From assembly GCF_020745735.1 (NCBI RefSeq), contig NC_083446.1, positions 5,518,001 to 5,582,000 on the forward strand: a DNA stretch of 64,000 nt. The letters run 5' to 3'. The DNA comes from Hemiscyllium ocellatum. Its lineage: Eukaryota. Positions 1 to 64,000 of this stretch are shown here, piece by piece; the stretch's first letter is position 1; every line of letters begins with the position of its first letter. A program made the translations under genes and the position numbers. Under the pieces are notes generated by a model. It was not told the origin of the DNA, made no database searches, and was given only the letters and a program-made list of their open reading frames with translations.

Positions 1-70
1 TCCACAGTCTGAGCAGAAATGATTCTTGGTGTGCCTGCAGTTATGAAGCTACCACTTGCTGTTGTAACCT

Positions 71-233
71 CTAGTCTCCCTGCTGCTGCTCCTCCTCATC
101 ATCCTCCTCATCACTCTCCGAATACTCGTAGTTCCTTCGGTTTGTGTTGACAAACAAGTTGCTGTCATCTTCAGAATCCTCCTCCTCAGCCTCCTCTTCT
201 GAGCTGCAGTTACTTCCATCTTTCTTTGTGTTA
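71..233 (-). CDS. EIF1AD: EIF1AD last coding exon (acidic C-terminus ...EEEDSEDDSNLFVNTNRRNYEYSESDEEDDEEEQQQGD*)
   Basis: Acceptor ctctctcttcag ends at 234; phase-2 entry continues the frame from the previous exon; LFVNTNRR motif matches the EIF1AD C-terminus; TAG at 73-71. Confidence 0.92.
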
Positions 234-980
234 CTGAAGAGAGAGTGCACACCTACTTTAGCTCCAGCCTCTCACTCAATGAAATACACTCAAGGAGCTT
301 CATTCTAGAACAAAGCCAGACACTGATCCACAGCGTGAGAGAGAGTAAAGCTGAGGGATTTAGGGAAGGGATTGCAGTGTTATACAGAAAGACAGGGGTG
401 TCAGGGCTAGAGAAAGTTCACACATAGGGGAGGTGACAGAAGGATGTAGATGCTGGAGTGGATACAGAGATAGAGTTGATAAGACTACACAGGGTGTTGG
501 GAAATACAAGTGAGGAGTTTTAAGAACTGGGGGGAATCTCCCAACCAGAGAGCCAATGCAGGCCAACACTGAAAGATGAATGTGACTCGGTCCCAGTAAA
601 ATGCTGGCAGGAGGGGTTTGTATCAAAGCATAGGGGCAGACCAGTTAGGGATGCATCAGGACAGTCCATTCTGCACAGAGGGCTGAAATCAGGGGAACCA
701 ACTGCTCATTGTCTGCTAAGCCCTCTCAGACACACCAGCACAAACACTGATCAGGCAAAGAGATTCCCCCACCCCTGCCTGTGCTCAGTGTGCTGCGGTT
801 TATTCTGTTTATCTATGTGTCCGCACCTCTACAGCAGCCAGACACACACACACACACTTGCAGCTGAGTGAAAGGACAGAGGAGATTCTTGGTGGTGCCT
901 GGAGGCAGCAGAGAGCGCAGGCATTATCTCTCACACTGTTGGGATTGCTGCCTGGTGGGATGGATTGGGAGCAGACTCAC

Positions 981-1022
981 CTCTCCGGGCACTCTGTCGC
1001 TGGCTCACAGAAACTAGCAGGC
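981..1022 (-). CDS. EIF1AD: EIF1AD coding exon 4 (W-PASFCEPATECPE-S), 42 nt
   Basis: ccctgcag acceptor and AG|gtgagt donor; phases 2/2 join the flanking exons in frame and complete the conserved LWP motif. Confidence 0.85.
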
Positions 1023-1232
1023 CTGCAGGGTTAGGACCAGAAGGAAGATGGGTTAGTGTCTTGTCCCTAACTGACAGTCACCCCCTCAAGGCCATTCAGG
1101 TCCCATCAGCCCGCGGCACCCACCCTCCGACAGCGCGGCGCTCCCTCAGGTCCAAATGGATTTGCTCTTGAATTATTATGAGGAGACAATTAAGAATAAA
1201 CCTCACTGCTGTGGCACTGGATCAGAGGGCAG

Positions 1233-1825
1233 TAGATTAGATTACATTACAGTGTGGAAACAGGCCCTTTGGCCCATCAAGTCCACACTGACCTGCCGAA
1301 GTGCAACCCACCCATACCCCTACATTTACCCTTTACCTAACACTACGGGCAATTTAGCATGGCCAATTCACCTGACCCGCACATCTTTGGATTGTGGGAG
1401 GAAACCGGAGCACCCAGAGAAAACCCACGCAGACACGGGGAGAACGTGCAAACTCCACAGTCTGAGCCAGTCACAGCCTGAGGCGGGAATTGAACCTGGG
1501 TCTCAAGCGCTGAAAGGCAGCAGTGCTAACCACTGCGCCACCATGCTGCCCACATAAATTACTTACAGTGTGGAAACAGGCCCTACAGGCCAACAAGTCC
1601 ACACCGACCCTCCGACACCCAACCCACCCAGACCCATTCCCCTACATTTACCCCTTCACCTAACACTACGGGTAATTCACCTAATCTGCACATGTTTTGA
1701 CAGAGGGGAAATCGGAGCACCCGGAGGAAATCCAGGGAGAATGTGCAAACTCCACACAGACAGTCGGGAATTGAACCAGGTCTCTGGCGCTGAGGCAGCA
1801 GTGCTAACCACTTTGCCACCCACTG
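1233..1825 (-). mobile_element. Two adjacent HE1-type V-SINEs
   Basis: tRNA-derived head with A and B boxes, central CTCCGGTTTCCTCCCACAGTCCAAAGATGTGC core, CR1-like tail ending in (ATCTA)n. Confidence 0.85.
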
Positions 1826-2116
1826 TGCTCTTTGCAGATGAGTTAGACCGGGTAAGGAGTGCAGGTCTCCTTCAGTCACGAGTAACACGCTATGATTTGA
1901 CAGTGAGAGTGGGCAGGTGTCAGCACTGGATATTTTATTACTCCGACATTTCTGTTTGCCAGATTCTGATCCCACCAGCTGCCTGGCATGATTTGAACCC
2001 AGGATTCCCAGAGCATTAGCCCAGGGCTCGCAGGGAATGCCAGGCTCTTGTCACCCGCATCCCCCACACAAACAGGCATCACCCTCTGGCCTCGCCACTC
2101 CAGCTCATTGTCCTAC

Positions 2117-2225
2117 CAAAGACCGTCCTTCCTGAACTGTTTGATGTGCTCCTTGTACAGAATCGAGTTAATTTCCGCCTTCACCTTTTCCCCTTCCTGG
2201 ATGGGATCCACGATGAGGAAGTCGC
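2117..2225 (-). CDS. EIF1AD: EIF1AD coding exon 3 ([37 protein letters not shown]), 109 nt
   Basis: S1/eIF1A-like domain sequence; tcag acceptor, TG|gtagga donor. Confidence 0.95.
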
Positions 2226-2387
2226 CTGACAAGGGAGGAGGAGAGGAGAGAGACCGAACACGGGTCATTTCAGAGAGAGCCCAGAACCCCCCACACACAT
2301 TCCCAGCTCCCCAGCAGTCCACACCCCACCGGAAATCCCCAGCCTCCAACACTGAACGTAACATGATAGCAGAAGCCCCTGTTTCTT

Positions 2388-2680
2388 AGAATCTGTACAG
2401 TTTGGAAACAGGCCCTTCAGCGCAACAGGTCCACACTGACCCTCCCAAGAATAACCCACTCAGAGCCATTCCCTCAGCCTATTACTCTACATTTACCCCT
2501 GACTAATACACCTAACTTACACATCCCTGGGCACTATGGGACAATTTAGCACGGCCAGTCCACCCTAACCTGCACATCCCTGGGCACTATGGGACAATTT
2601 AGCACGGCCAATCCACCCTAACCTGCACATCCCTGGGCACTATGGGGGTGCAGTGCTAACCAGTGAGCCACCGCACTGTC
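2388..2680 (-). mobile_element. V-SINE remnant with about 2.5 copies of the 53-bp internal unit
   Basis: Repeated ccctaacctgcacatccctgggcactatgggacaatttagcacggcc unit between SINE tail and head remnants. Confidence 0.75.
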
Positions 2681-3151
2681 CTGCTCTTTCTTTCCCCAGA
2701 GGTTTTCGTTCGCACACATTTGCTCATCCCTAATTGCCCTTGAACCAAGTGGCTGGCCACTGACCCCTGCCCTTTTAAAGGGGGCCTTGCCTCACATGAA
2801 GCCACACAGCATTCTGTGTGGAATGCTCTGCCCCAGAGGGCAGTGGAGGCCCAGTCTCTGGATTCATTTAAGAAAAAGAGTTGGATAGAGCTCTCAAAGA
2901 TAGTGGAATCCAGGGTTATGGAGATAGGGCAGGAAGCGGATACTGATTAGGAATGATCAGCCATGATCATATTGAATGGCGGTGCAGGCTGGATGGGCTG
3001 AATGGCCTACTCCTGCACCTATTGTCACACCCTGACCCCACTGCCCGGTGACTCCTGTAGGGAGCTTGCAGTCCATCGATGGCCTGGGACAAGGCTGGTA
3101 TGTTGACCCCAACCCATTCTCCACTCACCCCCCACCCCACTGTGCACGTAC

Positions 3152-3260
3152 CCCTCTTGATCCAGATGTTCTTGCGGAACTTGGTGGGCATGCTGGCGAG
3201 GAAGCGATCCCCCTGTGCCGTCTCCACCTCGTGGAGGTTATTCCCTGGCGAGCCCAGCAC
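3152..3260 (-). CDS. EIF1AD: EIF1AD coding exon 2 ([37 protein letters not shown]), 109 nt
   Basis: Highly conserved GNNLHEV...[15 protein letters not shown] motif; cag acceptor, G|gtacgt donor. Confidence 0.96.
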
Positions 3261-3754
3261 CTGTTTTTGGGGGTGGGGGTGGGGAGAGGAGAGAGAGAGA
3301 GAAACCAACAGAAACCTGAGAAGGGCGGAGGAGGCACTCCCGCAGCACGCTACAACAACAACAACTGGCAGAGGCCTGGCCCAAACCCTGCACTGTTGCC
3401 ACTTCAGGACCGAATGCAAGAACGCGGAATTTCAAAAGATCGTTCACAGTCGCTCCCTGTTTCTATCTCCACGGCAGCACATCCCCAATCATCTGGTGCT
3501 CTTGTTCCTGTTGCTAGACGTTGCTTTGTACGTTTGAAATTTTGGTATTCTTGCACGTGTCCTGATGGGCGCAAGGCGAAAAGTTTCAGTTGGATTCAGG
3601 TGCTGTTGTTTCTCGCCCTTGTTACATCCCTGCTCTGTCACATGGACTATTTTCTAACTAGGGAGGAAATTCTGAAATTTGAAGTACAAAGCAACTTGGG
3701 AGTCCTAGTCCAGGTTTCTCTTCAGGTAAACTCGCAGGTTGGGTTTGTAATTAG

Positions 3755-4360
3755 CTCTGAAAATGTGTTGCTGGAAAAGCGCAGCAGGTCAGGCAGCAAC
3801 CAAGGAACAGGAAATTCGACGTTTCGGGCATAAGCCCTTCATCAGGAATGAGAGAGTGTAGCCAAGCAGGCTAAGATAAAAGGTAGGGAGGAGGGACTTG
3901 GGGAGGGGCGATGGAGATGCGATAGGTGGAAGGAGGTCAAGGTGAGGGTGATAGGCCGGTGTGGGGTGGGGGCGGAGAGGTCAGGAAGAGGATTGCAGGT
4001 TAGGAGGGGGTGCTGAGTTCGCGGGAATCGACTGAGACAAGGTGGGGGGAGGGGAAATGAGGAAACTGGAGAAATCGGAGTTCATCCCTTGTGGTTGGAG
4101 GGTTCCCAGGCGGGAGATGAGGCGCTCCTCCTCCAGCCGTCGTGTTGTTATGGTCTGGCGATGGAGGAGTCCAAGGACCTGCATGTCCTCGGTGGAGTGG
4201 GAGGGGGAGTTAAAGTGTTGAGCCACGGGTGGTTGGGTTGGTTGGTCCGGGCGTCCCACAGGTGTTCTCTGAAACGTTCTGCAAGTAGGCGACCTGTCTC
4301 CCCAATGTAGAGGAGGCCACATCGAGTGCAGCGGATGCAATAGATGATGTGTGTGGAGGT
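3755..4360 (-). mobile_element. Penelope-like element 3' fragment (GIY-YIG C-terminus plus hammerhead-bearing terminus) inserted into a CR1 LINE fragment
   Basis: VAQHFNSPSHS...RRLEEERLISRLGTLQPQGMN peptide; flanking direct repeat gggtttgtaattag (3741-3754 and 4361-4374). Confidence 0.8.
3814..3849 (-). ncRNA. Minimal type-I hammerhead ribozyme motif (family A)
   Basis: attc-CUGAUGA-a-gggc(uuau)gccc-GAAA-c-GUC-gaau: both core boxes, helices I and II, and a palindromic ACGU in place of helix III. Confidence 0.7.
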
Positions 4361-5760
4361 GGGTTTGTAATTAGGAAGGCAAATACAATGTTGGCATTTA
4401 TTGCGAGAGGACTAGAATATAAAAGCATGGATGTGCTTCTGAGGCTTTAAAAGATGTGGGTCACACTAAATTAGAGTATTGCGAGCAATTTTGGCCCCCA
4501 TATCTCAAAGGATGTACTGGCTCTGGAGCAGGATCAAAGGAGGTTCCCGAGAACGATCCCGGCTTAACAGACGAGGAACGTTTGAGGACTCTGGATTATT
4601 ACTGGCTGGAGTTTAGACGGATTTGGGTGGGGTGGGGGGAAACGACCTGAACAAAACTCTCAGAATACCAAATGGCCTCGATAGAGTGGACGTTTTAGTG
4701 GAATGTCTTACATGGGGTCAGGAGTAACATGTAGGCCCAGACTGGGTAAAGAAATTGCCTGCAACTCTGGACTGATCTTCCACTGAGAAAAAAATCACCT
4801 GCTGAAAACACACAGCTTGACATAGTGTTTCGTCACGATGACTTCTGCAGTCAAATAGCTCTCGCCCCCGCCCCGTCTCCCCCCCCCCACCCAACCCACC
4901 CCCAGGGAAAGCATTGCCCTTGCAAGAGACAGAGCGCCCCCAATGTCTGCGAAATATCTGTAGCCCCAGCGTGTGTCAGAAATTGGGGGGGGGGGGGGGG
5001 GGGGGTTGGGGAGCAAGTCTCCGAGCTGATTGTAACCTGGGCTAACAGTAAAACCACAGCTGATGCTCGGAAGGTCACTGTAAGATTCAAATTTAACTCA
5101 ATGACGCCTCCACTTTGTTGGTCAAAATTAAATCTACCAACAGTGGGTGGAATGTAGATTATACAGATAAGACTGGAAATGACTAACAGAGGGTAAATGG
5201 TTGGCAGGATTACCAGAGACACATAGAAAGGTAACAGCTGAGTTACGACCAGACACAGTAATCACAGATGTGAACCGCCCAGGCACTGCTGGTGAGGGAC
5301 TGCATTTACATCTAATTCCATCCCCCCCCAACTACCCCAGGGGTGTGGGGGAAGAGAGAAGAGGAGACAGGCAGAAGTATTTGATCAGGTGACCCAGTTT
5401 GATCGTAAGTACAAAGGTCAGGCACCCCCATGATCTGTGAACAGCCTGGATTCCAGACACCAAAGATTAGAGAGAGGTCTGTTTGACTTGGCCGTAAGGT
5501 ACGAGACGTATTTTACCTCCTACTCACAGTCAAATACATTGGATACACCCATTGAGTGAGTGAAAGCCCATACCCCAGTGAAAGGCAGTGTGTGCGCATG
5601 TGCGCAGGAGCCAGTACCCCACCCCTCAGTAAGAGAGAGAGAGGCAGTGTATTTGTGTGGGTGCACACGCGCCCTGTATTCCAGAGTGAATGGAGTTAGG
5701 GTCAGCACTGCATCAGGTCTCAGTGCGATCCAGCTATGCTGCTCCCAGGTAGCTCCTTAC

Positions 5761-5847
5761 CCGCACAATCTGTTGTATCTCAGAGGGCGGCTCATAATCA
5801 CCCAGCACCTCCTTTACCACATGTTTCCTCTTCGTCGCCTGGGACAT
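5761..5847 (-). CDS. EIF1AD: EIF1AD coding exon 1 ([29 protein letters not shown]), 87 nt; this exon begins with 5' UTR at 5891
   Basis: [17 protein letters not shown]-terminus; ctcctgcag acceptor at 5892-5893; CGG|gtaagg donor. The five exons total 510 nt = 169 aa plus stop. Confidence 0.96.
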
Positions 5848-6144
5848 CTTGGGCCTCCAGCCAACACCTTCAGCTCGGAGTGCAGGAAGACCTGCAGGAG
5901 GGGCACACAGACATGAAACACAGGCCACTGACCCAAGGGAAATGCCAGCAAGAACCTTCCAGCTTGTTCGGCCATTCAATAACTTCAGGGCTGAACCCTA
6001 CATTCCTGCAAACCCTTGATCATCAAAGATACACAACCCCCTCCTTAAAAAGATCTTGCATTCATGCCTTCTGAGGAAGAAAACTCCAACACCTCCAAAC
6101 CTGAGAACTTTTGTTTCTCATCATCCCTGCATTAAGAGGGTGAT

Positions 6145-6850
6145 TAGATTAGATTCCATACAGTATGGAAACAGGCGCTTCGGCCCCAACAAATCCACAT
6201 AGACCCTCTTGTAAAGTTACCCACCTACACCCAATCCCCTACCCTGTATTTACCCCAGACTAATGCACCTAACACTATGGCAATTTAGCATGGCCAATTC
6301 ACCTAACCTGCACATCTTTGGACTGTGGGAGGAAACCGGAGCACCCGGAGTAAACCAACAGGGAGAATGTGCAAACTCCACACAGGCAGTTACCCGAGGC
6401 AGGAATTGAACCCGGTCCCTGGCGCTGTAAGGCAGCAGTGCTAACCACTGTGCCACCGTGCCACCCTAGGCTGGGGCTTTTTTAATCCCTGGAGCATTGG
6501 AGACTGAGGGATGGCCTGACAGAGGTTTATAAAATCATGAGGGGGCACGGACAGGGTGAACAGACCAGGCCCTTTTTGCCCCAGGGCAGAACTAGAGGAC
6601 ATCGGTTTAAGGAGGGGAGAGAAAGATTTAAAAGGGAGCTGAGGGACAACTCTTTTCACGCAGAGGGTGATGATGTATGGAACGAGCTAACAGGAGAAGG
6701 GGAGGAGGTTGGTACAATTACAGCATCTAGACAGATACGTGAATAGAAAGAGTTTAGAGGGATAGGGGCCAAGTGCTGGCAAACGAGACTAGATTAATTT
6801 AGGATACCTGGTCAGCCTGAACAAGCTGAAATTAAAGGGTCCGTGCCACA
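6145..6850. mobile_element. HE1-type V-SINE (-, about 6145-6465) followed by a CR1 LINE 3' fragment (+)
   Basis: SINE core and head; CR1 tail with RLRGDLIEVYKIM-like and RTRGHRFK-like coding remnants. Confidence 0.75.
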
Positions 6851-7035
6851 GCACCACGAGCCTATACCTGGTCTATATGTGGCTACAAACCCAGGCCAAT
6901 GGTAGGGTGGTAGCTGCCCTGTCAAATGAGAAGAGCCTCAGAGTCTGAAAACGCCCGACCCGGTCTAATCTCAGAAGGTGGTGAGACTCAGAACCTGGTT
7001 AGTCCCTGAAGAGGGGAACCCTCACACACCTGCTT

Positions 7036-7200
7036 ACCCCTCACCACACANNNNNNNNNNNNNNNNNNNNNNNNNNNNNNNNNNNNNNNNNNNNNNNNNN
7101 NNNNNNNNNNNNNNNNNNNNNNNNNNNNNNNNNNNNNNNNNNNNNNNNNGTGTAGGAGGAGAGTTGTGTTGTGAGCCTTTGGAGGGGCTTTCCTGTGTGT
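7036..7200. promoter_or_regulatory. Probable shared (bidirectional) EIF1AD/BANF1 promoter and non-coding first exons, largely hidden in an assembly gap
   Basis: Minus-strand donor GG|gtaagc at 7037-7036 immediately before the N-run (7051-7149); the genes are divergent and both first coding exons start with an acceptor, so upstream non-coding exons are required. Confidence 0.4.
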
Positions 7201-7400
7201 TCAGTTCCTCTGCTCCCGACCTTCCCTGCTCAGGGTTTGCTTTCATTTGCTGAGTTTTGTTTTCACTCTGGATGTGTTTTGTTTTATTTGAGTTCAGCCT
7301 CTGAGGGCAGGAGACTCCCTCCCTGTGCATTACTGAAGCAGAGTTGGGGAGTTTCCGACCTGCTGCTGGTCCTCTTCCTTGACTTTCTGTAGGCAGGTTC

Positions 7401-7898
7401 TGGATCAGTGGTGCTGGAAGAGCACAGCAGGTCAGGCAGCATCCAGGGAGCAGCGAAATCAACGTTTCGGGCAAAAGTCCTTCATCAGGAATAAAGGCAG
7501 TGAGCCTGAAGCGTGGAGAGATAAGCTAGAGGAGGGTGGGGGTGGGGAGAGAGTAGCATAGAGTACAATAGGTGAGAGGGGGAGGGGATGAAGGTGATAG
7601 GTCAGGGAGGAGAGGGTGGAGTGGATAGGTGGAAAAGGAGCTAGGCAGGTCGGAAAAGTCCGGACAAGTCACGGGGACAATGCTGAGCTGGAAGTTTGGA
7701 ACTAGGATGAGGTGGGGGGAGGGAAAATGAGGAAGCTGTTGAAGTCCACATTGATGCCCTGGGGTTGAAGTGTTCCGAGGCGGAAGATGAGGCATTCTTC
7801 CTCCAGGCGTCTGGTGGTGAAGGAGGCCCAGGACCTCCATGTCCTTGGCAGAATGGGAGGGGGAGTTGAAATGTTGGGCCACGGGGCGGTGTGGTTGA
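7401..7898 (-). mobile_element. Penelope-like element 3' fragment
   Basis: AQHFNSPSHSAKDMEVLGLL and RRLEEECLIFRLGTLQPQGIN peptides; degenerate hammerhead at about 7457-7492; flanking direct repeat aggcaggttc. Confidence 0.8.
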
Positions 7899-8266
7899 AG
7901 GCAGGTTCCACAGTGAGAGTGAATTCCCTACCTGCAGCACTTCAAGAAGGCAGCTCACCGCCCCACCCCACCCCACCCCACCCCACCTTCTCAAGGGGTA
8001 ACTAGGGACAGGCTATCAATGAGGAAAAAGGGCTCATGCCCGAAACGTCGATTCTCCAGCTCCTTGGATGCTGCCTGACCTGCTGCGCCTTTCCAGCAAC
8101 ACAGGCTATCAACGGCCACCCAGCAACACCCAAGTCCCACAGACGAATATAAAAAGCCGCCTGTGATTTTGTTTATTTAGACTTAGTGAAATTTGACCAT
8201 CTGGAGGTGTTGATTTTGTGTGTGTGTGTGTGTATTCGTTGTTTCCCAGCACAGGGACACAGCAGG

Positions 8267-8389
8267 ATGACCACATCGCAGAAACACCGGGATTTTGTGG
8301 CTGAGCCCATGGGAGAGAAGTCGGTCCGGTGCCTAGCGGGAATCGGCGAGGTCCTTGGGAGACGGCTGGAGGATCAGGGATTCGACAGG
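8267..8389 (+). CDS. BANF1: BANF1 coding exon 1 ([41 protein letters not shown]), 123 nt
   Basis: Near-identical to the vertebrate BAF N-terminus including the HhH motif LAGIGEVLG; upstream tttcccag acceptor; AGG|gtaggt donor. Confidence 0.97.
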
Positions 8390-9599
8390 GTAGGTGGAGA
8401 CTGGCAGGTGATGGCGTACTGGGATTATCTTTAGACTATCAATCCAGAGACTCTGATGATATCCTGGGAACCCGGGTTCAAATCTGAATTCTATTAAAAT
8501 ACACTTGGGCTCGGCAGCAGATTCCCAATCCTCCGACTGAAGAAATTCCTCCTCATCTCGGTTCTAACGTGTTCTCTCATTCTGAGACTGTGTTCTCTGC
8601 TCCTAGTCTCTCCCACCGCCGACGACATTTCTCGATAATTTTGTAAGTTTCCTTCAGACCGTCCTTTATTTTTCTAAACACCATCCAGTACAGACCCAGA
8701 GTCCTCAACTGTGTCTCAGATGACAAGCCCTTCATACCCAGGGCCGTTCTTGGACCCCTCTCCAAGGCCAGCACACCTTTCCTTGCATACAGGGAGCTTC
8801 GAAATACAATCTGACCAGGGCCTAATGCAGCCTCGGCAGTACGTCGCTCCTCTTGGCTAACGTATTTGCCTTCCTCACTGCCAGCTGGACCTGCATGTTA
8901 ACCTCAGGGAATCCTGGTCTGGGACTCCCAAATCCCTTTGTGTTTCAGACTTCCGAAGCCTTTCCCCATTTAGAAAATAGTCTCAGCCTCCACTCTCCTT
9001 AACAAAAGTGCATAACCTCACACTTTCCCACTCACTTGGGCCTATCTAAGTCCTTCTGCTGCCTCCCTGCTTCCTCAACGCTCCAGCACAGAAACAGGCC
9101 TTTCAGCCCGTCTCATCCGTGCTGGCCAGGTTTCCTCAACCGAACCAGTTCCACCTGCCCATGTTTGGCTCCATATCCCTCTAAACCCTTCCTAGCCATG
9201 CGCCTGTCCAAAAGTCTTTCAAGTGTTGTATTTATGGTTCCTCAACTCTACCCGCACAAGTTGTACGCCTTCTGAGACTGTCGTGATTGATAGAATGTCT
9301 CTGGTGTGGAAGCAGGCCATTTGACCCATCGAGTCATCACTGACCCTCTGAAGCCATGCAAGCCTGCCTTATCCCTGTCACCTTGTATTTCCCCCATGGC
9401 AGGTCTGCCCTAACCTGCACATCTTTGGAAGGAAGCCCACGCAGACACTGGGGAGAATGCGCAAACTCCACTCAGACAGTTGCCGGAGAGTGGAATTGAA
9501 CCCGGGTCCCTGGTGCTGCGAGGCAGTGCTGCTAATCACTGAGCCACTGTGCCCCCCACCTCTTGCTATCGAGTTAATTTCATTTCTAAGTTATAAGAT

Positions 9600-10340
9600 A
9601 ATCCTGCCCAGCTCCCTGTCCTTGGATAGAGCGTGTATCTTTGATATTTAGTTCCTAGCCCCAATCTCCTTGCAGCTAGGTCTGTAGGATCCCCACCACA
9701 TCATTGCTGCACTTTGATGTGTCTAATGAGCCCATCTACTGTGTATTTAAGTAAAACACCCTCTGTGTTGCTTTGACTGCACCCTGCTTCTCATAGCTGT
9801 CCCCTGCCTGAAGTGAAAGCCCTGACCTATGACTTGTTCTGGAAACTTTAATTCCCTCTGCTGGGTGCTATCTACCCCTTCAACTTTTTCCCGTGACTTT
9901 CCAAGCAAGTGAACCCACCGCCTCCGAACTGTGGAGTTTCACTCCATGTCTCCAGTGGCGGTTAGGCGATTCACAAGATCGCTGGTCCTAGAGTGAGTCC
10001 GGTCTCTTCAGAACAGCACCCCCGTGTGCTGGTTCTCATGAATTCGAACCGTCTCTCCCAGGCCAATCTTTGAGCCACGGGTTTCCCTCTCCAGTCTTGT
10101 TGACCCTGTGCCAATGTTAGGGATGAACGCACGATTGTTCACTTTGGAAGTAACAACAAGGCAGCCCATCTTCCCTGTTCTGAATGAGCTCTTCAATCCC
10201 CGTGTCCCTCCCTTTGTCAGCCCCTGTAACGCTTTGCAATGGGGCTCCTTCAGTCCGGCGCGCGGACGCACACCCCTCCTTCACATCTGGTGTCGGGAAT
10301 TCCAGGATGTTGTTCTTAAGCTGGATTTACCGGGATGTTG
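9600..10340 (-). mobile_element. CR1 LINE ORF1/ORF2 junction fragment (degenerate endonuclease N-terminus)
   Basis: Reverse translation gives VFYLN...DVVGILQT*LQGDWG*ELNI, the start of a CR1 APE domain. Confidence 0.55.
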
Positions 10341-10919
10341 CTGGGAACAGAGTCTGAGGTATAAGGAGAGGCCGGGACTCCCCTTTGACTGGAGTGTAGG
10401 AGATCGAGAGGTGACCTCATCGAGGTCTTTCAAATCATGAGGGGGTACAGATAAGGTCTTGTCTTGAAGGTGGGGGCTGGTATTTCAAGACCAAGGGGCA
10501 TATTTTAAAGGTGAGAACAAAGATTTGAAAAAGAGACACAGGGTCAATTTTCTTATACAATGGTTTGTGTGCAGAGTAAACGTCCTGAGGAGGTGTGGGT
10601 ACAGTTGCAACATTTGGATAAGGACATGAATAGGAAAGGGTTTGGACGGATTTGGGCCAAGAGCAGGCAGCTGGGAGTAGTTTAGTTTGGGATGAAGGTT
10701 GGCATGGATACGTTGGGCCGAAGGGTCTGTGTGACGCAGGAGACTGGCTGTCCTAGAACCGCAAACAGTCTCTCCTTGTATCCTTTGTTGTAACGCCTCA
10801 TTACTTTGAATATCTTGATTACATCTGCATAATCATAGCCTGGGGTCCTCCTCCTAAATCTCCCTCGTTTTGTCCTACGTTTTAGGGCCTTAACAACAGA
10901 CATATATGGGCATATGTTC

Positions 10920-11215
10920 AACAGTGGTTAGCACTGCTGCCTCACAGCGCCAGAGACCTGGGTTCAATTCCCGCCTCAGGCGACTGTTTGTATGGAGTTT
11001 GCACGTTCTCCCGTGTCTGTGTGGGTTTCCTCCAGGTGCTCCGGTTTCCTCCCACAGTCCAAAGATGTGCAGGTTATGTGAACTGGCCATGCTAAATTGC
11101 CCGTAGTGTTAGGTAATAGGTAAAATGTAGGAGAATGGGTGGGTTGTGCTTCGGCGGGTCAGTGTGGACTTGTTGGGCCGAAGGGCCTGTTTCCACACTG
11201 TAAGTAATCTAATCT
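10920..11215 (+). mobile_element. HE1-type V-SINE
   Basis: Head, core, tail and taatctaatcta end. Confidence 0.85.
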
Positions 11216-11814
11216 ATACGTACAGAAGAGATGTCCGTCCACCCCTTCTCCATTCGCGACCCACCCACCCCACTCCGTCCCCTCAGCAGGCTTGCCGTTT
11301 GGTAAGATTGTAGCTGTAAGTCACAGGAGGCAGCCCATTGGGCCCATCGAGCCTATTCTGCTGTTCCTCAGGCCCCCTTTCCTGGCCTTTCTCCCCATGA
11401 TTGTTTGATTCCCTGACTGATCAAGATTCTCTGTCTCTGCCTCAAATCTGTCTTTGCCCTCACAGCTCCCTGGCAAAGAGTTTCAAAGACTCTCGACCCC
11501 TCTAGAGAAGAAATTCCTTCTCACCTCTGTCCTCACTGGTCCTGGCCCCTCCCAGGAGGGGAAGCACCCTCTCAGTATTGATCCTTTAAGAGACCTGTAT
11601 GTTTCAGAGAGATCACCTCTCATCCTTCCATAATCCCAGCCAGTAAAGTCCCATTCCGTTTAGCCTTTGAGGGAGAGACGCTCCCTCTCCCCCCCAGGGA
11701 TTACTCTAGTGACCTCACTGTGGCCTGTCCACAACTTTACACCGATCCAGCTCATCACTGCTCTCTGGGGAAAGAAACTTCTGCAGGCTAACACCCCACG
11801 GGGCTGGGGATGGT

Positions 11815-12245
11815 CATAGGGATGGACAGCACGGAAACTGACCCTTCGGTCCAACTCCTCCATGCTGACCCGATATCCCAACCCAATCTAGTCCCACCTG
11901 CCAGCACCCGGCCCATATCCCTCAACCCTTCATATACCCATCCAGATGCCTCTTAAATGTTGTCATTGTACCAGCCTCCGCCACTTCCTCTGGCAGCTCA
12001 TTCCATACACGTACCATCCTCCTGTGTGGATAGAGTTGTCCCTTTTTAAATTTTCCCCCCCCCCCCCCCCCCCCCCCCAATCTTAAACCTATGTCTTCTA
12101 GTTGTGGACTCCACCCAGCACAGGGAAAAGACCATGGCTATTTATACTATTCACGCCCCCTCATGATTTTATAAACCTCTATAAGGTCACCCTTTGGCCT
12201 CCGACGCTCCAGGGAAAACCGCATCGGCCTATTCAGCCTGTCCAG
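11815..12245 (-). mobile_element. CR1 LINE 3' fragment (representative; similar pieces at about 8500-9230, 10340-10740, 16240-17500, 20105-21050, 35960-36420, 39110-39700, 55400-56185, 58645-59175, 62555-62965)
   Basis: Conserved CR1 3' coding remnants (LFSLERRRLRGDLIEVYKIM; FFTQRVV..WN.LP) and the shared 3' tail. Confidence 0.8.
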
Positions 12246-13913
12246 GGGACGGCTGTAGGTTTTGCATGTGCTTTTTAAACCGTCAGGTTGGCAGATTTCC
12301 TTAAAGGGTATTGGGCCTCAGCCTGAGAGAATTGGTGAAATTGGCTTTAAGTTCTCGAATTATTATTTGAATTTAAATTCTGCCTGGGCGTGGTGGAATT
12401 TGATCCGGTCTGTCAACTCTTAGCCTCTGGGTTATTAGGTCAGTGATATTACCATCCATCTTCCCACTGCATTCCATCTCCCGGGAGGACCCTAATATCT
12501 GTGTGCAGCGCTCCGGATACCGCCTCGCTCTGACCCTGTGCGGTCGTTGTTTTTGCGCAGTCTCCCTCGTAGCATTTGCGTTTCCGCCCTTCGTCGCTCG
12601 CCAGCCCTGCGGGGGAACATCTTGAGGCGAACGCGAGGGGGGAATAGCAAGTGAGCACTCTGAGCGGGAGGAGGCCAACTGCCCCCCCCCCCCCCGGGCC
12701 TGCCCTGCCTTTCCATAAGATCGTGGCTAATCGTTTTGTGGACTCTGCTCCGTCCACCTGCCCGCTCACCATAATTCCTTTACTGTTTATAAACCTTTGT
12801 CTTAAAACCATTCAACATGGTAGTGTTACTGGGCAGGGAGTTCCACAGATTCCTAACCCTTAGAGTGAAGATGTACCTCCTCAGCTCAGCCCTAAACCTG
12901 CTCCCCAGTTTCCTCCCCTCCAGTGAAAACGATCTCCCTGCTTCTCTTGTATCTATCCCCTTCCACGTTTTCTATGTTTCTGTAAGACTTCCCCACCCCC
13001 ACCTCACTATTCTAAACTCCAATGAGTATAGTCTTAGTCTACTCCATAATCCAACCCCTCCCGACTCTGGAGTTAATCTGGTAGACCTCCTCTGTAGCTC
13101 CAGGACATCCACCCTGGCATAAAGGAGACCGAAACCGCACACCATACTCCAGGGTATGGCCTGCCCAGCACCCTGTACAGCTAGAGGGGGGGTCGCTGAA
13201 TGGGGGAAGCCTCAGAGTGCAAGACCATAGACCCCTGAGGGCAGGAGGCGGCAATGGCTGAAACTGCATGAGTGATACTCTCCTATTAGTGACTGTGGTG
13301 TAACGGATAAAGAGCCTGGGAGTTTACAGTTTTAAGAACAGCAGACTAGCACATTCTCCCCGTGTCTGTGTGCGGTTTCCTCCCACAGTCCAGAGATGTG
13401 CGGGTCAGGGTATATCAGCCACGCTGAATTGTCCCATAGCGTCCAGGGATGGGTTTGGGTAGCATACTCGTCGGAGGGTCAGTGTGGACATGTTGGGCTG
13501 AAGGGAACTGTTTCCACGCTGTTGGGATTTTATGAAGGGCTGTGTACAATTCTGGACACCGTCCTGGGGGCAGTGACAGGCTGGACGGATAAAGTGGGGA
13601 GGGGAGATGTAATCGAGGTGAGCGAGATCCTGGGTGGGTGGGTGGGGTCAGTCAGAGATGGTTCCATTGGCAGCAATACCCATAAAGCTGGGTCTCCGTT
13701 TTGAGAGGGGGGGTCGGGGAGAGCGGGGAACGGTGTCTGGGCCTGACCAGCCGAAGTTGTGACAGGCGCAGGATCTGGAGACTGAGACATTGGGCAGAAC
13801 AGCTGCCTCTTTCATGTTGCACCGCTCCCTGGGAGGGGGGAGGAATTTGTCATTCCTGTCCTGCCTTGTGTTACAATGATATCTGTTTGCAACCCCCTTC
13901 CCTCCCCCTGCAG

Positions 13914-14060
13914 GCGTACGTGGTGCTGGGACAGTTCCTAGTCCTGAAGAAGAACGAGGAACTCTTCAAAGAATGGCTGAAGGACACATGCCAGGCTAAC
14001 TCCAAGCAGTGCATCGACTGTCACACCTGTCTGCGGGAATGGTGTGACGCCTTCCTGTAA
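13914..14060 (+). CDS. BANF1: BANF1 coding exon 2 ([48 protein letters not shown]); protein 89 aa
   Basis: Polypyrimidine tract plus ctgcag acceptor; conserved [13 protein letters not shown] and [10 protein letters not shown]; TAA stop. Confidence 0.97.
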
Positions 14061-14184
14061 ACCTCCTGGCCTCCACTCGCCCTCTCCCTTTATACTTTTA
14101 TTGATATTAAAATGACGTTAACTTATAGCTCTGTACCCAGCACCCCACCCCACCCCCGCCATGTAATTTCATTGTACTCCCTCA

Positions 14185-14372
14185 CCCTCTCTCTTTAGCG
14201 CTCTCCTTCCTTTAGCTCCCCTCCCCTTCCCCTCCCCCTCCCCTTCCCTCCCTCCCTCCTCTCTCCTCGCTCCCTCCCTCTCTCCTCGCTCCTCCCTCTC
14301 TCCTCCTCCCTCCCTCCCTCTCCCCTCTCCCCTCCCTCCCTCTCCCCTCCCCTCCCTCTCCCTCCCCCTCTC
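14185..14372. repeat. Polypyrimidine (CCCT/CT) low-complexity tract in the BANF1 3' UTR
   Basis: About 190 bp almost entirely C/T on the + strand. Confidence 0.85.
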
Positions 14373-14980
14373 ACGTGGTGGAGGGTGGGGGGGAAATTGC
14401 AATGGACAGGCTCCCAATCTAAGAATGACTGACCTGCAGGGACTGCTGTCCTGCAGCCCCCTGTCAATACACTGACCTCTCTCCTGGCATGACCACTTTT
14501 TAAAAGCCCCTGCCCCTTCTGAGTGACCCTGCTTCGCGCCCCCCCCCCCCCTCCTGTTCCAAGCACAGGTCCTCCACCGGATCGGGCAGAGTTCAGCGTG
14601 TGCGCCTCACTGTGTGGAGGAGAGGGGTGTGTTTAGGTGGAGTGGTGTGCCCTCTCTCTTTCCCCCTCTGCCTAGTGAACAGCTGTGTCCCCACCACTGC
14701 TCCCTCCCAGAGCTGTCCATAGTCGTGTACACTGTTCAATACCTAGCTATCAACTCCCTCGGTGGCCAATCAGCTGGGCCTTTTCCCCTTTCTGCATGCG
14801 TGAGAACTGCCGTGCTTTTCAGTGCTGGGAGGAAGGAGTGCTGGATTGTTTCTGTTTAGTTTCTCTGCCCTACTGTGAGCCATTTTATCTGTTCTTAAAG
14901 CTGAGCTGCTTCTCCTTGGCTCTGATATCCCCTAGTGCCCTGCGCGGTGTCGTTTGGAAGTGTGTTATTAAATTTTATAT

Positions 14981-14986
14981 AATAAA
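14981..14986 (+). terminator. Probable BANF1 polyadenylation signal AATAAA
   Basis: AATAAA in AT-rich context about 0.9 kb after the stop; an ATTAAA at about 14106 is an alternative. Confidence 0.5.
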
Positions 14987-15292
14987 ACATATTAAAATTT
15001 CTCAGGAGTGCATGTGCACCTGCTGATGTCCTGGTCTGCTTTTATTTCACAAGAAATGACCTTAACACAAACGGAAGCTGTAAATGCAGCTTGGCTCGCT
15101 TAATTTACTAGTGTCACGTGTGATTAGAGACACTGAAGAGCTCCGTTTTGTGTGCACTACAGGCATACCATCCATAGGGTGATAGAGCAGAGCAAGGAAT
15201 ACAATGTTCCCCCTGCTGAAAAGGTGCACAGAGAGCGAGACCAACATTAGGTTTACAATTTGAGAAGCCTGGTCTTAAATCTGTCAGCCTGT

Positions 15293-15700
15293 GCTCAAAG
15301 TTTGTGAGAAGATTTGTAGCTCGGGTGCTCGTTGTTGTGGTTCTGTTTGCCGAGCTGGGAATTTGTGTTGCAAACGTTTCATCCCCTGTCTAGGTGACAC
15401 CCTCAGTGCTTGGGAGCCTCCTGTGAAGCGCTTCTGTGATGTTTCCTCCAGTATTTATAGTGGTTTGTCTCAGCCGCTTCCGGTTGTCAGTTCCAGCTGT
15501 CCTGCTGCAGTGGCCGGTTCTATCAACAAACACATCGACCTGGACCCACTGCAGCGGACAGCTGGAACTGACAACCGGAAGCGGCAGAGACAAACCACTA
15601 TAAATGCCGGAGGAAACATCACAGAAGCGCTTCACAGGAGGCTCCCAAGCACTGAGGATGTCACCTAGACAGGGGACGAAACGTCTGCAACACAAATTCA
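15293..15700. mobile_element. Palindromic non-autonomous Penelope-like element (family B), hammerhead motif on each arm
   Basis: About 15360-15510 is the reverse complement of about 15550-15698; a related single-arm copy lies at about 16897-17143 inside a CR1 fragment. Confidence 0.7.
15649..15688 (+). ncRNA. Minimal hammerhead ribozyme motif (family B)
   Basis: gca-CUGAGGA-u-gucaccu(agac)aggggac-GAAA-c-GUC-ugc. Confidence 0.68.
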
Positions 15701-16950
15701 GTCTGTGTTTTGAGCTTTTGACAGAAGAGGCTGGGAGAGATTATAACCGGGGTGGGTGGTGTCTTTGATGTCGGCTGCCTTTCTGAGGCAATGGGATGTG
15801 TAGATGGAGTTAAAGGTGGGTTTGTGTGATTGGTATGGGCTGTGTTCACGGCCCCCTGGAGTTTCTCACGGCCCTGGGCAGAGCAGTGTCTGTAAGGATG
15901 CATCCGGATACGACGGTTTTCCATGGTTCATCTGTAAAAGCAGGTGAAAGTCCTTCTGGACGTGCCAAACTTGCTGAGCCTCCTGAGGATGAAGGGGTGT
16001 TGTACCTTCCAGCTGATAACTAGAAGGGGCCAGGAACTATCCCCCTTTTCCAAGGGCGATCTTGCTGATGTCCCACAGTGGCTGGAGCCTGGAAGCTTCT
16101 GCAAGATGGTGGAGACCAACAGGTTCAGGAATAGTTTCTTCCCTGCTAAACTTGTATTCGAGCTGCGTTTGATTTTGTATTTTAGATTTTGCCCCTGGGG
16201 TGGCAGCTTGTGGAATACTGCAGCGATCAGTGCTGTTATTCCCTGTGGATTTGGAAGAGGGAAGTTGCTGGGACCTTGACTAAGATCTTTATCTCCTTAT
16301 TAGCCACTGAAGAGGTCCCAGAGCACTGGCAAGTAGCTAATGTTCCTCTATTCAAGAAGGGAATAGGGATAATTCAGGAAAGTCTAGACCGGTGAGTCTG
16401 TCATCAAGGGTTGGGACAAACTCTTGACCAGAATTCTGATTTATGCGGGTTTGGAAAAGCATAGCCAAATTAGGGACAGTCAGCACAGCTTTGTTCAGGA
16501 CCGCTCATGGCCAGGGAGATGACAAAAGGTAATCGATGAGGGTGGAGCAGTGGATTTGGGTTTGAGTAAGGCTTTCAACAAGGTCTCCCGCGGTAGGGTC
16601 AGACAGGAGTCTAGGATGGGTGGGATACGCGGTGACTTGGCTTTGTGGGTTCAGAATTGACTCGCCCATAGAAGGAAGAGAGGGTCATGGTGGGAGGGAG
16701 TCTTTCAGGCTGAGTGGACCGTGACACTCTTACAGAGCATCACTGGGACCTCAGCAATTTGAGAGATATGTAAATGATGACGAAAATGTAGACAGTACAA
16801 AGAGCAGTGGAGTTGGGGGGTTAGTGTAGAATAGGTCAGTCGCTGATGTGGACGGAGATATGGCAGATGGAGTTTAATCTGGGCAAGTGCGAGGTGCTCA
16901 AAGTTTGTGAGAAGACTTGTAGCTCGTTCGCCGAGCTGGGAATTTGTGTT

Positions 16951-16990
16951 GCAGACGTTTCGTCCCCTGTCTAGGTGACATCCTCAGTGC
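16951..16990 (-). ncRNA. Minimal hammerhead ribozyme motif (family B)
   Basis: Reverse complement is identical to the motif at 15649-15688. Confidence 0.68.
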
Positions 16991-18889
16991 TTGGGAGCCT
17001 CCTGTGAAGCGCTTCTGTGATGTTTCCTCCGGCATTTATAGTGGTTTGTCTCTGCCGCTTCCGGTTGTCAGTTGCTGTCCGCTGCAGCGGGTCCAGGTCG
17101 ATAGTTTGTTGACAGAATCTGTGGATGAGTACCATGCCTCTAGGAAGTGTGAGGTGCTGCACTTCGGGTAATCAAATGTTGAGGAAAAGGTTTTAAGTTA
17201 GTGGCAGCCTCCTACCACTGTTACAACAAAACTTGCCTCAAGCACCACCTTTGAACTTTCCCCTCTCACCTTAAATGCGTGTGCCCTGATTTTAGACATT
17301 TCAACTCTGGGTGAGGGGAGGAAAGAGGTGGAATTCTGACCGTCAGCCCTATCTATGCATCTCCTAATTTTATAGACCTCTATCAAGTCTGCCCTCAGCC
17401 TCCAGAGAAAACAACCTGAGTTTTTCTAGCTTCTCCTTATAGCTCATACCCTTTAATCCAAAGCCTCGTAATGTGACCAGAACTGACCACAATCCTCATA
17501 AGTGTGGCTGAATCAAAGAGGTAGTCGCAAAGTGCTCTAAGGATTCTCGACGAGCAAAGGGGTTGAAGAGTCAGCGGACAGGAGTAAAGAGTTCAGCCAC
17601 GATCTACGTTGAGGGGCAGAACGGCCGACATCTGTATGTTTCTGAGAATAGTCTGCAGCCAATTGAAAAGGCAAAAGTGAGGACTGCAGATGCTGGAGAT
17701 CAGAGTCCATGGCGCTGGAAAAGCACAGCAGGTCAGGCAGCATCCGGGGGTTTTGGAAGGTTCTGGAAAAAGGCCAGCACTGATCTGATGGGCTGCAATC
17801 TTCCACGCCCTGCCTGAGCCGAGGCCTCTGTCTCGCTCAGAGGCTGGTGCACCTTCAGAATTCGGTGCCCTGGTGGAGTTCAGTCCGCCTGAGACCACCA
17901 AGAAGGAGTTCAGTGTAGGACAGCCGGAATCTCGCTCAACGGGGTGGATAGCAGGCACCGAGGGGGCCAAATGGCCTACTTCTGCTGGTGGTCAGAATCG
18001 TACATCATGGAAACAGACCAAACCCGTCCAAATTTCCCAAACTAAATGAGTCCCGTTTGCCTGCATTTGGCCTCTATCCTTCCAAAGTGTTCATCTTTAT
18101 ACACCTGTCCAAATATCTTTTAAATGTTGTAACTCATCTATCTCTTCCTTTGGTTTTCCTGATTTACTTAATTAAATTCTTAATTCCAGATTTTTAAAAT
18201 TATTGTTGAATTCAAATTCCACCATCTGCCTTAGCAGGATTCGAACCTGGGTCCCCAGCATATTACCTGGGAGCAACAGCCCCGCGATAATATCACGAGG
18301 CTGTCTCCTGCCCCCTTTTTTTTGGGCCCCTCGTGATTTTATAAATCTCTACAAGAGTCGCCTCTCACTCCAGTGTCGGAAAAAATAGTCACAGCCTCTC
18401 CTCGTAACTCAAAACTCTCCAGTCCTGGCAACGTCCTGGTAAATCTCTTCCGTATCCTCTCCGGTTTAATGATATCGCTTCCTGGAGTGGGAATCTTGAA
18501 ATTGAATGGGGTAGGGAGCATGGAAATTGGTGGAGGGTAGAGTAACCATCCCCACCCCCAGTGACACACGCAAACCATCCAGGCAGGGAGAGTTAGGCCA
18601 GGAGGTCACAATGGACTGACACCATAAAGGTTGACCCCTCCTCCCCACCCCACCCCACCCCACCCCACTGTCCCCTCCCCTCCCACTCATTGTGACTGGG
18701 ACCTAGGCCTCAGTGAAGACAATAGCTCACGGACCCCAAGAGCCAGCGGTGACTGTGCGTATCACTGACACAGAAGGCTAACCTCCAACCTGTTGGTGTA
18801 GACACCACCCTCCCGCACTGGCGAGCTGAAATGGAGCTAAGGACGACCACTGTCCCCAACTTGAATGTGGATAAAGGTAGGTCAAACTC

Positions 18890-19476
18890 CACCGTCCCCA
18901 TCCAACACTCCCAGAATGGGAGTGGGGGTTAGATACAGAGTAAAGCTTCCTCTACACTGTTCCCCATCCAACACTCCCGGAATAGGGGGGTTAAATACAG
19001 AATAAGGCTGCCTCTTCACTCTCCTCCATCAAACACTCACAGAATGGGGGTGTCCCCTCTATGCTGTCCCCCACTCAACACTCCTAGGACGGGCAAGTTA
19101 GATACAAAGTAAAGCTTCCTGTACACTATCCCCCATCAAGCACTCCCAGAATGGGAGGGTTAGATACAGAGTAAAGCTGCCTCTATACTGTCCCCCCGTT
19201 AAACACTCTCAGGACAGGGACAGCATGGGGTTAGATACAGAGTAAAGCTCCCTCTACACTGTCCCTCTATCAAACACTCCAAGGACAGGGATAGCACGGG
19301 GTTAGATACAGAGTAAAGCTCCCTCTACACTGTCCCCCATCAAACACTCCCCAGGACAGGGATAGCACGGGGTTAGATACAGGGTAAAGCTCTCTCTACA
19401 CTGTCCCCCATCAAACACTCCCCAGGACAGAGATAGCACGGGGTTAGATACAGAGTAAAGCTCCCTCTACACTGTC
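18890..19476. repeat. 70-bp minisatellite (ggttagatacagagtaaagctccctctacactgtcccccatcaaacactcccaggacagggacagcacgg), about 8 units
   Basis: Tandem copies, more degenerate toward the left end. Confidence 0.9.
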
Positions 19477-19817
19477 ACAGAAAATAAGAGTAGGCCATTC
19501 AGCTCTTTGAGTCTGCCTCTCCCTTCAATACGATCGTGTCCATCTGATCATCCCTCACACAGTCTCCTGTTCCTGCTTTCTCCTCCCCGTAGACTTTGAT
19601 CCCTTTAGCCCTGAGAACGAGATCCAAATCCTTCCTGAAAACGTTCAATGTTTCAGCCCCAACCCCTGTCTGTGACAGAGAATCCCACAGGCTCCCCCCG
19701 CGCCCCCCACCCACCACTCTCTGGGGGAAGACATTTCTCCCCATCTCAGTATGAGATGGCCCCCACCCTGCCATCCTTAGACTGTGACAGATCCTGTCTG
19801 GTCCTGTTAGAAGTGTG

Positions 19818-20098
19818 GGTGGCACGGTGGCACAGTGGTTAGCCCTGCTGCCTCACAGCACCAGAGACCCAGGTTCAATTCCCGCCTCAGGGTGACTGTC
19901 TGTGTGGAGTTTGCACGTTCTCCCCGTGTCTGCGTGGGTGTGCTCCGGTTTCCTCCCACAATCCAAAAATGTGCAGGTTAGGTGAATTGGCCGTGCTAAA
20001 TTGCCCGTAGTGTTTGGTGAAGGGGGGATTGGGTTGCTTCTTGGAGGGTCGGTGTGGACTTGTTGGGCCGAAGGGCCTGTTTCCACACTGTAAGTAAT
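19818..20098 (+). mobile_element. HE1-type V-SINE
   Basis: ggcacggtggcacagtggttagc head, B box ggttcaattcc, core and tail. Confidence 0.85.
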
Positions 20099-23000
20099 TT
20101 TGTAGGTTGCTATGAGATATTCCTCATTCTTCTAGATCCCAGTGAATATAATCCTAACCGATACACTCTCTCTTCGTCTGTCAGTCCTGCCATCCCGGGA
20201 ACCTTCTCTGAACTCCCTCCATCACTGGAACATCCTTCCTCAGATACGGAGATCCCCAAACTGCAGACAGTACCCCAGGGGGCGGTCTCACCCTGTCCAA
20301 TGGCAGCAAGACATCCCTGCTCCTGTACTCTGTCTCTCTTGCTGTGAAGGCCAATATACAGTTGACCTTCTTCCCTGCCTGCTGCCCCCCTGTAAGGCTT
20401 CCCTTCAGCGACTGGTGTACAGGGACACCAAGGCTTCACTGCACCTCCCTCCCCCCATTCCCAATCACCAATTCCGGTAATAATCCACCTTCCTGCGTTT
20501 TCCCCCCCAAAGTGAATACCCTCACACTGATCCCCATTATCCTGTATCTGCCGTGCACTTATCCACTCTCTGGGTCCCACTGAAACTGTTCTGTGCCCTC
20601 AGCCTCCCACCCCAGCTTTGTGTCGTCTGCAAACGTAGCGATATCGCGTTTCGTTCCCTCGTTGCCGTCCTTAATATATTATTGTGTCTAGCTGGGGACT
20701 GATCCCTGTGGGCCCCCACTAGTCACTGGCTGGCTCTCTATTCCTGCTCTTTGTGTGTGTGTGTGTGTGTGTGTGTGTCTGTCTGTGTCTCTATCTGGGT
20801 CAGTACAGTATCCCAATCCCATATGCTTTTGCCTGCTAACTTCCTGTGTGGGATCTTAATAAAAACCTTCTCAAACTCCAAGAAAGCAACATGTGCTGGC
20901 TCCCCCTGATCAACACCACCAGCTACACCCTCGGAAAGTGCCAGTCGACTTGTCAAACGTGATTTCCCGATGGTAAATCCAGGCTGATCCTGCCGAATCC
21001 TGCTGCTCGTTTCCATCAGCTTAATCAATCTTTTATACCGGACTCTTGCATTTCCCAGAATACTGATGTCAGGTTGACCGGGGAATGGCTCGGTGGTTAG
21101 CACCGCTGCCTCGTGGTGCCAGGGTTCAGACCCACCCTTTGGTGATTGTCTCTGTGGAGTTGCACAATCTCCCCCGTGTCTGAGGGTTCCCTCTGGGTGT
21201 TCCAGTTTCCTCCCACCGTCCAAAGATGTGCAGGTTAGAGTGGATTGGCCAAACTAAAATGTCCCATAGTGCCCAGGGATGTGCAGATTAGAGTGGATTG
21301 GCCATGCTAAATTGTCCCATAGTGCCCAGGGATGTGCAGGTTAGGGTGGATTGGCCGTGCTAAATTGTCCCATAGTGCCCAGGGATGTGCAGGTCAGAGT
21401 GGATTGGCCGTGCTAAATTGTCCCATAGTGCCCAGGGATGTGCAGGTTAGGGTGGATTGGCCGTGCTAAATTGTCCTATACTGCCCAGGGATGTGCAGGT
21501 TAGGGTGGATTGGCCGTGCTAAATTGTCCCATAGTGCCCAGGGATGTGCAGGTTAGGGTGGATTGGCCGTGCTAAATTGTCCCATAGTGCCCAGGGATGT
21601 GCAGGTTAGGGTGGATTGGCCGTGCTAAATTGTCCCATAGTGCCCAGGGATGTGCAGGTTAGGGTGGATTGGCCGTGCTAAATTGTCCTATACTGCCCAG
21701 GGATCTGCAGGTTAGGGTGGATTGGCCGTGCTAAATTGTCCCATAGTGCCCAGGGATGTGCAGGTTAGGGTGGATTGGCCGTGCTAAATTGTCCCATAGT
21801 GCCCAGGGATGTGCAGGTTAGGGTGGATTGGCCGTGCTAGATTGTCCCATTGTGTCCAGGGATGTGCAGGTTAGGGTGGATTGGCCATGCTAAATTGACC
21901 CATTGTGTCCAGGGATGTGCAGGTTAGGGTGGATTGGCCATGCTAAATTGACCCCTAATGCTCAGGGATGTGCAGGTTAGGGTGGATTGGCCGTGCTAAA
22001 TTGTCCCATAGTGCCCAGGGATGTGTAGTTTAGGGTGGGTTGGCTGTGCTAAATTGTCCCATAGTGCCCAGGGATGTGCAGGTCAGAGTGGATTGGCCGT
22101 GCTAAATTGTCCCATAGTGCCCAGGGATGTGCAGGTTAGGGTGGATTGGCCGTGCTAAATTGTCCTATACTGCCCAGGGATCTGCAGGTTAGGGTGGATT
22201 GGCCGTGCTAAATTGTCCCATAGTGCCCAGGGATGTGCAGGTTAGGGTGGATTGGCCGTGCTAAATTGTCCCATAGTGCCCAGGGATGTGCAGGTTAGGG
22301 TGGATTGGCCGTGCTAAATTGTCCCATAGTGCCCAGGGATGTGCAGGTTAGGGTGGATTGGCCGTGCTAAATTGTCCTATACTGCCCAGGGATCTGCAGG
22401 TTAGGGTGGATTGGCCGTGCTAAATTGTCCCATAGTGCCCAGGGATGTGCAGGTTAGGGTGGATTGGCCGTGCTAAATTGTCCCATAGTGCCCAGGGATA
22501 TGCAGGTTAGGGTGGATTGGCCGTGCTAGATTGTCCCATTGTGTCAAGGGATGTGCAGGTTAGGGTGGATTGGCCATGCTAAATTGACCCCTAATGCTCA
22601 GGGATGTGCAGGTTAGGGTGGATTGGCCGTGCTAAATTGTCCCATAGTGCCCAGGGATGTGTAGTTTAGGGTGGGTTGGCTGTGCTAAATTGTCCCATAG
22701 TGCCCAGGGATGTGTAGGTTAGGGTGGATTGGCCGTGCTAAATTGTCCCATAGTGCCCAGGGATGTGCAGGTTAGGGTGGATTGGCCGTACTAAATTGTC
22801 GCATAGTGCCCAGGGACGTGCAGGTTAGGATGGATTGGCCGTGCTAAATTGTCCCATAGTGTCCAGCGATGTGCAGGTTAGGATGGATTGGCCGTGCTAA
22901 ATTGTCCCATAGTGTCCAGGGATGTGCAGGTTAGGGTGGATTGGCCGTGCTAAATTGTCCCATAGTGCCCAGGGATGTGCAGGTTAGGGTGGATTGGCCG

Positions 23001-23645
23001 TGCTAGATTGTCCCATTATGTCCAGGGATGTGCAGGTTAGGGTGGATTGACCGTGCTAAATTGTCCCATAGTGTCCAGGGATGTGCAGGTTAGGGTGGAT
23101 TGGCCATGCTAAATTGACCCCTAATGCTCAGGGATGTGTAGGTTAGAGTGGATTGGCCGTGCTAAATTGTCCCATAGTGCCCAGGGATGTGTAGGTTAGG
23201 GTGGATTGTCCGTGCTAAATTGTCCCATAGTGCCCAGGGATGCGCAGGTTAGGGTGGATTGGCCGTACTAAATTGTCCCATAGTGCCCAGGGACGTGCAG
23301 GTTAGGATGGATTGGCCGTGCTAAATTGTCCCATAGTGTCCAGGGATGTGCAGTTTAGGATGGATTGGCCGTGCTAAATTGTCCCATAGTGCCCAGGGAT
23401 GTGCAGGTTAGGGTGGATTGGCCATGCTAAATTGTCCCATAGTGCCCAGGGATGTGCAGGTTAGGGTGGATTGGCTGTGCTAAATTGTCCCATAGTGCCC
23501 AGGGATGTGCAGGTTAGGGTGGATTGGCCGTGCTAAATTGTCCCATAGTGCCCTGGGATGTGCAGGTTAGGGTGGATTGGCTGTGCTAAATTGTCCCATA
23601 GTGCCCAGGGATGTGCAGGTTAGGGTGGGTTGGCTGTGCTAAATT

Positions 23646-25079
23646 CTGGATCAGAGTGGTGCTGGAAAAGCACAACAGGTCAGGCAGCATCTGAGGAGCA
23701 GGAAAATCTTGGACAGAAGCCTTTCATCAGGAATAAAGGCAGAGAGCTGGAAGCGCGGAGAGATAAGCTAGAGGAGGGTGGGGGTGGGGGTGGGGGTGGG
23801 GGTGGGGAGAGAGTAGCATAGAGTACAATAGGTGAGTGGGGGAGGGGATGAAGGTGATAGGTCAGGGAGGAGGGTGAGGGAAGGTAGCAAATAGTACAAT
23901 AGGTGAATGGGGGTGAGATGAAGGTGATAGGTCAGGGAGGAGGGTGGAGTGGATAGGTGGGAAGGAAGATAGGCAGGTAAGACAGGTCATGAGGAAGGCT
24001 GCAGCTGGGGTGAGGTGGAGGAAGGGGAAATGCGGAAACTGTTGAAGTCCACATTAGTGCCCTGGGGTTGAAGTGTTCCAATGTGGAAGATGAGGCGTTC
24101 TTCGTCCAGGCGTCGGGTGGTGAGGGAGCGGCGGTGAAGGAGGCCCAGGACCTCCATGTCCTCGGTAGAGTGGGAGGGAGAGTTGAAATGTTGGGCCACA
24201 GACCCATGGGGTTGTTTGGTGCAGGTCCACGCCCCCCTACAACCCACCCTCCTATCCTGGCACCTTCCCCTGTCACCGCAGGAACTGTAAAACCTGTGCC
24301 CACACCTCCTCCCTCACCTCCATCCAAGGCCCTAAAGGAGCATTCCACATCCATCAAAGTTTTACCTGCACATCCACTAATATCATTTATTGTATCCGTT
24401 GCTCCCGATTCGGTCTCCTCTACATTGGGGAGACTGGACGCCTCCTAGCTGAGTGCTTTAGGGAACATCTCCGGGACACCCGCACCAATCAACCACACCG
24501 CCCCGTGGCCCAACATTTCAACTCCCCCTCCCACTCTGCCAAGGACATGGAGGTCCTGGGCCTCCTTCACCGCCGCTCCCTCACTACCAGACGCCTGGAG
24601 GAAGAATACCTCATCTTCCGCCTCAGAACACTTCAATGTGGACTTCAACAGTTTCCTAATTTCCCCTTCCCCCACCTCACGTCAGCTTCAGCCTTCCAGC
24701 TCAGCCCCGCCCCATGACCTGTCCTACCTGCCTATCTTCCTTTCCACCTATCCACTCCACCCTCCTCTCTGACCTATCACCTTCATCCCCACCCCCATCC
24801 ACCCTTTGTACTCTTTGCTACCTTCCCCCACCCTCCTCCCTGACTTATTAACTTCTTCCCCTCCCCCACTCACCTATTGTACTCTTTGCTGCTTTCTCCC
24901 CACCCCCACCCACCACACATTTATCCCTCCACCCCTCCGGCTCTCTGCCTGCACTCCTGATGAAGGGCTTCTGCCCAAAACGTCGATTTTCCTGCTCCTT
25001 GGAAGCTGCCTGACCTGCTGTGATTTTCCAGCACCACACTAATCCAGGTTCTGGTTTCCAGCGTCTGCAGTCATTGTTC
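23646..25079. mobile_element. Penelope-like insertion with inverted halves (copy 1)
   Basis: GIY-YIG C-terminus on - (about 23990-24210) and on + (about 24330-24660); termini point outward; mutated hammerhead at about 24955-24990. Confidence 0.82.
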
Positions 25080-28000
25080 TGGCCGTGCTAAATTGTCCCA
25101 TAGTGCCCTGGGATGTGCAGGTTAGGGGGGATTGGCCGTGCTAAATTGTCCCATAGTGCCCAGGGATGTGCAGGTTAGGGTGGATTGGCCGTGCTAAATT
25201 GTCCCATAGTGCCCAGGGATGTGCAGGTTAGGGTGGATTGGCCGTGCTAAATTGTCCCATAGTGCCCAGGGATGTGCAGGTTAGGGTGGATTGGCCGTGC
25301 TAAATTGTCCCATAGTGCCCAGGGATGTGCAGGTTAGGGTGGATTGGCCGTGCTAAATTGTCCCATAGTGCCCAGGGATGTGCAGGTTAGGGTGGATTGG
25401 CCGTGCTAAATTGTCCCATAGTGCCCAGGGATGTGCAGGTTAGGGTGGATTGGCCGTGCTAAATTGTCCCATAGTGCCCAGGGATGTGCAGGTTAGGGTG
25501 GATTGGCCGTGCTAAATTGTCCCATAGTGCCCAGGGATGTGCAGGTTAGGGTGGATTGGCCGTGCTAAATTGTCCCATAGTGCCCAGGGATGTGCAGGTT
25601 AGGGTGGATTGGCCGTGCTAAATTGTCCCATAGTGCCCTGGGATGTGCAGGTTAAGGTGGATTGGCCGTGCTAAATTGTCCCATAGTGCCCAGGGATGTG
25701 CAGGTTAGGGTGGATTGGCCGTGCTAAATTGTCCCATAGTGCCCAGGGATGTGCAGGTTAGGGTGGATTGGCCGTGCTAAATTGTCCCATAGTGCCCAGG
25801 GATGTGCAGGTTAGGGTGGATTGACCGTGCTAAATTGTCCCATAGTGCCCAGGGATGTGCAGGTTAGGGTGGATTGGCCGTGCTAAATTGTCCCATAGTG
25901 CCCAGGGATGTGCAGGTTAGGGTGGATTGGCCGTGCTAAATTGTCCCATAGTGCCCAGGGATGTGCAGGTTAGGGTGGATTGGCCGTGCTAAATTGTCCC
26001 ATAGTGCCCAGGGATGTGTAGGTTAGAGTGGATTGCCTGTGCTAAATTGTCCCATAGTGCCCAGGGTGTGCAGGTTAGGGTGGATTGGCCGTGCTAAACT
26101 GTCCCATAGTGTCCAGGGATGTGCAGGTTAGGGTGGATTGGCCGTGCTAAATTGTCCCATAGTGCCCAGGGATGTGTAGGTTAGAATGGATTGGCCGTGC
26201 TAAATTGTCCCATAGTGTCCAGGGATGTGTAGGTTAGAGTGGATTGGCCGTGCTAAATTGTCCCATAGTGCCCAGGGATGTGCAGGTTAGGGTGGATTGG
26301 CCGTGCTAAATTGTCCCATAGTGTCCAGGGATGTGTAGGTTAGAGTGGATTGGCCGTGCTAAATTGTCCCATAGTGCCCAGGGATGTGTAGGTTAGAGTG
26401 GATTGGCCGTGCTAGATTGTCCCATAGTGTCCAGGGATGTGCAGGTTAGGGTGGATTGGCCGTGCTAAATTGACCCCTAATGCTCAGGGAATGTGCAGGT
26501 TAGGGTGGATTGGCCGTGCTAAATTGTCCCATAGTGTCAAGGGATGTGCAGGTTAGGGTGGATTGGCCATGCTAAATTGTCCCATAGTGCCCAGGGATGT
26601 GTAGGTTAGGATGGATTGGCCATGCTACATTGTCCCATAGTGTCAAGGGATGGATTGGCCATGCTACATTGTCCCATAGTGTCAAGGGATGTGCAGGTTA
26701 GGGTGGATTGGCCGTGCTAAATTGTCCCAAAGAATCCAGGGATGTGCAGGTTATGGTGGATTGGCCATGCTAAACTGTCCCATAATGTCCAGGGATGTGC
26801 AGGTTAGGGTGGATTGGCTGTGCTAAATTGTCCCATAGTGCCCAGGGATGTGCAGGTTAGGGTGGATTGGCCGTGCTAAATTGTCCCATAGTGCCCAGGG
26901 ATGTGCAGGTTAGGGTGGATTGGCCGTGCTAAATTGTCCCATAGTGCCCAGGGATGTGCAGGTTAGGGTGGATTGACCGTGCTAAATTGACCCCTAATGC
27001 CCAGGGATGTGCAGGTTAGGGTGGATTGGCCGTGCTAAATTGTCCCATAGTGCCCAGGGATGTGCAGGTTGGGGTGGATTGGCCGTGCTAAATTGTCCCA
27101 TAGTGCCCAGGGATGTGCAGGTTAGCGTGGATTGGCCGTGCTAAATTGTCCCATAGTGTCCAGGGATGTGCAGGTTAGGGTGGATTGGCCGTGCTAAATT
27201 GTCCCATAGTGCCCAGGGATGTGCAGATTAGGGTGGATTGGCCGTGCTAAATTGTCCCATAGTGCCCAGGGATGTGCAGGTTAGGGTGGATTGGCCGTGC
27301 TAAATTGTCCCATAGTGCCCAGGGATGTGCAGGTTAGGGTGGATTGGCCGTGCTAAATTGTCCCATAGTGCCCAGGGATGTGCAGGTTAGGGTGGATTGA
27401 CCGTGCTAAATTGTCCCATAGTGCCCAGGGATGTGCAGGTTAGGGTGGATTGGCCGTGCTAAATTGTCCCATAGTGCCCAGGGATGTGCAGGTTAGGGTG
27501 GATTGGCCGTGCTAAATTGTCCCATAGTGCCCAGGGATGTGCAGGTTAGGGTGGATTGGCCGTGCTAAATTGTCCCATAGTGCCCAGGGATGTGTAGGTT
27601 AGAGTGGATTGCCTGTGCTAAATTGTCCCATAGTGCCCAGGGTGTGCAGGTTAGGGTGGATTGGCCGTGCTAAACTGTCCCATAGTGTCCAGGGATGTGC
27701 AGGTTAGGGTGGATTGGCCGTGCTAAATTGTCCCATAGTGCCCAGGGATGTGTAGGTTAGAATGGATTGGCCGTGCTAAATTGTCCCATAGTGTCCAGGG
27801 ATGTGTAGGTTAGAGTGGATTGGCCGTGCTAAATTGTCCCATAGTGCCCAGGGATGTGCAGGTTAGGGTGGATTGGCCGTGCTAAATTGTCCCATAGTGT
27901 CCAGGGATGTGTAGGTTAGAGTGGATTGGCCGTGCTAAATTGTCCCATAGTGCCCAGGGATGTGTAGGTTAGAGTGGATTGGCCGTGCTAGATTGTCCCA

Positions 28001-29677
28001 TAGTGTCCAGGGATGTGCAGGTTAGGGTGGATTGGCCGTGCTAAATTGACCCCTAATGCTCAGGGATTGTGCAGGTTAGGGTGGATTGGCCGTGCTAAAT
28101 TGTCCCATAGTGTCAAGGGATGTGCAGGTTAGGGTGGATTGGCCATGCTAAATTGTCCCATAGTGCCCAGGGATGTGTAGGTTAGGATGGATTGGCCATG
28201 CTACATTGTCCCATAGTGTCAAGGGATGGATTGGCCATGCTACATTGTCCCATAGTGTCAAGGGATGTGCAGGTTAGGGTGGATTGGCCGTGCTAAATTG
28301 TCCCAAAGAATCCAGGGATGTGCAGGTTATGGTGGATTGGCCATGCTAAACTGTCCCATAATGTCCAGGGATGTGCAGGTTAGGGTGGATTGGCTGTGCT
28401 AAATTGTCCCATAGTGCCCAGGGATGTGCAGGTTAGGGTGGATTGGCCGTGCTAAATTGTCCCATAGTGCCCAGGGATGTGCAGGTTAGGGTGGATTGGC
28501 CGTGCTAAATTGTCCCATAGTGCCCAGGGATGTGCAGGTTAGGGTGGATTGACCGTGCTAAATTGACCCCTAATGCCCAGGGATGTGCAGGTTAGGGTGG
28601 ATTGGCCGTGCTAAATTGTCCCATAGTGCCCAGGGATGTGCAGGTTGGGGTGGATTGGCCGTGCTAAATTGTCCCATAGTGCCCAGGGATGTGCAGGTTA
28701 GCGTGGATTGGCCGTGCTAAATTGTCCCATAGTGTCCAGGGATGTGCAGGTTAGGGTGGATTGGCCGTGCTAAATTGTCCCATAGTGCCCAGGGATGTGC
28801 AGATTAGGGTGGATTGGCCGTGCTAAATTGTCCCATAGTGCCCAGGGATGTGCAGATTAGGGTGGATTGGCCGTGCTAAATTGCCTCATAGTGTCCAGGG
28901 ATGTGCAGGTTAGGGTGGATTGGCCGTGCTAAATTGTCCCATAGTGTCCAGGGATGTGCAGGTTAGGGTGGATTGGCCGTGCTAAATTGTCCCACAGTGC
29001 CCAGGGATGTGTAGGTTAGGGTGGATTGGCCGTGCTAAATTGTCCCATAGTGCCCAGGGATGTGCAGGTTAGGGTGGATTGGCTGTGCTAGATTGCCCCA
29101 TTGTGTCCAGGGATGTGCAGGTTAGGGTGGATTGACCGTGCTAAATTGTCCCATAGTGTCCAGGGATGTGCAGGTTAGGGTGGATTGGCCATGCTAAATT
29201 GACCCCTAATGCTCAGGGATGTGTAGTTTAGGGTGGGTTGGCTGTGCTAAATTGTCCCCTAATGCCCAGGGATGTGCAGGTTAGGGTGGATTGGCCGTGG
29301 TAAATTGTCCCATAGTGCCCAGGGATGTGCAGGTTAGGGTGGATTGGCCGTGGTAAATTGTCCCAAAGTGCCCAGGGATGTGCAGGTTAGGGTGGATTGA
29401 CCGTGCTAAATTGTCCCATAGTGTCCAGGGATGTGCAGGTTAGGGTGGATTGGCCATGCTAAATTGACCCCTAATGCTCAGTAATGTGTAGTTTAGGGTG
29501 GGTTGGCTGTGCTAAATTGTCCCCTAATGCCCAGGGATGTGCAGGTTAGGGTGGATTGGCCGTGGTAAATTGTCCCATAGTGCCCAGGGATGTGCAGGTT
29601 AGGGTGGATTGGCCGTGGTAAATTGTCCCAAAGTGCCCAGGGATGTGCAGGTTAGGGTGGGTTGGCTGTGCTAAATT

Positions 29678-31113
29678 CTGGATCAGAGTGGTGCTGGAAA
29701 AGCACAGCAGTTCAGGCAGCATCCGAGGAGCAGGAAAATCGATGTCTTGGGCAGAAGCCTTTCATCAGGAATACAGGCAGAGAGCCTGAAGCGTGGAGAG
29801 ATAAGCTAGAGGAGGGTGGGTTGGGGAGAGAGTAGCATAGAGTACAATAGGTGAGTGGGGGAGGGGATGAAGGTGATAGGTCAGGGAGGAGGGTGAGGGA
29901 AGGTAGCAAATAGTACAATAGGTGAATGGGGGTGAGATGAAGGTGTTAGGTCAGGGAGGAGGGTGGAGTGGACAGGTGGGAAGGAAGATAGGCAGGTAAG
30001 ACAGGTCATGAGGACAGTGCTGAGCTGGAAGGCTGCAGCTGGGGTGAGGTAGGGGAAGGGGAAATGCGGAAGCTGTTGAAGTCCACATTAGTGCCCTGGG
30101 GTTGAAGTGTTCCAATGTGGAAGATGAGGCGTTCTTCGTCCAGGCGTCGGGTGGTGAGGGAGCGGCGGTGAAGGAGGCCCAGGACCTCCATGTCCTCGGT
30201 AGAGTGGGAGGGAGAGTTGAAATGTTGGGCCACAGACCCATGGGGTTGTTTGGTGCAGGTCCACGCCCCCCTACAACCCACCCTCCTATCCTGGCACCTT
30301 CCCCTGTCACCGCAGGAACTGTAAAACCTGTGCCCACACCTCCTCCCTCACCTCCATCCAAGGCCCTAAAGGAGCATTCCACATCCATCAAAGTTTTACC
30401 TGCACATCCACTAATATCATTTATTGTATCCGTTGCTCCCGATTCGGTCTCCTCTACATTGGGGAGACTGGACGCCTCCTAGCTGAGTGCTTTAGGGAAC
30501 ATCTCCGGGACACCCGGACCAATCAACCACACCGTCCCGTGGCCCAACATTTCAACTCCCCCTCCCACTCTGCCGAGGACATGGAGGTCCTGGGCCTCCT
30601 TCACCGCCGCTCCCTCACTACCAGACGCCTGGAGGAAGAATACCTCATCTTCCGCCTCAGAACACTTCAATGTGGACTTCAACAGTTTCCTAATTTCCCC
30701 TTCCCCCACCTCACGTCAGCTTCAGCCTTCCAGCTCAGCCCCGCCCCATGACCTGTCCTACCTGCCTATCTTCCTTTCCACCTATCCACTCCACCCTCCT
30801 CTCTGACCTATCACCTTCATCCCCACCCCCATCCACCCTTTGTACTCTTTGCTACCTTCCCCCACCCTCCTCCCTGACTTATTAACTTCTTCCCCTCCCC
30901 CACTCACCTATTGTACTCTTTGCTGCTTTCTCCCCACCCCCACCCTCCACACATTTATCCCTCCACCCCTCCGGCTCTCTGCCTGCACTCCTGATGAAGG
31001 GCTTCTGCCCAAAACGTCGATTTTCCTGCTCCTTGGAAGCTGCCTGACCTGCTGTGATTTTCCAGCACCACACTAATCCAGGTGCTGGTTTCCAGCGTCT
31101 GCAGTCATTGTTC
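29678..31113. mobile_element. Penelope-like insertion with inverted halves (copy 2, duplicate of 23646-25079)
   Basis: Same junctions and internal inversion point; differs from copy 1 by several small indels and substitutions. Confidence 0.82.
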
Positions 31114-32094
31114 TGGCCGTGCTAAATTGTCCCATAGTGCCCTGGGATGTGCAGGTTAAGGTGGATTGGCCATGCTAAATTGTCCCATGGTGCCCAGGGA
31201 TGTGCAGGTTAGGGTGGATTGGCCGTGCTAAATTGTCCCATAGTGCCCAGGGATGTGCAGGTTAGGGTGGATTGGCCGTGCTAAATTGTCCCATAGTGCC
31301 CAGGGATGTGCAGGTTAGGGTGGATTGGCCGTGCCAAATTGTCCCATAGTGTCAAGGGATGTGCAGGTTAGGGTGGATTGGCCATGCTAAATTGTCCCAT
31401 AGTGCCCAGGGATGTGTAGTTTAGGGTGGGTTGGCCGTGCTAAATTGTCCCATAGTGCCCAGGGATGTGTAGGTTAGGGTGGATTGGCCGTGCTAAATTG
31501 TCCCATAGTGCCCAGGGATGTGCAGGTTAGGATGGATTGGCCATGCTAAATTGTCCGATAGTGTCAAGGGATGTGCAGGTTAGGGTGGATTGGCCGTGCT
31601 AAATTGTTCCATAGTGCCCAGGGATGTGCAGGTTAGGATGGATGACTGTATTATATTAACCCATAGTGTCGTTTAGGAATAGGGTAGGGTGTGGGACATC
31701 CTTCAGAGTTTTGGTGTGGACTCAAGGGGCCGAATGGCCTGTTTCCACACTGTAGGGATTCTAACTGATCCATAATTCCTGTTTACTCTCTACCTTCTTT
31801 CTTTCTTGTAACTGGTAGAGCTACATCAGTTATCCTCTGCTCCATAAGAATTGTTCCAGGGTCAATACCATCTTGAAAGAAGCATTCCAGTATTTTGAGA
31901 GCCACTTCCTGAACTACTCTGGAACGACGATAATCAGGGATTTATGGACCCTTAACTCCATCAGTTTCCCATCCCACACACACTGCATTCACAGTCTCGG
32001 GACTGAGTTGACTTGCTCAACCTATGATGGTGCCCATAATTATAGCCGTCTCTTTAATACAATCCCTCCAGTGTGGGAGCAGCTAGCCCACCGC

Positions 32095-32535
32095 TGGGCA
32101 CTATGGGACAATCTCCCATGGCCAATCCACCCGAACCTACACATCCCTGGACACTACAGGCAATTTCCCATGGCCAGTCCACCCTAACCTTCACATGTCT
32201 GGACGCTACAGCCAATTTCCCATGGCCAATCCACCCTAACCTACACATCCCTGGACACTACAGGCAATTTCCCATGGCCAATCCACCCGAACCTACATAT
32301 CCCTGGACACTACAGGCAATTTCCCATGGCCAATCCACCTGAACCTACACATCCCTGGACACTACAGGCAATTTCCCATGGCCAAGCCACCCTAACATGC
32401 ACACCATCAGACTGTGGGAGGAAACCCACGCAGACACAGGGAGAACGTGCAAACTCCGCACCGACAGTCACCCGAGGCTGGAATCGAACCCAGGTCCCTG
32501 GAGTTATGAGGCACTAACCTCTGAGTCACAGTGTC
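32095..32535 (-). mobile_element. V-SINE with 5-6 copies of a ~54-bp variant of the internal unit
   Basis: Repeated catccctggacactacaggcaatttcccatggccaatccacc followed by SINE core and head. Confidence 0.8.
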
Positions 32536-32924
32536 TTTCCCACAGTTGCCACTGCATTTTGAGGTCATTACTGCCCCTGGGGGGTTTCTATACGTACAGA
32601 TTCCACTTCCCCAGAGCTAACTACCTCAACCGTAATTACGTCAATGTCTTCTTTAACAGGCAACTCTCCTGCCCTCGACCCCTCTTCCTCTTTCTCCCGC
32701 CTAAACACCTGAAATCCCTTGGATGGTCAGTTCCCATTCCCTGGTCTCTGTCATCCTAATTCTACCGTACATACTTACATTGATTCCTGCTGCTACTTCA
32801 TCCGCGTTATTGCAGACCCCTTTCAGTCTTCTTCCACCCACTCGGATTATATTATATTGTCCCCTTGTTTAACTCTTACCCAGGAATTCTCGGCCTCCCA
32901 CCTTCCTGAACTCCAATTCTGTCC

Positions 32925-33205
32925 TGGGCAGTGTTTGATGTGGGACAGTGTAGAGGTAGTTTTACTCTGGATCTAACCCCGTGCTGTCCCTATCCCTGGG
33001 AGTGTTTGATGGGGGACAGTGTATAGGGAGCTTTACTCTGTATCTAACCCCGTGCTGTCCCTGTCCCTGGGAGTGTTTGATGGGGGACAGTGTAGAGGGA
33101 GTTTTACTCTGTATCTAACCCCGTGCTGTCCCTATCCCTGGGAGTGTTTGATGGACAGTGTAGAGGGAGTTTTACCCTGTATCTAACCCCATGCTGCTGG
33201 GAGTG
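32925..33205. repeat. 70-bp minisatellite, opposite orientation, about 4 units
   Basis: gagtgtttgatgggggacagtgtagagggagctttactctgtatctaaccccgtgctgtccc repeats. Confidence 0.85.
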
Positions 33206-33934
33206 TCTGAATATAAGGTCGGGAGGAAGTGGGAGAGAATGTACAAAGGCCAAACGAGGATGGAGTGGCAAAGAGAGAGAGAGAGAGAGGAAGAAAGTTG
33301 GCGGTAAACTGATGATGGGTGGATGGTGGAGCCTTCTCTCTCAGCCCCCAGCCCTCCTCAGTCCCCTTGTGCTACTCACTCTCTCCCCACTGACATGGCT
33401 CTCGATAGCCAAGCACAGGAACCTTTCTATGGTGCCATTCTCTCACTGTCCGTGATGTAGGAGCAGACACAGGCCATTCAGCCCATCAGGTCTGTTCCAC
33501 ATTCAGTGAGATCATGGCTAACCTGATAGTCTCCCTCTCTCTCCCGATCCTTTCTCCTTCTGCACTCCTCCACTCTGCCACTCTCACGGGCACTTACTCT
33601 TCTGCCCTCTCTTTTTTACCCTCTGTGTTTCAATCCCTCTCCCCATCTCACTCGTCTTCTGTTCCTTCCTGTTGTTTGCCCATCTTTTTCTCTATCCCCT
33701 TGACCCTCTCTCTCGCTGTCTGTCACTATATCCATCCCTTTCTCTTACTGTCTCGTTCTCTCTATTTGTCCATGTGTCTGTCTCATTATCTTATATTTTC
33801 AGTCTGTCTGAGTCACTGACACAAAGACAGATTGATAGAGAGAGTGACTGGTAGAGACAGAGACTGACAGATGGAAAGCCTCAGGTAGATAGATAGACAG
33901 ACAGGCAGAGAGACAGGCAGAGAGACAGACATTC

Positions 33935-33970
33935 ATTCCTGATGAAGGGCTTATGCCTGAAACGTCGAAT
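33935..33970 (+). ncRNA. Minimal hammerhead ribozyme motif (family A) in a short Penelope-derived terminus (33931-34062) inserted in a GACA microsatellite
   Basis: attc-CUGAUGA-a-gggc(uuau)gccu-GAAA-c-GUC-gaau. Confidence 0.68.
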
Positions 33971-35636
33971 TTCCTGTTCCTTGGATGTTGCCTGACCTGC
34001 TGCGCTTTTCCAGCAACACATTTTCAGCTCTGATCTCCAGCATCTGCAGACCTGACTTTCTCCTCCAGAGAGACAGACAGGCAGAGACACAGACAGGTAG
34101 AGAGACAGANNNNNNNNNNNNNNNNNNNNNNNNNNNNNNNNNNNNNNNNNNNNNNNNNNNNNNNNNNNNNNNNNNNNNNNNNNNNNNNNNNNNNNNNNNN
34201 NNNNNNNNNNNNNNNNNNNNNNNNNNNNNNNNNNNNNNNNNNNNNNNNNNNNNNNNNNNNNNNNNNNNNNNNNNNNNNNNNNNAGAGGCAGACAGGTAGA
34301 CAGACAGAGAGACAGGCAGGTAGGTAGGCGGAGAGACAGGCAGACGGAGAGACAGGCAGGTAGATAAACAGAGGGACAGACAGAGACACAGACAGACAGG
34401 CAGGCAGAGACACAGACAGGCAGACAGACAGATAGGCAGGCAGGCAAACTGGCAGAGAGGTAGACTGGCAGAGAGGAAGACTGGCAGAGAGGTAGAGACT
34501 CACAGTCAGAGAAATACACAGTCAAACCAATAGATGAATGAATGAATGGATGGATGGATGGATGGATGTATGATCATCTTGTTGATTGAAAAATCATGGG
34601 CGATAGAAGATGCTCAAATGTGTGATACAAATGAAAGTTTTAAGAATTTATAACATGGTTGTAGACAGCCACGGTGTTAAATATAAACTATAAAATATGA
34701 GAGCGATTACACCGTTGGGACCATGTCACTCTGCGCAGAATCCCATATTGTTGCAAAATGTAAGTCTCCTTCATTTCCAAGCGAGATGGCTCAGCCCGAT
34801 CACACTCTGTACTTTCTATAATCATGTGTTGTCCAACAGGACATTGAATTTTCATTTACTCCTGATGACCTTTCGGGAGATTGGCTTGTCTTGTTGCCTG
34901 TATGTCCTGGATCTCGTTTGTGAACATTTTATCCTGAACCCCACTGCAGCTCAGAGTGGTTGCAGCACACTGTAGTATCTCGTTCACCATGGTTTTTCCT
35001 TCCCAGTTTGGTCTCTCTCTCTCTCACTCTCACACACACACTCTCTCCATCCCTTTGGTATCTCTTGCTTTTCTCTTGTCTTTCATCCTATTTCTGTCTC
35101 AACGCAAACTGTTCTAGATATCAGGCAGTCTAAAACCCTCTGTGTGGCATTTACAGTTCACTGAGTCTCTGTTTGTATCCACTGGATCATAGCTGCAAGA
35201 ATTTCTGTAGGAGAGAGGCAGGGAGAAGGGAGTTGGGGGTGGNNNNNNNNNNNNNNNNNNNNNNNNNNNNNNNNNNNNNNNNNNNNNNNNNNNNNNNNNN
35301 NNNNNNNNNNNNNNNNNNNNNNNNNNNNNNNNNNNNNNNNNNNNNNNNNNNNNNNNNNNNNNNNNNNNNNNNNNNACATTACTGTACAGTACAGGCCCTT
35401 CGGCCCTCAATGTTGTTCTGAAACCAATCTGAAGCCCTTCTAACCTACGCTATTCCATTTTCGTCCATATGTCTATCCAATGACCATTTAAATGCCCTTA
35501 AAGTGGGCAAGCGATTGTGAGGGGGAGAGGAAGAGAGAGTAGGAGACAGAGAAAAAGATGTGTGGGTGTGGGTGTGGGTGTGGGTGTGGGTGTGGGTGTG
35601 TGTGTGGGGGAGGAGACTAGTGGGATTGAGTAGTGA

Positions 35637-35795
35637 GGTCTGCAGATGCTGGAGATCAGAGCTGAAACTGTGTCGCTGGAAAAGCGCAGCAGGTCAGGCA
35701 GCATCCAAGGGCTCATGCCCGAAACGTCGACTCTCCTGCTCCTTGGCTGCTGCCTGACCTGCTGCGCTTTTCCAGCAACACATTTTCAGCTCAGA
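35637..35795. mobile_element. Short palindromic Penelope-derived element
   Basis: About 50-bp inverted arms around a half-hammerhead; flanking direct repeat attgagtagtga (35625-35636 and 35796-35807). Confidence 0.7.
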
Positions 35796-36420
35796 ATTGA
35801 GTAGTGATCCTAGTCCGAAGTATCGGAAGAGATTGTTGGACGCTGGAAAACAGGGATTTCAGTTGGTGTGGATAGACTTAGGGGTTGTGCTCCTTTGAAC
35901 ATGGGGAGTTTGAGCAGAAAAGTAATTGAGAAACTCAAGGCCATGAGGGGTCTTAATCCAGTCACAGAGTCTAACAGCATGGAAACACACCCTTTGGTCT
36001 AACCAGTCCATAATCCCAAACTAAACTAGTCCCATCTGCCTACTCCTGGCCCATCTCCCTCCAAACCCTTCCCTATTCATGTCCTTATCCAAATGTCTTT
36101 TAAACATTGTAAATGTACCCACAATCCACCACTTCCTCAGAAAGTCCATTCCACACATGTGTAAACAAATTGCCCCTTATGTCTTTTTTAAATCTTGCTT
36201 TTCCCACCTGAAAAATGTGCGCCCTAATCTTGAAAGCCCCCAATCAGAAGAAAATAAACCTCCACTCATCTTATCTAGGGCCCTCATGGCCTTGATAAGG
36301 TCACCTCTCAACCTCCTACGCTCTGGTGAAAAAAGTCCCAGGCTCTCCCTATGACTCAAACCCTCTATTCCTGACAACATCCTGGTAAACATCTCCAGTT
36401 GGATAATATCCTTCCTGTAA

Positions 36421-36826
36421 CAGGATTTGGAGAGGCCGGGGTTGGACTGGGGTGTACAAAGTTAAACAATTCCACAACACCAGGTTATAGTCCAACAGGT
36501 TTATTTGGAAGCACAGTAGCTTTCGGAGCGACGCTCCTTCATCAGGTGATTGTGGAGAATTAGATCGTAAGACACAGAATTTATAGCAAATATTTACAGT
36601 GTGATGTAACTGAAATAATATATTGAAAAAGATCTGGATTGTTTGTTAAGTCTCTCATCTTTTAGAATTACCATGGGTTTCAATTCTTTTGTATGTAAAT
36701 TGCAAAACTTGTTTTGAATCTAATTCTAAACTAAAAAACGGATTTGCAGAATCTTATATGGATTCATGCAGATTTTGAGCAAAGTAAAATGTAATTCTGC
36801 AAGTACAAATTCACCCCACAACCTTA

Positions 36827-36877
<51 letters not shown>

Positions 36878-38489
36878 GTGTGTGGTGTGTGGTGTGTGGT
36901 GGGGGGGGGGGTGGAGTTGAGTGTCTGTGAGAGGGTGTGTGTGTGAGTGTATGAGAGAGCGTATGAGAAAGGGTCTGAGTGTGTGAGTGTATGTGTGTTT
37001 ATGAGTGTCTGTCTGTGTGTGTGTGTTTAGGAGGGTCTGTCTGTGTGTGTGTTTAGGAGGGTCTGTCTGTGTGTGTGTCCGTCTGTGTGTGTGTGTTCGT
37101 CTGTGTATGTGTGTGTTTAGGAGGGTCTGTCTGTCTATGTGTGCCTGTCTGTGTGTGTGTGTGTTTAGGAGGGTCTGTCTGTCTGTGTGCGCCCGTCAGT
37201 GTGTGTGTGTGTTTAGGAGGGTCTGTCTGTCTATGTGTGCCTGTCTATGTGTGTGTGTGTGTGTGTGTGTGTTTAGGAGGGTTTGTCTGTCTGTGTGTGC
37301 CCGTCTGTGTGTGTATATATGTGTGTTTAGGAGGGTCTGTCTGTCTGTGTGTGCCTGTCTGTGTGTGTTTACTGCGATGGGGTGTGATATGAACCCAAGG
37401 TCCAGGTTGAGGCCATCCCCATGGGGATTGAACTTGGCTATCAGCCTCTGCTCAGCCACTTTTCGCTGCTGCCTGTCCCGAAGTCCTTGGAGGACGGTCA
37501 CCCGAAGGTCCGAGGTCAAAAGTCCCGGACTGCTGAAGTGTTCTCCAACTGGGAGGGAACACCCCTGTCTGGTGATTGTTCTGCCTCAGGGCATCCTTGC
37601 CTGCAGTGTATGAGATAGATAACGTTGGCTGAGTCACATGAGTACCTCCCACGTACACGGTGGGACGTGATGCCGTACACAATGGTGGTATCTATGCCGA
37701 CACTCTGACACGTCTTGCAGCGCCCACCCTGACAGGGTTGTATGAAGTTGTCCTGACAGCCGGAGCTGGGCAGTTTGCTACAAACAATGATCTGTTTGAG
37801 GTTTGATGGTTGTTTAAAGGCAAGTAGTGGAGGTGTGGGGAAGGTCTTGGTGAGGAGCTAATCCTCGTCGATGACGTGTTGCAGGCTGCACAGAACATGA
37901 GAAGTACTGGACAATGAAGGACACACACAGACAGACATACACACACTCAGACCCTCACACATACACCCTCTCAGACTTACACTCACACTCACCTTCTCAT
38001 AGACATTCAAATCCCCCGCCAAACACACACAGATATAAGTTTGTGGGGTGAATCTGTACTTGCAGAATTACATTTTACTTTGTACAAAAACTGCATGAAT
38101 CCGTGTGTGATTCTGTAAAGCCATTTTTTAGATTAGAACCAGTCTGACCATTGGGGCACAGACAGCCTCACACAGGGCAGCCCACACCTTCAATACATTA
38201 TCTGGGCCGACACGACACCAATTGTTAAAGTGCACTTGAGAACGTTACTTTTAAAAAAATGTTTTGCAATTTACACATGAAAGAACTGAAACCAACGTGG
38301 TCATTCTAAAAGATGAGAGACTTAACAAACAATCCAGGTCTTTTTCAAGACATAATTTCAGTTACATCACACTGTAAATGCTATAATTTCTGACTTACAA
38401 TCTTATTCACCTGAAAAAGGAGCAGCGTTCCGAAAGCTAGTTTTTCCAAAACCTGTTGGGACTATAATCTGGTGTTGTGAGATTTTTAA
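36421..38489 (-). mobile_element. Penelope-like element (family C) with ~0.35-kb inverted termini, internal GT-rich repeats and a GIY-YIG remnant
   Basis: About 36460-36830 is inverted at about 38035-38489; peptides PTVYVGGT and [35 protein letters not shown]; direct repeat cttcctgtaa (36411-36420 and 38490-38499) splitting a CR1 fragment; hammerhead-like motif at about 36515-36550 (-). Confidence 0.75.
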
Positions 38490-38603
38490 CTTCCTGTAAT
38501 GGGGAGACCAGAACTGAACACAGTATTCCACAAGGGGCCTCACCAATGTCCTGTACAACCCCAACATGATGTCCCAACTCCTGTACTCAATCTGATCAGA
38601 GAG

Positions 38604-38912
38604 ATTAGATTCCCTACAGTGTGGAAACAGGCCCTTCAGCCCAACAAGTCCACACCGACCCTCCGAAGAGCAACCCACCCAGACCCATTCCCCTCTGACT
38701 AATGCACCTAACACTATGGGCAATTTAGTATGGCCAATTCACCCTAACCTGCACATCTTTGGACTGTGGGAGGAAACCGGAGCACCCGGAGGAAACCCAC
38801 ACAGACACGGGGAGAATGTGTGTGGAGTTTGCACAGTCGCCTGAGGTAGGACTCGAACCCGGGTCCCTGGCGCTGTGAGGCAGCAGCGCTAACCACTGAG
38901 CCACCATGCCAC
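38604..38912 (-). mobile_element. HE1-type V-SINE
   Basis: Complete head, core and tail. Confidence 0.85.
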
Positions 38913-40076
38913 CCCGAGAGATTTAAACAATCTATCTTGTAAATCCTGCTATGGCAGGAGGGAGAATTCATATTCAGCTAATCCATCTAGAATGGAAAGC
39001 TACTCAATGATGGTAACCTTCAGACCATTACTGATTGCCATTAAAAAGCCCCTCTGATCTATTCGTGTCGTTTAAGGGAATCTGTCCTCCTTACCTGGTC
39101 TGGCCCGACACGATTGCCGGATATAAAAGGTTTGAGTTATAAAACAAAAGGCTGGTACTTTGTTCACTGCAGCGTAGTAGGTTGAGACGTGACCTTATAG
39201 AGGTTTATAAAATCATGAGGGGTATAGATATGGTGATGTGGAGATGCCGGTATTGGACTGAGGTATACAAAGTTAAAAATCACACAACAGCAGATTACAG
39301 TCGAACAAATAAAGCTGTTGGACTATAACCTGGTGTTGTGTGATTTGTAACGATGTCGTTATGATGTTTGGTATTCGTTGTTTACCTGGGGGAGAGGGGA
39401 TACCAAGACTAAGTAGCATAATTGTAATGTGAGAAGAGAGAGTTAAAAAAGACACTGGGGGCAATTTGTTTTTTTCACAGAGGGTGGTTGGTGGGTGGAA
39501 TGCACTTCCTGAGGAAGTGGCGGATGTGGGTTCAGCTACAACGTTTAAAACACACCTGTTTAAGTACGCGTTTGGGAAAGGTTTAGAGGGGGTAGGGGCC
39601 AGGAGCAGGCAGGTGTGGGAGGAGTTTAGTTTGGGATTATGGTTGGCACGGACTGGTTGGGCCGAAGGATCTGTTTCCGTGCTGCAGGACTTTGTAACTT
39701 TAATCAAAGGTCTGGGCAACCAAGGCATCTGTGCTAATCGCCCTCTTTACCACCCTGTGACACAAAATTCAACGAATTATGAGTCAGTGAGTCTTGGCAG
39801 GGGCGTTGGTCAGCAGGATTTAGGAGAATTGACGAAGGGGGTTGGAATTTTTGACACTGTGGGTTGTTGTGATGTGAAACAGGAGCTAAGTTTGGGGTCA
39901 GGGACTGGGAAAGGGATACCCTGGAGGCGTTGGTAACTGTGATGTGCTTCTGGGCACCAGGAATGAGAGGATCCGGAAGGTTAAAAAGTGACCGTACACA
40001 GCTACTAGCCTCTGCTGTCCCCTGAGTATGTGCACATCTCTCTCTCTCTGTTGCAGACCGCCCTGCCATCTGCCCA

Positions 40077-40205
40077 ATGGCCAACACGACCTCACAGAAG
40101 CACAAGAACTTTGTGGTGGAGCCCATGAAGGAGAAGTCTGTGAAAGAGCTGGCGGGAATCGGCCTAGTCCTGGGAGGACGGTTAGAGGAGAAAGGCTTCA
40201 CCAAG
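40077..40205 (+). CDS. BANF1-like paralogue coding exon 1 ([43 protein letters not shown]), 129 nt
   Basis: Translated by hand (missing from the ORF track); ttgcag acceptor at 40056, ATG in caATGG context, AAG|gtgagg donor at the same codon position as in BANF1. Confidence 0.93.
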
Positions 40206-40737
40206 GTGAGGGCTCAGTTACTCACCAAGTCCGACGCACTTGCACAGGGAGGATAGGGGCGAGAACGGAGGAGCTGTGTACACAGAAGCAGGACAAAGCT
40301 GTTCTGCCTCTTGAGCCTGCCTTGCCCCCCTCCCCCGAATGAGCGGGAGGTGAGCGTTAAAGTAGGAGGTGGAATTTACCACAGTGCCTCAGTGAGACTG
40401 CAGGTAAAACTACTGCTGCAGTCCCAACGTCCTCTGGGATATCAGCAGACTATTTGTGCGGGGGGGGGGTCAGGGGTTCCCTCTCACATCAGAGAGANNN
40501 NNNNNNNNNNNNNNNNNNNNNNNNNNNNNNNNNNNNNNNNNNNNNNNNNNNNNNNNNNNNNNNNNNNNNNNNNNNNNNNNNNNNNNNNNNNNNNNNNNNN
40601 NNNNNNNNNNNNNNNNNNNNNNNNNNAGAGACTGTGTGTGAGAGAGAGAGACTGTGTGAGAGAGAGAGAGAGAGAGACTGAGAGAGAGACAGTGTGTGAG
40701 AGAGAGTAAGAGACAGTGTGTGAGAGAGAGAGAAAGA

Positions 40738-40773
<36 letters not shown>

Positions 40774-41854
40774 GCACGCGAGAGGGAATAAGAGAGCAGT
40801 GTATATGTGTGAGAGAGAATGCCAGTGTGAGTGAGCCAGAGTGAGAATGAGCATGAGAGAGAGAGAGACTGACGATCTCTAACCTCAAGTAATGCTCTTG
40901 GCCAACAAAGCATCAAATCCCACCAGGGGCAGATGACAAAACTTGAATTCTGTACAAATCTGAAATTTCTTTAATAATCAAAAAAGCTCTGAGCCAATTG
41001 AGTTGAATCTTTCTCAACCAATTCCAGCCCAATAGGCTTGGGGTCCGCGCCTCATACCACCATCAGTGGGAACTGCACCGACTGCATTTCACAAGAGACT
41101 GGAACTGAAGTTGTCGCCTTAATTAATGTGGGCGTGCACAGTACATTGGGTTGTGGTCAGCCAACTCAGACTCAGGCCCTGAAACTGAGGAGACTGTGAA
41201 TCCCCTGGTGAAGGTTTCATTTTCAATGACAGGACTTGGATTTTCAAAATCAAAAGCCTCCTCTGAACGCCGACTATCGATTCCCCATGGCGAAGGTTCC
41301 ATCTGGTTCACTCTGAGGGAGGGTAAACCGCCCCCTTTACCCAGTCTGGGCCTACAGCGACTCCAGACCCTGACGGCGATGTGGTTGGAAGCTGGAGTGC
41401 CCTCTGGAGCGCCAATTGGGCAGGGGGCAATGGATGCCACCTTGCCCGTGATACCCACACACTATGCAAATGAAAATACAGGGAGGCAATAGCCTAGCGG
41501 TGTTATCGCTGGATTGTTATCCCAGAGAGCTGAGTGATGCTTTGGCATTATGGCAGGCGATGGAATCTGAATGCAATACAAATCTGGAATTGAGAGTCTA
41601 ATGATGACCATTGTTAACTTTTGGGAAAAACCCATTTGGTTCACTAATGTCCTTTAGGGAAGGAATCTACCATCCTTAACTGGTCTGGGCCTACACGTGA
41701 CTCCTGACCCACAGTAACTCTTACTGCCCTCCGGGAAATGAGGGATGGGGCGACGCTCTCATTCCGTGAATGAATTTTTTTTGTTTAAATCAACGCTGAC
41801 CCGCGACAGGATGCCATGTGTTTTAACCCCTGTTCTTTTCCTACACTTGTTTAG

Positions 41855-42001
41855 GCTAAAGATGTGTTGGGTCAGTTTCTGCTTCTGAAACAAGACAAAG
41901 TGGCCTTCAAGTCCTGGATGAGGCAAGTGTGCTTCGCGGGGAACAGGCAATCAGAAGACTGTTATCGCTGTCTCAGGGAGTGGTGTGATGCTTTCCTGTG
42001 A
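41855..42001 (+). CDS. BANF1-like paralogue coding exon 2 ([48 protein letters not shown]); protein 91 aa
   Basis: Polypyrimidine tract plus tttag acceptor; 147 nt, the same length as BANF1 exon 2; no frameshift or premature stop; TGA at 41999-42001. Confidence 0.93.
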
Positions 42002-42150
42002 ACCTTCCTCTGCCCCTTCCCCTCCAGCTCCTGCGTAGATGACAGTAATGATCACCTCAAAGAAACCTTAATTGCTATTTATTGATTGTTCACAGCCCCA
42101 GGTCACCGGGGCTTTTCCAGATTTTATACGGTTTTGAAAACTGATTTTTT

Positions 42151-42156
42151 AATAAA
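42151..42156 (+). terminator. Polyadenylation signal of the BANF1-like paralogue
   Basis: AATAAA 150 nt after the stop, preceded by a T-rich stretch. Confidence 0.65.
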
Positions 42157-42261
42157 ACAAGCTCACTTTGCCATCGGGTCTGTTTCCAAGACGACTGACC
42201 ACGGACTGCACCTTGGCGTTTTGCCAACAAAACGTGGCCGCCCGTCTCGGTAGAGTCAGAG

Positions 42262-42872
42262 AATCGCTGCGGTGTGGAAACCAGGCCCTAACAGGTCCAC
42301 ACCAACCCTCCGAAGAGTAACCAACCCAGACCCATTCCCCTACCGTACAATCCTATATTTACCTCTCACGAGTGCACTCAACACGATGGGACAATTTAGC
42401 ACGGCCAATCCACCCTAACCTGCACATCCCTGGGCACTATGGGACAATTTAGCACGGCCAATCCACCCTAACCTGCACATCCCTGGGCACTATGGGACAA
42501 TTTAGCACGACCAATCCACCCTAACCTGCACATCCCTGGGCACTATGGGACAATTTAGCACGGCCAATCCACCCTAACCTGCACATCCCTGGGCACTATG
42601 GGACAATTTAGCACGGCCAATCCACCCTAACCTGCACATCCCTGGGCACTATGGGACAATTTAGCACAGCCAATCCACCCTAACCTGCACATCCCTGTGC
42701 ATTGTGGGACAATTTAGCATGGCCAATCCACCCAAACCTGCACATCTTTGGATTGTGGGAGGAAACTCGTGCAGAATTGTGTAAACCCTACACAGACCTC
42801 TCACCAGAGGCTGGAATTGAAGCTGGGTCCCTAGCACTGCGAGGCAGCAGTGCTAACCACTGAGCCACCGTG
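42262..42872 (-). mobile_element. V-SINE with 6-7 copies of the 53-bp internal unit
   Basis: Tail at 42262-42385, tandem units at 42385-42750, head to 42872. Confidence 0.85.
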
Positions 42873-43419
42873 CTAATCCTAGCCTTTCGTTATAAGTTAA
42901 ACCTTCTACAAACTGGAGGAACGCGCTTTAGAAATACCCGAGAGACTCTCCTATTGACAGTCTCCCAGGTCACCACAAGCACTATGATGCATTACATGAA
43001 CTGCGGGGTTAGAACTGATGGGCAAGGCTGGTACAAATTGGGGCTGTTTCCACCGGCAAGTGGCACTGGGGAGGATAAAGATCTTTAAAAGTTGTCGCTT
43101 CAGTACGACAGCTGGAGAGGACATTCCCACTTGCGAGTGAGGGACCAACCTGGTGTCATCGACGTAAACCTTCAACTTCATTTACCATTCGGAATTTCAG
43201 AAGGAGATTGGTTGATTGGACATAACAAGGACTAGTCGAGGTGAGTGGTATTTCACAAGATAAGTGACAAAGGAGATAGAAAATAAGAGAATTGGGTGTT
43301 GCTGAGATGGAGAGCTGTGGGCTCGGGTGGAATAAACAGTTGCTCAACTTCTTGTGAAAATCTTGCATAATTTCAACATGTGAACAAGACTTTGCAATCA
43401 CTCCATATTAGACAACATA

Positions 43420-44095
43420 AAGCTCCCTCTGCTCCTAATACTGAAAGTAAAGCCACCTCTATTTTTTTTTTAAAAACAGAAATTAAAGCTCCCTCAACAC
43501 TGTCACCATTAAATACTCTCAGGAAAGGATAGCGCCTGGTTAGGTACAGAGTTAAGCTTCCTATAATCTTGATCTAAAATTAAAGATTCCTCTACTCTTT
43601 TTAAACACTTAAGTTTGCTTACAGTGTATTGCCCTTGATGCTGCCCTCTGGAACACTCCCAGGTTAACGACAGCATGTGGTTAGACAGTGTTAAGCTTTC
43701 TGTACTCTTTTGAACTAAAGGCAAGCCTCCTCTAAACTATCAAATACTCTCAAGACAGGTAAAGCATGGGGTTAGAGTAAAGCTGCCTCTATTCTCTTCA
43801 ACTAAAATTAAATCTCCCTCATCAAAGTCATCATTTTAAGAACTCCCAGGCCAAGAACAGCACAGGGTTAGAAAGAGTATACCTTCCTCTACTCATTTCA
43901 ATTAAAACTCTCGATACTCTCAAACAGATAGGGAATGTCGTCAATTCTTTAACTGAAAGTACCCCTCCGCACTGTCACCATTTAAAAACTCCCCAGCAGG
44001 GGCAGCACATGGTTAGGTAAAGCTTCCTGGACCATCAAACTACGAGTCTCTCTACGCTGTCCCCATCAAACTCTCCCCGAACAGGTATGACACAC
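43420..44095. repeat. Highly degenerate 70-bp minisatellite relic
   Basis: Recurrent taaagctccctc, acactcccagg and ggttaga fragments. Confidence 0.6.
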
Positions 44096-44157
44096 AGGGA
44101 AGAGCAGCACAGAGACACCACAAGAGGCGAAAGTGCATTTGATAATACTGATGTAAA

Positions 44158-44163
44158 TTTATT
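44158..44163 (-). terminator. Polyadenylation signal of the cystatin gene
   Basis: tttatt on + (AATAAA on -) about 410 nt after the stop. Confidence 0.6.
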
Positions 44164-44570
44164 CAGGAAATGAATAGACATGATAGTAGTCTGCTTACAG
44201 CTGGTTAGCTACTGAGCAAGCAGCAAGTGGAAGGTGCACTGAGCTCCAATGGAGACTCAGACTGCCCAAGGTAAACGCAGTGCTCACGCTGTTAGGTCAG
44301 GGTTTACTTGAGCACTGCTCAGACAGCCCCAAACAAAGCTAGAACAGTCAAATTAGCCGCCACGTGTAGGTTAGTTGCAGCAGTGGTTCTCATGAATGAG
44401 GTAGAAGTGCCCACTGTCACAGGGTGTTTTGTCCAGATGCAGGGTGACGCATCGGGACGTTCACATGTATCACAGCGGCACTCTTGACTCAGTTCTGAGA
44501 TGGCGATTTCTTACTAACGCGTTTTGTGAAGCATCCTCCTCGTCTGGCGAACACAGCTACGAAGTGACGT

Positions 44571-44651
44571 TCAAAGTACACATTGCATGTTTGATACCTG
44601 CCTCTCAGGAACCCATGGCCGATCCCAGATTTCGAATGTGCAGACCTGCAT
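44571..44651 (-). CDS. CST6: Cystatin (E/M-like) exon 3 (MQVCTFEIWDRPWVPERQVSNMQCVL*)
   Basis: ttctttcag acceptor (a second in-frame cag lies 6 nt downstream); PW second-hairpin motif and the second disulfide Cys pair; TGA at 44573-44571. Confidence 0.85.
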   Translation of the reverse strand: MQVCTFEIWDRPWVPERQVSNMQCVL

Positions 44652-44888
44652 CTGAAAGAATAAAAATCAGCGCTGGTAACTAAGCCCACAGTTACTCAAT
44701 ACGTGGGACCACCCAATACCAATCATGCCCATTCCACCTGTACTTCCAAATGTACACGATTACCCGGGGAGAGTCGTGCTTCTCCACCCTCGGCTCACAG
44801 CCCTCAATGTTGTGACACTTAGGGCCGTTTGTCTGAGGAGGGTTGGGAGGGTTCTCTCCGATCTCCTGTCACTGCAGATTTCTCTCAC

Positions 44889-45011
44889 CTTGCTAGCCTG
44901 CAGCCCAGGCTGGAAGCTGCACCTCTCAAGGTCGACGTTCCGTTCTGCCGATTTCCTGCAGGTGGTCTTGCCCAGTTGCATCTTCACCTGGTACATCATC
45001 CCCTGCACCAC
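44889..45011 (-). CDS. CST6: Cystatin (E/M-like) exon 2 (VVQGMMYQVKMQLGKTTCRKSAERNVDLERCSFQPGLQASK)
   Basis: Completes the QxVxG motif (Q|VVQG) across a phase-0 intron, as in type-2 cystatins; TTCRK...VDLxxC resembles the cystatin E/M insertion region; ttgcag acceptor and AAG|gtgaga donor. Confidence 0.88.
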
Positions 45012-45489
45012 CTGCAAAGACAACATCCCAACTTGCCGTCAGTTTGGTGCTGAAGACACAGCAAGCAATCTCGGTTACATTAGATTCCCTACAGTGTGGA
45101 AACGGGTCCTTCGGTCCAACCAGTCCACACTGACCCTCCAAAGAAGCCTCCTTACCTTTAAAGGTCCGTTACCTACCTCCCATTCTAGAGCAATACACTG
45201 ATCCAATAGAGCCCTGATTAAATTTACAGCAACTCAGGCTTCAAAGCCAGGCAGAGGCTGTCCTCTCTGGTGTTAAACTTCCTGTTTCTAGGTCTCCCTG
45301 GGTTCTCCTAACGTCCCCCTGACGACACCCCCAGTCTCCCAGCCACCAACACTCCCCACCCCAAAAAACGCGCCCTCTACCACTCCACAGTGTGCCCCAC
45401 CCCCTCCACTCTCCCCTACCTCCAGAGTGATCCCCCACCCCCACCTTCTGTCCACCCCTCTCTTCCCCTCCACCCCATCGCCCCCAGCA

Positions 45490-48400
45490 CCCCAGTCCGC
45501 ACCAATCGCCTCCCCCCAGTCTGCACGAACCTCACACCCCCTAGTCTGCACCACCCCACCTCTCCCCTCCCCCAGTCTGCACCACCCCCTCCCCTTCCCC
45601 CCCAGTCTGCACCACCCCCTCCCCTCCCCCAGTCTGCACCAACAACCCCTCCCCCAGTCTGCACCAACCCCCACCCCTTCCCCCCCCAGTCTGCACCACC
45701 CCCTCCCCGCCCCCAGTCTGCACCAACAACCCCCAGTCTGCACCACCCCCTCCCCTCCCCCAGTCTGCACCACCCCCTCCCCTCCCCTCGTCTGCACCAA
45801 CATCCCCCAGTCTGCACCACCCCCTCCCCTCCCCCAGTCTGCACCACCCCCTCCCCTCACCCCCCCAGTCTGCACCAACATCCCCCAGTCTGCACCACCC
45901 CCTCCCCTAGTCTGCACCAACAACCTCCAGTCTGCACCACCCCCTCCCCTCCCCTAGTCTGCACCTCCCCTCCCCTCGTCTGCACCTCCCCTCCCCCAGT
46001 CTGCACCACCCCCTCCCCTTCCCCCCCCAGTCTGCACCAACATCCCCCAGTCTGCACCAGCCCCTCCCCTTCCCCCCATCTGCACCACCCCCTCTCCGTG
46101 CCACCCCCCCAGTCTGCACCACCCCCTCCCCTCCACCCCCCAGTCTGCACCACCCCCTCCCCTGCCCCAGTCTGCACCACCCCCTCCCCCAATTTACACC
46201 TCCCCTTCCCCTCCCCAGTCTGCACCTCCCCTCCCCTTCCCCCTCCCGTCCCCCCCCAGTCTGCACCACCCCCACCCCTTCCCCCCTCCCCAGTCTGCAC
46301 CTCCCCTCCCCTTCCCCCCCACCCCACAGTCTGCACCTCCCCTCCCCTTCCCCCTCCCCAGTCTGCACCACCCCCTCCCCTTCCCCCCCCAGTCTGCACC
46401 CTCCCCTCCCCTCAGTCTGCACCATCCCCTCCCCTTCCCCCCTCCCCAGTCTGCACCTCCCCTCCCCCCCCAGTCTGCACCCTCCCCTTCCCCCCCCCAG
46501 TCTGCACCCTCCCCTTCCCCCCCCCAGTCTGCACCTCCCCTCCCCCCCCAGTCTGCACCCTCCCCTTCCCCCCCCCAGTCTGCACCCTCCCCTTCCCCCC
46601 CCCAGTCTGCACCCTCCCCTTCCCCCCCCCAGTCTGCACCTCCCCTCCCCTCCCCCCAGTCTGCACCTCCCCTCCCCTCCCCCCAGTCTGCACCTCCCCT
46701 CCCCTCCCCCCAGTCTGCACCTCCCCTCCCCTCCCCCCAGTCTGCACCTCCCCTCCCCTCCCCCCAGTCTGCACCACCCCCTCCCCCCAGTCTGCACCTC
46801 CCCTTCCCCCCAGTCTGCACCTCCCCTCCCCTTCCCCCCCAAGTCTGCACCTCCCCTCCCCTCCCCCCCCAACTCTGCACCTCCCCTTCCCCCCCCAGTC
46901 TGCACCTCCCCTCCCCTTCCCCTCCCCAGTCTGCACCCTCCCCTCAGTCTGCACCACCCCCTCCCCTCCCCCCCAGTCTGCACCTCCCCCCCCAACTCTG
47001 CACCTCCCCTTCCCCCCCCAACTCTGCACCTCCCCTTCCCCCCCCAGTCTGCACCTCCCCTCCCCTTCCCCTCCCCAGTCTGCACCCTCCCCTCAGTCTG
47101 CACCACCCCCTCCCCTCCCCCCCAGTCTGCACCTCCCCTCCCCTCAGTCTGCACCACCCCCTCCCCTCCCCCCCAAGTCTGCACCTCCCCTCCCCTTCCC
47201 CCCCCAGTCTGCACCTCCCCTCCCCTTCCCCCCCCAGTCTGCACCTCCCCTCCCCTCCCCCCCCCAGTCTGCACCTCCCCTCCCCTCCCCCCCCAGTCTG
47301 CACCTCCCCTCCCCCCTCCCCCCCGTCTGCACCCTCCCCTCCCCCCCCCCCCCGTCTGCACCCTCCCCTCCCCCCCACCAAGTCTGCACCTCCCCTCCCC
47401 TTCCCCCCCCAGTCTGCACCTCCCCTCCCCTTCCCCCCCCAACTCTGCACCTCCCCTCCCCTTCCCCCACCAACTCTGCACCTCCCCTCCCCTCCCAACT
47501 CTGCACCTCCCCTCCCCCCCCAGTCTGCACCCTCCCCTCCCCTCCCCACCCCAAGTCTGCACCTCCCCTCCCCTTCCCCCCCCAACTCTGCACCTCCCCT
47601 CCCCTTCCCCCCCCAACTCTGCACCTCCCCTCCCCTTCCCCCCCAACTCTGCACCTCCCCTCCCCTTCCCCTCCCCAGTCTGCACCCTCCCCTCAGTCTG
47701 CACCACCCCCTCCCCTCCCCTTCCCCCCCCAGTCTGCACCTCCCCTCCCCCCCGTCTGCACCCTCCCCTCCCCCCCCCAAGTCTGCACCTCCCCTCCCCT
47801 TCCCCCCCCAGTCTGCACCTCCCCTCCCCTTCCCCCAACTCTGCACCTCCCCTCCCCTCCCCCCCCCAACTCTGCACCTCCCCTCCCCTCCCCCCCCCAA
47901 CTCTGCACCTCCCCTCCCCTCCCAACTCTGCACCTCCCCTCCCCCCCCAGTCTGCACCCTCCCCTCCCCACCCCAAGTCTGCACCTCCCCTCCCCTTCCC
48001 CCCCCAACTCTGCACCTCCCCTCCCCTTCCCCCCCCAACTCTGCACCTCCCCTCCCCTTCCCCCCCCAACTCTGCACCTCCCCTCCCCTTCCCCCCCCAA
48101 CTCTGCACCTCCCCTCCCCTTCCCCTTCCCCTCCCCAGTCTGCACCCTCCCCTCAGTCTGCACCACCCCCTCCCCTCCCCTTCCCCCCCCAGTCTGCACC
48201 TCCCCTCCCCCCTCCCCCCCGTCTGCACCCTCCCCTCCCCCCCCCCAAGTCTGCACCTCCCCTCCCCTTCCCCCCCCAGTCTGCACCTCCCCTCCCCTTC
48301 CCCCCCCAGTCTGCACCTCCCCTCCCCTTCCCCCAACTCTGCACCTCCCCTCCCCTTCCCCCCCCAACTCTGCACCTCCCCTCCCCTTCCCCCCCCAACT

Positions 48401-51058
48401 CTGCACCTCCCCTCCCCTTCCCCCCCCAACTCTGCACCTCCCCTCCCCTCCCAACTCTGCACCTCCCCTCCCCCCCCAGTCTGCACCCTCCCCTCCCCTC
48501 CCAGTCTGCACCCTCCCCTCCCCTCCCCACCCCAAGTCTGCACCTCCCCTCCCCTTCCCCCCCCAACTCTGCACCTCCCCTTCCCCCCCCAACTCTGCAC
48601 CTCCCCTTCCCCTCCCCAGTCTGCACCCTCCCCTCAGTCTGCACCACCCCCTCCCCTCCCCTCCCCCTCAGTCTGCACCACCCCCTCCCCTCCCCTCCCC
48701 CCCAGTCTGCACCATCCCCTTCCCCCCACCCNNNNNNNNNNNNNNNNNNNNNNNNNNNNNNNNNNNNNNNNNNNNNNNNNNNNNNNNNNNNNNNNNNNNN
48801 NNNNNNNNNNNNNNNNNNNNNNNNNNNNNNNNNNNNNNNNNNNNNNNNNNNNNNNNNNNNNNNNNNNNNNNNNNNNNNNNNNNNNCCCCCCCACCCCCAG
48901 TCTGCACCTCCCCTCCCCCCCACCCCAGTCTGCACCTCCCCTCCCCTTCCCCCCACCCCCAGTCTGCACCTCCCCTCCCCTTCCCCCCACCCCCAGTCTG
49001 CACCTCCCCTCCCCTTCCCCCCACCCCCAGTCTGCACCTCCCCTCCCCTCTCCCCTCCCAGTCTGCACCTCCCCTCCCCTTCCCCCCACCCCCAGTCTGC
49101 ACCTCCCCTCCCCTCCCCTCGTCTGCACCAACATCCCCCAGTCTGCACCACCCCCTCCCCTCCCCCAGTCTGCACCAACAACCCGTCTGCACCACCCCCT
49201 CCCCTCCCCTCGTCTGCACCAACATCCCCCAGTCTGCACCACCCCCTCCCCTCCCCCAGTCTGCACCACCCCCTCCCCTCCCCCCCCCAGTCTGCACCAC
49301 CACCTCCCCTCACCCCCCCAGTCTGCACCAACATCCCCCAGTCTGCACCACCCCCTCCCCTAGTCTGCACCAACAACCTCCAGTCTGCACCACCCCCTCC
49401 CCTCCCCTAGTCTGCACCTCCCCTCCCCTCGTCTGCACCTCCCCTCCCCCAGTCTGCACCAGCCCCTCCCCTTCCCCCCATCTGCACCACCCCCTCTCCG
49501 TGCCACCCCCCCAGTCTGCACCACCCCCTCCCCTCCACCCCCCAGTCTGCACCACCCCCTCCCCTGCCCCAGTCTGCACCTCCCCTCCCCTCCCCTTCCC
49601 CCCCCACAGTCTGCACCTCCCCTCCCCTTCCCCCTCCCCAGTCTGCACCACCCCCTCCCCTTCCCCCCCAGTCTGCACCCTCCCCTCCCCTCAGTCTGCA
49701 CCATCCCCTCCCCAGTCTGCACCTCCCCTCCCCCCCTCAGTCTGCACCCTCCCCTTCCCCCCCCCAGTCTGCACCTCCCCTCCCCTCCCCCCAGTCTGCA
49801 CCTCCCCTCCCCTCCCCCCAGTCTGCACCACCCCCCCCCCCCCCAGTCTGCACCACCCCCTCCCCCCAGTCTGCACCTCCCCTTCCCCCCAGTCTGCACC
49901 TCCCCTCCCCTCCCCCCCCCCAAGTCTGCACCTCCCCTCCCCTCCCCAACTCTGCACCTCCCCTCCCCTTCCCCTCCCCAGTCTGCACCCTCCCCTCAGT
50001 CTGCACCACCCCCTCCCCTCCCCCCCAGTCTGCACCTCCCCTCAGTCTGCACCACCCCCTCCCCTCCCCTCAGTCTGCACCACCCCCTCCCCTCCCCCCC
50101 AAGTCTGCACCTCCCCTCCCCTCCCCCCAGTCTGCACCTCCCCTCCCCTCCCCCCCCCCAAGTCTGCACCTCCCCTCCCCTCCCCAACTCTGCACCTCCC
50201 CTCCCCTTCCCCTCCCCAGTCTGCACCCTCCCCTCAGTCTGCACCACCCCCTCCCCTCCCCCCCAGTCTGCACCTCCCCTCCCCTCCCCTCAGTCTGCAC
50301 CACCCCCTCCCCTCCCCTCAGTCTGCACCACCCCCTCCCCTCCCCCCCAAGTCTGCACCTCCCCTCCCCTCCCCTCAGTCTGCACCTCCCCCTCCCCTCC
50401 CCCCCAAGTCTGCACCTCCCCTCCCCTCCCCCCCAGTCTGCACCTCCCCTCCCCTCCCCCCCAGTCTGCACCTCCCCTCCCCTTCCCCCCCAAGTCTGCA
50501 CCTCCCCTCCCCTTCCCCCCCCAGTCTGCACCTCCCCTCCCCCCTCCCCCCCCCCCCAGTCTGCACCCTCCCCTCCCCCCCCCTTCCCCCCCAGTCTGCA
50601 CCTCCCCTTCCCCTCCCCTTCCCCCCCAACTCTGCACCTCCCCTCCCCTTCCCCCCCCAACTCTGCACCTCCCCTCCCCTCCCCCCCCCAACTCTGCACC
50701 TCCCCTCCCCTCCCAACTCTGCACCTCCCCTCCCCTCCCAGTCTGCACCCTCCCCTCCCCTTCCCCCCCCAACTCTGCACCTCCCCTTCCCCCCCCAGTC
50801 TGCACCTCCCCTCCCCTTCCCCTCCCCAGTCTGCACCTCCCCTCCCCTTCCCCTCCCCAGTCTGCACCCTCCCCTCAGTCTGCACCACCCCCTCCCCTCC
50901 CCTCTCCCCCAGTCTGCACCTCCCCTCCCCTCCCCTCCCCCCCAGTCTGCACCTTCCCCCCACCCCCAGTCTGCACCTCCCCTCCCCTCCCCCCCAGTCT
51001 GCACCCTCCCCTCCCCTCCCCTCCCCCCCAGTCTGCACCCTCCCCTCCCCTCCCCCAC
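45490..51058. repeat. C-rich (+) / G-rich (-) tandem array, unit about 20-35 bp around CAGTCTGCACC(TCCCC)n, filling cystatin intron 1
   Basis: Directly visible; interrupted by an N-gap at 48732-48885. Confidence 0.95.
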
Positions 51059-51268
51059 CTGAGATTTGACCGAGATGACGTGGGCGATCTTGCTCAGGTG
51101 GATGGCGTTGCTCCCGCGGTTATAACTCTCGATGGCGAAGCGGGCCGCCTCCTGCGCCTCCGCCGAGTGGATGTCCATATGGGAGAGTCCGCCGGGCATG
51201 GGGCTGCCCAGGCCGGAGAACAGCAGCAGCACCAACACGGGGGCAAACAACATCCCAGCCGCCGCCAT
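51059..51268 (-). CDS. CST6: Cystatin (E/M-like) exon 1: signal peptide plus N-terminal half (MAAAGMLFAPVLVLLLFSGLGSPMPGGLSHMDIHSAEAQEAARFAIESYNRGSNAIHLSKIAHVISVKSQ); protein 137 aa
   Basis: Hydrophobic signal peptide, conserved PGG glycine, SYNxGSN loop; CAG|gtgggg donor. Cystatin family call is firm; the CST6 label rests on motif similarity plus adjacency to BANF1. Confidence 0.88.
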
Positions 51269-51440
51269 CTTCACTACGCACTTAGAATTAACACTTCCGC
51301 CCCGCAGTGACGCCTTTCCGGACGACAACCGACACCGTGCTTAGTCGTCACGTCCGCCCCGCAACATTTGCCTTGCGCGGAGGTCCGCCGCCGCCCCGAA
51401 CTTACGTCACTTCCGCCCTGAACAACGCCCGTTAGGTTCC
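51269..51440 (-). promoter_or_regulatory. Small CpG-rich cystatin promoter/5' UTR
   Basis: Dense CpG; ETS-CRE composite CGGAAGTGACGTAA (51402-51415, -); GC boxes; YY1-type AAGATGGCGGC overlapping the ATG. Confidence 0.6.
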
Positions 51441-51454
51441 TCCCCCCTCACTCT

Positions 51455-53530
51455 CCCAGCACGGGGTTAGATACAGAGTAAAGCTCCCTCTACACTGTCC
51501 CCCCCCATCAAACACTCCCCAGGGCAGGGATAGCACAGGGTTAGATACAGAGTAAAGCTCCCTCTACACTGTCCCCCCCCATCAAACACTCCCCAGGGCA
51601 GGGATAGCACAGGGTTAGATACAGAGTAAAGCTCCCTCTACACTGTCCCCCCATCAAACACTCGCCAGGGCAGGGATAGCACAGGGTTAGATACAGAGTA
51701 AAGCTCCCTCTACACTGTCCCCCCCCCATCAAACACTCCCCAGGGCAGGGATAGCACAGGGTTAGATACAGAGTAAAGCTCCCTCTACACTGTCCCCCCC
51801 ATCAAACACTCCCCAGGACAGGGACAGCACAGGGTTAGATACAGAGTAAAGCTCCCTCTACACTGTCCCCCCATCAAACACTCCCCAGGACAGGGACAGC
51901 ACGGGGTTAGATACAGAGTAAAGCTCCCTCTACACTGTCCCCCCCCCCCCCATCAAACACTCCCCAGGACAGGGACAGCACGGGGTTAGATACAGAGTAA
52001 AGCTCCCTCTACACTGTCCCCCCCCCCCATCAAACACTCCCCAGGACAAGGGACAGCACGGGGTTAGATACAGAGTAAAGCTCCCTCTACACTGTCTCTC
52101 CCCCCCCCCCCATCAAACACTCCCCAGGACAGGGACAGCACAGGGTTAGATACAGAGTAAAGTTCCCTCTACACTGTCCCCCCCCCCATCAAACACTCCC
52201 CAGGACAGGGACAGCACGGGGTTAGATACAGAGTAAAGCTCCCTCCACACTGTCTCTCCCCCCCCCCCCCATCAAACACTCCCCAGGACAGGGACAGCAC
52301 AGGGTTAGATACAGAGTAAAGTTCCCTCTACACTGTCCCCCCCCCATCAAACACTCCCCAGGACAGGGACAGCACGGGGTTAGATGCAGAGTAAAGCTCC
52401 CTCCACACTGTCTCTCCCCCCCCCCCCCCATCAAACACTCCCCAGGACAGGGACAGCACGGGGTTAGATACAGAGTAAAGCTCCCTCTACACTGTCTCTC
52501 CCCCCCCCCCCCCCCCCCCATCAAACACTCCCCAGGACAGGGACAGCACGGGGTTAGATACAGAGTAAAGCTCCCTCTACACTGTCTCTCCCCCCCCCCC
52601 CCCCCCATCAAACACTCGCCAGGACAGGGACAGCACGGGCTTAGATACAGAGTAAAGCTCCCTCTACACTCTTTCCCCCCCCTCCATCAAACACTCCCCA
52701 GGACAGGGACAGCACGGGGTTAGATAGAGTAAAGCTCCCTCTACACTGTCCCCCCCCCCCCCCCCCATCAAACACTCCCCAGGACAGGGACAGCACGGGG
52801 TTAGATACAGAGTAAAGCTCCCTCTACACTGTCGTTTCCCCCCCCCCCCCCCAATCAAACACTCCCCAGGACAGGGACAGCACGGGGTTAGATACAGAGT
52901 AAAGCTCCCTCTACACTGTTTCCCCCCCCCCCCCCCATCAAACACTCCCCAGGACAGGGACAGCACAGGGTTAGATACAGAGTAAAGCTCCCTCTACATT
53001 GTCCCCCATCAAACACTCCCAGGACAGGGACAGCACGGGGTTAGATACAGAGTAAAGCTCCCTCTACACTGTCCCCCATCAAACACTCCCAGGACAGGGA
53101 CAGCACGGGGTTAGATACAGAGTAAAGCTCCCTCAACACTGTCCCCCCATCAAACACTCCCCAGGACAGGGACAGCACGGGGTTAGATACAGAGTAAAGC
53201 TCCCTCTACACTGTCCCCCATCAAACACTCCCAGGACAGGGACAGCACGGGGTTAGATACAGAGTAAAGCTCCCTCAACACTGTCCCCCCATCAAACACT
53301 CCCCAGGACAGGGACAGCACGGGCTTAGATACAGAGTAAAGCTCCCTCTACACTCTTTCCCCCCCCCCCCCCCCCATCAAACACTCCCAGGACAGGGACA
53401 GCATGGGGTTAGATACAGAGTAAAGCTCCCTCAACACTCTTTCTCTCCCCCCCCAAATCAAACACTCCCCGGACAGGGACAGATACACAGTAAAGCCTCC
53501 TCTACACTGTCTCCTCCATCAAACACTGCC
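51455..53530. repeat. 70-80-bp minisatellite with a variable poly-C tract, about 28 units
   Basis: Same family as 18890-19476; period 70 bp at 53041 and 53111. Confidence 0.95.
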
Positions 53531-53534
53531 AGAT

Positions 53535-56500
53535 GGGAGTATTCCTTTCTATAGTTGAAAGGCCAGTGGGAAATCAGGCTACTGCGTTGTTCCAGGAAGT
53601 ATATCCTGGGATTTTTACTGATTCTGTGATAACAAAGTCAAAAACTCACAGGTCGAAGCAGGAGGAGAAGTCAAAGAATAAAGAGAAGGAAATTGAAGTT
53701 CCTTTGTCAGAGACTGATCAAAAGTTCAAGTAAAAATAACAGTTGGAGTACCACGTGGACGTTTTTAGTTAAGAAAAAAAAACGACAACAGAAAAGTGAA
53801 AAACCCTAAACAAAATCAGAAGTTGCTGGAAAAGCTCAGCAGATCTAGCAGCATCTGTGAAGAGAAAACAAAGTTAATGTTTTGGGGTCCGATGACCCTT
53901 CCTCACAACCGAAGTAGTTGTATCAAGAAGCGTACACAGAAGAAGAATGGGGGTGTTACTATCTTAAAAAAGACACCTTGAAGAGGAAAGAGAGACCACC
54001 ACATATTCAGGCAGATGAGAAAGGGGCAGACGTTCACCACGTTGTATTACCAGTGGGCTGTAGAAAGGAGCTGTTGCAGGTAGCATAGGAGTTACCAGTG
54101 GGAGTTCATTTTGGTGCAAGAGAAACTCAAGCCAAGCTCAAAAACATTTTTATTGGCCTGGACTGCATAAGGATGTACCATATGCATATACCAACTTTAC
54201 CACACATACCACTGTGTGTCAGGTAACTAGAGACAACTTCATTAGAGGCAAATAAAAAACTGCAGAGCTCAAATCCAAAGTAGACAGCAGGAGGCCGGAA
54301 GAACACAGCAAGGCCAGGCAGCATCAGGAGGTGGAACAGTCAATGTTTCGGGTAAAACCCTTCTTCGGGGGGGGGTGGGAGAGGGTGGAGGAGGGGAGGA
54401 GGAGGGAAGGGGAGAGGGGGTGTAGGAGGAGCTTCCGATAAAGGGTCTGGTGTGGGCAGGGTGGTGAAGTGGGGATAGGTGAAGACAGGCAGAGGGTTAG
54501 TCAATGGGAGAAATAAATCCGCTAGGTGGCTGGGGATTGAAGGGAGGTTATTTGAAATTGGAGAACTCAATGATGAATCCTCCAGGCTGTAAACTGCCCA
54601 GGTAGAACAGGAGGTATTGTTGGCTGCAATAAAACCAGCACTTTTAATAGCCATTACTCCATTTGAGTCTTAATTGATTGTGTAGGATCCCTACCTAAAA
54701 CAGAAAAGTGGGAATCAGTATTCATTGACCATAATGGATGTGTCTACTAGACTTTCCAAGGACATTCTATTATGCAGTGTCACAGCTAAAAGGATTGTAG
54801 AAGACTTAGTCTTTAATGAGATATGGACTACCCACAAAAATACAAATCCGATCAAGAGTCAAATTTTACATCAAAGCTATTTAAGTGGTTCTGGATAGTT
54901 TACAAATAAAACAATTCAAATCCACTGCATACCACCCAGAATCATAGGGAGAGTTAGAATAGTGCCATCAAACTTTAAATACCATACTGAGGGCTTCTAG
55001 TCAAGACTATCTGGAGGATTGGGATAAAGGAATTCCATTTGGACTTTTTGCAATTAGGAATGCACCAAATTAATCTATCAAATTCAGTCCATTTAAAAGA
55101 GGTTTTGGACAAAGACCACTGAAATTAATTAAGGAGAAATTGGCGAGTCAGAGACCAAATAGTTGCCAGATGTGTCAAATTTTAGGGAAAGATAGAGCAT
55201 AGGAGTTGGCCAGACACCATTTGAAAGTCGCACAGTATGTGATGAAACAGGGAATAGACAAGAAATCAAAAATCTGCAATTTTGCTTGTGGAACTAGTGT
55301 TAGTGATATTTCCAAAAGCAAGGTTTATTGGACCTTATCAAATTGAAAGGAGACTGAGTGAGGAGAATTATTTGATAAGAACACAGATAGGAAGAAATTT
55401 CACAGTCATAGAGATGTACACAGCACGGAAACAGACACTTCAGTCCTACCTGTCCATGCCGACCAGATCTAGTCCCACCTGCTAACACCTGGCCCATATC
55501 CCTCCAAACCCTTCCTATTCACACACCTATCCAAATGCCTTTTAAATGTTGCAATTGTACCAGCCTCCACCACTTCCCCAGACAGCTCATTCCATATACG
55601 TACCACCCTATGTGTGGAAAAAGTTGCCCCTTAGGTCCCTTTCATATTTTTCCCCTCTCACCCTAAACCTATGCCTTCCAGTTCTGGACTCCCCGACCCC
55701 AGGGAAGAGACTTTGCCTATTTATATTATCCACGTCCCTCATGATTTTATAAACCTCTATAAGGTGACCCTTCAACCTCCGATACTCCAGGGAAAACAGC
55801 CCCAGCCTATTCAATCTGTGGTATGGCTCAAATTCTCCAACCCTGGCAACACCCTTGTAAATCTTTTCGGAACTCTTTCCAATTTCACAACATCTTTCTG
55901 ATAGGAAGAGGACCAGAATTGCATGCATTATTCCAACAGTGGCCTAATCAATGTCTTATACAGTCACAACATGACCTCCCAACTCCTGTACTCAATATTC
56001 TGACCAATAAAGGAAAGCATATCAAACCCCTCCTTCACTATCCTATCTACCTGCGACTCCACTTTCAATGAGTAATGAACCTGCACTCCAAGGTCTCTTT
56101 GTTCAGCAACACTTCCTAAGAACTTACCATTAAGTATTTAAGTCCTGCTAAGATTTGCTTTCCCAAAATGCAGCTCCTCGCATTTATTTTGGTAGAGAAG
56201 GAAAGCAAATGGAGAATGTGTTCCTGGTTACAACACAGTGTGAAGAACCAAGTTCAGAGGATTCTAAATTGGACATTCCTCAAATTAAATCTGATCATGA
56301 GGAAGTTCTCAAAATTGGGATAAACTGTTGCATTTCCTTCCAGATGAGAGTCGAAATGAGCTGAAAGAGTAATGGCAATCATATGGAGAGATATGTGAGA
56401 ATAAGGTGGCAAGTCCTAATCTAATTACACATGGCATATATGTAGGAAATGCTGTTCCAATTAAGCAACATCCTTATAGACGTAACCCTCTAAAGTTGGC

Positions 56501-57928
56501 ACAGGTTCGAAAGAAGCTTGAACGTGTGTTCAAAGACAACAAAATCGAAGTACAGCAAACGGAGCCCACCCACTGTAACTATTCCAAACATCAGATGGTC
56601 CCCAATAATTATGTGAGACCTATCGTAAAGTCAATCCAGTTACAAAGCTCGATTCATATCTGATTCCAGGTCTGGGAAACTGTATTAAGACGACAGGATT
56701 AGCAACTTCTATTTCTGAGTTGGTCTTAATTAGAAGACACTGATAGGCAACTTCATCTGAAAGAGCAAAGACAATTTTGATTTTTGAGACACTGATTTAG
56801 AGTCATGCCATTTGGTATGAAAAATGCACCAGGTCCATTTCAAAGACTAACCAACAGAGTTGTTACCGGATTACCTAACCATGTGGTGTACATCCCTGAC
56901 CTGGTGATCTTTAGTTACACGTGGAAGGAACGTTTGTAACATCTACTGGAAAATGTTCTACCAATTGCAGGGAAGAGGCTTGATGATAAACCTGGCTAAG
57001 AGTGAGTTTGCAAAAGCCCAAGTCATGTTCCTAGGCCAGGTCATTGGACATGGACAGATGGCCGCGAGCGATGTGAAAACAAAGCTAACTGGGGAGTTTC
57101 CCATACCATCAACAAACAATGAGTGCTTTTATTGCAAGTTTGTACTGAATTCTAGCTGGGTGGTTGCTCCACTGACTGATTCTTTGAAGTGCAGAAAATT
57201 TCAGTGGACGGAGATCAGAAGGTATTTGACTGAAAGCTGTTGACCACTGGCTCACCGAAGTACACAAAGCTATTCAAGGTGGCTATCAATGTGGGTGTTG
57301 GACGACCAGGAGAAAATAGAAAGGCCTATTGGGTATTTTTCTAGAAAATTGAATATTCATCAACAGAAACATGCCACGGTCGAGGAGGAGGGTGGTGTTA
57401 CATTTCAAAACTTGTATTGCCAGCAATGTGTCTGAAACAAATTGTACAGACTGATCATAACCCTTGGAGAAATGTAAGGACAAAAATTCCAGACTGTTCA
57501 GATGGAGTTTATTACAGCAGCCATTCAATTTGAAAATTACACGTGGCAGGACAAAAGGACGTAATTTTCAATGCATTGCCGTGACTCTGAAGAAAAAAGG
57601 TGGAAGCATTCAGTGGCAGGAGTAAACAGACTTCAGGAGTAAATGTTTGCATGCTTAGAGTCAATGTAATGTATATGTATTTAGTTCAGATAGAGTAAGA
57701 GTAAGGGTTTGTAAAAATTAAGCCATCTTTGAAGATTGATGGCTCTTTTTTTAAAGGGGAGAAGTGGATTTTGGCCTGGTTTCGTTTACAGAGAGATTGG
57801 GGCACAGGTTCTGAGCAGTTTATGAGAAGATAAACAACTCGCGAAGCTGTGTGTGTTTTTTTTTAAAAGACAGAATTAGAACAATACAAGCAGCCTGACC
57901 GCGTGTGATCAAGCTCCCACAGAACCAG
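53535..57928 (+). mobile_element. Degenerate Gypsy LTR retrotransposon, Gmr1-type (INT-RT-RNaseH), with nested Penelope (about 53800-53910, 54270-54610) and CR1 (about 55400-56185) pieces
   Basis: Integrase core (LTIMDVSTR, AYHPES) at about 54.7-55.1 kb; RT (IKQHPYR, VMPFGMKNAPGPFQRL, YIPDLVIFS) at about 56.4-57.2 kb; RNase H (RPIGYFSRKL, TDHNPL, RLFRWSL) at about 57.3-57.6 kb; purine tract aaaggggagaag at about 57754. Confidence 0.8.
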
Positions 57929-57929
57929 A

Positions 57930-58240
57930 GATTTGGTCAAATGGATGATGTCGTTCCATCAGTTAAACTCACCGACTGCCTGCTCCTTGGAGTTGACATC
58001 CACCAACTCGAAGCCGTGCAGGAATGGCGCTGGCCATCCAGAGGAGAGGCATGGAGATGGTGATGCTGCCGAGCACCATCCTGGACCTGAGGCTCCTCCT
58101 CCCTGCCGCCATCTTCACCCCACACGTCCACCTTGCCGGAGCGTCACATCCGCCCGGTCACCTGATAGGACTTCCGCCCCGCAGAACGCTGCCCCCACCT
58201 TTGCGAGGGGACACGCAGCCCGAAAACCGACACATTCCAA
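57930..58240 (-). pseudogene. Degenerate duplicate of cystatin exon 1 plus promoter (MAAGRRS...MASAIPA/fs/GFELVDVNSKEQAVGEFN*WNDIIHLTK)
   Basis: ATG at 58112 in the same gtgaagATGGCGGC context as the intact gene; shared promoter blocks; frameshift, in-frame TGA, and truncation at the Gypsy boundary. Confidence 0.7.
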
Positions 58241-59693
58241 ACATCTCTCTCAGGCAAATGCACGCCACGGACACATCGGCCCAAATGGTTTTTTTTCCTC
58301 TAATGCCTTTTCTTTCTCTTGTTCAACTGCGGGACGTTCCAGGAGTGAACAGGAAAGGGTTTGGAGGGATATGGGCCTGGAGCAGGCAGGTGGGTCTAGT
58401 TTAGTTTGGGATTATGGTCAGCATGGAACGGTTGGGCCGAAGGCTGTGCGTCTGTACTCTGTGACGGCTTCCTGCTGTGTGGTACAATGCTGATAGGATG
58501 AACTACATCTCTCGTTTAACCGTGACTGTGGGATCCATGTTGGACATGGGGTGGACAGGTGGTGTGCAGCTGAACCTGAATCAACCTATCGTATAGCTGC
58601 AGCTAATTCATCCCCCACTCCCAATGTAAATCAGGAATTTACGCATGCTGCACTTTTGGAATACTGCGTTCAATTCTGGCCTTCCTGCTACAGGGAAGGA
58701 TGCTGGGAAACTTGAAAGGGTTCAGAAGAGATTTACAAGAATGTTGGCAGGGTTGGAGGTTTTGAGCTACACGGAGAGGCGGGACAGGTTGGGGCTGTTC
58801 TCCCTGGAGTGTCGGAGGCTGAGGGGTGACCTTGTAGAGGTTTATAAAATGAGGGGCATGGATAGGATGAATAGCCAAGGTCCTTTCTCGAAGGGAGATG
58901 AACGCAGAGCTGGAGGGCATCGGTTCAAAGGTGAGGAAGGCTTAAAGGAGACCTAAGGGGCAACTTTTTCACGCAGAGGGTGGTGTATGCTGGGAATGAG
59001 CCACCAGAGGAAGTGGTGGAGGCTGGTACAATGACAACATTTAAAAGGCATCTGGATGGGGACATGAATGGGAGGGGTTTAGAGGGATGTGGGCCAAGTG
59101 CTGGCAAACGGGACTCGATTAACTTAGGATATCTGGTCGGTATAGACAAGTTGGCCTAAAGAGTCTGTTTCTCTGCGGAATAGCTTCGCTACTGCATACA
59201 ATAACAAATGTGTAGAAATATCCTGTCCTTGAGGACAGCAGATCGGTGGACTGCCTTACTGCACTGAGCTGCCGAAGTGGGGCATTGTGTATATTGAAGG
59301 TTGAGACAGACGTTTGTAATCAGTGTGGAAATCAAGTATAATGGGAAAAAGACAGGAAAGTGCAGTTAAGGATTATCAGATCCACTGTGATCTCTTTCAA
59401 CGTTGGGGGTCGGACTCTACGGGCCAAATGGCCTATAAAAGCTCATCCTTCTTTTGGTCTCAAAGCTTGGCATTTAACTGTCAGTCGTCACTTAACTGGT
59501 GCGTGCCCTCTGGTAACCAAAGTCCACTCGCCGACCGATCGTCTTGCGCGCTTGATAAAATGTCGCCACGAGAATTGTCCGGGCCAGTGTGCGAGGTGAG
59601 AGATGGGTGCCTTTGCCTGGCAACACTCAAGCCATCCCAACGCAGGAACGGCCCGGAGACTAAAGGAACTCCCCACGTCTCCTTCAAAATGCC

Positions 59694-59699
59694 TTTATT
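59694..59699 (-). terminator. Polyadenylation signal of DRAP1
   Basis: tttatt on + at the end of a U-rich (sense) 3' UTR. Confidence 0.55.
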
Positions 59700-60490
59700 T
59701 ATAGCCAGATGGACAATTTCAGCCACCACCACCCCCGCGCACATTCACCCCACCTCCCTCTCAAAAAAAAAACAACACCAAAGCATCTCGCTGACTGCAA
59801 CAGCAGAGGGGAGCCACAACAGAAAAACCAAGGAACGGACATACGGAACAGCCACAGATTAGGATTCGCACGGATTTCAACAACGCAGCACTAGCGAATG
59901 TTGGCGGGAAACCCAAAAAGTCTGGTCAGATGAGAGCATGGATCGGCCCTCTTTCTTTTTTCCCCCAAAAAAAAAGCCTTTTCTTTCTCCCAATTTTTTA
60001 CTTCACGTTTTACTAAAATTAAACGCAAAAATAATGCCAAAACACTCTTCCAGCTCTTTCCATCTGCTCCATCCAATTTCTTTTTAAATTTGAAGGTCAG
60101 GACCGCAGAGAACTGGGAGGTTTTTAAATTTTGGGGAGGGGGAAAACGAGGGCGAGGTGGTGGGGCACATACTCCACGCACACGAGAGACAAAGCGAGGG
60201 GGGATAAAACGATTTCAGAACTGCGACCTGGGCGCAGTAAAAAAAAACGAGACGAGAGAAAAAGGGGAAAAAAAAACGAAACTCCTGGATGACTGTAACC
60301 CCCCTCAAAGCCAACCTACCATCCCCACGATACTCTGCCCCCCGGATATGAAAAAATAAATCTTGAAAGTAAACGACACACGCACGCGCACACACATATA
60401 CACAGACACACGCGCCCACAAACTGAATAAACCCCCCCCCCCCCCCAATTTCTATCCTCTTCTACCATCAGCTGGTAGCGAGACGCGAAG

Positions 60491-60626
60491 CTAGGAGTCG
60501 TAGTCATCATCCTCTCCGCCGTCTTGACACATCGGGGTGGCCGCGGGCATCGGTAGGTTGCCCAGCGCCGGCGAGCAGGTCGGCACGGGCAAGGCTGGCA
60601 GCGGACCGCTGAAGACTGACCGGGGG
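60491..60626 (-). CDS. DRAP1: DRAP1 (NC2-alpha) terminal coding exon (S-PRSVFSGPLPALPVPTCSPALGNLPMPAATPMCQDGGEDDDYDS*)
   Basis: Proline-rich tail ending in acidic ...EDDDYDS*, typical of vertebrate DRAP1; ttttgtcccccag acceptor; followed by an ~800-nt UTR-like region with AATAAA. Upstream exons were not located in this window. Confidence 0.72.
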
Positions 60627-61639
60627 CTGGGGGACAAAACGAGACAGGGCCTGGGGTTTACACCTTTCGCAGACTCAGTGTCTCCCCACACCCCCTCCCC
60701 AACTCCGCGGGTTGACAACGTCACGCCCCGGAAACAGGCCGTTCAGCCCATCTGCCCGGCGCTGGCTCTGCTGCTCCACAGGAACCGAACCCCTCCCACC
60801 CCTCTTCGCCTTACCCAGTCTCCCCGGTCCTCCCTCCCCCGTGGGTCCTCACGAAATGGGAAGCAGGTGCAAGTCAGAAACGAAGACGGAAACTGCTGGA
60901 AAATCGACGGGGAGGAGAGAGCAGCAGTCGCCTTGGGGGTCCGGCCAGCCTTCCTAGGGAGCGGAGGCGGCCATTCGGCCCCTCCAGCCTGCCCCGCCAA
61001 TTCAGTAAGATCGCGGCTGATCTTTCCAGCTCCAATTACCTGCCCAAAGCCCTAACCCTTTCGCTGTTCAGAAAGCTATCTTCGCCTTAAAAGCAGTCAG
61101 CGAGGTAGCCTCAACTGCTTCACTGGGCAGGGATTTGCACAGAATCACAAACTTTAGAGTGAATAAGTTCCTCCTCAGCGATTAAACTTACAATCAGAGT
61201 ACAAATCTTGGCAAAATAAATTGTACACCCCTCATCTTGCGGTGATGTCCCCTAGTTTCACCCACCAGTGGAAACAACCTCTCTGCTTCTATCTGATCCA
61301 CCCCCTCAGTAATGATATTTGTATAAGATCACCCCCCCTCCTCACTCTAACTTCCAATGAGTGGTAGCCCCAGTCTACTCTCTCTCTCCTCATAACCCAA
61401 CCCCCTCAATTCCTGAGCCAACCTAACAGGGTTCACAGCTCCCACCCCATCCCCCTCGTTCACTCCCAGTGAAAAGGAATGGCACACACCCCCTACACTC
61501 TGAGTGAAGACATTCCCGCTGGATTGCCAGTCAGATCAAGCAGCGGCTCGCCCTCCTTCAGCTGCCCCCAAGTTCCAGTCTCGTCTGCGAGAAAGCATCC
61601 ATCTTGTGCAGACTCCCTTCGCAACCATAAAAGATGGCT

Positions 61640-62095
61640 TGCCGCTGCGCCCAAGAAAGTGTTCTATCCGGGTGCACCGCGGCCTGGTACGGTAACCGCC
61701 GTGCCCAGGACCGTGAGAAGCGACAGGGCGCTGTGAACACAGCCCAGCCCATCACCCACACCCAACCTTTCATCCACTGACTCCACCTACACTTCCCGCT
61801 ACCTCGACATCAAAGAAGTCTCCCGCTACAGTTATACTCTCTGGCACCTTGGTCCATCGGGCAGAAGATATAAAAGTCTGAATACACCGAACAGATTCAA
61901 GAACAGCTTCTTCCCTGCCATATTCAGACTTCCGAATAACACTCAAATGGTAGCTCTGAGCTTTCTGTCTCTGTGTGACTGTAATCTGCAGCCTGTTCTG
62001 CTACCCTGATGCACTTTGTGTGGTATGATCTGTCTGTACAGCATGCAGAACAACACTTTTCACCGTGCCTTGGTACATGTGACAATAAATCAAAC
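61640..62095 (+). mobile_element. Rex1/Babar-type LINE 3' fragment (another on - at about 15710-15980)
   Basis: ESVLSGCTAAWYGNRRAQDREKRQGAVNTAQPIT-like remnant; ends tgacaataaatcaaa. Confidence 0.6.
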
Positions 62096-63286
62096 TCAAA
62101 AAGACCGCAATCACAGGAACGTAGGTCATGAGGAGGAGTAGGCCACTCAGCCCCTCTGCTGTTGTCCCTCATGGCTGACCTTCGACCTCAGCACCATTTC
62201 CCTGCGAGATCGTTAATATCTCAAAACCTCTCCGTCTCATCCTCTGGTTGACGGCATTCCTCCTTATCTCGGTCTCAAAATAGCCAACCCCTTCTCCGGA
62301 GTCTGTGTCTCTGCCCCTCCCCACAGACTGGGTCTCGACCCATTCCCCAGCTAAAGGCAGGAGATGGAGGAGGGGAGGGTTTCCCCTTCCTGCCTTGCCC
62401 CCTGACCTGGGCCTGTACCAGATTCGCACGTTTCAGTCAGACCCACCTCTTCAGTCTCCAAAACACAGGCCCGGTCTCCTCAACCTTTCCTGATGGATAA
62501 TCCCGTCATCCCAGGGATCTGTCTGGTGACCCTCTGGAGTCTGGTCCTAGCCTGTACGGAGTCACACAGCACTGAAGCAGACCCTTCGTCCAACCAGTCC
62601 ATGCCGACTATAACCCCAAACTAAAACTAGTCCCACTGCCTGCTCCTGGACCATATCCCTCCAAATCTTTCCTATTCATGTGCTTATCCCAATGTTTTAC
62701 ATCCGCCACTTCCTCTGGAAGTTCATTCCACTCTGTTAAAAAAAAAGTTGCTCCTCATGTCTTTTTAAAATCTTTCACCCCTTACCTGAAAAAATACACC
62801 CTCTTGTCTCAAAATCCCCCCACCCTAGGGAAAAGACGCCTGCTGTTCACCCTATCCATGCCTCCTCATGATTTTATAAATCTCCAATAGGTTGCCCCTC
62901 AACCTCTGATGTTCCAGTTTAAAAATAAAAGCCTCAGCCTCTCCTTATATCTCAAACCCTCCATTGCCGAAATCAGGAGCCCAGGGCACTGGGGAGGTCT
63001 CCTCTGGCCTACATGAAACATGGAGAGAGATTACACCTGCCTCAGGTGGCAGTGTCTCATTGAGCAGATAGCATCGTCCAATAGTGGAGCACTCCCTCAG
63101 CATTGACAGGAGACTGCCGCATATCGTTGCGGGAATCAAAGTAGAGGAAGGCTGTGGCTGAGCTGACAGTGGTTCCAACTCCCAAGTTCCTCTCTGCGAC
63201 ACCTCCCACGTTACCCGAGACAATCAAAAGCCTGCCTGGCCTCGAACGTGCTGATAGGCCCGGCTCTCTGAACACCACCCACAAAG

Positions 63287-63601
63287 GGCGGCACGGTGGC
63301 ACAGTGGTTAGCACTGCTGCTTCACAGCACCAGGGACCTGGGTTCAATTCCCACCTCAGGCGACTGACTGTGTGGAGTTTGCACGTTCTCCCCGTGTCTG
63401 CGTGGGTTTCCTCCGGGTGCTCCGGTTTCCTCCCACAACCCAAAGATGTGCAGGTCAGGTGAATTGGCCATGCTAAATTGCCCGTAGTGTTAGGTAAGGG
63501 GTAAATGTAGGGGTATGGGTGGGTTGCGCTTCGGCGGGTCGGTGTGGACTTGTTGGGCCGAAGGGCCTGTTTCCACACTGTAAGTTAGCTAATCTAATCT
63601 A
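63287..63601 (+). mobile_element. Near-consensus HE1-type V-SINE
   Basis: gggcggcacggtggcacagtggttagc head, B box, core, tail and (aatct)n end. Confidence 0.9.
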
Positions 63602-64000
63602 AAACGACTCGCTGAGGCTGAAGTCGTCCTCATCACCTCAAACGCGAGACACCCCCACTCTGAACTAAGATTCCCACCAAGGAAGGGTAGCCCCAGCCCT
63701 GTCAGGGCCCCTCAGAATCTCCACAAATAACCTCTCGATCATACACGCTCCCGGGAGCCCAGGTGCAGCGTGCTTCATCAGGCAAAACCCTCCAAGCAGG
63801 AATCAGCCATGTGACTGTTTTCTGCCCGGCTTCTAATGCCAGCACACCCCCCTCCTGCAGTCAGGAGACCAGAGCCGCACACGCCACTTAAAACGCTAAA
63901 CTTGTAGCGAGGCTTCCAAACTTTCGTAGCGTCGTACAAACACAGAAACAGACTCTTCGGTCCAACTCGTCCACAAGTTTCCCCAAAGTAAACCAAACTG

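Follow-up and report, generated by a model that had tools for sequence, protein, structure and literature searches.

BAF is an essential and nearly invariant protein, and to date it is mainly through engineered or disease mutants that its roles in DNA bridging, LEM recruitment and lamin binding have been told apart. The residues of BAF that contact LEM domains, DNA and lamin have been described (PMC6212729, PMC6459885, PMC2173821), and the LEM site has been reported to span both BAF monomers (PMC6212729). Residues 51, 53 and 54 were described as essential for emerin binding (PMC2173821), and L58R, which abolishes emerin recruitment, serves as the standard LEM-blind mutant (PMC10769424). According to the cited reports, human G16R binds dsDNA approximately sevenfold tighter and lamin threefold weaker via an R16-L89' bridge (PMC10099716), human R75E shows decreased DNA and emerin binding and increased histone binding (PMC6459885, PMC2173821), and S4 of BAF is located at linker DNA (PMC11811190). 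Mammalian BAF-L (BANF2) has been described as testis-rich, as heterodimerising and binding DNA weakly (PMC13443024, PMC8877947), and as a proposed regulator of BAF (PMC13443024), and cichlid banf2w as a candidate sex-determining copy (PMC8268354, PMC9917144). In view of these precedents, divergent BAF paralogues are already a known kind.

The BAF paralogue analysed here lies in a 64,000-nucleotide stretch of the Hemiscyllium ocellatum genome (assembly GCF_020745735.1, contig NC_083446.1, positions 5,518,001 to 5,582,000 of the forward strand), referred to below as the window. Judged by its conservation, the paralogue is an intact and functional duplicate in cartilaginous fishes and is older than first thought, being common to sharks, rays and chimaera. 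The features of the window are the following.

3150..3263, reverse strand: exon with an eIF-1a domain, probably EIF1AD, head-to-head with BANF1 (synteny marker)
8267..8389, forward strand: first coding exon of the canonical BANF1, the upstream tandem partner (Pfam; 71/88 to human BAF)
13914..14060, forward strand: second coding exon of the canonical BANF1 (Pfam)
18831..18876, forward strand: first coding exon of the paralogue, 15 codons plus 1 nt, in-frame product identical to record P0013
18877..40056, forward strand: intron 1 of the paralogue, 21.2 kb, GT..AG, holding a 53-bp tandem array at 21225-29677
40057..40205, forward strand: second coding exon of the paralogue, with the rest of the N-terminal extension, an internal ATG at 40077, the TTSQKH phospho-sites, K16 and the HhH motif
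40206..41854, forward strand: intron 2 of the paralogue, 1649 nt, GT..AG, at the position of the BANF1 intron, spliced out in one contig of run X3
41855..42001, forward strand: third coding exon of the paralogue, with the dimer helix carrying K43/D44, the remodelled helix 4 (Q54, A58, S61), the C-terminus and TGA
42151..42156, forward strand: candidate polyadenylation signal AATAAA (from sequence)
44571..51268, reverse strand: three-exon cystatin gene (synteny marker)

The original prediction described a two-exon gene, and both of its exons are present and open. Joining 40077-40205 to 41855-42001 yields an uninterrupted BAF reading frame of 91 aa with GT..AG splice sites and an intron at the same codon boundary as in BANF1, and both exons score above the Pfam SAM_BAF cut-off (PF02961; 58.2 and 62.5 bits, cut-off 25 bits). 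Recomputation returned the values given earlier, namely 55/89 identity to the neighbouring BANF1 and a net charge (K+R-D-E) of +5 versus -1, as well as the AATAAA. The exon count, however, had to be amended, as a third coding exon was located upstream by matching the N-termini of longer chondrichthyan proteins to the window. When exon 3 was used as a query against longer proteins, 5/5 candidates matched, all of them chondrichthyan and four with a length of 112-113 aa. The paralogue is thus encoded by three coding exons (113 aa), with an ATG at 18831, a GT donor after 18876 and an in-frame acceptor at 40057; its first coding exon lies 21 kb upstream of the remaining coding exons and 4.8 kb beyond the BANF1 stop. 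The three-exon product is letter-identical to record P0013 (Chiloscyllium plagiosum / Hemiscylliidae), and the paralogue family has a further record (P0018) of the 91-aa form that starts with the ATG of 40077. A CpG scan singled out no promoter near exon 1 of the paralogue.

The additional exon provides most of an N-terminal extension of approximately 24 residues, of which residues 1-21 are predicted to be disordered (pLDDT <50, AlphaFold2). The extension begins with M-[ED]-[LF]-R in the records of 11 species, including Callorhinchus, and 9/11 of these records do not contain the internal Met (40077), so that the extension would be needed there to translate helix 1. In the remaining paralogue records the protein start is placed at M15, at the internal Met or within sequence derived from an intron. 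The protein starts all rest on automatic gene models. The spliced contig of run X3 starts at 40055, which fits a branch between intron and an exon ending in AG, as a hint only. Since BANF1 likewise has an acceptor just before its ATG, the extension likely arose through translation of an ancestral 5' untranslated exon.

The gene order in the window is eIF-1a-domain gene (reverse), BANF1 (forward), paralogue (forward) and cystatin gene (reverse). This agrees with the human order EIF1AD-BANF1-CST6, in which CST6 comes after BANF1, the eIF-1a-domain gene being probably EIF1AD; by synteny, the neighbour at 8267-14060 is BANF1. A search of the genome for BAF yielded 10 matches. These comprise the paralogue and its neighbour, a duplicate of the neighbour on contig C1184, two disabled copies and, on C14, an intact gene. 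The paralogue and BANF1 are both on contig C189, where a cofilin match is also found. On the small contig C1184, the second copy of the window BANF1 (L003/L009) has an identical last exon and a one-base loss in the first coding exon, and is probably an assembly duplicate. BANF1 and the paralogue share a scaffold in four other species, Pristis, Leucoraja (64-kb contig), Hypanus and Mobula, the tandem order being read from shared scaffold lengths and adjacent accession numbers.

The intact BAF gene on C14 (L006/L001, G000:C14:88063975-88066611) is separate from this locus. Tetrapod BANF2 has been placed within an RRBP1-SNX5-OVOL2-POLR3F block (PMC3380836), and in H. ocellatum C14 carries POLR3F (84.66 Mb) and the stronger of two RRBP1/kinectin-type matches (85.18 Mb), 2.9-3.4 Mb from the BAF gene at 88.06 Mb. 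One of two DTD matches is also on C14; SNX5 was not found on C14 in a Vps5 search, OVOL2 was not located and cofilin/destrin had no match on C14. The paralogue is outside this block, on C189 beside BANF1. The C14 gene is therefore the probable shark orthologue of BANF2 and, with the neighbour being BANF1, the paralogue is the third BAF of chondrichthyans, in which the vertebrate BAF inventory would grow from two genes to three. With 62/88 identity to the window BANF1, the C14 protein has stayed near canonical BAF and, unlike amniote BAF-L, has kept L58 and an acidic residue 61. The disabled copies on C54 (12.36 Mb, L008) and C60 (53.35 Mb, L010) were rejected as copies of the paralogue, as they resemble the C14 gene; the C60 copy seems to read through the position of the intron, pointing to a retrocopy and to expression of the C14 gene in the germline.

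In the free tree, teleost and lizard BANF2-type proteins join the C14 clade (SH-aLRT 94) and the paralogue falls outside; the BANF2 side of the trees consists of teleost, lizard and C14-type sequences. The AU tests reject none of four placements (all p>0.4), among them the paralogue joined to shark BANF1 (p=0.65), to the BANF2/C14 clade (p=0.60) and to lizard BANF2 (p=0.41), and constrained searches beat the free search twice (88 columns). As no origin is rejected, a tandem duplication of BANF1 rests on position and not on the tree. The view that the paralogue is closer to BANF1 than to BANF2 draws its support from the locus beside BANF1 and from the separate BANF2 candidate on C14, and the paralogue is probably not a BANF2 orthologue.

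Cluster look-ups returned orthologue records of the paralogue in 17 chondrichthyan species, including sharks, rays, a skate and the chimaera Callorhinchus. The 17 rows form a 100/100 clade with a stem of 0.83 changes per site and short internal branches (62-row tree), and shark-to-skate identity is 84/88 for the paralogue and 80/88 for BANF1. The duplicate had been proposed to be lineage-specific and functional; function is well supported by this conservation, and the lineage is widened to sharks, rays and chimaera. No orthologue outside chondrichthyans was found among the 120 of 864 profile matches listed, in which scores fall from 195-236 bits for paralogues to ≤162 beyond, save two long records (191 and 224 aa), and, of 149 divergent BAF representatives from the best 150 of 1278, 0 exceeded 3/10 signature states. 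Bony fish may still have a diverged orthologue. The 40205/41855 junction, proposed earlier as a check on the gene, was found in one of four runs (X3, contigs from a related organism, presumed RNA) as a 1649-nt GT..AG joint, counter to the reading as a young pseudogene. The spliced contig extends beyond the poly(A) signal, which together with the joint argues against a retrocopy, and 7/7 of the coding differences listed in X3 are silent, against 22% expected for random changes. Runs X1, X2 and X6 listed no spliced joint, solely pieces reaching into introns. The dN/dS between paralogue and BANF1 (0.31/2.3, NG86) is saturated and was not used. In Callorhinchus, there are three distinct paralogue proteins (P0004, P0021, P0005), one of them fast-evolving, and the matches listed include no canonical BANF1 record, which may merely reflect clustering. 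The paralogue is automatically annotated as 'BAF A-like/B-like' in RefSeq and UniRef. No paper on a chondrichthyan BAF paralogue was found in the literature searched (coverage excluding subscription journals), and a search of the Atlas returned generic BAF clusters only; the variant is real and apparently undescribed.

Residue states were compared (human numbering) across 17 paralogue rows, 24 C14-type rows and 132 other BAFs, the last being mostly top matches to the paralogue profile together with cluster members; the set excludes five paralogue records that were redundant and three matches that were long or divergent. Fourteen positions are clade-specific (states in ≤2% of other BAFs), and 11/14 fall within residues 40-72, a clustering with Fisher p=0.0016 for a segment chosen post hoc. 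The net charge of the core is +4/+5 in 15/15 complete paralogue rows versus a maximum of +3 in 131 others. A basic residue 16 is present in all 17 paralogue rows (Lys in 15/17) and in 0/132 other close BAFs, and the same distribution, 17/17 and 0/132, applies to D44 and to Q54. The canonical LEM-valley states (L/M58, acidic 61, K54) and G16 are absent from the window paralogue, which has A58, S61, Q54 and K16; A58 and S61 each occur in 0/132 other close BAFs, and the acidic residues of helix 4 decrease from 4-5 to 1-2. D44, Q54, an aromatic residue 68, K/R16 and K/R43 are fixed across sharks, rays and chimaera. The rim positions 57, 58 and 61 are variable across orthologues, position 58 being A/S/V/T and position 61 S/C/N/T, and the latter two appear to vary as if released from constraint. 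In two lizard BANF2-type proteins (P0253, P0267), A58 is likewise combined with a neutralised helix 4, which may represent convergent loss of the LEM rim.

The substitutions previously assigned to functionally mapped positions are not all informative. V51L and R75E were rejected as diagnostic states, since they are also present in ordinary BAFs: L51 occurs in 21/132 other BAFs and position 75 is highly variable (R in 35/132, E in 4/132, I75 in the neighbouring shark BANF1). Strong changes beyond the earlier list are K54Q, loss of D40, G68F/Y and replacement of E28 by hydrophobic residues. Singly, K43, D44 or A58 is also present among the 149 divergent BAF representatives.

The core DNA contacts K6, G25, G27, V29 and L30 are all kept in the window protein, as are S4 and Q5, and over the 17 rows V29 alone varies (one Ile). 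N70, conserved in 129/132 others, is changed in the paralogue, as are A71 and R75. Lamin contacts are kept at 6/7 positions, residue 12 being V/L in elasmobranchs and G/S in chimaera. Six of the eight crystallographic LEM contacts (K37, F39, Q48, L51, L52, W62) are kept or conservative, with F39, Q48, L52 and W62 kept and 37 and 51 conservative, and L58 and E61 are lost; K53 is kept. The T-T-S phospho-sites are retained. A remodelled LEM face is thereby supported; of the proposed uncoupling from LEM proteins or lamins, the lamin part is weaker than implied.

The AlphaFold2 monomer has the BAF fold (pLDDT 83.8) and matches 1CI4 with TM 0.95 and E 6e-10, which, together with the 5/5 DNA contacts and the T-T-S motif, bears out the earlier statement that fold core and phospho-sites are retained. 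A homodimer predicted without a supplied alignment reached 0.78, compared with 0.01 for the best control, a value that may reflect the predictor's prior exposure to the solved human dimer; the runs showed 100% contact agreement and a pLDDT of at least 93. In calibration, the homodimer mark was given to 21/30 solved microbial pairs and 0/23 singles, and among eukaryotes to 17/29 pairs (animals 7/16; 1/7 without an older solved relative) and 0/30 singles. The predicted dimer contacts include 16-89', 43-89', 53-44' and 51-44', which would place the fixed new residues at the seam. In the two-fold dimer model, K16 and K43 touch the C-terminal L89 of the partner and D44 touches its K53; K16 would accordingly reproduce the human G16R contact (16-89'), and D44 is predicted to face the emerin-essential K53.

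Compared with BANF1/BAF (PF02961; PDB 1CI4, 6GHD), the paralogue has the same fold, intron position, T-T-S phospho-sites, HhH DNA contacts and most lamin contacts, a predicted G47-centred dimer and 56/88 identity to human BAF. It differs in the extra coding exon, the N-terminal extension, the net charge of +5, the K16/K43/D44 seam, Q54, the small residue 58, the non-acidic 61, the aromatic 68 and G70. Amniote BANF2/BAF-L and teleost banf2 are likewise divergent vertebrate BAF paralogues, and the lizard BANF2-type proteins have A58 with a neutral 61; BANF2 is nevertheless found at another locus (the probable shark orthologue being on C14), and the paralogue is 41/86 identical to Pogona BAF-L. 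BAF-L binds DNA weakly, whereas the DNA-binding motif is fully kept in the paralogue, and the profile predicted from its residues is opposite to that of mammalian BAF-L. With human variants G16R, A12T and L58R the paralogue shares a basic residue 16, a bulky residue 12 (in elasmobranchs) and a changed residue 58; its changes are, however, combined and fixed class-wide, Lys is commoner than Arg at position 16, and residue 58 is small, not Arg.

On balance, we lean slightly towards the paralogue being a phospho-regulated dimeric DNA bridger with poor LEM recruitment and modest lamin A/C binding, as its residues and model suggest. A BAF-like fold and dimer are predicted for the protein, and it would likely bridge DNA; as in human G16R, helix 1 would be clamped, here by K/R16, with DNA affinity kept or raised. 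D44 would tie up K53, which is needed for emerin binding, and the LEM valley would be left empty by the disappearance of L58, K54 and the acidic rim of helix 4; emerin-type LEM proteins are likely bound weakly or not at all. Lamin A/C binding would be modestly weakened by the bulky V/L12 in elasmobranchs and, with the T-T-S motif retained, phosphorylation by VRK would still serve as an off-switch. Such a protein would act as a chromatin or cytoplasmic DNA cross-bridger recruiting little nuclear membrane. Against loss of LEM binding, the published loss-of-binding mutants (L58R, K54E, V51E) are harsher than the natural changes. As R75E lowers DNA binding of human BAF and N70 and A71 are changed, the DNA affinity of the paralogue could also be lower, not higher; the G16R measurement concerns Arg in the human background, and 15/17 paralogue rows have Lys.

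A more specific extension, which we regard as speculative and rather doubtful, is that the paralogue represents a natural separation-of-function BAF kept since before the shark-chimaera split, a high-affinity DNA clamp in which the residue change behind human G16R neuronopathy has become fixed, with a K16/K43/D44-locked dimer that is blind to the envelope. Its task would be to compact chromatin, for example in sperm or erythrocyte nuclei, or to trap foreign DNA in the cytosol, a profile inverse to that of mammalian BAF-L. With an intact DNA face and a remodelled LEM face, a paralogue kept throughout a vertebrate class would be a ready-made tool for envelope-free BAF function and would show how a basic residue at position 16 is tolerated.

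A different, BAF-L-like role would be that of a tuner, in which heterodimers with BANF1 spoil the composite LEM or lamin site of the mixed dimer; this is unlikely, and it can coexist with the DNA-bridger reading. The seam residues K16, K43 and D44 touch K53 and L89, both of which are present in BANF1, so a mixed dimer would look chemically compatible. The LEM site is shared between monomers (PMC6212729), mammalian BAF-L heterodimerises with BAF (PMC13443024), and lizard BANF2-type proteins have similar A58/N61 changes, although the full DNA-binding face of the paralogue contrasts with the weak DNA binding reported for BAF-L (PMC13443024). The fixation of D44, Q54, aromatic 68, K/R16 and K/R43 across the clade points to new constraint, which could also reflect a surface re-tooled so that the altered helix 3-4 face, together with the N-terminal extension, engages a new partner, for instance a histone, a chondrichthyan protein or a single LEM subtype. 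The conserved extension start in 11 records, including Callorhinchus, and the increased histone binding reported for human R75E (PMC6459885) are in keeping with such a partner. We consider it distinctly unlikely, as dimer-seam contacts in the model account for the fixed residues and rim positions 57, 58 and 61 differ among orthologues.

That most contacts are kept (lamin 6/7, LEM 6/8), and that K43, D44 and A58 are seen singly in divergent BAFs, would suit an ordinary BAF split off by expression pattern, with normal LEM and lamin binding and substitutions amounting to tolerated drift. This is very improbable, since stasis after a long stem (0.83 changes per site) and the clustering of changes at near-invariant positions in helices 3-4 fit a functional shift. 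That the gene is a pseudogene, or a BANF2-lineage member that has moved, is scarcely credible, the pseudogene part being largely refuted by intact orthologue records in 17 species with 84/88 shark-to-skate identity and by the silent differences (7/7) in run X3. The splice joint in just 1/4 runs and the AU tests, which allow grouping with BANF2/C14, lizard BANF2 or shark BANF1, speak for it; the separate intact C14 BAF near POLR3F/RRBP1-type markers, which groups with teleost and lizard BANF2-type proteins, and the scaffold common to BANF1 and the paralogue in four other species speak against it. The DNA-bridging, LEM-poor reading remains the one we favour.

Two further observations concern the surroundings of the gene. 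The cystatin gene has a signal-peptide-like N-terminus, QVVQG spanning the exon 1/2 junction and PW in exon 3, and its intron 1 contains a C-rich tandem array of approximately 5.5 kb with 27-31-bp units that gives rise to long spurious proline-rich ORFs. The 53-bp array at 21225-29677 within intron 1 of the paralogue comprises approximately 160 copies, and its unit recurs at 2511-2646, 31114-31643 and 42382-42746.
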